Part shown: positions 1 through 64,000 of the stretch, piece by piece
How positions within the stretch are numbered: position 1 is the first letter of the stretch
Layout: each line of letters starts with the position of its first letter
Notes under the pieces: generated by a model
The model's input: only the letters and a program-made list of their open reading frames with translations
Told to the model about the DNA's origin: nothing
Database searches by the model: none
Position numbers and translations under genes: made by a program
IMG/VR virus record: IMGVR_UViG_3300030108_003689
Span: 1 to 64,000 of that record
DNA from: a virus
Reading direction: 5' to 3' (one strand)
Length of the DNA stretch: 64,000 nucleotides

Positions 1-1
1 T

Positions 2-412
2 ATGAGCGATACACACACACAGCCCAAGGTTGACTTCATCCACAATCAAGTAGAGAACAGGCTGCAAAGCCTGCGCTCTCTTCTGGAGGGTGAGTACGCC
101 AGCGCGGCACAGTCCCCTGACCATGAGCCCGGACCATGGAGCCCGGAGAAGCAGGCTCACGTTGAGGCCATCTCCGATGCGATAGCGCATCTCGACCGCG
201 TATCGCGCGCCATTGACCACGCTAACTGGTGCGCCCTGGCTCGCATGCGAGCAGCCGAGATCGCAGAACAGAAAGAGCAAGAGCAGCTTGCAGCCATGGA
301 GCATGGCACCACCGGACGCAATGACGCTGCCGGTTCACCCCTGGGGCAGGCAGGACACTGCCCGCACTGTCTCAAAGACTACGGCAGCGGCCACCACTGC
401 TGCGACTGCTGA
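2..412 (+). CDS. hypothetical early protein with C-terminal Cys/His cluster
   Basis: 136-aa ORF; ends HCPHC...HHCCDC; 5' context lies outside the window. Confidence 0.6.
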   Translation: MSDTHTQPKVDFIHNQVENRLQSLRSLLEGEYASAAQSPDHEPGPWSPEKQAHVEAISDAIAHLDRVSRAIDHANWCALARMRAAEIAEQKEQEQLAAMEHGTTGRNDAAGSPLGQAGHCPHCLKDYGSGHHCCDC

Positions 413-421
413 GGAGCAACC

Positions 422-496
422 ATGTACCTGACCGAATGCAACATCGCAGCCCTGTGCCTACTGGCACTTCAAATCATCTCACTACTGGCCTACTGA
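422..496 (+). CDS. 24-aa hydrophobic micropeptide (MYLTECNIAALCLLALQIISLLAY)
   Basis: GAGGAG SD just upstream of the ATG; fills the gap between neighbouring genes; below the ORF-track size cutoff. Confidence 0.55.
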   Translation: MYLTECNIAALCLLALQIISLLAY

Positions 497-506
497 GGAG
501 ACACTC

Positions 507-707
507 ATGCCACGAACATTCCGACTCTCATTCGACATCTCAGCCGAGGCTGACCCCTCTGACCTTCTCGACCGGCTCATCGACTTCCAGCAGCAACTGG
601 TGGATGAGCTTGATGAGGGCGAGGACGTCTTCGGCGAGCCCGTCCCCAACCATGCAACCGCCGACACTTGCAGTGTCGAGCACATCACAATCAAAGGAGG
701 TGAGTGA
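507..707 (+). CDS. small acidic protein ending KGGE
   Basis: GAGGAG SD; TGATG overlap with the next gene. Confidence 0.75.
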   Translation: MPRTFRLSFDISAEADPSDLLDRLIDFQQQLVDELDEGEDVFGEPVPNHATADTCSVEHITIKGGE

Positions 708-982
708 TGACCAAGGCAGAACTTCAGGCGTGGGCCAAGCGGCAGATAGACAAAGAGGACCAGCCCAACACCAATGTTCTCATCTACAAAGGTGAGCAAG
801 ACTATGAAGAGAACAATGACCACCACGGTGCTCTGTTCGACTTCATGCTTTTCGAAGAGGCTCTCGACCATGTAGCGCCAGGACGGATGTTCTGTTGCTA
901 CGTGTACGACGCCCACCCCGACTCTGGAGACTACACCTGCTTCGATTGTGTGGACTTCATACTTCCATCAGGAGGCCAGTAA
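707..982 (+). CDS. hypothetical acidic protein ending GGQ
   Basis: GGAGGTGA SD; TGATG coupling upstream and TAATG coupling downstream. Confidence 0.75.
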   Translation: MTKAELQAWAKRQIDKEDQPNTNVLIYKGEQDYEENNDHHGALFDFMLFEEALDHVAPGRMFCCYVYDAHPDSGDYTCFDCVDFILPSGGQ

Positions 983-1593
983 TGCCTACACCAACTATTC
1001 ACGTCCATACTTTCGCCAAGCGTCAGACAGCCGAGTCCCGGTTCAGTCACACAACGATGACCTGGGATGAGCTTGCCGACAGCGCGCGGTTCGCCTTTTA
1101 CGCTGGCAAATCCAGCAGGTTCCAACCTCGCGCACTTGAGGTGCAAGTCAATCCGAATGAGTGCTTCACCGGCATTGTCGCGCTCAACCACGGCGACGAG
1201 TTGGTCGCGTCATTCGAGAGCCGCCGGGAGGGCGAGGCCCCACGTAAGGTACTCCAGGCCGCAAACAAGGGCGCCGGTACACACAAGATGCAGGCCAAGT
1301 CCGCATACGTTGTGCTGTTCCCGTCCACCCTACTGGCTGAGACTGGTGACAACGAGCTTGAACCAGTGGAGGGTAACTGGGAGATCATCAGCCTGAACGC
1401 CAGCCCGACCAAGAAGGACACGCCGATTGACCCTGACACCCTCATGCACAACCACTTCGGTAGTGACGGCGGCACAGCTACCGGCCTGAGTGACGCTGCC
1501 TTCGTCAAGGCATTGCGGGAGTCATTCCGGTTCTGGCAAGACAAGGCCATGCTGGCGAACCTTGAACCAACCGTGGTCGAGGTCGAGGAATAG
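982..1593 (+). CDS. DUF3228-like protein
   Basis: Motifs WEIISLNA, PIDPDTLMHN..G..GG and ESFRFWQDKA resemble DUF3228; start moved to the coupled ATG at 982. Confidence 0.6.
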   Translation: MPTPTIHVHTFAKRQTAESRFSHTTMTWDELADSARFAFYAGKSSRFQPRALEVQVNPNECFTGIVALNHGDELVASFESRREGEAPRKVLQAANKGAGTHKMQAKSAYVVLFPSTLLAETGDNELEPVEGNWEIISLNASPTKKDTPIDPDTLMHNHFGSDGGTATGLSDAAFVKALRESFRFWQDKAMLANLEPTVVEVEE

Positions 1594-1646
1594 TATTCCG
1601 GGAGAGGGAGCGGTTTGGGGTCCGCTTATTAAAACCCCCCACTTAT

Positions 1647-1731
1647 GTCCGAGTGGTGGAATCGGTAGACACAGGAGACTTAAAATCTCCCGGCTAATGC
1701 TGTGCGGGTTCGACTCCCGCCTCGGACACCA
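1647..1731 (+). tRNA. trnL: tRNA-Leu (anticodon UAA), CCA encoded
   Basis: Acceptor GTCCGAG/CTCGGAC; anticodon arm GGAGA-CTTAAAA-TCTCC; long variable arm; T arm GCGGG-TTCGACT-CCCGC; ends ACCA. Confidence 0.95.
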
Positions 1732-1753
1732 TCAACAAACAGGAGCAATACCA

Positions 1754-2107
1754 ATGGATGAATCAAGATACACAAACTACCCAAATGCATGGTGTCCACT
1801 AACGGACCCACACCGCGCCATGCTGGAGGCCGTCATCACCCTCGGCTTTGCCAAGGACGCCATTAAGAATGCGGAGGCTGAGTCCACAGATGAGTGGCGG
1901 GCCAATACCGCAATCTCGGCACTCAAGTGGATTGTGAACCACTTGGATTTGCACTTCAGTGAAGACTGGGAGGCGCACTGTGCTGGCAGGCAAGAGCTTG
2001 CGGCAAAGGTTCTCGCAGACCAAGCCATGGATGAGGACGACTTCGTTCAGGCTGGGATTGCAGCCCGTGAAGCCCTCAAGAACATCAAACAACAAGGAGG
2101 TGAGTGA
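1754..2107 (+). CDS. hypothetical protein ending GGE
   Basis: AGGAG SD before the ATG at 1754; the upstream extension in the track overlaps the tRNA. Confidence 0.75.
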   Translation: MDESRYTNYPNAWCPLTDPHRAMLEAVITLGFAKDAIKNAEAESTDEWRANTAISALKWIVNHLDLHFSEDWEAHCAGRQELAAKVLADQAMDEDDFVQAGIAAREALKNIKQQGGE

Positions 2108-2472
2108 TGTGTGCAGACAGAGACCAGCCGGGGTTGGACGTTGATTTACACAAGGAAGAGCGGGACATGACCATCGTTGCCCTTCGGTTGATGCTCGACA
2201 AGTACGGCCAAGATGACCACGAGAGTGCAGTCGCCAAGTGGTTGCTGCGGTTGCTGGAGTCGAGGAACAAGTGGATTGGCGGTGGAGACTTGAAGTTTGC
2301 CTTTGGCGGACTGATGGACTCCATGGGCTACGGCGCCACGCCGAAGAGTCTGGTAGACAGGCTCGGGTGGTCAGTCGAGGAGTTCGATGGTCAGTGTGAC
2401 CTCGTCGATGGGTTCGCCGACCAAGTCCAAGTTCCTGCCCTGTACGTCGTCGATACCGAAGGAGGTGAGTGA
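2107..2472 (+). CDS. hypothetical protein ending GGE
   Basis: TGATG coupling at both ends. Confidence 0.7.
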   Translation: MCADRDQPGLDVDLHKEERDMTIVALRLMLDKYGQDDHESAVAKWLLRLLESRNKWIGGGDLKFAFGGLMDSMGYGATPKSLVDRLGWSVEEFDGQCDLVDGFADQVQVPALYVVDTEGGE

Positions 2473-2954
2473 TGAACATCTTCGTCCTCGACCGTTCACC
2501 CGGCATCGCAGCACGCATGCAGTGTGACCGTCACGTCGTCAAGATGACCCTGGAGAGCGCACAGATGCTCGCCACGGCTGTCAACAAGTTGGGTGGGCAG
2601 ACCCCTTACAAGTCTGCTCACCTCAACCACCCATGCTCTGTGTGGGCCCGTGAGACCCTCGGCAACTTCATCTGGCTCTATGACCACGGCATGGCCCTCG
2701 CGAAGGAGTACACGCGCCGCTACGGCAAGGTACACAAGTCCGAGGCCATCATCCAAGAGTGCATGGACCAGTGCCGAGACCTGTCTCTGTACAACCTCAA
2801 GCGCACGCCTCACCCGCTGTGCATGCCTGACGAGTACAAGACTGACGATGCCGTCGAATCCTATCGGCGGTTCTACATCGGAGAGAAGGCTGGGTTCGCC
2901 CAGTGGAACAAAAAAACGAAGGCCCCGACATGGTGGCCAGGAGAGCAATCATGA
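2472..2954 (+). CDS. pyrimidine-dimer DNA glycosylase (T4 endonuclease V-related family)
   Basis: MNIFVLD, DRHVVKMTLESAQML, HLNHPCSVW and EYTRRYGKVHKS are hallmark motifs of this phage family. Confidence 0.85.
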   Translation: MNIFVLDRSPGIAARMQCDRHVVKMTLESAQMLATAVNKLGGQTPYKSAHLNHPCSVWARETLGNFIWLYDHGMALAKEYTRRYGKVHKSEAIIQECMDQCRDLSLYNLKRTPHPLCMPDEYKTDDAVESYRRFYIGEKAGFAQWNKKTKAPTWWPGEQS

Positions 2955-3286
2955 GAGTTTATAGATTGGACCAGAACCTTATCAACTTGGGCGAGGATAT
3001 CTGGGCGCCCGCAAGTGGCGGCGGCGTATACTACCGCTCGCATGTCGAGGCCAGGAAGAAGGCCAATGCAGCCATCAAAGCCTTCAGTTCAAGGCAGAAA
3101 GAGTACGACCCTGGATTTCGGTTCGCTGATGTTCAATGGGGAGCCTTCATCACCATCACGGCTTGTGACTTCGACAAGACCGGAAAGGACACCTTGATTC
3201 GTCTCCTCAATGGTGAGGGCGGCAACTTCAAGAAGGAGCAACTCGTTGAAGAGTGGAACCCTCAAACTAAATGGAGGAAGGAATGA
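2951..3286 (+). CDS. hypothetical protein
   Basis: GGAGAG SD; ATGA overlap. Confidence 0.7.
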   Translation: MRVYRLDQNLINLGEDIWAPASGGGVYYRSHVEARKKANAAIKAFSSRQKEYDPGFRFADVQWGAFITITACDFDKTGKDTLIRLLNGEGGNFKKEQLVEEWNPQTKWRKE

Positions 3287-3537
3287 AACAGAAGTCCATC
3301 ATCACAGAAGAAGTCAGAATATTTTTGAATCAAGAGAATGTCTCAACGAAGAAAAAGACCACGGTGATGGTCTTCGTCGATGACTCATTTACTGATTCGA
3401 CTTCAATGATTGAGATTGAAATAGTAGACGGTGAACTGTTTGTCTACGCTGACGACGACCGCGAACCACACGACGGCAAGCTGATGTTCAACATCAGTCC
3501 CATCGGTGAAATCCTACAATACAACGGAGGAGAGTGA
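3283..3537 (+). CDS. hypothetical protein ending GGE
   Basis: GGAGG SD; ATGA overlap. Confidence 0.7.
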   Translation: MKQKSIITEEVRIFLNQENVSTKKKTTVMVFVDDSFTDSTSMIEIEIVDGELFVYADDDREPHDGKLMFNISPIGEILQYNGGE

Positions 3538-3896
3538 TGCCACTTTCATACGTACCACCAGAAGAAGCATTCGAGGTTCGCATTCAGTGTACCGAGAAGC
3601 AAATCCAACGGCACTGTGATGCTGCCCCTGAGAACGACCGTCGAGACTTCGACGACCAGGGAGGGCTTCAAGTCCCGGTGTACCACGTCTACAAGAACGG
3701 CAACATCAGCAACCGCATGACGTACTGGTACACGTTCGACGAGGCCGAGGGTGAGGACAACGAGTTCGACATCCGCGAACTGCCTACCTTCAGCCTCAAG
3801 AGCTTGTCCCATCAGGACCTGCTCCAAGGCTGCCTGAAGCGTGGAATGGTCCGCATCGAGAACAACAAGCTGGTCATCTTAGTAGGAGGAGAGTGA
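3537..3896 (+). CDS. hypothetical protein ending GGE
   Basis: TGATG coupling at both ends. Confidence 0.7.
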   Translation: MPLSYVPPEEAFEVRIQCTEKQIQRHCDAAPENDRRDFDDQGGLQVPVYHVYKNGNISNRMTYWYTFDEAEGEDNEFDIRELPTFSLKSLSHQDLLQGCLKRGMVRIENNKLVILVGGE

Positions 3897-4075
3897 TGGA
3901 CCTGAGTGACGAGAGGTTTCACATGCGGACGATCCCCTGGGCCAAGCTGGAGACCGAGGGCGTTGACGCCCGCAAGGTGATGAAGGAAGCGCAAAAGCAG
4001 AAGATGTGGAAGTTGGCCCGCAAAGCCGAGCACAGATGGCACAACCAGCGTTTGCGAATCGAGAGGGAGGCATGA
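3896..4075 (+). CDS. small basic hypothetical protein
   Basis: Coupled start; ATGA overlap with the next gene. Confidence 0.6.
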   Translation: MDLSDERFHMRTIPWAKLETEGVDARKVMKEAQKQKMWKLARKAEHRWHNQRLRIEREA

Positions 4076-4461
4076 GGGGTAACCGTAAATGCGGGACCTG
4101 TGACGCATGCTGTACTGTGCTGGAGATTCCATCCGTGCCAAGTGAGATCGGGAAGCCTTGCACTCACATGACCGGCTCTGGCACTAAGCGTTGCGGCATC
4201 TACGCTCAACGGCCCTCTGAGTGCCAGGGCTTTGTGTGTCATTGGCTTGCTGGCATTGGGCCATCATCATCCCGGCCTGACCGCTCGGGGATCATGGCTC
4301 ACCTTGCTGGTGAGTTCGGTGAGATTGTAGTCGCTCACATCCTTAGAGAGGGTGCTGATACGACACAGAAGGGACGAGCAGTGCTCGAAGACCTAATGCG
4401 CGACACCAGGGCAGCGGGCATGCAGATGCTCATCAGACGGTCGTACATACAGATTGATTGA
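4072..4461 (+). CDS. YkgJ-like CxxCxxCC cysteine-cluster (Zn/Fe-S) protein
   Basis: CGTCDACC...C...CGIYAQRPSECQGFVCHWL. Confidence 0.8.
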   Translation: MRGNRKCGTCDACCTVLEIPSVPSEIGKPCTHMTGSGTKRCGIYAQRPSECQGFVCHWLAGIGPSSSRPDRSGIMAHLAGEFGEIVVAHILREGADTTQKGRAVLEDLMRDTRAAGMQMLIRRSYIQID

Positions 4462-4591
4462 CATTCCATGTCGGACCTAATCGAAGCGCTGCGTACTTAT
4501 GAGTGAAGACTCATGTCGCGGGTCTAACCGGCCCCGTTCTCCTCAATGAAGCACCCTGCTTCACCAACATAACAAACAAAAGGAAATAACA

Positions 4592-5422
4592 ATGTATAGA
4601 CCGACTAAGCCGAGTGACCTGAGCCGATTGATTGTAAAGTACGCGACCGAGGGCAAGCTCCAGTGCTTCCGTAAAGTCGAGGAGTCCGAGTACAAAATCT
4701 TGTGCTGGGAGTACGAGATGAATGGAGGCAAAAGTCCTGACTGCCGTCAGTGGGTAAAGCCTGGAGACTTCATCTCTTCGCACATCGTCCGCATGGACGA
4801 TTCATTGTACGGAGACAGGGCCCCATCTTCAGCCAAGGCTGCACTACGGATCATGGCCGAGAGTTGTGACATTGCCAATATTCCAGATTGCATCGAGTGT
4901 GAATCACTCTATCAGGTAGCGTTGCTTCACACTGACCTTGACCGCTGGATTGAGAACCACTCCTTCCCGTGGGCAAGGCGAATGGTATCCGCAATTGGGT
5001 ATGTCAGCGTGGAAGACCTGTTCGAGCGCGAGGACATGACATTCGTTGGAGATAGCAACATCTTCGATGATGACGGAACTTTCGAGAAGTGGTCCCAGCC
5101 ATTGTGGGAAAACTGGAAATCCATCGCGCTCTGCACTGCCCTAAGGGAAGGCAAGGTTGATGACTGGCATGACATTGACCAGCGAATGAAGGGTCTTCAA
5201 AACACTTTCCAAATCAACCAGTGGCAGGCATCAGTCCTAACAGGCCTCTCGAACCATGAGCTTGCTCTTAGTCAAGTCGAGATGCTCCTCAGCCTCTTTG
5301 AAGACTACGAGGCCCGTATCCGACGACAAAGACAGTACGACTCGGAGGGGCCACTGCGGATACCCGAAGCAGTGGTGGGTCAACTGACTTATGTCCGCGA
5401 CTTGTTAGTGAGCCATAACTGA
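4592..5422 (+). CDS. hypothetical protein
   Basis: 276-aa ORF with AAGGA SD. Confidence 0.75.
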   Translation: MYRPTKPSDLSRLIVKYATEGKLQCFRKVEESEYKILCWEYEMNGGKSPDCRQWVKPGDFISSHIVRMDDSLYGDRAPSSAKAALRIMAESCDIANIPDCIECESLYQVALLHTDLDRWIENHSFPWARRMVSAIGYVSVEDLFEREDMTFVGDSNIFDDDGTFEKWSQPLWENWKSIALCTALREGKVDDWHDIDQRMKGLQNTFQINQWQASVLTGLSNHELALSQVEMLLSLFEDYEARIRRQRQYDSEGPLRIPEAVVGQLTYVRDLLVSHN

Positions 5423-5435
5423 CATACTTGACACA
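5423..5435 (+). promoter_or_regulatory. CAYACTTGACAYA box (copy 1)
   Basis: Intergenic motif containing TTGACA, repeated at 5785 and 8024. Confidence 0.45.
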
Positions 5436-5473
5436 ACCAACCATCCAGTTAACAGACAGGAAAGGAGAGAAAA

Positions 5474-5755
5474 ATGAAGTGGACTGATTCAAGAGGATTG
5501 CCCCTCGACAAATGCAAGGTCGGCATAGAGTTGACCCGTGAGATCGAAGACGAAGAAACGGGTGAAGTCATTGAAGAACAAGTCATTGATGTCACCGTAA
5601 CCTTCTGGCCAGCCGAACCAGACGTTGGCCTCGGCCCAGGGGTTGAGGTCATATCTGCTCACCGCTCCGACACTAAAGAGCGGGAGCCGGTGGAGCTTGA
5701 CGACTGGGAGGTTGACTCATTGATCGATCTTCTGCAAGAGCAGAGACGGACATAA
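5474..5755 (+). CDS. small acidic hypothetical protein
   Basis: AGGAGAG SD; 93 aa. Confidence 0.75.
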   Translation: MKWTDSRGLPLDKCKVGIELTREIEDEETGEVIEEQVIDVTVTFWPAEPDVGLGPGVEVISAHRSDTKEREPVELDDWEVDSLIDLLQEQRRT

Positions 5756-5780
5756 TCTGTCCGAAGTTTTTAGTTTTTTT
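5748..5780 (+). terminator. probable intrinsic terminator
   Basis: CGGACA-TAATC-TGTCCG hairpin followed by T runs. Confidence 0.5.
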
Positions 5781-5784
5781 ATGT

Positions 5785-5797
5785 CATACTTGACATA
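5785..5797 (+). promoter_or_regulatory. CAYACTTGACAYA box (copy 2), overlapping the palindrome TGTCA-TACT-TGACA
   Basis: Repeated intergenic motif. Confidence 0.45.
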
Positions 5798-5826
5798 CAA
5801 TGGTTCAATCCAAAAGGAGCAAACTC

Positions 5827-8022
5827 ATGAGTAAAATCGGTCGGCCTGACAATGGCAAGAACAGGACTGGAACCAAGCGCGACAAGCAAAAGATGCGAGG
5901 CAAAATCAAGAACATCAGCAAAAAGATCTTGAAGCTGTATCCCAACGGCAGCTTCGGAGATGAGCACCTTGACGAGAATATCTGGGCATCGAACGGTGGA
6001 GAACATCCGCACAAAGGCCAGGACTTGATGGAGAGCTACATAGCCCATCAAGCGTTGGCTGGACGGATCTACCAGGATGACGCCTTTCGTCTGATCGAAC
6101 TGGTCAAAGAGGCAAAGTCGTTGGGCGACTTGGTTGATACGATGTACACCAAACGTTGGTACACCTTGAACCGAGATGTGCAGGGCGTTGTACCTAACTT
6201 TCGTTTCGCTCGTGTAGGTCATATAAACTTCTGGGAACACGTAGAATACGGACTCTTGACGCGCCCAACATTGGCGGAGTTCATCATTCACGAGACGAAG
6301 GGTCTCAAAAGGACAGAAGAGAGCTTGGCGGAAGTTGAGGCGGCATTGATGGAGTACGATCACAATGCTGGCCCAATCGGTGCTCGGAATGATTGGGCTC
6401 ATGCGGGTGAAGTGTTCATGGAAAGGATGGACTTGCTGCGACTCAGATCGGACGGAACCCTCTTGAGCGAGGAGCAAGTCCAAGAAGAGCTACTGACTTT
6501 CGACGAAGCGAACGAACGAATGAAGACGCTTAAGTTGTCTTCTTCTGCGGACGAAGCACGGAACAGGATTCAATCAGCGCAGACAGATCATCGGAGGTCT
6601 TACGATAACGATTCTTTCATGCAACGACGCTTCAATCTTGTGAAGGACGATGCCGCAAACCTGAATGCGCCTCAATGCTTGTTTAGTATTTTGAACACCA
6701 GACTGGATAACTTTCTGATTCAACGCCACCCTGCATATCAAGCAGGGTTTCGTAAAGATTGGACGTGGCACCCATCTGTGTGCGACTCAACAAGCAAGCA
6801 TGAAAAGGCGTTTCAATACTTCAAGCAAACCTTGAAGTGCCCTGGCATGTTTGCTGTGCCAACTTGGTGGTATGGCGAGGTCCAGCACATGTACGCTCTA
6901 TCTGTCACTCAGCACTTGACTAAAGACTTCGATGAGCCATTCCCTACGGGATCGTTCAAGAGCGTCATTTCAAGGGCTTCTGGTTGGTACAAACGCCTGG
7001 AAGAATCCAATCCGATTCTTTACGAGGACCACGCCAGAAGATCGATTGAATACATGAGAGATCGTAACTCCGCCGAGGAGTACCCGGAAATGGTTCCGTT
7101 TAAGACGACGTTCATCAATCTGGAGGACGAATCAAATGCAGGTCACCTGATCTACAACAGGAGTCTGAACCAGTTTGGTCAGGTTCGCCAGCACATGGTG
7201 CCTACAATGGCTCATGCTCCTGATGGCAGGCTGGTCGCCTTGGATATTATTTTCCAAAGCGGGTTCTACTTCAGAGAGAGTGACGAAGACAATCCACTTG
7301 GACGCAGGGTGATCTACGGCTTGTACCACGGCTACGTGATCAATCGTGAAGATTGCCCTTCTGGAATGGACTTTATTCGCATTTCGATGGTCTGCCCCTT
7401 CCACATTGATGGTCAATGGTATCCGCATCTTGCTGAGTTTGACGGTCACCTGTGCGAACAGTCTCCGATCATTCCGGTAATTGGCATGATGATTGATGCT
7501 TTGAATGAGCATAAGACGGTAGTTCGAAACTTCACCAGGGCAGAGCGTAAGCGCAGCGTCAAGGTTGGCAAAAGCTCTGGTGTAGGCAAAGTAAGCCCAC
7601 GCCGATATACACGAGTGCAGATGTCCTCAGGTACAACGTCAATACCTCCGATTGAGGATTGTCCACTGATGCGTCTGCCCAAGTGGAAGCTGTCAAAGCG
7701 AGTCCGGTGCCGTAAGCATGAGCGATGCTATGTCCGTGATGGCTCGCTGCCTATCGGAAAGGATCACTTCGATCTGCTTTCTTCTCGTGGCTACACGATC
7801 TACAAAGACAATCTTGAGATCGGTCCACGAGACCTGAAGCGATTGAAGCTTCGTGATGTAGAGTTACCTAATGGATATAGGTGGGTAGCTATTCGAACCA
7901 TCATCGTCGAAGAGTATGAGAAAGGACCAGAAGACGAAGAGATTGTGCCGCTTGTGCTTGTGCCTCAGAACAAAGTACTGAAGGATTCAGCAGACTTTGA
8001 ACTTAGCGCGATCAACAAATAA
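5827..8022 (+). CDS. large hypothetical protein (about 730 aa)
   Basis: AGGAG SD before the ATG at 5827; basic N- and C-terminal segments; no family recognised. Confidence 0.8.
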   Translation: MSKIGRPDNGKNRTGTKRDKQKMRGKIKNISKKILKLYPNGSFGDEHLDENIWASNGGEHPHKGQDLMESYIAHQALAGRIYQDDAFRLIELVKEAKSLGDLVDTMYTKRWYTLNRDVQGVVPNFRFARVGHINFWEHVEYGLLTRPTLAEFIIHETKGLKRTEESLAEVEAALMEYDHNAGPIGARNDWAHAGEVFMERMDLLRLRSDGTLLSEEQVQEELLTFDEANERMKTLKLSSSADEARNRIQSAQTDHRRSYDNDSFMQRRFNLVKDDAANLNAPQCLFSILNTRLDNFLIQRHPAYQAGFRKDWTWHPSVCDSTSKHEKAFQYFKQTLKCPGMFAVPTWWYGEVQHMYALSVTQHLTKDFDEPFPTGSFKSVISRASGWYKRLEESNPILYEDHARRSIEYMRDRNSAEEYPEMVPFKTTFINLEDESNAGHLIYNRSLNQFGQVRQHMVPTMAHAPDGRLVALDIIFQSGFYFRESDEDNPLGRRVIYGLYHGYVINREDCPSGMDFIRISMVCPFHIDGQWYPHLAEFDGHLCEQSPIIPVIGMMIDALNEHKTVVRNFTRAERKRSVKVGKSSGVGKVSPRRYTRVQMSSGTTSIPPIEDCPLMRLPKWKLSKRVRCRKHERCYVRDGSLPIGKDHFDLLSSRGYTIYKDNLEIGPRDLKRLKLRDVELPNGYRWVAIRTIIVEEYEKGPEDEEIVPLVLVPQNKVLKDSADFELSAINK

Positions 8023-8023
8023 G

Positions 8024-8057
8024 CACACTTGACATACGTCGGTAAACAAAGTAACTT
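8024..8057 (+). promoter_or_regulatory. sigma70-like promoter containing box copy 3
   Basis: TTGACA (8029) -17 nt- TAACTT (8052). Confidence 0.55.
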
Positions 8058-8081
8058 CAATAAACCATACAGGAGAATGTA

Positions 8082-8363
8082 ATGGGTAACAATGTAACGA
8101 AACTTCGAAAGGCACGAAAGACAAACCAAAAGCGAGAGTGGACTTGGCCCTCATTTGTGGAGGCATGGCAAAGCTCTGAGTCTTACGAAGAAGTGCTTCA
8201 AAAGCTTGGCTTTGAAGACACGCAAGCTGATCGTAGCTTCATCGGTGTCAAGGCATCATACGCACGCAAGAAGGGTGTACCACTCAAGAAGCTACCGCGT
8301 AAGCCTCGTGCATCTAAAGTAGATTGGGACGGCCTCGCTGATCTTGCAAAGTCAGTGGTTTGA
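8082..8363 (+). CDS. small basic, probably DNA-binding, protein
   Basis: AGGAG SD; helical and Lys/Arg-rich. Confidence 0.75.
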   Translation: MGNNVTKLRKARKTNQKREWTWPSFVEAWQSSESYEEVLQKLGFEDTQADRSFIGVKASYARKKGVPLKKLPRKPRASKVDWDGLADLAKSVV

Positions 8364-8365
8364 TT

Positions 8366-8545
8366 ATGGAGGCATTAATCGAGCTTGTAGGCATATTCAT
8401 AAATGATGAACGTAAGCTTATGTTTCAGTTCATCAATCAACTAAGCTGGGTGATTGGACCTGCTTTTATCAAGTGGGAGACTGACAAACTTGTCAACCAC
8501 TGGTACACATTTGAACTGGAGGCTTGCTATGGCAAAGCGCAATAA
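8366..8545 (+). CDS. small hypothetical protein
   Basis: Fills the gap between genes; weak SD. Confidence 0.45.
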   Translation: MEALIELVGIFINDERKLMFQFINQLSWVIGPAFIKWETDKLVNHWYTFELEACYGKAQ

Positions 8546-9047
8546 CAAAGAGATACAGGAAGCAGAGGGGCCTTACAAAGTATTCTTGGCAGTCAAAGGT
8601 GACGCAGAACTGAATAAGAACTTCAGTTGTACCAGGGACGGAGTCCAGTACTACAAAGGCAAGAAGATGACCGAGCCGGACTTCTCTGAGGTCTCTGTAT
8701 ACCTCGCGCAAAAGTGGCGGGTAGTAACGACCAAGGAAGAACTCAAGGCAGGCATCATGGCAGCGTCAAAGCTAATCCAGCCTCAGTTGATCTATGGAAC
8801 CAACATATCGGATGACTACAGAGACAAGGTATCTAAGTACCTTGAGGAACATCCTGCATCATACCGACGCTATGACCTAACGACTGAAGCAGTAGCAATG
8901 TACGTTGACCCGGATGGGTGGAATGAACAACAACGTCTCACTGAGATGAAAATAGCAAAGGCCCTAAAAGAGCAAGGGCTTCAAAAAGTGCGAGTCACGC
9001 ACAAAGGAGAGCGAAAGATGAGATGGTTTCCAATCTCGGGAGCCTAA
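8529..9047 (+). CDS. VapE-helicase paralog lacking the ATPase core (N-domain plus winged-helix-like C-domain)
   Basis: GGAGG SD; C-terminus aligns by eye with the C-terminus of 11246..12580. Confidence 0.7.
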   Translation: MAKRNNKEIQEAEGPYKVFLAVKGDAELNKNFSCTRDGVQYYKGKKMTEPDFSEVSVYLAQKWRVVTTKEELKAGIMAASKLIQPQLIYGTNISDDYRDKVSKYLEEHPASYRRYDLTTEAVAMYVDPDGWNEQQRLTEMKIAKALKEQGLQKVRVTHKGERKMRWFPISGA

Positions 9048-9071
9048 TCAATCCATGAACAGGAGAGTGTG

Positions 9072-9566
9072 ATGGAACTTACATCACAAGAAATCATCGC
9101 CATTACAAAGGCGTTCAACACGAAGGCAGTCTCGCTCGCAAAGCAAGACATCGACAATAACTCTGAAATCGACGTGAACCTCGTCGTTAAGGTTGCTGGC
9201 AAGCTCAAGCGTGCCAAGAAACCAAAGCCAGCTAAGGGCACCTCCTCAATCCCGTGGAAGGTTGCTATGGCCCTGTTCGCCAAGCGTGCAGGGTTCACCA
9301 AGGAGCAGACCGCTAAGGTACTGCTCGAAACCCTCACAGTCTCTATTGAGGCTGACTCCGACAAGCAGGCTGAACTGCTCAAGGAGTCTGGGGTTGGCGA
9401 TGCCCTGGCTATGTTGGACCGCGAGGTCTTCTCTAAGCTCCCACCTATTGAGCGCGATGGCAACATCACGTTCAAGGTGGATGTCATTGAGGCGATCCGC
9501 GAGCCAATGTTGGTGGCTGACCAAGACGCTCCATCCCTTGGGGAAGGGGAAGAAGTGGCAAAGTAA
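9072..9566 (+). CDS. hypothetical protein
   Basis: AGGAGAG SD; followed by a terminator. Confidence 0.8.
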   Translation: MELTSQEIIAITKAFNTKAVSLAKQDIDNNSEIDVNLVVKVAGKLKRAKKPKPAKGTSSIPWKVAMALFAKRAGFTKEQTAKVLLETLTVSIEADSDKQAELLKESGVGDALAMLDREVFSKLPPIERDGNITFKVDVIEAIREPMLVADQDAPSLGEGEEVAK

Positions 9567-9572
9567 GTCACC

Positions 9573-9609
9573 GGGGCCGCCTCTTAGCGGGGGGGCGGCC
9601 CCACCTTTT
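9573..9609 (+). terminator. intrinsic terminator
   Basis: GGGGCCGCC...GGCGGCCCC stem followed by a short T run. Confidence 0.7.
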
Positions 9610-9710
9610 AGACCAGTCATCCAGTCTGTTTTTTACCTGTGCAGACTGGGTGTCCTACAGCCCGAGCAGGGAGGCATGTCGGGGGTCGAATAGATGCCTT
9701 ACTTTTTATT

Positions 9711-10061
9711 ATGCAAGCAGAAGACAACAACGACGATTACAACGAAGACTATGAACGCATTGATACGTTTCAGCTTGTGTTCCAGATGACCCAGAACCTG
9801 GGCGGCCTGAGGAAGGGCAACCTTTCGAAGATGGCCTACGTCTACGGAACCAGCCGATCCCGGCTACGTAGCATTCTGAAACGCGAAGCAAAAGCACCTA
9901 CTCTCGATACTTTGGTGTCATGGATCAACAGGGTGTACAGGATGACTGGAATGAAGGTTGTCTTGACGATTACCCCGGATCTAAAAATGCACTACAGCAT
10001 TGTAGACAAGGACAATGTTTCAGTCGATGGCGTGATCGTTCCGCCCAAAAACAGTTTGTAG
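9711..10061 (+). CDS. XRE-like HTH transcriptional regulator
   Basis: LSKMAYVYGTSRSRLRSILKREAKAPTLDTL fits the HTH pattern; start uncertain because no SD. Confidence 0.6.
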   Translation: MQAEDNNDDYNEDYERIDTFQLVFQMTQNLGGLRKGNLSKMAYVYGTSRSRLRSILKREAKAPTLDTLVSWINRVYRMTGMKVVLTITPDLKMHYSIVDKDNVSVDGVIVPPKNSL

Positions 10062-10117
10062 CTGATCGTCTGATCGACTACAGAGCAAAGCCCCTTAGGG
10101 ATTGATCCCCCTAAATA

Positions 10118-10185
10118 GTTGGGCTCCTGACTGAGCCCACCGGGTTTCCGGTGGTGCTCTTTTAGGAGCCCGTCAGGAGTCTAAC
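10118..10185 (+). promoter_or_regulatory. structured leader able to sequester the primase SD
   Basis: 10118-10131 is complementary to 10172-10185 (contains the SD), and alternatively to 10162-10171 or 10133-10138. Confidence 0.55.
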
Positions 10186-11253
10186 ATGTGGATACAGCAA
10201 GCAAAAACAGCCCCGATAACTTCGATAGCATCACAGCTTCAGTACAATCGTGGCAACGGTCAATCACTATCACCATGCCCGAGTTGCGGTCTTTTAGAGC
10301 GCGGGTCACGCGACAAAAAACGTGGGCCTATTGGTTTCGGTCGAAGTGAAATGGCATGGCAGTGTCACCAGTGCGGTGCGAAAGGCGATGTCGTTGACTT
10401 CATTTCATATCATTATTTCCAACAACCTCTACGAAACCTCAAGCGCGAAGAGCAGTCAGTAGTCCGAGATTGGTTTGCCGAACAGGGATACTGCACTCCT
10501 TCTGGTGTGCCATCTCATGTGCAGCCGGATCCGAAAAATCGTCCGCGTGTCAATCAACCCCCAACACAAGGATACGTTCGACCGCCGGAAGACGAGCTTA
10601 AGGAGCTTTGGTCACGCACAACTTCATTCGAAGAGGCTCTTCAGCAGCCTGCTACCTGGAGCAGCCGACTGAGCAAATGGCTGATTGGAAGGAGGTTTGC
10701 TCCCGCAGTGCTCGACAGTACACATTGCGTTCGAGTCCTGCCGATTCCAACTGAATACAAATATCCAGAGTGGTTTCCTCATCAATGGGGCGGCGTGTAC
10801 CGCATTGCTGCACCATGTTTCGAACCGGATGGATCATTCGCCAGCATTCATTGTAGAAGCGTCACCTACACCAAAGGTCGCCAACCGTCAGGATCAAAGA
10901 CGAGATGGCCTACTGGTTACGAGGCCGGTGGCTTGTTGATGGCCAACGAAAGCGCCCAACGACTCATGAAGCAAGACATCGATAATGACCTTCAAGGATT
11001 TTTGATTTGCGAAGGGATTACCGACTTCATGCGTGCATGTGAGCAGGCTTTTCGAGAGTCGCTCAAGCTTGCAATTGTTGCCGGTACTTCAGGGAGCTAC
11101 AAATCTCTTGGTAAGATCGACATCCCTTCTTCTCTGAAAATATTCATAGCAACCGACACAGATGATTCCGGCGATGCATATGCGTCAGAAATCTGCGACC
11201 AACTTCCCCAACACACATTGTATCGCGTACCGCTGGAGCAAAAAAATGGCTGA
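10186..11253 (+). CDS. DNA primase (Zn finger plus Toprim)
   Basis: CPSC...CHQCGAKGDVVDF zinc finger; Toprim motifs ICEGITD and ATDTDDSG. Confidence 0.85.
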   Translation: MWIQQAKTAPITSIASQLQYNRGNGQSLSPCPSCGLLERGSRDKKRGPIGFGRSEMAWQCHQCGAKGDVVDFISYHYFQQPLRNLKREEQSVVRDWFAEQGYCTPSGVPSHVQPDPKNRPRVNQPPTQGYVRPPEDELKELWSRTTSFEEALQQPATWSSRLSKWLIGRRFAPAVLDSTHCVRVLPIPTEYKYPEWFPHQWGGVYRIAAPCFEPDGSFASIHCRSVTYTKGRQPSGSKTRWPTGYEAGGLLMANESAQRLMKQDIDNDLQGFLICEGITDFMRACEQAFRESLKLAIVAGTSGSYKSLGKIDIPSSLKIFIATDTDDSGDAYASEICDQLPQHTLYRVPLEQKNG

Positions 11254-12580
11254 TTTAGATGAGGTTCTCGCCGCTGGACAGACTCGACTCGCAGACTTGC
11301 TGCACATTGCTGAAAATCAGAACTGCATCAATCAGCCCACAAGCCAAGCACAGGAACCTGAACTCTCAGAGCATGAGTCAGATGATCGGATCGTAGACAT
11401 TCTCGATCAGTACATGGATCGAAACGGTCAACCTTCTGGCCGGTTTCGCAAAAACAAGAACAACCTGTACATCATCCTTAGAAGAGATCGGAGATGGCGT
11501 GGCCGGGTCTGGCTAAACAGCTTCACCAATACGCTCAAGATCGATGATCGCGACTACAAGGACACAGACGATACGAGAATATCTTTGTGGGTCTCTCGTT
11601 CCTATGGTCTTGAGTACGGTGAGGCGGCTGTAAGCTCAACCGTCCAACTCATTGGTGAAGAGAACAAGCGGAACCCACTATTGGAGTGGCTGGATTCGAT
11701 AGAGTGGGATGGGGTCAATCGTCTCAACTCTTGGGTCGTAGAGGCGACGGACTGTGAGGACAACGAGCTTAACCGAAAGATGGGCGAGAAATGGCTTATC
11801 CAGGCGATTGCTCGTGCATACGAGCCCGGTTGTAAGGCGGACTGCGTTTTGATCCTGGCTGGCGCTCAAGGCGCAGGCAAGAGCACTTTGTTCAGGACTC
11901 TGGCAACTGATGAATACTTCGCGGATACGCCGCTCGACATCGGTTCTGCCAACTCCTACAGCCAGATTGCCCGCGCTTGGATCTATGAGGTAGCCGAGTT
12001 GGACTCTGTTCGTCGATCAGCTAACAGCGCAACCAAGGCGTTCCTCAGCGCCCAGGAGGATAACTTCCGGCCTGCGTATGGTCGTCACGCGATCACCATC
12101 AAGCGACATGTAGTGTTCGCAGGAACGACGAATGAATCCCAGTTTATCAATGATATGACTGGATCGCGTAGGTATTGGCCGATCAAAGTAGACGCGGTCA
12201 ATCTCAACTGGGTTCGAGAAAACAGAGATCAACTTTGGGCTGAGGCTATACTCGCGTACAAAAATGGTGAGACTTGGTATCTGGATAAAAAGCTCGACAA
12301 GGTTCGACATGATTCGAGCAAGATATACCGACAAGACGACCCATGGTTGGAACCTATATCGAGCTTCCTAATGCTAAATCGTGGTTACGTGACAATGACT
12401 ATGGTTATGGAAGATGGGTTAAAAATCGAACGAGGACGAATGAATAGACGAGATGAGATGAGAATATCAGAGATACTTAGGGAGCTTGATTACGAAAAGA
12501 AAAGGATGACCGTAGGCGGAAAAAGAAAGTATGTCTGGGCTAAAAATGAAATACTAACAATGAAAAGTAAGGAAGCATGA
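11246..12580 (+). CDS. VapE/VirE-family P-loop helicase
   Basis: PGCKADCVLILAGAQGAGKST, EVAELD, RPAYGR, GTTN, DMTGSRRYWP, RDQLWAEA. Confidence 0.9.
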   Translation: MADLDEVLAAGQTRLADLLHIAENQNCINQPTSQAQEPELSEHESDDRIVDILDQYMDRNGQPSGRFRKNKNNLYIILRRDRRWRGRVWLNSFTNTLKIDDRDYKDTDDTRISLWVSRSYGLEYGEAAVSSTVQLIGEENKRNPLLEWLDSIEWDGVNRLNSWVVEATDCEDNELNRKMGEKWLIQAIARAYEPGCKADCVLILAGAQGAGKSTLFRTLATDEYFADTPLDIGSANSYSQIARAWIYEVAELDSVRRSANSATKAFLSAQEDNFRPAYGRHAITIKRHVVFAGTTNESQFINDMTGSRRYWPIKVDAVNLNWVRENRDQLWAEAILAYKNGETWYLDKKLDKVRHDSSKIYRQDDPWLEPISSFLMLNRGYVTMTMVMEDGLKIERGRMNRRDEMRISEILRELDYEKKRMTVGGKRKYVWAKNEILTMKSKEA

Positions 12581-13953
12581 TGAGTCAAGGAAGAGTAGCT
12601 ATGGGTGGTGGGATGTTCCTCGAGCCCGGAAGTAATAATGAAGAAGATATTTTGAGTAGATTTAAACTGTTGAACCCAGAATATAAGATGGCGGTTGGGC
12701 TGCGGGAGAAGGGTAAGTTTATCGCTTTACCCGATAAGTACATTAACGCATGCCATCGCATTCCACATGAGCACCCCTGGGGCGGAGGTCTTGCGATTCC
12801 GAGGAAGGCTGCGGCACAAATCAATCTCGGATCTTTCGCTGATGTGAGAACAGAGCCACAAGCTGAAAGTCTTAAGTTGGCATCAGGTTTCAGCCTGAGA
12901 GATTATCAACAAGACGCATTAGACGAGTGGGTCAAAAGTGGTGGCGAGGGCGTAATCATTGCACCGTGCGGTGCCGGAAAGACTGCTATCGGACTAACGG
13001 CAGCAACGGTATTCGATACGAAGTGCTTGATCTTGGTTCACACCAACGATCTGGCTGTCCAGTGGATGAATCGATGCAAGTCAATGCTCGGTACGGAGGC
13101 AACGCAGTATGGCGCGGGTAAGAAAGATGACTCGGGACGGATTGTTGTCGCAACTTTCCAGACTCTTGAACGAATGTCATTCACAGAGAGGTACAACTTC
13201 GGGCGTCAGTTCGGACTCTGTATTGTTGATGAAGCACACCACGTTCCAGCGCACACCTTCTGCTCAGTTATGTTCTGTATGCCCGCGCGATACCGACTCG
13301 GACTAACGGCCACGCCGAACAGACCAGATGGCCTAACATCCATTTTGTGGTGGCACTTCGGACAAGCAGTATACGAAATCACTAACGCACAGCTTGCAGG
13401 ATCTGGTCACGTTGTTCCCCCTCGAATCGAGTGGTTCTTTACTGATTTTGCGGGGCCGCTACACCGAGTGGACTGGTCTAAGCTCATCACATTGATGACA
13501 ACGGATGAGGATCGTAATCAAAAGATTATCGATCGTGTCGTCCAGGCTTGTCGCAATAACAGGCAGGTCCTGGTCTTATCTGATCGGGTGGATCATTGTA
13601 TAAAGTTGGCAGAGCAAATCAGCGCACATGACATCATCGCTGAACCACTGGTCGGTAAGATGACTAAGAAACAACGAGCAGAGGTTTTAGATCGTGCGGA
13701 TAAAAGACAAATTCAGGTCGTTTGCGCGACCACGGTTGCTGATGAAGGGCTTGACCTACCGTCTTTGGACACAGTTGTGCTTACAACTCCGACAAAGGCT
13801 ATGGGTCGAATACAACAAAGAATCGGCAGAGTCATGCGACCACACCCTGAAAAACAAGATCCGATCGTTATTGATTGCGTCGATGATATTGGATCAATGC
13901 GCGGTTTGGCTCGAAAAAGAAATAAACTCTATACGCAGATCGGATGTCATTAA
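12577..13953 (+). CDS. superfamily 2 (DEAH; XPB/ResIII-like) helicase
   Basis: LRDYQ, APCGAGKT, DEAHH, GLTATP, EGLDLP, QRIGRVMR. Confidence 0.92.
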   Translation: MMSQGRVAMGGGMFLEPGSNNEEDILSRFKLLNPEYKMAVGLREKGKFIALPDKYINACHRIPHEHPWGGGLAIPRKAAAQINLGSFADVRTEPQAESLKLASGFSLRDYQQDALDEWVKSGGEGVIIAPCGAGKTAIGLTAATVFDTKCLILVHTNDLAVQWMNRCKSMLGTEATQYGAGKKDDSGRIVVATFQTLERMSFTERYNFGRQFGLCIVDEAHHVPAHTFCSVMFCMPARYRLGLTATPNRPDGLTSILWWHFGQAVYEITNAQLAGSGHVVPPRIEWFFTDFAGPLHRVDWSKLITLMTTDEDRNQKIIDRVVQACRNNRQVLVLSDRVDHCIKLAEQISAHDIIAEPLVGKMTKKQRAEVLDRADKRQIQVVCATTVADEGLDLPSLDTVVLTTPTKAMGRIQQRIGRVMRPHPEKQDPIVIDCVDDIGSMRGLARKRNKLYTQIGCH

Positions 13954-13954
13954 G

Positions 13955-14164
13955 ATGGTTGATATTGTACAGAAACTACCAGTAGGTTGGTCAGTAATAG
14001 AAGCTGAAGATGAATGGATCGTCTATGACCAATATGATGAGCTTATATGCAAAGCCAGTACACCGGAGAAGCTCAATAGGCTTTTAGATATTGAGTTTCA
14101 CATCGCTCAAACATTTGTAAGCGTGATGCACGCAATCAAAAATATTGAGCCTGCTGAAGCCTGA
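13955..14164 (+). CDS. small hypothetical protein
   Basis: ATG immediately after the helicase stop. Confidence 0.55.
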   Translation: MVDIVQKLPVGWSVIEAEDEWIVYDQYDELICKASTPEKLNRLLDIEFHIAQTFVSVMHAIKNIEPAEA

Positions 14165-14398
14165 TCATCGTTTTATAGACAACCCAACCCAGTCTCTGAC
14201 TGAAACTTGGTTGTTTGTGAGATCCTCTACAGCGATGGCAAGTCTCAACGAGGGCACTGATCGTCCCGATTCCAGATCTCTCAGATAGGGAACGGAAATG
14301 CTCAGGTCTCGTTGAGACAAGCTCTCGTTGATCCACTTGCAAAAAGCAAAGCGACTATTGAATCGAGGCTGAGCCTCTCGATAGTTCCTGATGTTCAT
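14165..14398 (-). CDS. Cro/XRE-like HTH repressor
   Basis: ISVPYLRDLESGRSVPSLRLAIAVEDLT..QVSVRDW; divergent from the exonuclease gene. Confidence 0.8.
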   Translation of the reverse strand: MNIRNYREAQPRFNSRFAFCKWINESLSQRDLSISVPYLRDLESGRSVPSLRLAIAVEDLTNNQVSVRDWVGLSIKR

Positions 14399-14429
14399 TA
14401 AATGTCCAGTCAGATTTTGTCCGGTAAAA

Positions 14430-14448
14430 GTGATGGTATTACCATCAC
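14430..14448. promoter_or_regulatory. perfect palindrome, probable operator
   Basis: GTGATGGTA-T-TACCATCAC in the divergent intergenic region. Confidence 0.65.
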
Positions 14449-14489
14449 ATCATGATACTATCCAATCGTACAAGCAAATAGGAGAAAAA

Positions 14490-15401
14490 ATGCCAAACGA
14501 CTTGCCTACTATAGGCAGCAGTAGCATCGGAGCGATACTCGGCCTTTCGCCCTGGAGTAGTCCATGGGATGTATGGGCCAGGGCACATGGGTTGACTGAA
14601 AGCTCATCATCAGCAGCGACTCAACGAGGACACATCCTCGAACCGGCAATCGGAGCGCACTACGCACACCTAAATAACGTTCAAATCAAAAGCGGACCCG
14701 CATACGAGGCCGATCCAATCATAGGACCGGAAGAGTGGATGCACGCTCGTCCCGATTTCTTTGTCACCTCAGACAGTGCAAAGTGGTTGCTTGAGATCAA
14801 ATCTACTCGAAAATTCGATCACAGGTGGGGCTTTTCTGGTACAAACTCAGTCCCACCGTACTATGCCGCCCAGTGTGTTTGGCAGATGGCGGTAACTGAC
14901 GATGACCGATGCGATCTTGCGGCCTTCGCCACGATGTCAGACGAGTATAGGTGCTTCAACATTTATCGAGACAAGTCAGTGGAATCCAAGATTCTTGACT
15001 ATGTGCGCGACTGGTATGACAAGCACATACGTGCTGGCGCTCCGCCCGAAGTTGATGGATCAACAGCCTGCTCTAAGTCTTTAGCAAAGCTCTTCGAGCA
15101 AGAATCCAAGACATTCATCGAGCCTTCTGATACCCACATCGAGTTGGCGGCAAAGCTGAAAGACATACGCCGACAATGCGCCGAGCTTGACGATCAAAAG
15201 CGTCGTTTGGAAAATCAACTCAAAGAACAGATTGGCACCGCATATGGTATTGCTGGTGTCGCAACATGGTCCCAGAGCAAACCAAGAAGTCGATTCGATA
15301 GATCATCTTTCGAAGCCGACAACCCAGACCTCGCCAAGAAGTACATCATAGAAGGCGAACCAACCAGAACATTCAGATTCAACTACACAGGAGAGAAATA
15401 A
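14490..15401 (+). CDS. YqaJ/lambda-type recombination exonuclease
   Basis: IGSS..GAILGLSPW, RGHILEP, ARPDF, LLEIKS, YAAQCVWQMAV. Confidence 0.9.
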   Translation: MPNDLPTIGSSSIGAILGLSPWSSPWDVWARAHGLTESSSSAATQRGHILEPAIGAHYAHLNNVQIKSGPAYEADPIIGPEEWMHARPDFFVTSDSAKWLLEIKSTRKFDHRWGFSGTNSVPPYYAAQCVWQMAVTDDDRCDLAAFATMSDEYRCFNIYRDKSVESKILDYVRDWYDKHIRAGAPPEVDGSTACSKSLAKLFEQESKTFIEPSDTHIELAAKLKDIRRQCAELDDQKRRLENQLKEQIGTAYGIAGVATWSQSKPRSRFDRSSFEADNPDLAKKYIIEGEPTRTFRFNYTGEK

Positions 15402-16225
15402 TGGCTAACGCACTACATCCAGCAGTTCAGTTTAGAAACAACGTCGAGTCCAAGGCTTCTGATTTTCTTCAGACGATGGTAGGCACAGAAGAAGGAGCGC
15501 AGGCCGCTGGTCGAGTTGCGCTGGCATTTAGACAAGCAGCACAGGTCAATGACCGTCTGTACTCTTGTGACCCAGCCTCGGTCGCCCAGGCGGTTGCCTT
15601 GTCTGCTATGACTGGTCTTATGCCCGGTGGGCCACTGCCTGACGTTTACTTGCTACCAAGAGGCAAAACGCTTCAATGGCAAGTATCCCACCGAGGGTTC
15701 GCCAAGCTCGCCGCCAGGGGAGGAGTCCGACTCCGAACCAAGGCTGTGTTTGAAAGCGACACGTTCCATGTCATCGAAGGAACGGAGCCAAAGCTGGAAC
15801 ACGTACCAGACCTAAACGCACAACAATCATGGGAATCTCTTACAGCGGTATACGTAGTTGCACACTACAAGGACGGCTCTAAAGACTTTGTCGTCATCCG
15901 TAAGGCCGACATCGAAAAGCGTAGGGCCAACTCCGATGCCTGGAAGCGAAACAAGAACCAATCCCCATGGGGCCAGTGGCCTATCGAGATGGCACTCAAG
16001 ACTGGACTTAGGTATGCGTTTGCTCGCGGCATCGTCCCTATGGATGATACAACTTCCAATGCCTATGATCATGATGGCAAGCAAGATGCCATAGCTGAGG
16101 ATCTCAAAGTCGTTGAGATGAATGATATTCCTGAGATGGATTCTATGAATCTGTTGACCGAACAACTCGACGAGCTTTCAGAGGTTAAGGAGAAAGAGAA
16201 GGAAGAATCCGTACTCGAAGATTAG
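15401..16225 (+). CDS. recT: RecT-family single-strand annealing recombinase
   Basis: Follows the YqaJ gene; GLMP..YLLP, SHRGFAKLA.R, SPW..W..EMALKT.LR. Confidence 0.85.
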   Translation: MANALHPAVQFRNNVESKASDFLQTMVGTEEGAQAAGRVALAFRQAAQVNDRLYSCDPASVAQAVALSAMTGLMPGGPLPDVYLLPRGKTLQWQVSHRGFAKLAARGGVRLRTKAVFESDTFHVIEGTEPKLEHVPDLNAQQSWESLTAVYVVAHYKDGSKDFVVIRKADIEKRRANSDAWKRNKNQSPWGQWPIEMALKTGLRYAFARGIVPMDDTTSNAYDHDGKQDAIAEDLKVVEMNDIPEMDSMNLLTEQLDELSEVKEKEKEESVLED

Positions 16226-16233
16226 GTACCAAT

Positions 16234-16455
16234 ATGGCTCGTGACTACAAAAAGGAATACCGGGAATACCATAGCAAACCGGAGCAGAAGAAGCGGCGGG
16301 CGGGTAGAAATCGCGCTCGCCGCATCATGACAATGCTCAAACGTGTTAAAAAGGGTGATGGTAAAGATGTCCATCACAAAGACGGAAACCCAAAAAATAA
16401 CTCTAAGAAAAACCTTAGAGTTGAAAGCAAAAAAACAAATCGTTCGAGAAAGTAA
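16234..16455 (+). CDS. small HNH-like nuclease
   Basis: GDGKDVHHKDGNPKNNSKKNLRV....NR. Confidence 0.75.
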   Translation: MARDYKKEYREYHSKPEQKKRRAGRNRARRIMTMLKRVKKGDGKDVHHKDGNPKNNSKKNLRVESKKTNRSRK

Positions 16456-16467
16456 TAGGAGAAGACA

Positions 16468-17124
16468 ATGAGTCTTTTTGAAGAAGTAGAGCGCGCTAAA
16501 AATCCATTCGTTGGCAAAACACTACAAGAAGGAAACAAGCAAGCGACGTTTATCAACCAAACATCGTCACTGCTTAGCATTTTGAATGAAATTATTTCTT
16601 CTGAAAAGTTACCAACGAAGAAGGCAAAGGAGTGCAAGGACTACAGAACTAAGCTGGGCGATTGCTCCTGGCCTCTGCACAACCTTCAAGGAAAGGTGAA
16701 CGAGCAAACCTGGATGTCTATCGTTCAATCAGCAATCAGAGGCATGCTCAAGACCATTCGCAACTCTCAGCCTAATGGTGAGTGGGCGCTGATGGACTAT
16801 GAAGTGAAGATCGATTTTGCACCAGACGGCGTTGAGCGTTTGTATTTGGTGGTCAAGTTTGTAGATGTAGACAACACCGAAGAGCTTCTTTACAGGAACG
16901 GAGTGCCGATTACGACTACTGTAAATGTAAACACAAGCCCAATCGCACCCGAAGTTGTCGAAGCTTTGAGCAGCAAGAACACAGATGATGGTGAGCTTAA
17001 AGAGTTGATCAAGCAACTGGTTGTTGCGATGTCCGCTGGTGCCATTGCAAGCAACGCTCAGACAACAGAAGAAATCGAAACGTACCCAGTACCAGACGAA
17101 GAAAAAGTTGTCTTTGACGATTAA
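16468..17124 (+). CDS. hypothetical protein
   Basis: AGGAG SD; 218 aa. Confidence 0.75.
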   Translation: MSLFEEVERAKNPFVGKTLQEGNKQATFINQTSSLLSILNEIISSEKLPTKKAKECKDYRTKLGDCSWPLHNLQGKVNEQTWMSIVQSAIRGMLKTIRNSQPNGEWALMDYEVKIDFAPDGVERLYLVVKFVDVDNTEELLYRNGVPITTTVNVNTSPIAPEVVEALSSKNTDDGELKELIKQLVVAMSAGAIASNAQTTEEIETYPVPDEEKVVFDD

Positions 17125-17126
17125 CG

Positions 17127-17330
17127 ATGCCGCTGTATCAATTCGTCTGCCCTAACTGCAATCAAACCGTAGAAGTTTTGCAGGCATTTGGAGACCCAAG
17201 CCCCCATTGTGGGGCTTGTGCTCTCGACTTCGGCACATCCGTCGATATGAAGCGAAAGATATGTGTCACCAACTTCAGCCTCAAGGGCGAAGGATGGGCC
17301 AGGGACAACTACGGATTGAAGAAGAAGTAA
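17127..17330 (+). CDS. FmdB-family zinc-ribbon protein
   Basis: MPLYQFVCPNC...CGAC...FSLKGEGWARDNY. Confidence 0.85.
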   Translation: MPLYQFVCPNCNQTVEVLQAFGDPSPHCGACALDFGTSVDMKRKICVTNFSLKGEGWARDNYGLKKK

Positions 17331-25555: not shown

Positions 25556-26005
25556 TTAAGCAGTTTCGCGAACAACCCAGTGCAGCCGAGCTTTCTTTAA
25601 GGTGATTACTCCGCCAGCAGCGTTTTGCTTCAAATGAAGGTACAACTTTCCAGATGTCGTTTGGTCGGCAGGTCGAGTCACATATGTGCCAAGAAAAATC
25701 GACGTAGAAAGAAGCGTCGTATCAGTTAATCCAGCCTGGGCCTTGATTCCCTCGGCGAGGCCGGTGCAAGGGTCATCACCGTTAGCATCCCAAGTTAAAA
25801 AAGCAGTAAGCTTAGTTGGTGTTCCAGACGTAATCTTTACTTGAAGATCAAGATGAGACAGGAAGCACGAGTTGGGCATCGCTTTTGAAAAAACATCCAT
25901 CCCTGTGGAAGGATCGTTGTCTTCATGAAGCAATATTTTTTTCGATAGATCAAACGAGCCGTTGATGCCTGTTACTTCCGCATCATTGACAATAAACCCT
26001 TGCAT
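25556..26005 (-). CDS. hypothetical virion protein
   Basis: GGAGG SD; structural context. Confidence 0.6.
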   Translation of the reverse strand: MQGFIVNDAEVTGINGSFDLSKKILLHEDNDPSTGMDVFSKAMPNSCFLSHLDLQVKITSGTPTKLTAFLTWDANGDDPCTGLAEGIKAQAGLTDTTLLSTSIFLGTYVTRPADQTTSGKLYLHLKQNAAGGVITLKKARLHWVVRETA

Positions 26006-26065
26006 TAGAGCCTCCAGGGAGAAGTGATCCGGGGGACGTTTGCCCCCCGAGTCAGGGGTTTAAGA

Positions 26066-26515
26066 TCAAGAGTTGCCGCCAACAAGACCGCGCCAAGTAG
26101 TGCCATCACAGAACAGCACAGCGCCCTCTGTTTGTCCTACAGTGACAATAGTTGCAGGTTCATCGCTTCTTACCACTAGACTTTCGTCAGCATCGGCAGC
26201 GTTGAACAAGAACAACAAGAGACCAGTGCTGCTTGCTTCTGCGGGCAAAGTAATGTTTCGGCCAGCGCCACCTGGATCCATAATAATCACGTTAGACTTG
26301 ATCACTGTTTGGTTAGCAGCAGCCGTTCCACTGACCAAAAGAGTGTGGTCTCCAGCGCATGTGATTGCTTCGCTTTTATGGGCGAGCAGGTTGGTTGCGC
26401 CACTTAAGGCAGTCAAAAGTGCGGTTTGAGCCTTTACCTTAAAGCCTTTTCCAGGCTCGAAAGCGATGTCGTGGGCAAGAGCGCGACCACCTGTAAGTTC
26501 AGGAATTGAGGACAT
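26066..26515 (-). CDS. virion/fibre-associated protein
   Basis: DPGGAGRNITLPA...LFCDGTTW, a fibre-type motif. Confidence 0.65.
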   Translation of the reverse strand: MSSIPELTGGRALAHDIAFEPGKGFKVKAQTALLTALSGATNLLAHKSEAITCAGDHTLLVSGTAAANQTVIKSNVIIMDPGGAGRNITLPAEASSTGLLLFLFNAADADESLVVRSDEPATIVTVGQTEGAVLFCDGTTWRGLVGGNS

Positions 26516-26600
26516 GATTTACTCCATTTGGGGAAGGGGAATGGTTGTTCGAAAAGATCATAACACAGACTAAAGGCTATGAAGAAAAGACATACTAAAT

Positions 26601-29600
26601 CTATTGTTCATTGTCGATAGGAGCAGTACGCTCCAGAATTCTTTGTTGTGCTTCATTGCGTCTAATAGCTTCTGCTGACTTCTTAGCGTGTTGTTTATAT
26701 TTCCAGTACGCCAATTTTTTCCAAGTTTGAGGGTGCCAAGCTGAAAAACCTATAGTTCGGCCAATTTCAGTCGGGTAAAATTGGTCAGCATAAACATTAT
26801 ATGTCGAACCGTCTTTGCTTTTGTAGGCTACTCCATACTTCCTGAGCGTAGGAATACTCGCGGTCGTTATTTGATCCGCTCGCTTGACGGCCTCTTTAGC
26901 ACCATCCTTTGCCAATCCTGGCTCTGTTGGGCTGACATACGCTTGAGCTATTCCTGCATCATCGGGAACACTGACACGAATATCCTTCTCCTTGACGAAG
27001 CCGAGAACCTGAAGGGCTCCGATATTTGAAAGAATCGGCTTATCTGGATTCAAAGATTTCAGCGCATGCGTCAAATCCATCAACCCTTCGACAACACCCG
27101 CGTTCGCACGAGATAGCGCCCAAAGGTTGTCTCCCATCCGACCAGTCACTGGAGTTTGCAAGTACTCCATCAAGAATAGATACGCTTTCGTGTTTTTGGC
27201 AACAAAGATGCCTCTCCCAGGCATTTCGATGTTTCGTTCGTTCACTCGTCGCTTTTCTTTATCGTCCCACACGAAACGAATGTTTTCTGGCTCGATGTAC
27301 TCGATGCCCAAAATGTCATGTAGTGTTCCGCCAGTAAACTCCAAATCGAACTCAACAAGCTCTGCTGGAACCTGTAAGGTTGCCCTTTCAAGCGGGAAGC
27401 CAAGACCAGGATCAATGCCGAACGTTACGGCAGCCCCAAGACCTAACTGAGGCGCCAGTCTCGAGAAGACACCAAGCCTAGCTGCTCTGGAAGACTCATC
27501 TCCTCCAGTAAATGGAAGCGCCAAGAAGAGTTCAAGCAACAAGCCAACAGAGTCACCAGTCAGCAAGAATGGAAGCCTGAATCTTTGGCCCATGATTTCG
27601 AACGGTAAAAACGATCGATATCTATCCCATGGAGACAACATCAGGTCTGGGTCCTTGGACTCCGTAGCCTTCAACTGCGTGTTTCTCGCAAACTTAAGCT
27701 GAGTAATCACTCGGTCAGGGTTTTCCAACAATGAAGTGAACAGCAGCTTGTTTGCCTGCGAGAAGTATGTATAGAAAGCGAAATACCGCTTGAAGTAACT
27801 TGCCTCAGCATCACTCAGATCAGAGTAATCCAGCATAATCTTGCGAGTTTTCTTGGCGGCATCGTCTAAAGTGGCACCAGCTTTAAGCTCTCTCACCAAC
27901 ACCTTTATTCTCATGTAGGTGTCAATAGCGACGAATGATTCCCTATAGAACCTATGCGCTTTGCTGAAGATGTTTCCAGGCTTCAGAGACTGAGCCATGC
28001 TCATTCCGAATGCTGCACTCAAAAGCGCACTCTGTGGGCCAAGTGGAGCACCTATTAGGCCAAACATCGCTCCATTGATCCAAGTCGGATTTGCTTGAGT
28101 AAACCGCTCATAGAACTGATCGTATAAATTATTGCTGGCTAAAGCATCAGCAAACGCACTCTTCCAGCCATATCGATCAACAGTGTTCGCCAACATGTCG
28201 GCAGTAATGATTCGGCCATCTGGTAATACCAGCGGCTTTGTACGGGGCCTATGCGAGCCGTCACCGAAAAGTCTGGCCAGTGTTCCTGCTACAAACTGGA
28301 TCTCTACGTCCGCAGCCTCTGCAATGTTTCTGACCAGCGGAGTGACCTCGGAGGCTACCCTGGCGCCTGTTCCTGGTGCTTCAAGAAGGTCTTGTGTCGC
28401 AGCTAAGACGCCTTGTCCGAGGTGAACCTGACTGAGACCACCGATGAATACGCCCATTCCGTAGCCCACCATAGGTAAGCCACCGACACCAATCAAAAGA
28501 CCAGTGTAGAACGTTCTTGGTGATACTAAAAACTCAGCCGCTCTTTGCCAAACCAAAGCCGCATTTGCAATCTGCTCTTTGATTCTTTGAGAGTTTTGCG
28601 TAGACGCATCTTTCAACTCAAGTTGATACTCGGCTCTACCAGTTCTACCCCATGTTTTTTTGAAACGAGCGTTCGGATACGTTTCTTGAGCCCAGCTTTC
28701 AAGCTGATCAACCATGTTCTTAGGCATGATGAACTGCTTGTCACCAATCATAATGATTTCAGCGGTGCCGTCATCAATACGAATACCTGCACGCTTCAGT
28801 ATCTGATCGGCCTCATATTGTGCTGACTTATCAATACGGGTGATAACGTCGGAGTCTGGCCTTTTTGCTGATGGCTTCTCGGTAGGCCCGTACATGTCTT
28901 TCACGGGCTTCTGCGCGATTCTGACCTTTCGTCCAAACTGCAGATCACTGAACCCAGCCACTTCATCGGACTTACTCAGGGTACGATCGATGTAGAACAG
29001 TACTCGATCTACGTACTTGCTCCTACTGATGTTGATTTCACCTTTAAGATCAAGATTGTTTGTTATTGATCTGCGCGACAAGTCGTAACCATTTTCGGCA
29101 AGCTCTCGGGCCAAACCGAACCGAACATCATCGACTTTCAACATGATCATCAGAGCCATCAAGGCTTGATTCAAGTCTGGAGTCTTTGTAGAGTACTTCA
29201 CTCCGAGTTGATCAGCGATCGGCCTCGATACTCCCTCGATGATTTTACCCATCAAGCCCAGTTTCTTGCTGTACTGGAATACTTGTCGTGGCGTCTGCGC
29301 TTCTGGTGCGCGTCGGATCTTTTTAGGTGTTCCGATATCCAGCAGACCCTTGATGTCACCTCTGTAGAACTTTTGATATATATCGATCACTAAAGGGTCG
29401 TTCAAATCGAATTGAGTGGCTTGCTTGATAGCAAGAATCTTTTCGAAGACATTGGTAGAAAAAGACTCAACATACTGCTTCTTTTCTCGCAGTCCTTCGT
29501 GAATCACCTGGATAGCATCAGCAATTGTTGCTCGATCGGTTGTGGTGAACTCTGCGGCGTCCTGAGCGTACTTCAATCGTTCATTGAAAATACGAAGCTG

Positions 29601-32600
29601 ATTGATAGCCTCTCTCTCCCTAGGGGTCATTCCATACGGACCATCAAGCAGGTCCTGCATGAGGGCAATCTTCCTACCAATCTCTTGAAGGGTTACGCCA
29701 CCACCTGGGGACATCTTGCCGAGGGCTGCATCGTCCAAATCAAACGGATCATAGGTTGTGGGAATAGGCTTTCCAGCCTCCTCCGCTTCCGCGACTCTAG
29801 CTGCGGCCTTCGCCTCCATTTTTTGGATAGAGCCATCCAAAGTTCCAACAATTTCAAAAAGCGAGCGAACGCTGGAAAGGTTCACTCTTGGTGTGTGTAA
29901 AGAAACATCATATTGGAAGAAATCATACAGAGTATCGATAGCCTTCAACTCTGGATCATTAGCAAGCCTAATAATCGACTTACCGGCATTCATGATCATT
30001 CGCCCATAACCGTCAAGAATTTCCACCATATTCGGGTCGGTGGTCATTTCTGAGATTTCTTTCTTCTTGCGCGTCGTCTCAGCTATTTTCCTAAGAGCCT
30101 CTCCTATGCCTTCGAATTGTTCCCTGTTTTCGAAGAACGATGCCATCCTCATTAAGTATCCAGGATGAGTCGTGTTCCTGCTACGCCTGTTTAATGGGGT
30201 CGCAACAATGTCAGTTACAACATTTCTGATCGTGTTGTATTCATCGACCGAAATCAGTCTCAAGTTGACATCGGGATCGAGCAAAGAGAATGGGATCAAA
30301 TCTGCTTCAGGTTGGTTACCGATTTCTTGTATCAGTGTTTTCAATCCCGCCTGAGCACGATCGTCCAAGACAATGAACCCGGTTTCTTGAACGCGCTTGT
30401 TTATCTGCTCATTTGACTCATTGAAAAATCTAGCAGCAAATCGATTCCTGTAAGAAAGAATATCAACGTCCGTGACACCATCCGGGATGGTGTCGGGGTC
30501 AGCCAACGAGTTCAACCCACTACGATTTGGCTGTTCAATTTGCTTGGTGATTGTTTCCGGGTCCATCCCAAGGGCATCAATAAATCTGTTTGTAGACTTA
30601 TCTGTGATGGTTTTGAGGATCGCAACAGGGACGTGGTATCGACCAGAGCCAACAGGCGTCATTGGCTTATTGGCCAAGCTTTTCCTAAACGCAGTGTTTT
30701 TGATCAATGCATATACTTCGAGGCCAGCATCAATCGCGTCATACTCTCTGGGATCGTATGAGCGCTCTAATACGCGCTGTCTTTCGCCCGTGTTTAGATC
30801 AGTCTCAAAGCGAATCCTGTTTTGCTTCCGATCACCGAGAAGGGAGTGCATGGTCTCTGAGTCAAAACCAAGCTCCATTGCAACTCGCTTACGAGCCTTG
30901 TCTGCATCCGGGCTATACAAAATTCGCTCTTGTTGGGTAGCCCTCAGCTTGGTGTACTTAGGCCGCTTATTTAAGGCAGCATTTGTAATTGCTTGAACGT
31001 TACGCCTATCTTTCGGTGCTTCACCAAACTCAAGGTCCCAATACTGGCGAACCTCATTGGGAAGAAGCCCAGGCTTCTTTCGAATGCGAGACCAAAGATT
31101 GTGCAGAGAAATCCAAAGCTCGTCCATCAGCCTTCTTACGAAGCCGTTTGGATTGTCTCGAACCCTCCGGTAGTACCTCCAGGCCTCCGCAAATTGCTCA
31201 TGACCCAGATCGGTGAGTGATCGAGTTCCGTCATCCATCAACTCATTATCGAAGTAGCGGAAAAGCTTATCCGTAAACTCTCTGCCCATGAGCGTGGCCA
31301 TGAAGTGGCCGTTCTCGTGCCAAAGGGTGTCAAGATCGCCCTTCTCGAACAGGTTGATGATTGCCTTGCGAGTACGCTGATCGTACTCGAAGTAACCGAG
31401 TGGCACGCCCTCCTTACGCTGGAACCTTGTGTCTGGATCACCGTCTTCGACTAAACGAAGCACTGTGGGCTCAACAGGATCTTTCGTTTGATCTTCTCCA
31501 AGCCCTGTTCTTCGGAGGTCTTTGTTTCCAGGATTCAGGAGGTCTGATTCTGCTCCTGCCGCATCTCTTGCTCTTCCCGAATCAGGTCTAAGTTCTCCGG
31601 TTCCACTGGAGTATCGGTCGAGAGCCACATTTTCGTTATCAGTTGCTCTTCTTCCGTATCTTCTGATGAGTTTGTCAAGGTTGTCGCGGTCGACAGACGC
31701 TCGATGATACCAGGGAGTATTCTCAAATTTTTCATTTTGTATGCTCCATCCTTTCGGAATTACTCGATCTTCTACTTTTACTCTTTCTTTATGTCGTTTG
31801 ATTTCACCAAAAAAGTCTGAATATGCTGCGGCATCGAATACGTAATTTACCCCATCTTGGGTCGCCATGACAAATGTTTGTTGACCGTCGGGCATAACCG
31901 CGTACTTGATACCGTACCGGAACATGCCGAACTTGCCTTCGCTTACGTATGCGCCTACTGCTGGATCGTCATACCCAAGAGCTTGCTTCAGAATCACTGC
32001 AAGCGTGTCGTGACCGACCTCTTGTCCGCTATTGATGACCCATGTTTCCCAATGAAGTCGACCGATGCTTCCTTCACCTTCTCGACCAGCGAGTCGATAT
32101 GCCTCATCGATGCTGCCCAACAGCAGGCTTTCGATGGCCTCATACAAGATTGCGCCACGACCACCCGATAAAACATCTGCCAATCCTCGGGACGCAGAAT
32201 ATGGCCTCGGGTTTTTGAGCCACTTCTTCCAAGACGCATCCGATGTGGGCTTTGAAAAGCCCTCGTAGAGATCCATTTGAGTGCCATCTCTGCGAAGAAC
32301 TCCATCACCGAGAAGGTTCTCAGCCTGACCCCAGAAGTGATTCGCTTGAATGCGGTCAATAACGATGACATCAGTTCGGCCAGCAGCCAACAACATGAAG
32401 GAGATTACCTTGTTGTCGATACCAGACGATTGATAGATTTGATGGAACAATCGTCGAGCTTGCTGACCACTAATGGATTGATCAAGCAAGATAGAGTGCC
32501 ATGCAGCCAGCTTGGTTTGTCCTGCATACGGATGGCCCTCGGGCAAAATTTCGCTGGATTGAGACAGAAAGTTTTTACCAAATGCCCGTAGGTTTGCCGC

Positions 32601-35600
32601 AGCCGGATTACCTGCACCCTCAATTCTTAAGGCAGGGGCGAAACCAACTAATTTACCAAACTCATCAGGTGTTATCTTTTCCTCACGAAGTAGTGCCGCC
32701 GCGTCTTTTCGGGCGTCAACCATAGTCTCCGTGATTTTTTCATTAGCTTTTTTATTATCAGCCAAAGCAGGCAAAAGCTGAGTTTTAAATCTATCTGCTT
32801 GATCTTCGTCGATTACGTTTCGATTCAACAAATCATTGATTGTATCAGCATCGCGTCCGACGAATAGTGTGTGTGTGGCCTGATCGATATCGCCATCAGC
32901 AAGCATCTTGTCTGCCGCACGCTGCCGATGAACGCCACCAACCCATACGTCGTACTCGAGCATCATTTTCGCGTCGAAAGTACCTTCGACCGCAGACCTA
33001 ATGAAACCATCCAAGTTCTTTTGAAAGACGCTTGCCGGAGGTGAGTTGAGGAAGATGTCTAAGAAGGCGCTTTCATGCGGGAACGCAGACAGGCTTCGAC
33101 TTAGAATCGCCCAAGCGAGAAGTTGGGCGGTGACATTTGCCTCAGCAATCCCGGTGTTGTACAGATTGCCGAGACCCTCAACCAACTCCATACCGCCATC
33201 GGCGCGCTTTTTTTGCTCTGGTGTTAGCCTGTTCAACTCCGCTGCAAGGCTCTCAGGATTAGCATATGTTCTGAGTTTCAGCGGTGGCCGAAGAACCTGC
33301 TTAGTATCGGTGATGCCTCCCCACCATTGATTCCAATCCTCGTCGGACAAGATGGGATTACGACCATCTAATAATTCGGTGTGATTGTCCGCCTTTTCGA
33401 ATGATGCTGCCGCATTTTTGGTATTCGTTCCTTTTGGTACAGGCTTTTCTTTGAATTTTTTCCTGCTGGGGTTCTTTCTCGTGAGAGGATCAGGCACACC
33501 GGAGTGCGTCTTGGCTTGGTACTTCTTTTTCTCGGCAGCCAGTTTTTTCCGGTCTACTTTAACAACAGCGGGCTTCTCAACTTTCATTTGAGCTTTGAAG
33601 AGTCTGTCTTTAAGTTCTAAGCGCTCGGCGTCTGAAAAATCTTCGAGATTTGATTTACCAAATTTCTTTTCTAAATCAGCCTTGAAGACCGGGTCAGTTT
33701 CTTCAATATTCAAGTCGTCCATGATCGCACGAATGCGACTCAATGAGTTGTCTCGACCGAGTGGTTGACTGAAAGCATTCTCAGGCGTTTCATCAACTTC
33801 TTCCAGGCCCTTGCCCATGAATCGAGCGCCAGGACGAGCAGGGCGGTTTGTGGTAATCCTCAGACCCCCTAGAACCTCTGCTGCTGAACGATAAGGGGTA
33901 TCTGTTGCGTCTGCGATACGAGTGGCCTGAGCCTCAAGCATAGACATAAATCGAGCGGCATCGTCGGCCTTGATTCGACCGGCCTGAACAAGATCATTCA
34001 CATCAGCCAACAGAGCTTTATATTCGGGGCTGTTCTTCAATACGATGATGTCGTTCGTATCTACTGCTCGGGTAATTTTTTCAGACTGTCGTCGAACATA
34101 TTTACTGACTTGTGCCGCTTCTTGAAATGCAGCAAAAACCTCATCTGGATTTCTTCCAGTTGCGATAAGAATGTCGCTAAACAACTCACGCTCAGCAGCA
34201 TCCATCCTATCAAGTGGGTTTGGACCCTCATTAAGCTCAGCTTGCGCGTTTTGCTTGAGCAGCTTGTGGTTGGCTACTGTGGGGTCTTCTGTTCTATCGA
34301 AATCAGTGTTTTGAAGTAATCGACGCTTGGTAAGAGCAGCCCGATTCGCAGGGTGCTCAGACATAAAGACTTTACCAGCAGGGATCGCGTTGGCTCCAAC
34401 TCTACCCACGTTTCCTACTGCACGACCGATATACTTTTCGAGGTTCAGCATATCTAAACCGAACCCAAGGTTTTGAGCCAAGTTGAACTCTGGGCTCCCT
34501 CGCTCGAAGCCCTTAGCGAGCATAAGCTCTTCGTAGCCAACCTGGAATCCACCAGTGCCAGACTTTCGTCGAGCCCTGATCCGGCTTTGTAGCGTTGATT
34601 CAGGGTTTCTAATCCCCAATCCTTCGAGTAAATCAACACCGGCTGGTGTACCCACTACTGTTGGCAAGCCCAGCGTTTCCACTACAGGCAGAAGGGTGTC
34701 TGGGAAATCTTTGAAATCGACCGCAACGTCAGTTTCTGCGGCTACGGTTGGTATGAGTGCTGCCCACTGAAGAAGCTCACCAAAAAGAGTTGGAGCGTAT
34801 TGGAGACTACCGCCCTTTTTGAGCATCAAAGATTGCATCGTCCGTTGAATTTCACGTGTAGATTTTCGACCGACCTTTTCTTCGAGGAACTTTGCGTTAT
34901 CTCTTGCCCATTTTTCGACTTGGTCTGTCGTTGGCATTTGATAAATGCCTGCGCTGTTTGACTGCCTGAATTGATTGACAAACCGCAAAGGCATCGAGTT
35001 CAATAGCTGCTGTACTGCTGCTTTATTATCGCCCTCTCGAATAGCCTCAAGTGTAGCGTCAATCTTCGGATTGCCGTGGTACTCTTTGCCGCCCATGGCC
35101 ATGTCGAGCTTTACGAATTCAATAAACGCATCAACGTTAGGCTGTTCACCTTTGATGTCTGGATTCAACTCATTGTACGATTGCTCATAAAGCCAAGATT
35201 TCACCCACAGCTTCTTATTTTTATCTGAGGGATTGTGAACGCCTAAATCGATATCCTCAAAATATTGAATTGCATCCCAATCTTTATACTCGGGCTCTCT
35301 CTTTCGTCTTGCCCTTGTAAGTTGTTCACTGAGGTCTTTAATCTCTTCTTCTCTTGCTAAATTTGCCGCTTCTCGAAACTCAGGAGTTTCCTTCAGTTCG
35401 GTTTGAATTTCTGCAAGAACTTCAGCAAACTGTTGACCAGCGCTTTTTTCTCCAGATGTGTCAATACCGAGTGCTACTTCAACAGCAGTCTGTTCCAAAT
35501 CTGTGAGCTTGTCTTTTCCAGAAGCATATGAATGAGATAAAATTGAAGCTAAAGCTCTTTTACTACGCAATTGCGATAAAGCGGTTCCACCAATTGCGGC

Positions 35601-36905
35601 TGCTTGAACGGTTTCGATAAAATTGGGATCATTTTTTGCCCAATCAATAAAGTTGCTCAAAACTTCGGAATCGCCAATCTTGTCGGCAACACCAAAAGCT
35701 TCTGCGGCAGCAACAGACCTCGATATTAATGCAGCACGAGCCTCAGCCGATGAAACCTCTAGCTGATCTGCAATGTCGTTTACGGTGCCGAAAGCACTCA
35801 ACATGCCTTTGGCCAAGTCATAGCTGAACTGACCAGCCCTACGAGCGCCTGCTATATCGGCTTCAGGTCCACCTTCGTAGCTGTGCCGTTCTGCGTCTAG
35901 AATCTTTACACCCATGGCCCCCATGGTGTGTCCACTTGCATAGCCTACGACGCCACCAACTAAACCACCAAACACCCTGCCTTTAGTTTTGAAAAGCTTT
36001 TCACCAAATGCAGCACCACTTTTTCCGAGCGCTTTCGCTTGCTTATACCCAAGCACGGCCCCAGCAGCGTTGGCAGCGATGTCTACGTCTTCGTGAGTAA
36101 TCTTGAAGTCTAAAGCTTCACCTGGGAGATCGTATGTTCGTCGCTCCTCCTCAAATGGAGTGTACGTGAACTCGAACAATTCCGTCCCTTCTTCGTCGGC
36201 CTTCTTCTGAAGCTCTACTCTGACCTCTTCTTCGGTCTTTCCTTCTCCCCTAAGCTTCTCGGCCAACTCCTTATTCGTGTACTGAATTGATCGCGACTGA
36301 ACCAGTTGCTCGGCGTCGATCAACTGCTCTGGACGAATGCCTTTGAAAAATCCAATGAAGCTATCAAGGTATGTCTCTTCTGACTCAAGCAAGGCCATTT
36401 CTGCGGCCTCATGTACCTGATACATGTAGGCAGTAGGCGCGTCTTTTAAAAGACGAGAGGTGTTGAACCCAGTTGCGTCACCAGCCAGCACCATATTGGG
36501 TTTTGATTTTTCTACTGTTTCATTGATCTCGTCTTCGATGATCTGATCGATGTCTACAGTGACTGGGATCTCTCCCCTTTCTTTCTGCGCTTCAAGCTCC
36601 TTCCTTCTGGTGTCTGAGCCTTCTTTGAGTGCTTCCCGCAGAGCGATCCGCCAGTTGGTTGTCGCCAGTTCCGAGGCGTCCTCGGACTCATAAAGAGGAG
36701 CCTCAACGGTTGTTTGAATCGGTACAGTTTTGCTTGCTTTTAGTTTAAGCTGCTCTTCGCCTGTGGAGTCGACAACAACGTCTTCAATGGCCTGAGCTTC
36801 GATCGGGTCATCAATCGGCTCGAACTCAAGCTCTATCTCTTGTTCGGGCTCGGGCTCGGGCTCAGGTTCAACCTTGTCTTCTTCGATTTCTTCAGGCTCA
36901 GCCAC
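26601..36905 (-). CDS. giant (3434 aa) internal-virion/ejection polyvalent protein with HhH glycosylase-like and HEXXH zincin domains
   Basis: Located after the tail genes; GIDNKVISF..G..DVIVIDR; TLWHENGHF..EQFAEAW; C-terminal AAKKTRKIMLDYSDLS..E...RYFAFY motif seen in ejection proteins. Confidence 0.75.
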   Translation of the reverse strand: MAEPEEIEEDKVEPEPEPEPEQEIELEFEPIDDPIEAQAIEDVVVDSTGEEQLKLKASKTVPIQTTVEAPLYESEDASELATTNWRIALREALKEGSDTRRKELEAQKERGEIPVTVDIDQIIEDEINETVEKSKPNMVLAGDATGFNTSRLLKDAPTAYMYQVHEAAEMALLESEETYLDSFIGFFKGIRPEQLIDAEQLVQSRSIQYTNKELAEKLRGEGKTEEEVRVELQKKADEEGTELFEFTYTPFEEERRTYDLPGEALDFKITHEDVDIAANAAGAVLGYKQAKALGKSGAAFGEKLFKTKGRVFGGLVGGVVGYASGHTMGAMGVKILDAERHSYEGGPEADIAGARRAGQFSYDLAKGMLSAFGTVNDIADQLEVSSAEARAALISRSVAAAEAFGVADKIGDSEVLSNFIDWAKNDPNFIETVQAAAIGGTALSQLRSKRALASILSHSYASGKDKLTDLEQTAVEVALGIDTSGEKSAGQQFAEVLAEIQTELKETPEFREAANLAREEEIKDLSEQLTRARRKREPEYKDWDAIQYFEDIDLGVHNPSDKNKKLWVKSWLYEQSYNELNPDIKGEQPNVDAFIEFVKLDMAMGGKEYHGNPKIDATLEAIREGDNKAAVQQLLNSMPLRFVNQFRQSNSAGIYQMPTTDQVEKWARDNAKFLEEKVGRKSTREIQRTMQSLMLKKGGSLQYAPTLFGELLQWAALIPTVAAETDVAVDFKDFPDTLLPVVETLGLPTVVGTPAGVDLLEGLGIRNPESTLQSRIRARRKSGTGGFQVGYEELMLAKGFERGSPEFNLAQNLGFGLDMLNLEKYIGRAVGNVGRVGANAIPAGKVFMSEHPANRAALTKRRLLQNTDFDRTEDPTVANHKLLKQNAQAELNEGPNPLDRMDAAERELFSDILIATGRNPDEVFAAFQEAAQVSKYVRRQSEKITRAVDTNDIIVLKNSPEYKALLADVNDLVQAGRIKADDAARFMSMLEAQATRIADATDTPYRSAAEVLGGLRITTNRPARPGARFMGKGLEEVDETPENAFSQPLGRDNSLSRIRAIMDDLNIEETDPVFKADLEKKFGKSNLEDFSDAERLELKDRLFKAQMKVEKPAVVKVDRKKLAAEKKKYQAKTHSGVPDPLTRKNPSRKKFKEKPVPKGTNTKNAAASFEKADNHTELLDGRNPILSDEDWNQWWGGITDTKQVLRPPLKLRTYANPESLAAELNRLTPEQKKRADGGMELVEGLGNLYNTGIAEANVTAQLLAWAILSRSLSAFPHESAFLDIFLNSPPASVFQKNLDGFIRSAVEGTFDAKMMLEYDVWVGGVHRQRAADKMLADGDIDQATHTLFVGRDADTINDLLNRNVIDEDQADRFKTQLLPALADNKKANEKITETMVDARKDAAALLREEKITPDEFGKLVGFAPALRIEGAGNPAAANLRAFGKNFLSQSSEILPEGHPYAGQTKLAAWHSILLDQSISGQQARRLFHQIYQSSGIDNKVISFMLLAAGRTDVIVIDRIQANHFWGQAENLLGDGVLRRDGTQMDLYEGFSKPTSDASWKKWLKNPRPYSASRGLADVLSGGRGAILYEAIESLLLGSIDEAYRLAGREGEGSIGRLHWETWVINSGQEVGHDTLAVILKQALGYDDPAVGAYVSEGKFGMFRYGIKYAVMPDGQQTFVMATQDGVNYVFDAAAYSDFFGEIKRHKERVKVEDRVIPKGWSIQNEKFENTPWYHRASVDRDNLDKLIRRYGRRATDNENVALDRYSSGTGELRPDSGRARDAAGAESDLLNPGNKDLRRTGLGEDQTKDPVEPTVLRLVEDGDPDTRFQRKEGVPLGYFEYDQRTRKAIINLFEKGDLDTLWHENGHFMATLMGREFTDKLFRYFDNELMDDGTRSLTDLGHEQFAEAWRYYRRVRDNPNGFVRRLMDELWISLHNLWSRIRKKPGLLPNEVRQYWDLEFGEAPKDRRNVQAITNAALNKRPKYTKLRATQQERILYSPDADKARKRVAMELGFDSETMHSLLGDRKQNRIRFETDLNTGERQRVLERSYDPREYDAIDAGLEVYALIKNTAFRKSLANKPMTPVGSGRYHVPVAILKTITDKSTNRFIDALGMDPETITKQIEQPNRSGLNSLADPDTIPDGVTDVDILSYRNRFAARFFNESNEQINKRVQETGFIVLDDRAQAGLKTLIQEIGNQPEADLIPFSLLDPDVNLRLISVDEYNTIRNVVTDIVATPLNRRSRNTTHPGYLMRMASFFENREQFEGIGEALRKIAETTRKKKEISEMTTDPNMVEILDGYGRMIMNAGKSIIRLANDPELKAIDTLYDFFQYDVSLHTPRVNLSSVRSLFEIVGTLDGSIQKMEAKAAARVAEAEEAGKPIPTTYDPFDLDDAALGKMSPGGGVTLQEIGRKIALMQDLLDGPYGMTPREREAINQLRIFNERLKYAQDAAEFTTTDRATIADAIQVIHEGLREKKQYVESFSTNVFEKILAIKQATQFDLNDPLVIDIYQKFYRGDIKGLLDIGTPKKIRRAPEAQTPRQVFQYSKKLGLMGKIIEGVSRPIADQLGVKYSTKTPDLNQALMALMIMLKVDDVRFGLARELAENGYDLSRRSITNNLDLKGEINISRSKYVDRVLFYIDRTLSKSDEVAGFSDLQFGRKVRIAQKPVKDMYGPTEKPSAKRPDSDVITRIDKSAQYEADQILKRAGIRIDDGTAEIIMIGDKQFIMPKNMVDQLESWAQETYPNARFKKTWGRTGRAEYQLELKDASTQNSQRIKEQIANAALVWQRAAEFLVSPRTFYTGLLIGVGGLPMVGYGMGVFIGGLSQVHLGQGVLAATQDLLEAPGTGARVASEVTPLVRNIAEAADVEIQFVAGTLARLFGDGSHRPRTKPLVLPDGRIITADMLANTVDRYGWKSAFADALASNNLYDQFYERFTQANPTWINGAMFGLIGAPLGPQSALLSAAFGMSMAQSLKPGNIFSKAHRFYRESFVAIDTYMRIKVLVRELKAGATLDDAAKKTRKIMLDYSDLSDAEASYFKRYFAFYTYFSQANKLLFTSLLENPDRVITQLKFARNTQLKATESKDPDLMLSPWDRYRSFLPFEIMGQRFRLPFLLTGDSVGLLLELFLALPFTGGDESSRAARLGVFSRLAPQLGLGAAVTFGIDPGLGFPLERATLQVPAELVEFDLEFTGGTLHDILGIEYIEPENIRFVWDDKEKRRVNERNIEMPGRGIFVAKNTKAYLFLMEYLQTPVTGRMGDNLWALSRANAGVVEGLMDLTHALKSLNPDKPILSNIGALQVLGFVKEKDIRVSVPDDAGIAQAYVSPTEPGLAKDGAKEAVKRADQITTASIPTLRKYGVAYKSKDGSTYNVYADQFYPTEIGRTIGFSAWHPQTWKKLAYWKYKQHAKKSAEAIRRNEAQQRILERTAPIDNEQ

Positions 36906-36932
36906 GGTGTCTCCAGAGGATTTGAATCAATA

Positions 36933-39900
36933 CTATTCGTCTAGTGCGCCTTGTCCAGCAACCTTAATATTGTATGTTTCTGCGACAGTTTTGCCTGTCT
37001 CTTTGATAACAAAGTCAGAAAATAGATCGCCCATGTGTTCTAACGGAGGGACTGCAACCAGTTCACCCTTATCGTTTGGTTTGTGCAGTTCGAAATGTAG
37101 GTGAGGACCGTCAACATTACCTGTTGCACCGGATTTCATAATTTCCTGACCAGCTTTTACTTCAGTGCCGACTTCAAGACCTTCAGTAATTGCACTGGCA
37201 TGGTAGTACTTAGTAACGCTTCCATCAGCGTGCCTAATTGAAACATTTAGTCCTGAGCCATCATTGTCAGTTCGATCTGCTCTTATTACCACACCATCTG
37301 CGACTGAAAAGACAGGCTCACCAAGCTTTGCCCTCAAGTCGATGCCGTTATGATCCTGCACTTTTCCAGTGTTCGGATCTGGTCTAAGACCGAACTTTGC
37401 ACTGGTGATGACTTGAGCCCCATCAATAGTGTATTTAGTTTTCACGGGAGAAACGAACCCAAGCTTCGCCACCTTAGTGACTGCTTCTTCTTGGGGTTGT
37501 TCTTGTGTCTCTGGGGCTGGGGTTGATTGTCGTTGAATTGCGCGGCCAACGTCTAACGAAAACTTCATTGCTTCTTTGGCGCCAGGAATCTCATCTTGTG
37601 CGAGCCCGAATTCCTTTTCCAGATCCCCCAACATGTTTCGCGCCTGATAAGGCTCGATTTTGCCACTGGTTAATTGTCCTCTGATGAACAAAACCTGAGA
37701 TGCAGCTTTAGCGATTCGGTCGTCAACTGGGGCTGGTTCCGGGGTCGGGGCCGGTGCGGAATCATCACCCTTAGCGCTATCTGCTACGATTACTGGTGTG
37801 TCACCCACTCTGGGTGAATCTACAGCAACAAGCAGATCTTCGCCAGACTGTCCTCTTATCTCAGATTCAAGTCGGTCTTTTGCGTCCTGATTTGCTTTTT
37901 CCTTTTCGAGTCTTGCTTTTTCAAGTTCTGCTTTTCGGTTCGCTGCCAAAGAATCTTGAGTGATTTGTTCCTGAGGTCGCTCATCATCCTGGATACGCTG
38001 CTGAGGTGTCGGCGTTAGATCAATATACTTAACTGGTGGTTTCTCCTCTGCTGCCGCAGCGGCGGTTGGTTGCGGATCAGGCGGGGGTGTTGGAGTTTTA
38101 ACAGGCGGGGGTGCTGGCGGTTCAACAGGCTCCATTGTGGCGAAGCTGGACTCGAGCGTGGCTGTATCATCATCCGTTGGCCGCATAGGACCTTCGAACG
38201 TTGCAGCTTTTGGCTCAGGGATAGGTACATCTCGTTTCCCCCTAATGCCTGACGAATCTTGATCAACTCTGGGCGTAGTTGCAGCATAAGCCTTTGCCCC
38301 TGGTGTTGATGCCTCGTAACCCTCCTGCTGAGCCTTTGCGATTGCCCTCTGCTCAGCCATAGATTGTTCGGCGCTTTTCAGTTCTGGTATGTTTACCTCT
38401 GGAGCCTCATCTTGCGGCTCTGCAGTCATTTCGGCAATTTGCTCTCGTTGAAATTCCGACATGAAATCTGTTGGAGGCGGGGGAGGAGTCGGAGCCTTAG
38501 TCGGAGGTGGCGGTGGCTGGTCCTCAGGCCTTTCGTTGGCCTGAAAACGAACCTCGTCGCCTCTTCTACTGTCCCTGATGTCCCCATCCATGCGGCCTAA
38601 AAAGCGGTCTACAGAGGCGAAAGACCCATACTTGGGATCGAAGTATTCGCCACGGGGACCCTGCTCAGGGATTAATTTAGATCGATTAATGATCGACTGA
38701 ACGCCTTGAAACTTGTTGGCCGAAGCATCCAAAAAGTCAGATCCAACTGTGCCTAATGGGTTTGTGCCTTCGGCAGCGTTTTGACCCAAGCTGTCTGGAT
38801 TATCTAAGAACCCTAAGACCCTTTTTGTGTTTTCATATTCAGCTTCATTTGTGCGGCTAACAAGCTGACCCACTGTCATTGTGGTGACTGGTGTTCTGTC
38901 TAACAAACCCTTTTGCGTGACAGACCTTTCCCATTCCAAATTCTTTCTGGTTGGAGTATTGCTTGCACCCTTGGTATCAAAACCTTCGAGCCACTCATCA
39001 ACAGCCTCATTGAAGTCGGTGGGAAATCTAGCTTTCACACTATCTGGCAGATCTTCATACTGTTCTAAAACATCCGAAAACTCTTCCATTCGCACTGTTG
39101 CATCTGATGTTGTCTCAGCATTTTTGGCCCGCTCTGCAGCACGTTCGATACGATTGATGATGCCTGGAATAACTGGAACTCCGCTATCCTCAGCGCTTAC
39201 ATCTCTTTCTGGGGCTTCTGTTGCCTCAGGGGCAGCCTCCGCTGGGGCTCGACCAGGAGCCTCTACTGAGGGCATTGTAAACCTGTCGGTTCCCGTCAAC
39301 TCACCGCTTGGGCCTCTGCGAAAGTTTGTTCTTGTGAATAACGGATTGGTTAGAACAGAGATTTGTGCTGGCGTTAGATTTCGATCATTAACGGATCGTT
39401 GAATTAATTCATCTCGCTGACTCTTATACTGTTCAATAGCCTGAGCGATTTGTCTTTTTTGAGACGAAGGCGAAAGAAGACCAGAAACAGAGTTTTTCAC
39501 GAAGTTTGAAGATACTAAATCATTGAAATCAGATCCTTCTTTCAGGCCCTCATTCGCAAGGATTTTAGTGAATACCTTCTTCTCTTCTTCATTGGCATCT
39601 GCTTTGAAAGCAATCTTGCCGTCAACCTCTTCGAGAGGAGATGATTTTTGTACGATTTCAGAGATTTGCTCGGGAGTCATCTTTCCAGAAGAAAGCTCGG
39701 TAGACACTGTCTGATCAAACAACATTCCATCTAAAAGTTTTTTGTACTTTGTGATGTCTTCTGAATGGTCGATATAGTCAATGACATTCTCATTATGGAA
39801 TGCCCCTGCAACACCTTCTGGTCCCTGGTAATCTTTAGGGTTCGCAAGAATCTTCTGACGGTTTAGACGACCCTTCTCGCTCGTGGTCCCTACATCTGGA

Positions 39901-40511
39901 TAGTATTTACTCAGCCAATCTTTAGGATCGATAGATGTTTGATTAGAAAATCGTTCATCATCCGGGTACATCCGTTTGACCTGATCGGCCATCACTTCAT
40001 CAATTTTAGCTTTATCATCTTCATTTTTCAAACGGCCCTTAATTGACATTAGAGCTAAAAGCGTTCGCTCCGAAGGACCCTTTTTTTCATCTAATAAATT
40101 TGCATTACCTAACTTAGCCGCAAGACTATCGAAGTTGTAGTTGCCCGCATTTATCTCTCCTGAAATGTCAGAAATAGATTTGATGGCGGCTTCACTTCTA
40201 ACAGCCTTAAACTCATCATTTCTATTGCTGGTATATGTATCTAAATTCTTATCAATATTTTCTCGTATCTTGGCATTTCTTTCGAGTGCCTTTTCTTGAA
40301 GGTCGCTTAATCTCCCAACAAGTCGGCTAAGTTCACCGTACGAAGGACTTCCACTAGCCCTACCTCGGTTCCTCGGGTTTTCGAGTGTAGAGATTCGTTT
40401 ATTGAGAAAAACGAGCCGCTTTACATATTCGGAGTAATCCCTTTCACGAGCCTTGATGTAAGTGCTGGCAGCAGGGAGAAATTTTTCTCTCAGTTCATCA
40501 GTAAAAGACAT
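36933..40511 (-). CDS. virion/ejection protein with C-terminal M23 peptidase
   Basis: HNGIDL, YYHAS, GPHLHFE; Pro-rich linker. Confidence 0.85.
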   Translation of the reverse strand: MSFTDELREKFLPAASTYIKARERDYSEYVKRLVFLNKRISTLENPRNRGRASGSPSYGELSRLVGRLSDLQEKALERNAKIRENIDKNLDTYTSNRNDEFKAVRSEAAIKSISDISGEINAGNYNFDSLAAKLGNANLLDEKKGPSERTLLALMSIKGRLKNEDDKAKIDEVMADQVKRMYPDDERFSNQTSIDPKDWLSKYYPDVGTTSEKGRLNRQKILANPKDYQGPEGVAGAFHNENVIDYIDHSEDITKYKKLLDGMLFDQTVSTELSSGKMTPEQISEIVQKSSPLEEVDGKIAFKADANEEEKKVFTKILANEGLKEGSDFNDLVSSNFVKNSVSGLLSPSSQKRQIAQAIEQYKSQRDELIQRSVNDRNLTPAQISVLTNPLFTRTNFRRGPSGELTGTDRFTMPSVEAPGRAPAEAAPEATEAPERDVSAEDSGVPVIPGIINRIERAAERAKNAETTSDATVRMEEFSDVLEQYEDLPDSVKARFPTDFNEAVDEWLEGFDTKGASNTPTRKNLEWERSVTQKGLLDRTPVTTMTVGQLVSRTNEAEYENTKRVLGFLDNPDSLGQNAAEGTNPLGTVGSDFLDASANKFQGVQSIINRSKLIPEQGPRGEYFDPKYGSFASVDRFLGRMDGDIRDSRRGDEVRFQANERPEDQPPPPPTKAPTPPPPPTDFMSEFQREQIAEMTAEPQDEAPEVNIPELKSAEQSMAEQRAIAKAQQEGYEASTPGAKAYAATTPRVDQDSSGIRGKRDVPIPEPKAATFEGPMRPTDDDTATLESSFATMEPVEPPAPPPVKTPTPPPDPQPTAAAAAEEKPPVKYIDLTPTPQQRIQDDERPQEQITQDSLAANRKAELEKARLEKEKANQDAKDRLESEIRGQSGEDLLVAVDSPRVGDTPVIVADSAKGDDSAPAPTPEPAPVDDRIAKAASQVLFIRGQLTSGKIEPYQARNMLGDLEKEFGLAQDEIPGAKEAMKFSLDVGRAIQRQSTPAPETQEQPQEEAVTKVAKLGFVSPVKTKYTIDGAQVITSAKFGLRPDPNTGKVQDHNGIDLRAKLGEPVFSVADGVVIRADRTDNDGSGLNVSIRHADGSVTKYYHASAITEGLEVGTEVKAGQEIMKSGATGNVDGPHLHFELHKPNDKGELVAVPPLEHMGDLFSDFVIKETGKTVAETYNIKVAGQGALDE

Positions 40512-40521
40512 TTTGGCCCCG

Positions 40522-41094
40522 CTATATAGTAAGTGTCACTAAAGTCAGATCAGTGGTTTTATCCAAGTACAGAACTAAAAGCTTATCGCCACTTGTATCT
40601 GTACCTCCTGAGTTTGTGATTGTATCAGATGAAGCAATGGCAAACTCAGTTGTAAGGTCTGTCAATAATCCAGACGTTCCATTTTGCTCTAATACAGAAA
40701 TAAGCTCATCTCCAGTACGTATTCCCGCAACTGTGTGACTACCCGCAGAACCACCATCAACGAGGGCAACCTTGATGGGGTTAGAAATTTTCGATCCACT
40801 GATTGCATCATTAGCGATCATGCTCCGACTGACAAAGCCGGATGTAAACAAGGCACGCATTCCGTTTGCTGCTGAGAACACGCCATCAGGTATCAATCGT
40901 TTTAGCACCGATGCCGTGAATGACCTTGCTGCAAACTTAGAGTTCAGCAGCGATGTAGTGAACAACCCATTTGGGATGTCGTCTCCATCGAGAGGTTCCG
41001 GGGCACGATAGCTGTTTAGATTATCGTTGGAGTTCGATGTTGATTGATTGTTCGGCGGGACTCGGGGAACAAATACACCGTTTACAAATGGCAT
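40522..41094 (-). CDS. virion protein with short fibre-type repeats
   Basis: MIANDAISGSKI-type repeats; structural context. Confidence 0.6.
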   Translation of the reverse strand: MPFVNGVFVPRVPPNNQSTSNSNDNLNSYRAPEPLDGDDIPNGLFTTSLLNSKFAARSFTASVLKRLIPDGVFSAANGMRALFTSGFVSRSMIANDAISGSKISNPIKVALVDGGSAGSHTVAGIRTGDELISVLEQNGTSGLLTDLTTEFAIASSDTITNSGGTDTSGDKLLVLYLDKTTDLTLVTLTI

Positions 41095-41103
41095 ACGAGC
41101 CCC

Positions 41104-42033
41104 CTAAGACGGAAGAGTTTCGCTCGTTGGTAATTGAAAGCTTGATGCCATCGTACCGCCGTACAGCGCTCTTTGCTTGGCAAGCTTTTCTGCTTGAGAC
41201 TTTCGCAACTTATCGAGCGCTGTTTCTCTTTTTTCGAATCCCCTTTCAGCACGCTTCATGGCACGATCTCTTCGTCCCTCTAAACGTGTCGCAAGCGCGT
41301 CGTCTCCCGCTGCTGTTGCCTGTGCAGCCTCGTAAGAAAGATCAATGGCTTTTTGACCCTGTTTTTGGAACTTCTTTTGTCCACGACGTGCCTTATCGGC
41401 TTGGGCTCTTTCGAAGTCTTTCGGCGCGAAGCTCGCGGCAAGCTTGCCAACACTAAACACGCCTTCCTTGATTCGTTGAAGTCTGCGTGCGTCTTTGGCT
41501 GTTTTAGCCGCTAGTTCTTCTTGTTTTGCTGCATACGTTTCTTGCAATCCAAGCTCTTGCTCGCGGAGCGCCCTTTCCATTTCACGAGTTTCTTCTACAC
41601 CAGCATCACCAGCAGCCTTGATGGTGTCTGGCGCCCTTTGAGCTAACTCAATCGCTGCAGTCCCTGTAGTATCCATTGCCGCCTTATCTGCTGCGCGTTG
41701 AAGCGTAGATTGCGCTGCAGCCATCTTTGCTCCCCGTGCGGCCTCGATGCGCTCTTCCGCGCCTTCACCGGCTTTTGCAATGATTTCTTCACCACGCTTC
41801 TTTCGATCTCTAGCGGCTGCAGCCCGTCTATTTGCTTCCATAGCAAAGGCTTGGTAGTCCATTTGCTGGCCAAACAGATCTAATCCTGTGCCAAAAATAG
41901 AGTCGAGATTCTTCATGCGGTTGTAATAGTCGTCTTCCTCTTCGGCGGCGGTTTTAGCCATAGAGTCAAACAAAAGTTGATCATCGGCGGTAGAGTCTCT
42001 GAGCGATGTCTGAGTGGGGTCTTGCTTTGGCAT
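41104..42033 (-). CDS. alpha-helical internal virion (ejection) protein
   Basis: Ala/Glu/Lys/Arg-rich coiled coil; gene position. Confidence 0.6.
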   Translation of the reverse strand: MPKQDPTQTSLRDSTADDQLLFDSMAKTAAEEEDDYYNRMKNLDSIFGTGLDLFGQQMDYQAFAMEANRRAAAARDRKKRGEEIIAKAGEGAEERIEAARGAKMAAAQSTLQRAADKAAMDTTGTAAIELAQRAPDTIKAAGDAGVEETREMERALREQELGLQETYAAKQEELAAKTAKDARRLQRIKEGVFSVGKLAASFAPKDFERAQADKARRGQKKFQKQGQKAIDLSYEAAQATAAGDDALATRLEGRRDRAMKRAERGFEKRETALDKLRKSQAEKLAKQRALYGGTMASSFQLPTSETLPS

Positions 42034-42041
42034 GACTAATC

Positions 42042-42473
42042 CTATCCTGTAGTACTTTGAGGCTGACCATACGTTTGAACAATGTATGTGTCATACGGGC
42101 TACCAGTTCCAACGGCCATTGAGGATTGAAGCGTCATTTCGGTTGATGAAACCCGAGGAGCAGGTATTGTTGAATCGTCTTTTGCTGATCGAGCAGAAGC
42201 GGCCTTTTGTTGGGCTAATGATCGCCTTTCAACGCTTCTTTGCTTGGCTCTGAGATTCTTTTCCCTGCGTCTTTGTTGTCGAGCAAGCCTTCTCTGCTGA
42301 CGCAATGCTTTTTCTTCTTGATCGGCCTGTGCGCCTCCAAAAATGGCACCAGCAATACCGCCGGCAACACCACCGATTGCTGCACCCAATGGGCCAAAAG
42401 CGGCACCTGCAGAGGCTCCTGTTGCTGCGCCGCTAAAAGCACCCGATCCTATCGCTACAGCTTTATCACTCAT
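42042..42473 (-). CDS. glycine-zipper small ejection protein
   Basis: GAATGASAGAAFGPLGAAIGGVAGGIAG followed by a basic helix. Confidence 0.65.
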   Translation of the reverse strand: MSDKAVAIGSGAFSGAATGASAGAAFGPLGAAIGGVAGGIAGAIFGGAQADQEEKALRQQRRLARQQRRREKNLRAKQRSVERRSLAQQKAASARSAKDDSTIPAPRVSSTEMTLQSSMAVGTGSPYDTYIVQTYGQPQSTTG

Positions 42474-42500
42474 GACTTAAAATCCTTCGATTCAATCGTA

Positions 42501-43388
42501 TCATTTATAGTGAACATCTACGAAGAAATTTCTGGCATCAATATAAAGGTGTTGCTGAAGTCTTGAGTCGATAGCTGGAAGCCTGTAAACACATCTATAA
42601 GAAACTTTATTCATGCCTGGAGACAGCGTAACTCTGGTTGCAAAAGAGATTTGTGACCTCTTGCTCCTGTAACTCATCTGACCTCTACCAAAAAGCCTTC
42701 TCTCAGTATGTTGAAAATCCTCTATGGTATCGCTATCTGGTCGATCAACGTAAAGCTTGAAGATACCAATAGTTGCTTTACCAGCTTTTGATCTGTACCA
42801 AGCTTTCCATTGTGATTCTGATAGCCTGTGCCCTTCTTCCGGGCCACGGCCATAGTTTTGAGCTTGATCAGCCAAGCTCATGCCATAAAAATCCGTAGAG
42901 CCTGAAGCATGGGCGTACATTGATCCACACACAAAAGCATTAACGTTTTCTGTTCCCTTCACGTAAATATTCGCAGACATCCCATCAATAGGTTGCCAAG
43001 CGCTCGCTGGCAGATCGTGAACATCATCCGTTTTCAAAAATTCAGCCAATATTTGACCGGATGTTTCGTGTCTCACATGACGATTCATTTTTCCATCAGC
43101 AACGTTTCTGTAGTACGTAGAAGACGAAACCGCATCCACTCTCGGGTTAGCACTGATGTAATACTCTGGTCGTAAAATATGTCTTGATTCAAGAGCGTTC
43201 GTTCTCGGATCAACAGCGGGAGTAACGCCAGCATCAATTGTCGATGATTCTGTAGCGTATTGAATATCTTCAACAGATATTCCACCATTTACGAAGTTTT
43301 CTAACAGGTCAAATCTGTCGTTGAACGAGTCCGGCGTGATTTTGTCACCTAAACCGACGGTATCACTAAAACTTGGATCTAAAGGCAT
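42501..43388 (-). CDS. tail protein (paralog family B)
   Basis: N-terminal GDKITPDSFNDRF..L...VNG. Confidence 0.6.
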   Translation of the reverse strand: MPLDPSFSDTVGLGDKITPDSFNDRFDLLENFVNGGISVEDIQYATESSTIDAGVTPAVDPRTNALESRHILRPEYYISANPRVDAVSSSTYYRNVADGKMNRHVRHETSGQILAEFLKTDDVHDLPASAWQPIDGMSANIYVKGTENVNAFVCGSMYAHASGSTDFYGMSLADQAQNYGRGPEEGHRLSESQWKAWYRSKAGKATIGIFKLYVDRPDSDTIEDFQHTERRLFGRGQMSYRSKRSQISFATRVTLSPGMNKVSYRCVYRLPAIDSRLQQHLYIDARNFFVDVHYK

Positions 43389-44416
43389 TATCTACGTACC
43401 GGGTAAGCAGTGATTGTGTAGTCCATGAAATCTACAGGTAGCCTGATTGGTGTCAAACAACCTGCTTTACCTCCAGCCCCAGTATCTGCAGGCATGCCAG
43501 GATCCATGCCAGAAATGTAAGCGAGCAAGAAAAAACTTACATCGATTTTGTCTGAGACATCGTGCTCATACAAGTGGCATGCAGTGTAGTTGAACTGGGC
43601 CGGAAAGTTCATTGTACCAGCGGTAGTCGGGTGATGATCATCGTATGTGTCACCGGGATCTAGCCTTTCACCACCCCTGTTGTCCCTGTACCACCATCCA
43701 TCTACTGACCCGTAACCGTAGTCAATTTCTGCATCTTCGCCACCGTAAAATGAGTCTCTAGCGCGATGATGATCCGACATATCGTATTCATCACCGTCGC
43801 TTGTGTAAGTTTCACCCTCTAACGCCGTCTTAGACAAAGAAGAGGCGCTCGGCATTTTATCAGTAAAAGCAAACCGAAAACGTTGTTCCGTTTGCCTGAT
43901 AATATCGGCATTGATGGTGTTAGTGTCTGCGACATCGTCAGGATCTCCTAAATACTTACAAAGCGCAAGTTGAATAGTGCATGGCTTGCCGTTGTAATAA
44001 GTTCTTGCCCCCATATCGGGAACACCTAATCGCAAACTCGCCCTAATAATTAACTTTTCTCCTCTTTCCATATTTTTGACGAATATTCTAGTTGAAAATG
44101 GATAATTATATCGCTCAGCTAGAGTTATAGGCGAAGTTGATGGGTAAGTAAAAGGATTCGGAATTGAGATTGAATCGTCACCGTGCAACATTTGCCAATA
44201 AGCCTTCGATATAAACGGATGTCGGGCATCTCCTCCAGACCCCTTAACCGTCAAAGACGTTTCATCGGGTACTTCGAACTCACCGAATGCTTCGTCTTTA
44301 AAATTAAATCCATCAAGCTTACTGCAAACTGATTGAATTTTTGAAGTTGCTTCATTAAAGTCAGAATGTGAAATAACTTCATTATGTTTAAACTCTGGAA
44401 TTTTTAAATAAGGCAT
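43388..44416 (-). CDS. tail protein (paralog family B)
   Basis: N-terminal NEVISHSDFNE...LDGFNFKDEAF. Confidence 0.6.
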   Translation of the reverse strand: MPYLKIPEFKHNEVISHSDFNEATSKIQSVCSKLDGFNFKDEAFGEFEVPDETSLTVKGSGGDARHPFISKAYWQMLHGDDSISIPNPFTYPSTSPITLAERYNYPFSTRIFVKNMERGEKLIIRASLRLGVPDMGARTYYNGKPCTIQLALCKYLGDPDDVADTNTINADIIRQTEQRFRFAFTDKMPSASSLSKTALEGETYTSDGDEYDMSDHHRARDSFYGGEDAEIDYGYGSVDGWWYRDNRGGERLDPGDTYDDHHPTTAGTMNFPAQFNYTACHLYEHDVSDKIDVSFFLLAYISGMDPGMPADTGAGGKAGCLTPIRLPVDFMDYTITAYPVRR

Positions 44417-45480
44417 TATCCCTTCCTATACTGAACAACTAAATTTGCAGCACCAATCCAACACTCTATACCTAAAATAATTGTGTAAGTTGTCTCGCCA
44501 CTGTTTTGCATGTCCAGATTGAAGTATTCCGCTGTAGCATCATCAACAGTAAAAGTTTCCTGTTTTAACTCTGGCAGCACGGATAGAGTATCCTCAGAAG
44601 ATACAAACGATTTGGGGAAGTACCCGCCTTTTTTAGATACCTCTCCGGTTTCGGCTCGAACACCTTGAGATGTTCCCCATAAGTTTTCTACGTTCGCTAC
44701 GGCGACTTCACTCTTGATAACGTTACGACCTGCTCGAACGGGAATCACGCCGCAGGTATAGCAACCATTGCGGTCCTTTCCGTTATATTGCCAACCAGTT
44801 TCACATATTTCCGCACCGTTCAAAGTGACTCGATATTTGATTCCAAACCTATCAACTGGTTGCAAGATATATTTACCCTGAGGGAAATCCCTATTGAAGA
44901 GCGATACATCATCACCAGAATCCATATGCGTGATTATTTTCGATGCTTCGAGACCTCTTGATTCGCCATCACGGCAAGTAAGGCCAATCCATCCACCAAC
45001 TGGTAAGCTGCTGTTGTGCATGGCTAAACGATCGTAATGTTGCACTGGCCAGTGTCTTTTAATGAGCAGCTTTCTTTCTGCCTCACTTAAGCTTAATAGT
45101 CCCGTTCCTTTCCACATATGGGATGCGTTGAAATCAATGATTACCCAACCATCACGCTCGGCTACAAATTCAACAGAGGGCATTTCCTTGCCTTCTGTAC
45201 CAACAGACGTGTACCCGGTAGTATTCCTTGATGGAATCAAAGCGGCCTTTCCGCTGGCCCAATCACCAGTGGCGAAAATACTAGATTCAAAAACCTCGCA
45301 GAAAGTTTCATTTTTGAACTGATGTGGTTTAAGTTTTTGACTCGAATCATTAATTTTCAAGTTTTCCCTTGATAAATTACCATTCAACTCGTCTGTAAAT
45401 TGTTTGAAGTTTTCATTTAAATCATCAGGCTCAACTATTTCGCCATTGCTGGGCCGTATTTTAGGAAATCTATACCCCAT
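44416..45480 (-). CDS. tail protein (paralog family B)
   Basis: N-terminal GEIVEPDDLNENF...LNGNLSRENL. Confidence 0.6.
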   Translation of the reverse strand: MGYRFPKIRPSNGEIVEPDDLNENFKQFTDELNGNLSRENLKINDSSQKLKPHQFKNETFCEVFESSIFATGDWASGKAALIPSRNTTGYTSVGTEGKEMPSVEFVAERDGWVIIDFNASHMWKGTGLLSLSEAERKLLIKRHWPVQHYDRLAMHNSSLPVGGWIGLTCRDGESRGLEASKIITHMDSGDDVSLFNRDFPQGKYILQPVDRFGIKYRVTLNGAEICETGWQYNGKDRNGCYTCGVIPVRAGRNVIKSEVAVANVENLWGTSQGVRAETGEVSKKGGYFPKSFVSSEDTLSVLPELKQETFTVDDATAEYFNLDMQNSGETTYTIILGIECWIGAANLVVQYRKG

Positions 45481-45481
45481 G

Positions 45482-47734
45482 CTATCTCCTATCTGATCCT
45501 AAAACATCGGTTAAAGCTCTTATGTTTCTTTGCTCTCCGAGCTTGGCATCAACAGAGTACCCAACAAGCATAATCCTGCTCAAATCTTCCGATGCATCTT
45601 GAGTTACCCGAACAGCAAATTCAGTTACCAACGTTTTATTTATGTGGGAAATATCAAAACGAATAACTATCGGTCTATGATATCCAAACCTATCACTACC
45701 AAAAGATGATTTGCCGTAGACATCTAGCTTTTCTTCAGAGTCGATATGCTGCTGAATCATCGATTTATCAGACTCTAACGCAAGCTCCTGATTTCTATTT
45801 ATCTTAAAGTTGAGCTTTACAGGAATATCTCCGTATGCAACAGCATAAAGATTAACGTAAGCAATCCTGGCAGACCCATATGTTCCATTTAGTTTTATTG
45901 GTACAGTTTCATAGACGGGATTATCCAAAAAAGACTTTCGTGTAATAAATTTATCTACTGGGCCGTCTGAATTACCAGCAGTAGATCCTTCTTTATTTTT
46001 ATGTCTAAAGTAATGTCCATAAACAAAAATACCTGGAACCTCACCATCAGAACTACCAAAAATAACATCTGATGATGGGCCTCTCGTTTCTATTGCACAA
46101 CCGATTGGATAGTTGTTTCTCAGGCTCCAAGCGCCAACCTCATAATGCCATACCAACAATAAATTATTTTTTTCTCCAATTGTAGGAACGCAAAGCCAGT
46201 ACTCCTTGTCTTGTCGATTCAGGCATCCAACAGAACCAAATGAGGAACTCACACACACTCGATCCATTGTTTCTTTAATTGGTGTGCTCAGATCAATAAT
46301 AGATGTTGGTGAGTTCGAGTCTTCGAGAAACCCTTTAAGAGCAAAGATACCATTGTGAGACAAGAACACGAGGCCGGTGAATGGCACATCCTTGATCGAG
46401 TTTGGTGCAATGCACCCGATATCACGAGATATTGTTTGATAGGTGAAAGACCCGTCCGGGTTCGATTTTACCAAGTAGGTTCCGTATTCTTTGAACACAA
46501 CCAAGGAGTTTGTGCTCGCATACATCCCGGTGATCTTTCCAGCATCCGAGTCACCCAAGTCAATGACATTCCTTTTGGGGAACACCTCAGGCATTCCGCT
46601 CGCACTGAATCGCAATAAATTATCAGGACCGCCAGTTAGGAATACACAGTTCTTGAACGATGCAATGAACTTAGCTTGCATCGGATATTTCCCGAATTCG
46701 AAATCATCAACCATGAAACCTAAGCTTGCATCGGGCAAACCGTCCTCAAACATGGTTGTTTCATTGTCTTTGATTTCTCGCACGAAGTAGAAATTTCTAC
46801 CAACCTGTGCTCCAATCGAGTTTCCGAAATCATCTAATTGATCATGTGTTCGATACAGTCTTCTTGCGACAGTGGAATCATCGCCAACAGGCAACTGTAT
46901 TTGAACGAATCGCTTCTTACCATCGGCGCACTCAAAAATACACATGTCGCTGGGTTCGGACATTTCACTTTCTTGTCCACGGCTATTTACATATGTGACT
47001 CTATACTGGTATCCGGCAAGTTTTCCATCGATGAAATCCTTGGAACCGTTCTTGGATTTAGCGCCTTTCGGCTTCAAACTACCCAATCCCCAACTTTTGA
47101 GTCGAGTCCCTAAAAAGTAGTCGGTGTCGGCACCGCCAGCAGAAATGTGCTCGTTGTGATATGACCTCACAACTACATTTGCTTTCGGTTGTCCGGGCTT
47201 TTCATAAAATCCGGCGCGATCTACTGTGTTTCCATCATATACGATTGGCTCGTCGACACCATTTACCAGATACAATCGACCACCGAACGTGCATGATTGT
47301 GTTCCAATGTCGTTGTTACGGGGGATGTATCTCTTTCTACCGCTAGACAAACCATTATATTCAACGTTTTGCAAATCACGCAAGAAACGAAAAGGCTCCT
47401 CCCTTGTAAGACCAGCTTTTCTTTTACCTATATCTAATACACAAAGTCTGCCGTAATTGTCTTCAAATATAATTTCGTTATAATTAGATCGTTTAGAATA
47501 AAAGTGTATTGACGTTATGCTTGTTCCACTTGGATCGGATAAATATCCTAAACTTTCATCTATATAGTTCCAATTGTATAGATCACGAGTGATGCATTCG
47601 TAACCCCCAGCAGCTTTCCAACCGTCGTACGTATCCCAGGTCATTTCCTCGATAATCGCGGCGTTTTCCGGTCGAGTGTAATAACGCTGATCAATGCCTC
47701 TCAGGCGCTCTACGATAAGACGTTGTGTGTTCAT
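45482..47734 (-). CDS. tail nozzle / DNA-stabilisation protein (P22 gp10 / T7 gp12-like)
   Basis: Beta-propeller-type motifs RLYLVNG, LRFS...PEVF, LVVFKE, IGCIAPNS; follows the adaptor gene. Confidence 0.7.
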   Translation of the reverse strand: MNTQRLIVERLRGIDQRYYTRPENAAIIEEMTWDTYDGWKAAGGYECITRDLYNWNYIDESLGYLSDPSGTSITSIHFYSKRSNYNEIIFEDNYGRLCVLDIGKRKAGLTREEPFRFLRDLQNVEYNGLSSGRKRYIPRNNDIGTQSCTFGGRLYLVNGVDEPIVYDGNTVDRAGFYEKPGQPKANVVVRSYHNEHISAGGADTDYFLGTRLKSWGLGSLKPKGAKSKNGSKDFIDGKLAGYQYRVTYVNSRGQESEMSEPSDMCIFECADGKKRFVQIQLPVGDDSTVARRLYRTHDQLDDFGNSIGAQVGRNFYFVREIKDNETTMFEDGLPDASLGFMVDDFEFGKYPMQAKFIASFKNCVFLTGGPDNLLRFSASGMPEVFPKRNVIDLGDSDAGKITGMYASTNSLVVFKEYGTYLVKSNPDGSFTYQTISRDIGCIAPNSIKDVPFTGLVFLSHNGIFALKGFLEDSNSPTSIIDLSTPIKETMDRVCVSSSFGSVGCLNRQDKEYWLCVPTIGEKNNLLLVWHYEVGAWSLRNNYPIGCAIETRGPSSDVIFGSSDGEVPGIFVYGHYFRHKNKEGSTAGNSDGPVDKFITRKSFLDNPVYETVPIKLNGTYGSARIAYVNLYAVAYGDIPVKLNFKINRNQELALESDKSMIQQHIDSEEKLDVYGKSSFGSDRFGYHRPIVIRFDISHINKTLVTEFAVRVTQDASEDLSRIMLVGYSVDAKLGEQRNIRALTDVLGSDRR

Positions 47735-49245
47735 GACTTACTCGGTATGCCCCATCGTTCACGATCTGCCATAGCCCTATCGAATCCACGACGAACATAC
47801 ATTCGATCAGTCCTGCTGAGGTATTTAGATTTCATTCGCTCCATCAATTGATTTGCACGGCCATCGTAAAGTTCGCTGTGTTGGAGCATCCCGTGTTGCA
47901 TACAGATGTCTCTGAGTGACGCATAAACCAAGTAGTGATGGTACTGAACAGGCCATTCAGGGGCATCGTTATCGTTCACCAGCCGAAGTGGTCTCCGGTG
48001 ATAACGAACTTCAACTTTGTAGTCGGAGTTAGGCGTATACCAAAACCTAAGGTACTGACGAGGACCAATGTCATTAAGCCTGTCCAAATCAAATGGTGTA
48101 CCAGAAGGGTCTGCGGAGATGAATGGTTCGCCTGGAGCGACTACAACGGTATTAGTTGTAAGCTCATCACAGTCATCGGTAAACTCCGTTATGTCCTCAG
48201 CAACAGTGGCTATATGACGCCACGGACCCATTCCACCTCTGAGTGCGATGTCTTTAACCAAGCCCACACCTTCGAAACGTTTACTCTCTGGTTTCACTGA
48301 AACTCTGCGGTAAATTTTCTTTACCATCCCAGTAATCCCGCTTTTACCCTCAGCCACCAACCTGTGGGCTCTGGTGTCCATTAACTTTGAAATTACAAAT
48401 GCTAGAGTGTGATGAGTCGACGAGGCTGAGGCTGTCACTTCGCTTATCGGAGACGGCGGGCTTTCCATTCCAGCGTACTGAAAGGTGTAGCAATACTCAT
48501 ATGTCGCGCCCCTAATCGGGTGAGCAACCGTATCTGTTGGACTAGCGGAAGAAATAACCGGCTCAAGAACAGGAGCAAAGTCAGGCGGCTGAAGGTTCGC
48601 GTGCATCTCCTCAATGCTAACGAACGGGTCGCCAGTATCCTCACGATCAAGGTACAGATACTCCTCTTTCCGTGCATCAAGGAAAATAAACCGGCCACGA
48701 TCTGGGCCAGTTGTTGTTTTTGTCGTTGTCTCTCCCGGCTGACTTTGATCAGTCGGATGATCGAACGTAATGATTTCGGTATGAGGAAATCCACGATCCA
48801 TAATCCCAAGCACCTCAACAGTGTCTCGAGGCATGGGGTACTTTAAATATTTAATTGTCCAAGTTGGATTCGATGCCGCAGCGATGGGCTTATCAACAAC
48901 GAAGGTCCTGGCGTCATGCCGAGCAGTAATTTTGTATTCTTCGTTATTCAAAAAGAACGTTTGTCCAACAATATCCTCGGGCAAATTAACGACGCCAGTG
49001 CCAATCGTTGTGGGCAAGCTGACAATACGACTTCCGTCTGTTGTTGCTCTGTCTTCATTTCCAGCAACGATATCAGCCCTCAGCATCAGGTACTTTCGTT
49101 CCTGCATAAAGAGCCATTGATACTGGCTTGAAACCTGCAAGTAGTGACGATTGATGACCCTCGAAATGCTATCGTCGTACTGCTTGATGTCAGGATTGTA
49201 GTCCAATGCAGAGTTGATTTCTTGTCTGATTTCCTTGAGGTTCAC
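47731..49245 (-). CDS. head-tail adaptor (tubular protein A-like) with inserted domains
   Basis: LKEIRQEI..INR..QWLF and LVNDNDAPEWPVQYHHYLVY; GTG start at 49245 has a GGAG SD. Confidence 0.7.
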   Translation of the reverse strand: MNLKEIRQEINSALDYNPDIKQYDDSISRVINRHYLQVSSQYQWLFMQERKYLMLRADIVAGNEDRATTDGSRIVSLPTTIGTGVVNLPEDIVGQTFFLNNEEYKITARHDARTFVVDKPIAAASNPTWTIKYLKYPMPRDTVEVLGIMDRGFPHTEIITFDHPTDQSQPGETTTKTTTGPDRGRFIFLDARKEEYLYLDREDTGDPFVSIEEMHANLQPPDFAPVLEPVISSASPTDTVAHPIRGATYEYCYTFQYAGMESPPSPISEVTASASSTHHTLAFVISKLMDTRAHRLVAEGKSGITGMVKKIYRRVSVKPESKRFEGVGLVKDIALRGGMGPWRHIATVAEDITEFTDDCDELTTNTVVVAPGEPFISADPSGTPFDLDRLNDIGPRQYLRFWYTPNSDYKVEVRYHRRPLRLVNDNDAPEWPVQYHHYLVYASLRDICMQHGMLQHSELYDGRANQLMERMKSKYLSRTDRMYVRRGFDRAMADRERWGIPSKS

Positions 49246-49255
49246 CTTGGACTCC

Positions 49256-49297
49256 AAAAATGAAAACGGCTGCTGAAGTAGTATACCCCAGCAGCCG
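49256..49297 (-). terminator. intrinsic terminator after the decoration genes
   Basis: CGGCTGCTG/CAGCAGCCG stem followed by TTTTCATTTTT on the - strand. Confidence 0.65.
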
Positions 49298-49329
49298 AAA
49301 ATGGACCGAGGTCCGGTAGCGAATATGGC

Positions 49330-49824
49330 TTAGAAGTAGCCTTGATCAACAATCAGGACATCAGCTTTATTTGTGGTTCCAGATGCTGGCTCTGTACCAG
49401 AGGCCGAAGCTTCACTCTCTAAAGCTACTGCAATGATATTACGCTCAAGTGCGTCTGCGTTACTCGAACTATCAAGCTGAGTTGCGTCTTGTGCCATACC
49501 TGGAGAAGCGCTCATTACCAAGTTCTGACCGGAAACAACAGTTGTTGCTACCGATGCATTTTCATACTTTCCGGCAGTCTGAATGACACAATACTTTCCA
49601 GCAGCAACTGTCTCTGTAGCAACACCGATGCAAAGCCCTTCATGAATATTCGCGTTGTAGCCTGATTGAGACTTACGAACAGAAGCGCCAAGACCATTGG
49701 TGGTGTCCAACGGATCGATCATCACGAAATCGCCTGCAGCAAGGAGCCCAGAGGCATAAAGAGTGACATACTTTTTTGGAAAGTGATCAACGCCATCGAC
49801 GCCTTCGATCTTATGAACTGACAT
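49330..49824 (-). CDS. capsid decoration/cement protein, copy 2
   Basis: GDFV..CIGVA..TVAAG..IQTAG pattern; paralog of the adjacent gene. Confidence 0.7.
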   Translation of the reverse strand: MSVHKIEGVDGVDHFPKKYVTLYASGLLAAGDFVMIDPLDTTNGLGASVRKSQSGYNANIHEGLCIGVATETVAAGKYCVIQTAGKYENASVATTVVSGQNLVMSASPGMAQDATQLDSSSNADALERNIIAVALESEASASGTEPASGTTNKADVLIVDQGYF

Positions 49825-49852
49825 ATTATCCTCCTCCTTTTGACCTTACGGC

Positions 49853-50350
49853 CTAAAAGTAGCCTTGGTTTTTGATCAGAACATCAACCTTGTTTGTAAG
49901 GCCAGATGCTGGCTCTGTACCAGTGGCCGAACCTTCACTTTCAAGCGCAACAGCAATAATGTTACGCTCAAGTGCGTCTGCATTGGTCTGACAAGCAAGC
50001 TGAGTTGCGTCTTGTGCTCGACCAGCAGTACCGCTCATCACTAGATTTTGACCGCAAACAACAGTTGTAGCAACGTTTGCGTTTTCGTATTTTCCAGCGA
50101 TCTGAACTCTGATTTCTCCAGTAGCAGTAGTTGTTGCAACCGCAACACCAATACACAGACCTTCATGAATATTCGCGTTGTAGCCTGATTCTGCTTGTCG
50201 AACTGATCCACCCAAACCATTGGTAGTGTCCAACGGATCGATCATCACGAAATCGCCTGCAGTGATTGAAGTGTCTGCTGTGTACAGTGTCACAAACTTC
50301 TTCGGAAAATTATCGACGCCATCGACGCCGTCTACCTTATGAATTGCCAT
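49853..50350 (-). CDS. capsid decoration/cement protein, copy 1
   Basis: Directly downstream of the major capsid gene; strong GGAGG SD. Confidence 0.7.
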   Translation of the reverse strand: MAIHKVDGVDGVDNFPKKFVTLYTADTSITAGDFVMIDPLDTTNGLGGSVRQAESGYNANIHEGLCIGVAVATTTATGEIRVQIAGKYENANVATTVVCGQNLVMSGTAGRAQDATQLACQTNADALERNIIAVALESEGSATGTEPASGLTNKVDVLIKNQGYF

Positions 50351-50380
50351 GATATCCTCCCTCTTTTGATTCTATGGCTA

Positions 50381-50415
50381 TGAAATAGGGTGGGGATCAC
50401 CGCGACCCCCACCCA
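50381..50415 (-). terminator. hairpin/terminator after the major capsid gene
   Basis: GGGTGGGG/CCCCACCC stem with a weak T tail. Confidence 0.5.
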
Positions 50416-50426
50416 ATCAGTGTGAC

Positions 50427-51482
50427 CTAGAAGGTGTCCAGGTCGAATGCAACACCGCTTGAACCAAGGTGCTTGGCGATCAACTGACCACGGCACCGGA
50501 GCTTAGCAGCGCGAACATCGTACTCACCCGACACAGTCTCGAAGTCCGAGAGGTCGAAGTAACCTTGTGGATCCCACAGGCAGTAGATGTCGTTCATGTT
50601 CAAGAAGTAGAAGCTGATTGGATCGTCAGCGGAACCGCCAGCCTTGTCGTTGGGCATGTTGTACTCAACGTTGATTGGCACACCGTCGAACATCTCAACC
50701 ATGCGACCGCCATCGATCTTAGCTTGATCGACATAGCGCTCGTGAGCTTGAAGAGCACGCTTAAGGTTCTTGAATCCAGCGCGGGATGCAAGGATCACGT
50801 TGGGAGCGCCAGAAGGCGACACAGCGTTGATCTCAACCTTGAGGTCATAAAGACCAGCGAGGCCGTTCGAGTTGAAAGATCCAGCACCATCGAAGACTTG
50901 GTTCTGCCAACCAGTCTTCGTAGTGTAGGTTCCCTTGTCGATTGTACCGACAACGTTGGTTTGAGAACCTACAGCGAGGGTCTCAAGGAAACCGTGGTGG
51001 TCGCCTGATGTGACATCAAGACCATTCAGGGTGTTCCAGTCTTCCCAACCAGCTTGCTCGCCGTTGACGATCTGCTTGACAAACTCACGCTTGAGAGCGT
51101 TTGCAGTCATGGTGACACGGCTCTCAAGAATGGAGAGAACAGCAGCATCACCTTGGTTGACCATCTCTTCCTCAGAGGAGATAGCGACGGGACGGACAAC
51201 GTGTCCCCAGTCGTACTGAGCAGGGACGAACACGTCTTCGACGCTCAGGTCGATGCGCTCGAAACCAGTCTGCATACGAGTGGTTGAAGAGTGCTCACCG
51301 AAGCCAAGAGGGACAACGATACGAGAACCACCAGATTGAACTGGCTTGCCTGCGCCGTGAACACGTTCTTGTGCATCAAGAAATGCGACTGACTCGTGAA
51401 CGTTGTCACGAAAGTCCTTCATCAGGATGTGCATGGTTGTGGAAAGCAGTTCGTTTCCAATGGTAAGTGTAGAGGTTGCCAT
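50427..51482 (-). CDS. major capsid protein
   Basis: 351 aa; SGGSRIVVPL, AQYDW, AISSEE...NQG..AV..IL, FDGVPI, FYFLN; follows the scaffold gene. Confidence 0.85.
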   Translation of the reverse strand: MATSTLTIGNELLSTTMHILMKDFRDNVHESVAFLDAQERVHGAGKPVQSGGSRIVVPLGFGEHSSTTRMQTGFERIDLSVEDVFVPAQYDWGHVVRPVAISSEEEMVNQGDAAVLSILESRVTMTANALKREFVKQIVNGEQAGWEDWNTLNGLDVTSGDHHGFLETLAVGSQTNVVGTIDKGTYTTKTGWQNQVFDGAGSFNSNGLAGLYDLKVEINAVSPSGAPNVILASRAGFKNLKRALQAHERYVDQAKIDGGRMVEMFDGVPINVEYNMPNDKAGGSADDPISFYFLNMNDIYCLWDPQGYFDLSDFETVSGEYDVRAAKLRCRGQLIAKHLGSSGVAFDLDTF

Positions 51483-51494
51483 TTTTGGCTCCTA

Positions 51495-52451
51495 TTAGCG
51501 GTTGTTAGAAAAGGCTTTTGCAGCTTCGGGGTTGGACTGTAGCCAAGCAGCAATTGAAGCTGCACCTTGCTTCTTGACCTCAGGGGGAATCTCAGCGGTC
51601 CCAGGAGAACCACTTACAGAACTTCTTTGTACTCGACGAGCAGCATCTGCACGGGCACGACGCTCTTTCTCTGTGCGAGCACGTTGCTCAGACATAATCT
51701 TACGAGCCTTCACGACCTCGTAAGCATCTTGAGTGCTGAGCGGGGCATCAGTGCCTTTTCGCTCCGTAACCAGCGATGCAACTTCTCTTTTGAACGCTGG
51801 ATCCTTCATTTCAGGATGAGCGTCTAAGAAGTCATAAAACGCGCTTTGTTGTCGGCGCTGTGCAGAAGCTTCCTGCATGGGCGAGAAAACATTCGCTACA
51901 GCTTCTGCAACCCTGCGATTGATATGAGCGTTGATACCTTCCTCAGACATGATGTCTGGAAGCTCTTCATCGCTAACCTTGAGACTTTCCTTAATGCTTG
52001 GATCATCAATCAAAGAAGCAAACTCAGCTTGTCGTCGAGCAAAGTCACGCTCTAGATGCTGGATCTGTTGCTCCCGCTGCTTGTATTCATTGAGCCGCTT
52101 TTCATACGACTGATCCAATGCAGACTGCTTCTGCTTATAAGCAACCCGGAAGTTGTGAAGCATGCGACGAGCAACTGTTGGAAGCTCCTTAATGTCATGC
52201 TCAGAGATGCCCTCATAAAAAGCATCCGTCTTCAACTCCTCATCATCAATGTCAGAAAATAAAGGATCAAACGACCTTTCGTTTACAGACCCGACACTGT
52301 TTGATGGTGCATCGGAGCTACTGAAGCTCGCCGGCTCCTCTGCACTTACTTCGGGCTCCTCTGCAACAGGGCTACTTTCCTGTCCGTCTAAAAGCCCGGT
52401 AGATCCAGCACTTTGCTCAAGATCTACCTCATTTTCAATTTCGTCACTCAC
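51495..52451 (-). CDS. capsid scaffolding protein
   Basis: Acidic N-terminus, coiled coil, FLDAHPE..DAYE motif; precedes the capsid gene. Confidence 0.7.
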   Translation of the reverse strand: MSDEIENEVDLEQSAGSTGLLDGQESSPVAEEPEVSAEEPASFSSSDAPSNSVGSVNERSFDPLFSDIDDEELKTDAFYEGISEHDIKELPTVARRMLHNFRVAYKQKQSALDQSYEKRLNEYKQREQQIQHLERDFARRQAEFASLIDDPSIKESLKVSDEELPDIMSEEGINAHINRRVAEAVANVFSPMQEASAQRRQQSAFYDFLDAHPEMKDPAFKREVASLVTERKGTDAPLSTQDAYEVVKARKIMSEQRARTEKERRARADAARRVQRSSVSGSPGTAEIPPEVKKQGAASIAAWLQSNPEAAKAFSNNR

Positions 52452-52515
52452 AAAAATCTCCTTTAGCGGTAAAAATCTACCATCATATAATCTAAATGTT
52501 CAATCATTTTTAAGT

Positions 52516-53124
52516 TTAAGCCATCGCCGAAGCAAGCTCTTGGTCATCTTCATTCATTTCAGTAGGTGCTGGAGCCATAGGTTCTTCTGCACCAGCGGTA
52601 TCGGCTGGCCCTTCATCACCAGCCATTTCTTGGCCTTCGGTCATTTCTTTGACCGATTCAATCAACTTTTTATCTTTACTAATACGCTTTAGCTGTGCGG
52701 TCATCTTTCGCAAGTCGGTATCAGTAACTGCAGTAAATGGATCAAACTCATACTTGTCTGCGAACTCTCCGCCACCGACCATTTGAATAAGCTGAACAAT
52801 CGCAAGCAATGTAATGAAAAGCTCTGCTGGGAGAGGAGAGTCAAACTTGCCTCCCTTCGCATCTCCAGCATCAAAAGTAATCTCTGGGATTTCCTCGTCT
52901 GAAAGCGATGAAATCGTATCGTTGACTTGCTTTACGAGAGTGTTGATGGCCTTTACCGTGTATGGCTTTTCGGGCTGCGGTGCCGATTGCGCCATCTGCT
53001 GGTATTGCATTTCCATATCATCAGCAGGAGGAGCTTCGCCGGGTGCCTGATCAGCGCCCATGGGTGGCTGCTGTGCGGCTTCTTCTGACTCTGGCTGACC
53101 GTATTCTTTTTTCATCCCGTACAT
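52516..53124 (-). CDS. acidic hypothetical head-module protein
   Basis: Between portal and scaffold. Confidence 0.65.
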   Translation of the reverse strand: MYGMKKEYGQPESEEAAQQPPMGADQAPGEAPPADDMEMQYQQMAQSAPQPEKPYTVKAINTLVKQVNDTISSLSDEEIPEITFDAGDAKGGKFDSPLPAELFITLLAIVQLIQMVGGGEFADKYEFDPFTAVTDTDLRKMTAQLKRISKDKKLIESVKEMTEGQEMAGDEGPADTAGAEEPMAPAPTEMNEDDQELASAMA

Positions 53125-53133
53125 GGTTTTTCC

Positions 53134-53730
53134 CTAAATTTGGTTTTTGTCTCTTGATTCTCTGAATTGCCTAAAGGCTGGATGATTATCAAGCCTATCA
53201 CAATAGTCGTCGTACTCTCGTGTTTCTTTTTCTGCTCTCTGGTCCCACTTACTATATTCTTTTTCGATATCCCAGTCACCATCGACTGGAGTAAGTCCCC
53301 GCTCTTTGCAAATATCTAATCGATGTTGCTTGCTTTGAAGCATAACACCTAAACCTCGATCATAATAAGGGAACCTTTCACTAAATCTATCAATACGAGC
53401 CATCGGAACCCATTTAGAGTTCATCGATGAACACTTTGGACACTTTTGTTTATCTTCAAAATGTTGCCCTAATGAAAAATCAATAAGCTCGTCAAACTGA
53501 TGATCGCAGTCCTTACACATATAAAGGTGCATAACCAAGCCGCTAGTCTTCTTAGACTTGGGTGCAGTTTGGTTGTAGGGGTCATTAGATTGGGCAACCG
53601 AAACCCTGAACACCCTTTTGGAGCTTGATCCACACTCTTCGCATTCTAACGAGTCAGGTCGAGCAGAGAACCTACATGTGTGGTCTTGCTCATGTTCACA
53701 TTCATCACACTTATAACTATACGTTGGCAC
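53134..53730 (-). CDS. tandem FmdB-like double zinc-ribbon protein
   Basis: MPTYSYKCDEC..CEECG and YMCKDCDH..CPKCSS. Confidence 0.75.
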   Translation of the reverse strand: MPTYSYKCDECEHEQDHTCRFSARPDSLECEECGSSSKRVFRVSVAQSNDPYNQTAPKSKKTSGLVMHLYMCKDCDHQFDELIDFSLGQHFEDKQKCPKCSSMNSKWVPMARIDRFSERFPYYDRGLGVMLQSKQHRLDICKERGLTPVDGDWDIEKEYSKWDQRAEKETREYDDYCDRLDNHPAFRQFRESRDKNQI

Positions 53731-56122
53731 TAATTGCCTCCAATAACTGTTCGATAGCCGGACCCTGCTCTTCGGGCGGCATCGCTTCTATTTGATCTAA
53801 TACTTGCGTCATCTCAGGCGTATCGCCAACAATCTGCCTCAGCGTAGCAATAGCTTGCTCTGGAGGCATTTGAGCTACCTCAGCCAGGATGGCCTCTGGC
53901 GATGGCTGCCCAGCCGGTGGAACTCCGGGGGGTGATTCAGGTGGCGCTTCAGGTGGAGCCTCTTGTCCTTCCTCAGGTGGCGCTTCCGGTGGCGCTCCAG
54001 GTGAGGGAGGCGCATCAGCCTTAGCGTCCGGCTCATCTTGTCTCTTAAGCTCAGAGTCGAGTTCTTCGGGGTGGAGATCCTTGGGCAGGTCGAAACGCTC
54101 TGCAAGAACCTTCATATAGTTCTTAGCAAACACACCAACGGGTCCGCCCTGGTTCGCGGTTTGCCACAGAGCACTGTAAGGCTCAAGCAAAGCAACAAGG
54201 TTCTGTTGCATCGCTGCATCGCTTAATGGAGTTCGACCACCCTCTACGAAGCTAATCAGGAAGTTCGCATCCAAGTCTTCAACGGAAACAACAATCTGCT
54301 CATTGCGCTCACGCAAGATGATTGTTTCTTGGCGAATCTTGTGGCCATCGTCAGACTCGAAAATACCAAGCTGTGGAACCACATCATCATCAACAAAAGG
54401 CTCTTGCATTGATGCTGTGTTTTGAACCAGGGCAAGCTCTGCCTGCTCCTGCTCTCGAGTTTCTTCGGCTTTATCAATATCTGCTGTTCTGCCAGCCAAC
54501 GTAGACCCGAGAAGATTCAACTCCTCTTCGGTCATGTCATCAAGCTCACGCTTGTCTGTGATCTTAGAGGCCAGATCCTTGAAGTCTTCATCATTGACAT
54601 CAACGCCAATCATTTCAGCAAGGCCCTTGATCTTGGCCTTGTCGAATACTTCAGGCACCTTTTCCTTAGTGTCATCAGATTGATCTTCTTGAGCAGTGGC
54701 TCCAACTTCTGCTACGTCAACCTTTTGGGCCTCAAACGCCCCTGCACTGTCTCCGTCGTCTTGCATGCAAGAGATCAGACATCTAAGCATCAACTCAGTC
54801 AGAGACGCCAACCACTGGTCCTTAATCGCAGCATGAAGACCGAACTCGGATTCAGTGTACTGCTGTACAGTCTCTACTTCGTACGCCGTCGCTTTGGTGA
54901 CGATACCTCGGGCTGCTGGGCTCGTCCCAATGACACGCTCCAGGTCAACCTCAACATTGGCCAAGTAGTTTTGAATGTTAGCTGAAATCGGCGCGTTTTG
55001 AATCGGAATAATAGCATCGTTAAGTGGTCGCTCATATCCAGAGTCAACTTCAAGAATGAGGCCGTCATGACCCTCAGTAAGTAGAGTCATCTCCTCAGCA
55101 TTGAACGTTCCTTTACGAGTCACATACTGACGAGTGTCCTTCCTTGTGGCCATCGCCATGTAGGATCGATACGCATTCAGTTCCTTAAATTGAGGCATCA
55201 AACGCTTGACGTGAGGGATGCCACGAAGTGGGAACTCAGGCTCGTAGTTGAAGATCAATGGGACAATGTGGGCCAAAGGCTCGCCATCATGACGAACAAA
55301 AGGAAGAGGACCCACATAAACAGGCTTTTTGGAAGTCTCTCCCTGACCAAGGACATAAATTTCGAGGCGACCTTCATACCGAATGTTCTCATTCTCGGGG
55401 TCCTGATAATGATCAACTAAGTTGCAAAACTCTAAGACACGAACAAAGTTGTCGTCATCATCATAGCCGCCGCTCTTTTGTCGGTTTTGGTAGGTATCCG
55501 ACTCAGTGTCTCCGCCCGACAAAAAGTCAACTCTTCGAGTACCACTCAAATCACTGAGCCCATACTCCTCTTCAACCTCGTGCTTCGGCCTGTAATACAG
55601 GTGACCACGATATCGCTCGTCGTCTACGTCCGAAACTTCCGTATCGAGAAGCATTTCCCAAATAGGAATGACTCTCAACCAAACACGGTCCATCGGGTTT
55701 CCACGGCCATGCCTGTATCCAACCTTCATTCCTGAGCCGGGGTACAGCAGAGCTTGACGTAAGCCCGTCATCACGCGCTCGTGAATCTTGCGACTCGAAA
55801 GCATTCTGTTGACAGCAAGTTCTGATTTCTCTGAATCACCCTTACCGGATGGGTCTGGCGTCAAAATCACCCGGCTTGCTCTTGGGTACAAGGCCGAGAG
55901 GTACGAAGTGATGACGCCCCACAGGCGGTTTACCTCTACCTCTACCTCTTTGAGTCGGCGACTACGCTTGGATGTATCGTCACCATTCATGTACTCCCAA
56001 TACCGAGTCATGTATGTATGCTTGTAAAGCGACCAATCTTTACGATTCTTACGAGCATGACGGTCGTGAGAGCGAACGAATTGATGTACGAGCTTTGGCG
56101 TTATTTGATCTTTTTTGCTCAC
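53717..56122 (-). CDS. portal protein with acidic/helical insertion and Pro-rich C-terminus
   Basis: 801 aa immediately after TerL; RGIP..KRLMPQ.KELN, RG....ATAYEV motifs. Confidence 0.8.
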   Translation of the reverse strand: MSKKDQITPKLVHQFVRSHDRHARKNRKDWSLYKHTYMTRYWEYMNGDDTSKRSRRLKEVEVEVNRLWGVITSYLSALYPRASRVILTPDPSGKGDSEKSELAVNRMLSSRKIHERVMTGLRQALLYPGSGMKVGYRHGRGNPMDRVWLRVIPIWEMLLDTEVSDVDDERYRGHLYYRPKHEVEEEYGLSDLSGTRRVDFLSGGDTESDTYQNRQKSGGYDDDDNFVRVLEFCNLVDHYQDPENENIRYEGRLEIYVLGQGETSKKPVYVGPLPFVRHDGEPLAHIVPLIFNYEPEFPLRGIPHVKRLMPQFKELNAYRSYMAMATRKDTRQYVTRKGTFNAEEMTLLTEGHDGLILEVDSGYERPLNDAIIPIQNAPISANIQNYLANVEVDLERVIGTSPAARGIVTKATAYEVETVQQYTESEFGLHAAIKDQWLASLTELMLRCLISCMQDDGDSAGAFEAQKVDVAEVGATAQEDQSDDTKEKVPEVFDKAKIKGLAEMIGVDVNDEDFKDLASKITDKRELDDMTEEELNLLGSTLAGRTADIDKAEETREQEQAELALVQNTASMQEPFVDDDVVPQLGIFESDDGHKIRQETIILRERNEQIVVSVEDLDANFLISFVEGGRTPLSDAAMQQNLVALLEPYSALWQTANQGGPVGVFAKNYMKVLAERFDLPKDLHPEELDSELKRQDEPDAKADAPPSPGAPPEAPPEEGQEAPPEAPPESPPGVPPAGQPSPEAILAEVAQMPPEQAIATLRQIVGDTPEMTQVLDQIEAMPPEEQGPAIEQLLEAISANV

Positions 56123-57687
56123 GAGACTTTCGCTCCGCTCATTACATTAAAAGGATTGCTGCGAGCATAATATCTCTTATTACGTCGCCGGGGTATATCT
56201 TGAGACTGAGGCATGTTCCTACGGTTCCACTCTGCAAGCATTAACGCATCAGCATGATCGTCGTGGTAGCCATCTTGACCTTCAATTTTTCCTGATTGCT
56301 CACGAATGTGCATCAACTCTTGAACGGTCGATAAATCATTCAAAAGCAGAGAGTCACCATTGACTATTTGTCTAAGGTGAGCGTAGCCCTGCTCTTTGCT
56401 TCCACGAGTTGTAGTCCAATACTTGACGACCTTGCTCGCAGCTTGACCCGGCTGTGGAGGCTTGTGCCACAAAGGGAGTCCAGCTTTTTGGAACTCTCGA
56501 ATAACAACAGGCCCAGCACCACCAGTGTTGGCCTCAATCAATGTCCTGGCCTTGTTGTAGTGCATCGCAAGCTCAACAGCCTTCTGTGCAAACAGGATCT
56601 CTCCACCCTGATTCATAGACAGCGTGGCAACTTGACGGCCATCCGCGCTCAAAACCTGGGCAACGGCATAATCTCCGCCATTACACCACGATGGATCAAC
56701 ACCGACTGAGTAGTTCATGCCTGGGTATGGGCGCTCATACACCCTGAGTTCACCTTCCACAGGACTCAGAGAAGACAACACAGAGTTCAAATAGTCTGTG
56801 TCGAACCAACTCCCATCATGGATAGCGAAGCCATCCTCGATCGTCAGTGGGTACTCACGCCTGAATCGACGAATGCCAATACCATTGACACCATGAATAC
56901 GATCGTGTCGCCAATACAACTGCTGCATCGAGAGGTTGTGCTGTTGAGCTAACTCCCACTCCTCTTGATCTGGCTCCCAACCATCTGGGACTTCAGCTTG
57001 GTATGCCAAGTGGTCCGACCATTTGAAGAAACGAAACCTGACTGAGGTATCTCCACGCTGTTTGGCCTCGATAGCACTCAAAACTTTGGAGTGGAATAGA
57101 TTGCCGGGTCCGTCAGCAGTAGAAATAATAATGATCTTCTTGTGTGGTCCCTCGTGCAGCGTCGATGTAACAGAGGCCCACACATCCTCTGCATTCGGCC
57201 AGAACGCCAACTCATCTGCATGCAGGCGCTGATATGTCCAACCACGAGCATCACTCTTACCGCCTGCCGTCATGCAGCGGAAACCGGCCATGCTGTCTTT
57301 GAAAATCAACTCACGCTTGTTTGAGCGCTCAATAGGCTTCTTGAGCATCTGAGGCAGAGATCGGTAGTAGTGACGTACACGACCGAAGATGGCGTCAGTA
57401 GAGTCGTAAGAGTCAGCAACGACCAAACAACGAGCGGGGTCCGTTGCCCAATACAAATAGTTAAAGTTGTACGCCGTCGCTACGGTAGTATCGCCGATCT
57501 GACGAGGCTTATAGTGGATGACTGTCTCTGCTTCTGACTGAAAGTCTTGGAGAGCCATGACTTGCTCTGCGAACGGTGTGTTGAAGTACCGCTCCTGACC
57601 TTTCTCATCTACGATCTTTAATCTGCCTATGAACTCACCAGGGTTGGAGCACAGTTGGGCAAGACGCTTTTTGTCATTGGCATCCAC
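56119..57687 (-). CDS. terL: terminase large subunit
   Basis: KPRQIGDTT, LHADELAFW, ISTADG, FRREYP, GVDPS, IEAN, HDDHADAL. Confidence 0.92.
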   Translation of the reverse strand: MDANDKKRLAQLCSNPGEFIGRLKIVDEKGQERYFNTPFAEQVMALQDFQSEAETVIHYKPRQIGDTTVATAYNFNYLYWATDPARCLVVADSYDSTDAIFGRVRHYYRSLPQMLKKPIERSNKRELIFKDSMAGFRCMTAGGKSDARGWTYQRLHADELAFWPNAEDVWASVTSTLHEGPHKKIIIISTADGPGNLFHSKVLSAIEAKQRGDTSVRFRFFKWSDHLAYQAEVPDGWEPDQEEWELAQQHNLSMQQLYWRHDRIHGVNGIGIRRFRREYPLTIEDGFAIHDGSWFDTDYLNSVLSSLSPVEGELRVYERPYPGMNYSVGVDPSWCNGGDYAVAQVLSADGRQVATLSMNQGGEILFAQKAVELAMHYNKARTLIEANTGGAGPVVIREFQKAGLPLWHKPPQPGQAASKVVKYWTTTRGSKEQGYAHLRQIVNGDSLLLNDLSTVQELMHIREQSGKIEGQDGYHDDHADALMLAEWNRRNMPQSQDIPRRRNKRYYARSNPFNVMSGAKVS

Positions 57688-58253
57688 TACGCCTCACCCG
57701 GCTTGGATGTCCACCCATCTCCGCCACCCATGGAGAAATAGTTTCTAAGCTCCAACAATGACTCGCTCTCCGCCTGATCCTTTTTGGCTGCAGCAGAATC
57801 GAAACGAGTCTTAGCATACTGACGATAAGCCCACTCTTCACCATCGCCCATGGCATCACGAACACCAGTCCAGTACTGCATGTCCATCATGCGAAACTCT
57901 TCCTCAGATAGTTCGCTGGTCTCAGGAAACTCATCGTAAAACCAAGCTTTGAATCGATCATCTTCAGTACACCATCGATTCCAAGTGCGCTCGTTAATGG
58001 GCACGCCTGCGTATTCTTTCTTCTTCGTTGCCTTGTACCACTCACCACGGAAAAACTTTTTGTAGCGAGCCATTTTGTAGGCCAACTCTCGAAACTTTTC
58101 TTGCTGATGAGTGGGCCTAAACTCATTATCATCAGCCTTTAGCCAAGCGTTAACGTGGGGATTATCTATGTGAGCAGATCGATCTGAAATATCGATAACG
58201 CTCTCGCTCTCGCTCACATCGATTGAATCGTCGTTGTCGTCAGACATATTCAC
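57687..58253 (-). CDS. probable terminase small subunit
   Basis: Directly upstream of TerL; HTH-like AGVPINERTWNRW. Confidence 0.5.
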   Translation of the reverse strand: MNMSDDNDDSIDVSESESVIDISDRSAHIDNPHVNAWLKADDNEFRPTHQQEKFRELAYKMARYKKFFRGEWYKATKKKEYAGVPINERTWNRWCTEDDRFKAWFYDEFPETSELSEEEFRMMDMQYWTGVRDAMGDGEEWAYRQYAKTRFDSAAAKKDQAESESLLELRNYFSMGGGDGWTSKPGEA

Positions 58254-58291
58254 CCCTTTCAGTTCATTATCACATACACGGGATATCTAAA

Positions 58292-58462
58292 ATGAACAAT
58301 AAAGCACAAGAAGACCACCGTAAGTTTAACGAGATTCTTCAAAAACTTAAAGAAGAAGGTAAAATAAGCGATGCTCCTCCCCCAACTGACAAGGTTGAAA
58401 GGAGGAAGTACATCGAAAAGTTAACCACACTCTTTAAGAAAGAGGCCTACGGGTCAGACTAA
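58292..58462 (+). CDS. small basic protein, opposite orientation to its neighbours
   Basis: Fills the gap exactly; convergent overlap with the ssb stop. Confidence 0.5.
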   Translation: MNNKAQEDHRKFNEILQKLKEEGKISDAPPPTDKVERRKYIEKLTTLFKKEAYGSD

Positions 58463-58854
58463 AACGGGATGTGCTCGTCATTAGAGCTATGAGCAACATT
58501 CTGCGCTTGAACAATTGGGCTGTTATCAGCGCGGCTGCCAAGGAACCGCACATTGTCAGCGACGATTTCCGTTGAGAAGCGCTCGGCACCGTTCTTGTCT
58601 GTGTACTTACGAGTCTGGATCTTGCCTTCCACATAGATCTCTTTGCCCTTAGAGCAAAACTTTGCCACATTTTCTGCGGTTCGGCCCCATACGGTGACGT
58701 TGTGCCACTCTGTATGGTCTACCCAAGAGTCACCCTCTTTGCGCCGGTCAGTCGTTGCCATGCGAATGTTAACGACGGATGTCCCAGTGCCGGTTGTTCT
58801 AAGCTCTGGATCAACTCCGAGACGCCCTACGAGGATTGCTTTATTCACACTCAT
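58459..58854 (-). CDS. ssb: single-stranded DNA-binding protein
   Basis: NKAILVGRLGVDPELR, TEWHNV, KGKEIYVEGKIQTR, C-terminal IPF. Confidence 0.97.
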   Translation of the reverse strand: MSVNKAILVGRLGVDPELRTTGTGTSVVNIRMATTDRRKEGDSWVDHTEWHNVTVWGRTAENVAKFCSKGKEIYVEGKIQTRKYTDKNGAERFSTEIVADNVRFLGSRADNSPIVQAQNVAHSSNDEHIPF

Positions 58855-59207
58855 TACTTCTTCCTTTTCTTGTATTTGTTGTATCCAATCGCAAGCGCCT
58901 GCTTTTTCTGATCAGGACTCATTCTTGGCTTCTTTTTGTATTCCATACGCATGTGTTTGGCCAGAAACTTGTCCTCTGCTGGATTGCCCGTTTCAGTCTC
59001 TGTTCTTTTAGGTCCTGTCTTTCTTTTGGTAAAGCTCGCTTTCTCTTCCTTGGACATTTCACCAGAAGTCTTGGGAGTCTTTTTAGACACCCGCCTGCTT
59101 GGCCGACATGCGGGGTAGCCCTTGCGCTTCTCACCCTTTTGTCGACCACACGGCTTGCCAGTCTTTATATCGACCCACTCCTCGTCAAACCATCGCGTAA
59201 GAGACAT
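58854..59207 (-). CDS. basic protein, DUF5872-like (C-terminal part)
   Basis: LTRWFDEEWVD...PCGR...YPACRPSRRVSKKTPKT. Confidence 0.55.
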   Translation of the reverse strand: MSLTRWFDEEWVDIKTGKPCGRQKGEKRKGYPACRPSRRVSKKTPKTSGEMSKEEKASFTKRKTGPKRTETETGNPAEDKFLAKHMRMEYKKKPRMSPDQKKQALAIGYNKYKKRKK

Positions 59208-59209
59208 GA

Positions 59210-59458
59210 CTAGCCCTTCCGGTATCCACCGCCACGCTTCTTGTACTCGCGGACGAGCCATGCGTTTGCATAAGCGCTGGGGTACACATCAAACTTACGC
59301 TTGGCCTCTGCTTTGACTCTTGCGTAGAGCTTCGGATTCGTCGGGATGTTTCCCTTCTTCTTGCTCTTTTTCTTTTTCTTGCCAGGGCCACCCGTTTCCG
59401 AGGGACCCTTCATACGCATATTACGCATCAGCATTTCGTCTTCTGAATATCCAGGCAT
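59210..59458 (-). CDS. basic protein, DUF5872-like (N-terminal part)
   Basis: PTNPKLYARVKAEAK.KF..YPSAYANAWLVREYKKRGGGY. Confidence 0.6.
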   Translation of the reverse strand: MPGYSEDEMLMRNMRMKGPSETGGPGKKKKKSKKKGNIPTNPKLYARVKAEAKRKFDVYPSAYANAWLVREYKKRGGGYRKG

Positions 59459-59462
59459 AATA

Positions 59463-59939
59463 TCACTTGAACTTAACTGTTGCTTTCAATCCACCGCCCA
59501 AACCTTCACCCATTCGAACTGGTTCAAGAGTGGTTGTTTTGCTAACTGGTATTTTAGTTGAAAACTTTTTTGTGATTGGTTTCGGTGGAGGGCGAACAGT
59601 AGTTGATTGCTGACCTGCCCTAAGCGCGCCCTGCTGAACCCGCTTAGGCTCCTGAAGTGCCGTAAGGTCCTCCTGCCGACGTTTCTCGTACAAAGCATCA
59701 AATCGTTTCTGAAAATCGTCTTGCTGACGTGCCGTAAGGTCCTCCTGCCGACGTTTCTCGTACAAAGCATCAAATCGTTTCTGAAAATCGTCAGGAGGCT
59801 GTCGTTCCTGCATCACACGAGTGTCTACAGCACTGGTGTCTGCTGCACGTTTAATGGGTTGATTCCCGCTCATCGATTTCATCAAGAGTTGATCAAGAGA
59901 CGGTCCTGACGGGGTCGGCTTTTTCGGTCCGTTACTCAT
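59463..59939 (-). CDS. hypothetical protein with an internal tandem duplication
   Basis: DDFQKRFDALYEKRRQEDLTA occurs twice. Confidence 0.6.
   Translation of the reverse strand: MSNGPKKPTPSGPSLDQLLMKSMSGNQPIKRAADTSAVDTRVMQERQPPDDFQKRFDALYEKRRQEDLTARQQDDFQKRFDALYEKRRQEDLTALQEPKRVQQGALRAGQQSTTVRPPPKPITKKFSTKIPVSKTTTLEPVRMGEGLGGGLKATVKFK
59657..59792. repeat. exact 64-bp direct repeat, period 72 bp
   Basis: 59657-59720 is identical to 59729-59792. Confidence 0.95.
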
Positions 59940-60370
59940 AGCAAAAATCTCCTGGCGTTGGGCATCATGGGTCCTTCCATTTGGGCGGTAGATCCTTTAG
60001 AATTTTTAGATTTTACGATGACTGTGTAGTCTTCACTTGGATATGGGCCACTGATTGTGGCGATCATTCCAGAAGGCAGCATCTTCCCAAATTTATCTGA
60101 ATCAGGAACGCTATCTTTGACCATCTGCTCAAGCTCACGAACTAGCTGTTCGGACAAAAATCCTTCTGTAGCCAACTCAATGATGCAATCGGGATGGCTA
60201 GCAAGCGCATGCTTTACGTCCTGATTGATGTCGAGAGGGCCAAGAGGACCCTGATCACGCTTGAACATTGTCATAGCACGAAGGCCATCAAGCATATCAA
60301 GCTCACCCATCGGGCCGTGCTGTTGCTCAAGAAGATCATCTCTAGCCATCGCGTGGTCATAAAAAAACAT
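59936..60370 (-). CDS. Met-rich hypothetical protein
   Basis: GGAGG SD; TGATG coupling at 60370. Confidence 0.65.
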   Translation of the reverse strand: MFFYDHAMARDDLLEQQHGPMGELDMLDGLRAMTMFKRDQGPLGPLDINQDVKHALASHPDCIIELATEGFLSEQLVRELEQMVKDSVPDSDKFGKMLPSGMIATISGPYPSEDYTVIVKSKNSKGSTAQMEGPMMPNARRFLL

Positions 60371-60783
60371 CACACCCTCCCTGCCCAAACCATGCACGTT
60401 CGCATGGATGCACATTTGAAATCTAAAGCCTGACAATACCCCAACTCTCCAGCCTCCACAGCCATCTCGGGGTCTCCCTCATCACCAATGCCCTTTTCAA
60501 TACACTCCAGCATCTGAGGAGAACGATCAAAGAAGGAGCAATTGCCACAGCGCATCTGCATCACATTCTCAATCGAGTCGTTGAACTGATCGGCAAAACG
60601 AGCCCAAAACTCTTCATTACCACCGCTCGCGTCAAGCTGAGGATTGGCAGGGCCGTACATCTTTGTATCTAAAGCATTCTGGCGGTTCTCAAGATTCATC
60701 TGAAGGTCCTGAGTCGCACGAGGACAAGAATCCGGTTGCCCGGTTTCCCTCATGTTCCGCATCAACATCTTGTTGAACATCAT
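60370..60783 (-). CDS. Cys-cluster protein (HiPIP-like Cys spacing)
   Basis: CGNCSFF...GYC....FKCASMRTCMVW. Confidence 0.6.
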   Translation of the reverse strand: MMFNKMLMRNMRETGQPDSCPRATQDLQMNLENRQNALDTKMYGPANPQLDASGGNEEFWARFADQFNDSIENVMQMRCGNCSFFDRSPQMLECIEKGIGDEGDPEMAVEAGELGYCQALDFKCASMRTCMVWAGRV

Positions 60784-61079
60784 CCCTTCACCTTCGATCC
60801 AGCACGCCACTGGTAGCAAGACCAATACTTCGCCGTCAGCTTGTTCTTGGCACCAGCCTTGTCGCATCCATGGCGAGACCTAAAGTTCTTTCGAGCCTTA
60901 GGGTTGTCGCGTCGAATGGCCATCTTGGCATCGCCAAAGCGAATGACCTTCTTCTTGCCGCCAGAGCTAGCCACAACAACAAACTTCTTTTTACCGTACC
61001 CAGGCTCACCCTTTTTGATGCGACGAGGCTTGTTCGTCTTCATACCTGCTTTGAGTAGAGCGTCTGCTGACTGTGCCAT
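60780..61079 (-). CDS. small basic protein, DUF5754-like
   Basis: KKFVV...IRFGD..M......RKNFRSRH.C...TAKYWSC..W. Confidence 0.6.
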   Translation of the reverse strand: MAQSADALLKAGMKTNKPRRIKKGEPGYGKKKFVVVASSGGKKKVIRFGDAKMAIRRDNPKARKNFRSRHGCDKAGAKNKLTAKYWSCYQWRAGSKVKG

Positions 61080-61081
61080 GG

Positions 61082-61456
61082 CTACTTCATCTTCTTCGCA
61101 ATCTTGCCTACACGCTCTGACTGACGAGCATGCATATTAGATGCCTTTGTAAGCTGACTAGAAATCTCATTTAGATCTTCCTTGGGGCCACCAGTCTCAC
61201 TGTAGCTCATACCGGGACCACCACGCTCACTGAGCCTCGGTAGATTAGCAAGCCCACGGTCCTCTAAGAAGTCTTGCATCGCAGCATTGTGCTTGGCGCG
61301 AGTCACACGATTAACGGGCTCAGCAGGATTACCCTCCTCACGAGCATACCTACGAACGCGCTCCTTAGGCGGCAGATTGCCCACCTTGGGGTTCCGTTTC
61401 GCTATATCTGTAAGCTGAACAGCCTTTCCGTAGTACCCTTTTAATTTCTCATCCAT
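61082..61456 (-). CDS. basic hypothetical protein
   Basis: GGAGAG SD before the ATG at 61456. Confidence 0.6.
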   Translation of the reverse strand: MDEKLKGYYGKAVQLTDIAKRNPKVGNLPPKERVRRYAREEGNPAEPVNRVTRAKHNAAMQDFLEDRGLANLPRLSERGGPGMSYSETGGPKEDLNEISSQLTKASNMHARQSERVGKIAKKMK

Positions 61457-61457
61457 C

Positions 61458-62852
61458 TTACTCTCCGTAGGCCTTCTTTTCATTCATAGTGTCCATGGGC
61501 TGATCTCCCATAGCAGGCTCAATCTCTCGACCCATACCACCTTGGCCTGCCATCATAGTCCTATCCTCAACGATAGGCATCGAAGGCTTGAAGGAGATTC
61601 CCTCACGAAGCATGCGGCTTTCTTCATCCAACAAAGCACCACGAGTGTTCATCAGGGCCTCATACTTGCCCAAAGAGCGAGCCATACCAGAGGGCACTGA
61701 ACCTGTTTGCTCAAAAATGCGAACCGCAGCATCTCGATTTTCCTGGTACAGCCCAGGAAGGTCAGCAAGCTCATCAGCACTGCTGAAGTTCATTGGATCT
61801 TGGCGGTCTGTCGTCTCAGCAAAGGCGTTGCCGTAGTCCGTTGTTTTCCTGACTTCGTTCATCATGCGAACGCTCAGGTTGGGATCAATCGGCTTGGCTG
61901 CCATCTCATCGACCATGTCTTGGTAGCCCATGCCGCGAGCACCGGCAAAAACGTCCTCTTGACCGCTACCGTGTTTTTCCCTGACAAGCGCACCAATGGC
62001 GGCAGTGCCACCAACACCAAACGCAAGTGGATTCAACTGCGGAGGAGTCCTCATCGAATCTACTTGCTTTGTAATTTTAGATTGAATGTCCTTCATGTCG
62101 GGACGAAACTCTGGGAATCGACCGCCCGATCCATACCTGTTGGCGTATGCTTGATATTCGACCCCCTTTCGGAGGGCAGGAAGATATGCATCTTGTTCTG
62201 CCTTCGACATCTTGGACACCTCTTCTAAGCTTCGACGCGCTGAAGAAGGAGGCGTACCTGCACGTTTTGGAAAATTCAAAGGGTTGTCGTACATGACCGT
62301 AGGCGTCAAATCCTCAACATCATCGGCACGCTTCATGCCCTTGCGAGCCTCCTTGGCGGCCTTCGACATAATCGCGCCAGAACCAACACCAGCGGTCAAC
62401 AGTCCACCACCAGCAGCCAACATGGCGTCACCATACGTGCCCTCTGGGTCAATCAACTCGCCAGCAGCATAACCAACGTCGCCAAGACCAAGATCATACG
62501 GCGTCACAGATGCAGCCATGCTCGCTGGCTTCACAACGCCCGCAATATTGCTGCGAATGTCTCTAGCTAAACCAGCACGAGCAGCAGCGTCACGCTCCAC
62601 CTGACGCGAATCAAAGCCACTCAAACGATCGTCAATCGCTCGCTTGTAGCGTTGTTGTTGCTCAGGACTACCTGGAGGAACCCGAAAGCCCTTGTACTCC
62701 TCACGAGGAGGACTTACGATCGGATCAAAACCTTCCAAAGATGGGTCAGTGACAATCTCCATGATCTCACGCGGAGAAAGATCTGGATATCGAGCACGGT
62801 ACTTCTCAGCTAATGCCTGCGCCTGCTCAGGACTCATTCTACGTCGTGCCAC
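61458..62852 (-). CDS. Met/Gly-rich hypothetical protein (possible head-internal protein)
   Basis: 464 aa; GTG start with AGGAG SD. Confidence 0.7.
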   Translation of the reverse strand: MARRRMSPEQAQALAEKYRARYPDLSPREIMEIVTDPSLEGFDPIVSPPREEYKGFRVPPGSPEQQQRYKRAIDDRLSGFDSRQVERDAAARAGLARDIRSNIAGVVKPASMAASVTPYDLGLGDVGYAAGELIDPEGTYGDAMLAAGGGLLTAGVGSGAIMSKAAKEARKGMKRADDVEDLTPTVMYDNPLNFPKRAGTPPSSARRSLEEVSKMSKAEQDAYLPALRKGVEYQAYANRYGSGGRFPEFRPDMKDIQSKITKQVDSMRTPPQLNPLAFGVGGTAAIGALVREKHGSGQEDVFAGARGMGYQDMVDEMAAKPIDPNLSVRMMNEVRKTTDYGNAFAETTDRQDPMNFSSADELADLPGLYQENRDAAVRIFEQTGSVPSGMARSLGKYEALMNTRGALLDEESRMLREGISFKPSMPIVEDRTMMAGQGGMGREIEPAMGDQPMDTMNEKKAYGE

Positions 62853-62861
62853 AATAGTCTC

Positions 62862-63533
62862 CTAAAATAAGGTAACGTCGCCTAATAACTCTTTATATAA
62901 CAGAAATGATATCAGACCGGCGTCCTTTAAGCTCTGAACATTGTCTATATCTTTCATCAAAGCCAGTTTATCAGATCTATTCAACTGTACAGATTGAACT
63001 GGATGATTAAATGTTGTGGCTTTATTGTAGATGAAACGGTTCATTGTGCCGTTTGGACCTGACAAATGGACGAGTGGGCCACCAGCCTCCAACGTCGCCT
63101 CAAACAAACCAGCCTGCTCAGACTCCTGAGCCATACGCATTTCGATGTCATCAGGAATCGCAGGACCAACATAATCAATCACATCAAAAGCACGACGAGC
63201 ATCAAAATCGTCCAGAGCATACGGCTTCGTCTCGTAATAGTAGTCCTCGCCCCGCAAAAAGCGCATATACGCGCCCTGGTCAATCTTATCGCCGACCTCT
63301 GACAACTCATCCATGCGAGCACTGTGCCACTCATTCAGAATTTCGCCACGCTTCGACTCACGATCAGCTTCAGATAAACTGTAGTACTCGGACTCAATCA
63401 TGCCGATTTCGTCAGCCAAATCGTCAAACTGCTGACTCAAAGCACGCCTTTGGTCGTATACCTGCTTGGAATCGCTCAACTCGTACGACTGAGCATAGCC
63501 GTCACCAGTATAAAAGGCATCCTCTGACGCCAT
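62862..63533 (-). CDS. acidic hypothetical protein
   Basis: 223 aa, in operon. Confidence 0.7.
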   Translation of the reverse strand: MASEDAFYTGDGYAQSYELSDSKQVYDQRRALSQQFDDLADEIGMIESEYYSLSEADRESKRGEILNEWHSARMDELSEVGDKIDQGAYMRFLRGEDYYYETKPYALDDFDARRAFDVIDYVGPAIPDDIEMRMAQESEQAGLFEATLEAGGPLVHLSGPNGTMNRFIYNKATTFNHPVQSVQLNRSDKLALMKDIDNVQSLKDAGLISFLLYKELLGDVTLF

Positions 63534-63537
63534 GGCG

Positions 63538-63930
63538 CTAAGCCCCTAACAAAGTGATTGACACAGTACCTGTAGGATTCGTGTTGCCAGCAACGCCAGC
63601 CTCCTGACAAACAGCCATATGAATATAAGCGCTGTTGCCTACAGTGATTCCTTCAGGAACATATGCGTCAACAACCTTGCCAGCAGCGCACTTGTACACC
63701 AAAAACGGATTCGTTGTACCAACAGTTACATTCTGACCCGTTGCACTCGTGTCAGTGTAAAGCTTCAAGTACACATCTTCTGCTGTGTTTGAAGTCGCGT
63801 CAATCTTGATAAAGTGGACCTTGGCAGCCTGCTTTTGAAAAATGTTTTGAACAATAGTCGCGTTAGCTGCAGTCTCAGTGAAAGCCAGCGTAGCGATAGG
63901 GTTTTCTAAATTAGCAAGAAAATCAGCCAC
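63538..63930 (-). CDS. small beta-rich virion protein (paralog family A)
   Basis: VHFIKIDAT..VYLKLY..VTVGTTNPFLVYKCAAG resembles the proteins at 22026..22817. Confidence 0.65.
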   Translation of the reverse strand: MADFLANLENPIATLAFTETAANATIVQNIFQKQAAKVHFIKIDATSNTAEDVYLKLYTDTSATGQNVTVGTTNPFLVYKCAAGKVVDAYVPEGITVGNSAYIHMAVCQEAGVAGNTNPTGTVSITLLGA

Positions 63931-64000
63931 TTAAAACCTCACTTGTATAATACGGTTACGGTTACGTCTTGACCAGGATTACTCGTGTCATTCGTTTGAG

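Follow-up and report, generated by a model that had tools for sequence, protein, structure and literature searches.

A 14-nt joint is the commonest boundary between small early-gene cassettes in an uncultured marine phage clade

In an uncultured marine phage clade, a 14-mer is the commonest boundary in a hyperplastic array of small early-gene cassettes, and the order, gain and loss of these cassettes break inside it. We are confident that the 14-mer is a standard translational joint, that the GGE/GGQ ends of the proteins encoded upstream of it are a by-product, and that it acts as a cassette boundary, probably doubling as short homology. The array lies near the start of the 64,000-nucleotide stretch of viral DNA that was analysed (the window; Table 1).

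Sequence and geometry of the joint

The motif GGAGGNNAGTRATG has six + strand matches in the window, against a chance expectation of 0.01, and six copies were reached in none of 100 shuffles. The 74,612-bp record as a whole holds no further copy on either strand. The 16-mer AAGGAGGTGAGTGATG was counted exactly three times. An earlier sequence-only reading had described the motif at six junctions, the identical 16-mer at three of them and upstream C-termini of KGGE, SGGQ, QGGE, EGGE, NGGE and VGGE; all of these, including every position, were reproduced here from the sequence and its ORFs.

Table 1. Features of the early gene array and of the phage (positions in the window)
Feature	Position	Strand	Basis or remark
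Gene A, 66 aa, C-terminus KGGE	507..707	+	ORF; no family match
Joint 1, GGAGGTGAGTGATG (SD, 6-nt spacer, TGA overlapping ATG)	696..709	+	within 16-mer 694-709
Gene B, 91 aa, C-terminus SGGQ; cassette that can be missing	707..982	+	ORF
Joint 2, GGAGGCCAGTAATG	971..984	+	motif match
DUF3228-like gene, 203 aa; no coupled joint after	982..1593	+	PF11539, E 5.8e-7
tRNA-Leu(TAA), interrupts array	1647..1731	+	
Gene C, 117 aa, C-terminus QGGE	1754..2107	+	ORF
Joint 3, GGAGGTGAGTGATG	2096..2109	+	16-mer at 2094-2109
Gene D, 121 aa, C-terminus EGGE; orphan cassette	2107..2472	+	ORF
Joint 4, GGAGGTGAGTGATG	2461..2474	+	16-mer at 2459-2474
Pyrimidine-dimer-glycosylase-like / phrog_624 gene, 160 aa; ATGA-coupled to next gene	2472..2954	+	
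Small gene, 111 aa; ATGA overlaps both sides; C-terminus RKE	2951..3286	+	
Gene E, 84 aa, C-terminus NGGE	3283..3537	+	ORF
Joint 5, GGAGGAGAGTGATG, rare AGAG spacer	3526..3539	+	motif match
Gene F, 119 aa, C-terminus VGGE	3537..3896	+	ORF
Joint 6, GGAGGAGAGTGATG, rare AGAG spacer	3885..3898	+	motif match
Small gene, 59 aa, 3' of joint 6	3896..4075	+	
YqaJ/RecE-like exonuclease	14490..15401	+	PF09588, E 6.5e-18
RecT-family single-strand annealing protein	15401..16225	+	PF03837, E 3.2e-27

At all six joints the upstream stop and the next ATG overlap by one base on the same strand (TGATG or TAATG), and the Shine-Dalgarno (SD) sequence GGAGG falls within the 3' end of the upstream coding sequence, where a 6-nt spacer places it at a functional distance. 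The SD core extends to GGAGGTGA or to AAGGAGGTGA, which matches the canonical 16S rRNA 3' tail with perfect complementarity over 10 nt; ten nucleotides of anti-SD complementarity are present in three of the six joints. Since the TGATG/TAATG overlap fixes the upstream frame, the joint reads GGA-GGN-NAG-stop, that is, Gly-Gly-Glu/Gln. The sequence-only reading held that the SD forces GG but leaves the final E/Q free in three cases. The first half of this stands, but the third residue is constrained in the three GGAGGTGAG joints, because the complementarity of AAGGAGGTGA to the 16S tail over 10 nt requires codon 3 to begin with GA (E or D). The exact spacer TGAGTG is common to 89 of 122 coupled GGAGG starts (26 loci), whereas the TGAG spacer is not used at uncoupled GGAGG starts of the same clade, so SD strength alone does not explain the uniformity of the whole 14-mer. 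Decayed copies with one mismatch are common.

In the mechanism we propose, a ribosome ending one small early gene would be held by the strong SD and, across the 6-nt spacer, would restart on the next gene at an ATG that shares its A with the end of the upstream stop (termination-reinitiation coupling). The frame fixed by the overlap leaves Gly-Gly-Glu/Gln on the upstream protein. The joint would probably double as short homology, by which any cassette could be joined in frame to any other with expression kept. An SD of 10 nt could equally permit initiation that is independent of coupling. Occlusion of the joint SD by RNA structure, which would enforce strict coupling, was rejected, since predicted accessibility is the same as at other starts (unpaired probability 0.49 at joints and 0.50 at other starts).

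Overlapping gene pairs are reported usually to carry an intragenic SD, the removal of which often lowers reinitiation (Huber et al. 2019, PMC6728339). The phage joint resembles such termination-reinitiation pairs (PMC6728339) in its TGATG (-1) overlap, in the SD within the upstream 3' end and in its usual distance. It differs in that a single exact 14-mer recurs at most of the array's joints, with up to 10 nt of anti-SD complementarity, and in that coupling is here predicted from the sequence.

GGE/GGQ tails across relatives

Relatives were gathered with the pyrimidine-dimer-glycosylase-like / phrog_624 gene as bait, which gave 80 related viral contigs or loci. Across the 28 families from these contigs with at least one GG[EQ] member (genes called by home-made software; loci from similar samples lack independence), 75 GG[EQ] ends were found with a TRATG overlap and one without, and that single end still reads GGAGGCGAGTGAC. 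None of 53 uncoupled homologs and none of 26 ATGA-coupled homologs in these families ended in GG[EQ]. Where an ATGA joint carries GGAGG at the equivalent spacing, the protein ends in GGxx (8/8), as the shifted frame predicts. Among all + strand ORFs of the loci, the TRATG overlap is present at 101 of 104 GG[EQ] ends. The final codon was GAG (98), CAG (4) or AAG (3) and never GAT or GAC. A final residue that is E, Q or K, always encoded by NAG, and never D points to a constraint on nucleotides: A(-4) and G(-3) are kept at the nucleotide level, whereas the residue may be an acid, an amide or a base.

The same dependence is seen within single families. In the Pyr_excise-like / phrog_624 enzyme family, GGE/GGQ tails occur in 9 of 69 members, only when TRATG-coupled. 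Homologs of gene A end in KGGE with TGATG (L003) or in KGSA with TAATG and a degenerate SD (L008), and those of gene B in SGGE or TGGE with TGATG. Gene C homologs read QGGE with TGATG in L001, L008 and L009, as against TNEQ with TAA in L002, L003, L004, L025 and L038. Those of gene F keep GGE only when coupled (L001, L003, L004), the uncoupled ones ending in RGEI, RGKI or KMAE (L005, L006, L019, L020). Distant homologs of gene E end in KGEE, and gene D has no homolog in the 80 related loci. The null explanation offered alongside the sequence-only reading, that GG[E/Q] is an SD by-product, proved correct, as the tail is lost whenever the TRATG-coupled SD joint is absent. Judged by sequence, this comparison shows the GGE/GGQ tails to be a by-product of the joint without a Pup-like role.

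Two explanations at the protein level have to be set against these results. Selection for a C-terminal GGE as a degron, protease-resistance or export tag, with the SD secondary, could account for the fact that a final Asp is never seen although GAT would lengthen SD pairing. The missing GAT and GAC are equally explained by the conserved G(-3), which gives an in-frame GTG-ATG tandem start. Moreover, E, Q and K all occur, with the AG nucleotides as their sole common part, and uncoupled homologs dispense with the tail; we consider such selection highly improbable. The proposal of the sequence-only reading, that the proteins are Pup/UBact-like substrates or decoys of a host PafA/Dop-type ligase, draws on the C-terminal Gly-Gly-Glu/Gln that six phage proteins share with Pup/UBact (for Pup, PMC3769308), on a gene A product that is acidic and 66 aa long, and on the possibility of a PafA-bearing host. 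It fails on the comparison, since the tail is lost in every homolog without the TRATG and SD joint and becomes GGxx under an ATGA overlap. A conserved functional terminus was likewise rejected on the 75 coupled ends against one uncoupled and the absence of the tail from 79 uncoupled or ATGA-coupled homologs. In contrast to Pup/UBact, the phage tails are encoded by the SD only and sit on dozens of unrelated proteins (about 47 unrelated families, one of them an enzyme family), and their final residue can be K. We regard a Pup/UBact role as extremely improbable.

Searches of the phage agree with this. Pfam and PHROGs gave no family match for any of the six GGE/GGQ-ending proteins; specifically, none matched the Pup family (PF05639) at E<=0.1, and a six-frame search of the whole genome at E<=1 gave no Pup match, while its Corynebacterium control was positive. 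No match to a Pup ligase (PafA/Dop family) was found in the phage. A PDB search with protein A (E<=10) gave no Pup chain; its top match was the parkin ubiquitin-like domain (E 0.52, not significant). As for the host, a comparison with about 50,000 phage records by megablast, blastn and tblastn found no cultured relative from which one could be named; matches were confined to tRNAs or had 21-27% protein identity. The 801-aa putative portal ORF matched nothing. The sole host hint, a weak one, is the presence of a related 67-kb phage contig in the bin of a 'Pseudomonadota' MAG. That MAG holds no Pup ligase, and 2 of 41 genomes of its order have one (an order-level sample without taxonomy, weak as host evidence).

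Cassette exchange at the joint

The 88 motif joints make up 79 different pairs of gene families, drawn from 47 upstream and 53 downstream families. Breakpoint rates by nucleotide identity were computed without the bait gene, which inflates them. Homology blocks start at motif offset 0 or -1 and end at 13-15; the homology shared with about 20 relatives, for example, begins at 2455-2463, at joint 4. Two independent marine metagenome contigs record precise losses of single cassettes. One (X8) runs from 694 to 970, losing 275 nt, skipping gene B and having joint 1 at one end, and the other (X5) runs from 2093 to 2459, losing 365 nt, skipping gene D and having joint 3 at one end. In both cases the endpoints lie inside the repeats, where 6 and 16 letters (16 in X5) fit both sides. 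Gene D has no depth in X4 or X5; metagenome depth and uncovered bins were not counted as evidence. Near-identical genes also lead into different neighbours: the window and L003 share gene A at 99% identity but continue with different genes, and so do L008 and L009 after a gene C tail that is 98-99% identical. Homology blocks and natural gene losses thus break inside the 14-mer, which bears out the expectation that mosaic boundaries would fall at the junction. The sequence-only reading had further proposed that the junction is a micro-homology joint for swapping cassettes by RecT-type recombination. As a cassette-swap site the joint is supported by the block ends, by the deletions inside the motif and by the presence of YqaJ and RecT; microhomology is a candidate cause of the exchange, beside selection that keeps working joints.

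That cause is a separate matter from the translational joint and its by-product, with which a role for microhomology is compatible; it bears only on why shuffling occurs. The identical 14-16-nt joint may be a substrate for RecT/YqaJ annealing or replication slippage that drives deletion, insertion and swapping of cassettes, its uniformity being kept by copy-and-paste traffic and not by translation alone. The deletion endpoints inside repeats, the block ends at motif offsets 0 and 13, the near-identical copies of gene A and of the gene C tail preceding different genes, the TGAGTG spacer confined to coupled starts, the frequent one-mismatch copies and the phage's own RecT and YqaJ all favour this, with PeSLs as a precedent (PMC2839356). 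The same picture would, however, arise by selection for working in-frame joints after illegitimate recombination. The downstream neighbour differs in other loci at 92% of motif joints and at 85-88% of non-motif coupled joints, and breaks are about as frequent at ATGA and other TRATG joints; with non-motif joints shuffled nearly as often, the motif may mark exchange points and not cause them. An F::C chimera in L008 has its break within coding sequence, away from the joint. Many unrelated viral contigs also carry a single copy of the 16-mer, which therefore arises readily in the absence of exchange traffic. Finally, 14-16 nt is short for RecT-type annealing. On balance, we place a driving role for microhomology slightly short of an even call.

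Known cassette systems and implications

The closest precedent for the array is the PeSL cassettes, regulatory cassettes of T4-type phages (Arbiol et al. 2010, PMC2839356; Comeau et al. 2014, PMC4122927). Both systems have a hyperplastic early region in which copies of a conserved expression signal separate the small orphan genes. These copies also delimit the insertions, deletions and replacements seen between relatives, and a cassette keeps its expression after a move. A PeSL is a transcriptional element of about 100 bp, a promoter plus a terminator stem-loop, whereas the phage joint is translational, 14-16 nt long and partly within the upstream CDS, and it leaves a GGE scar on the protein. 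A PeSL-type promoter-plus-terminator function was rejected for the joint, a 14-16-nt SD/stop/start element, no + strand promoter-like site having been found in 1-4700. Integron cassettes are similarly promoterless, in a single orientation and shuffled at a repeated boundary element, but the phage boundary is an SD/stop/start overlap with no attC-like structured site (as read from the sequence, the motif is not an imperfect inverted repeat), and the phage genome gave no match to a tyrosine integrase (PF00589). No direct precedent for SD-microhomology mosaic joints in phages was found in the literature.

Tentatively, the joint may play at the level of translation the part that the PeSL plays in T4, as a universal connector that keeps the reading frame and is used by the phage RecT/YqaJ or by slippage. 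If so, RecT/YqaJ or slippage would excise, insert and permute early cassettes at the joint, and a newly acquired gene would be expressed at once, at the cost of a GGE scar on the upstream protein.

A ribosome-binding site alone can yield Pup-like GGE/GGQ ends wholesale, which removes a tempting false lead and means that scans of phage proteins for C-terminal motifs need a downstream-start control. In this marine phage clade, a single standard joint holds together dozens of small early genes that are unrelated to one another, and natural variants gain or lose single cassettes exactly there. Early accessory genes are the usual place of anti-defence and host-takeover functions, and the clade is therefore a clean natural system for expression-preserving gene shuffling. 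For the design of synthetic polycistronic arrays, the joint likewise suggests a simple rule.

Anatomy and setting of the early-array joint

The 14-mer joint GGAGGNNAGTRATG, made up of an SD, a 6-nt spacer and an upstream stop that overlaps the next ATG, was found six times, always on the + strand, against 0.01 copies expected by chance; no further copy is present anywhere in the whole genome. The ORF upstream of each joint ends in GGE or GGQ, which confirms the six junctions and tails described in the sequence-only reading. In all six cases the upstream stop ends in the A that opens the next ATG (TGATG, with TAATG once) and GGAGG is placed 6 nt ahead of that ATG. A longer 16-mer, AAGGAGGTGAGTGATG, has three copies. 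AAGGAGGTGA, also in three joints, is a 10-nt perfect complement of the canonical 16S rRNA 3' tail. The G at position -3 yields an in-frame GTG immediately 5' of the ATG, and RNA structure at the joints is nothing unusual. Elsewhere in the genome the SD is mostly AGGAG with a 5-6-nt spacer. Ribosomes would reinitiate at these joints, as has been demonstrated at such stop/start overlaps in other organisms (PMC6728339).

Features of the phage genome discussed in the text
Feature	Coordinates (strand)	Joint start	Remarks
Gene A	507-707 (+)	696	C-terminus KGGE
Gene B	707-982 (+)	971	C-terminus SGGQ
Gene C	1754-2107 (+)	2096	C-terminus QGGE
Gene D	2107-2472 (+)	2461	C-terminus EGGE
Gene E	3283-3537 (+)	3526	C-terminus NGGE
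Gene F	3537-3896 (+)	3885	C-terminus VGGE
Conserved block	1592-1642		between DUF3228-like gene and tRNA-Leu
Pyr_excise-like gene	2472-2954		bait for related loci
YqaJ-like exonuclease and RecT-family annealase	14490-16225		adjacent; stop/start overlap TAATG preceded by AGGAGAGAAA; exonuclease (upstream partner) ends TGEK
3434-aa ORF	26601-36905 (-)		likely a giant protein that is part of the virion or ejected
GGAGGTGCGGCATGA joint	73358-73372		beyond the window; 6-nt spacer, 4-nt ATGA overlap

The IMG/VR record is estimated complete at 74,612 bp, with the window covering 1-64000, and is podovirus-like, encoding a terminase, a major head protein, a primase/helicase and a YqaJ exonuclease beside a RecT annealase. 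Cultured phages offer no close relative: none was found for the head and terminase proteins, and an 801-aa putative portal ORF has zero matches among them. Near-identical DNA is present in marine, estuary and seawater metagenomes of several studies. The early genes lie on the + strand, starting at about 68.9 kb and continuing through the start of the record to about 19 kb, and no promoter-like site was found on that strand within 1-4700. The G+C content is 55-57% in the early array (1-4000) versus 44-51% across most of the genome, which fits foreign or fast-turnover cassettes. The block between the DUF3228-like gene and tRNA-Leu is 86-90% conserved in three related loci (L011-L013) whose flanking genes differ, and is a possible terminator or processing element.

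Origin of the GGE and GGQ tails

The stop/start overlap and the SD geometry together fix the upstream frame as GGA GGN NAG TRA, so that Gly-Gly is forced; where AAGGAGGTGA is present, the third codon also has to begin with GA. No other protein of the genome ends in GG[E/Q]. Using the Pyr_excise-like gene as bait, 80 related viral loci (42-96% protein identity) were retrieved, and homologs of the six proteins retained GG[E/Q] only where the joint was retained. Gene C homologs end QGGE before TGATG in three loci versus TNEQ before TAA in five; gene F homologs end GGE in three coupled loci versus RGEI, RGKI or KMAE in the four loci where coupling is absent; and a gene A homolog with a decayed SD ends KGSA. 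GG[E/Q] members occur in 28 protein families, in which 75 such tails have the TRATG overlap and one does not, and that one nevertheless reads GGAGGCGAGTGAC. The tail is found in none of 53 uncoupled and none of 26 ATGA-coupled homologs of these families. Within the Pyr_excise-like family it occurs in 9 of 69 members, all of them coupled.

A 4-nt ATGA overlap moves the SD one codon earlier, and at all eight ATGA joints with GGAGG the upstream protein ends GGxx. The phage itself has such a shifted-frame counterpart, the GGAGGTGCGGCATGA joint, whose upstream protein ends GGAA. The last codon at 107 joints with GGAGG at -11 is GAG in 98, CAG in four, AAG in three and another in two, and never GAT or GAC; conservation is thus of the dinucleotide AG and not of the residue type.

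The GG[E/Q] tails are thus the SD translated in the frame dictated by the stop/start overlap, as the null explanation of the sequence-only reading had proposed. Its proposal that the tails are substrates or decoys for a Pup/UBact-type ligase was rejected, since they vanish in homologs without the joint, an outcome that the sequence-only reading had itself named as counting against it, and neither the six proteins nor the phage genome match Pup or Pup-ligase profiles. No Pup chain was among the PDB matches to protein A. As to the host, the sole hint comes from a Pseudomonadota MAG without a Pup ligase, whose bin includes a related phage contig.

Cassette exchange at the joints

Across the related phages, 114 strict motif copies were found in 26 of 81 sequences, and none in the more distant loci; the motif is clade-specific as to multiplicity. 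These 26 sequences contain 122 GGAGG starts with TRATG coupling; the spacer is 6 nt long at 107 of them and reads exactly TGAGTG at 89, whereas spacers at uncoupled GGAGG starts of the same clade vary. Many further TRATG joints are the motif with one mismatch, for example GAAGGTGAG and GGAGATGAG. Among the matches listed for the exact 16-mer AAGGAGGTGAGTGATG, many unrelated IMG/VR viral contigs have a single copy and some have three or four; of the multi-copy contigs, L128, L098, L158, L103 and L001 are loci already in the clade set, and L096 and L156 were also matched. GGAGGAGAGTGATG, with an AGAG spacer, has only two copies among the 107 joints in 26 loci, at 3526-3539 and 3885-3898; the pair, which flanks gene F, may stem from local homogenisation or from a cassette moving together with its two flanks.

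The 88 motif joints bring together 47 upstream and 53 downstream protein families in 79 distinct pairs. Shuffling was measured for each upstream family as whether the downstream neighbour differs between loci: it differs at 92% of motif joints, 85% of other TRATG joints, 88% of ATGA joints and 37-58% of gapped boundaries. Locus maps have a conserved backbone with small permuted cassettes, gene A being followed by B in the window and by F in L003, and B by F in L006. For nucleotide homology blocks whose ends fall at the motif in both genomes, the start is at motif offset 0 or -1 in 16 of 18 cases and the stop at offset 13-15 in 18 of 20. Recent events are visible in gene A, 99% identical to L003 through base 709 and unrelated beyond, and in the gene C tail, 98-99% identical to L008 and L009 through 2112 and unrelated beyond.

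Contigs from four independent marine or estuary metagenome runs were aligned to 1-6500. One contig (run X8) joins 694 to 970 and has lost gene B precisely (275 nt), six letters being common to both sides; another (X5) joins 2093 to 2459 and has lost gene D precisely (365 nt), the entire 16-mer being common; a third (X6) joins 709 to 2461. Loss is meant relative to the window; each event may instead have been a gain. The Logan resource is indexed on 31-letter words, longer than the 16-nt repeat; if its contigs were likewise built from words near that length, as we assume, the repeat alone would not make false joins, and the joined contigs most probably represent genuine molecules or genuine relatives. 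These indels break inside the joint. Gene D is a rare orphan cassette, with no homolog in the 80 related loci, no depth in two of the four runs and one contig joining across it.

In the shuffled cassette array the predominant boundary is the joint, and this part of the cassette-swap proposal stands on the homology blocks and the indels that break in the motif. Its further claim, that the 14-16-nt identity of the joints drives the recombination, we rate slightly below an even chance. Deletions bounded by repeat copies, the phage-encoded RecT/YqaJ pair, the lack of an integrase in the phage genome and a motif more uniform than SD strength alone seems to demand all speak for it, as does the precedent of PeSL in T4-type phages, where modules are likewise shuffled at repeated expression signals (PMC2839356, PMC4122927). 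However, the same pattern would arise if selection kept functional joints, and the other coupled joints are shuffled almost as much. A chimeric ORF at 1542-1998 of L008 fuses the gene F body (92% identical; 3521-3874 in the window) in frame to the last 29 or so codons of gene C (98%; 2024-2112) and ends NIKQQGGE at a standard joint, but its break lies inside the coding sequence, away from the joint. AAGGAGGTGAGTGATG, present as a single copy in many unrelated contigs among the matches listed, is also an easy convergent solution.

The role of the junction as a cassette joint is supported descriptively. Modular shuffling at repeated expression signals is known in kind, and the joint of this phage is a variant of it.
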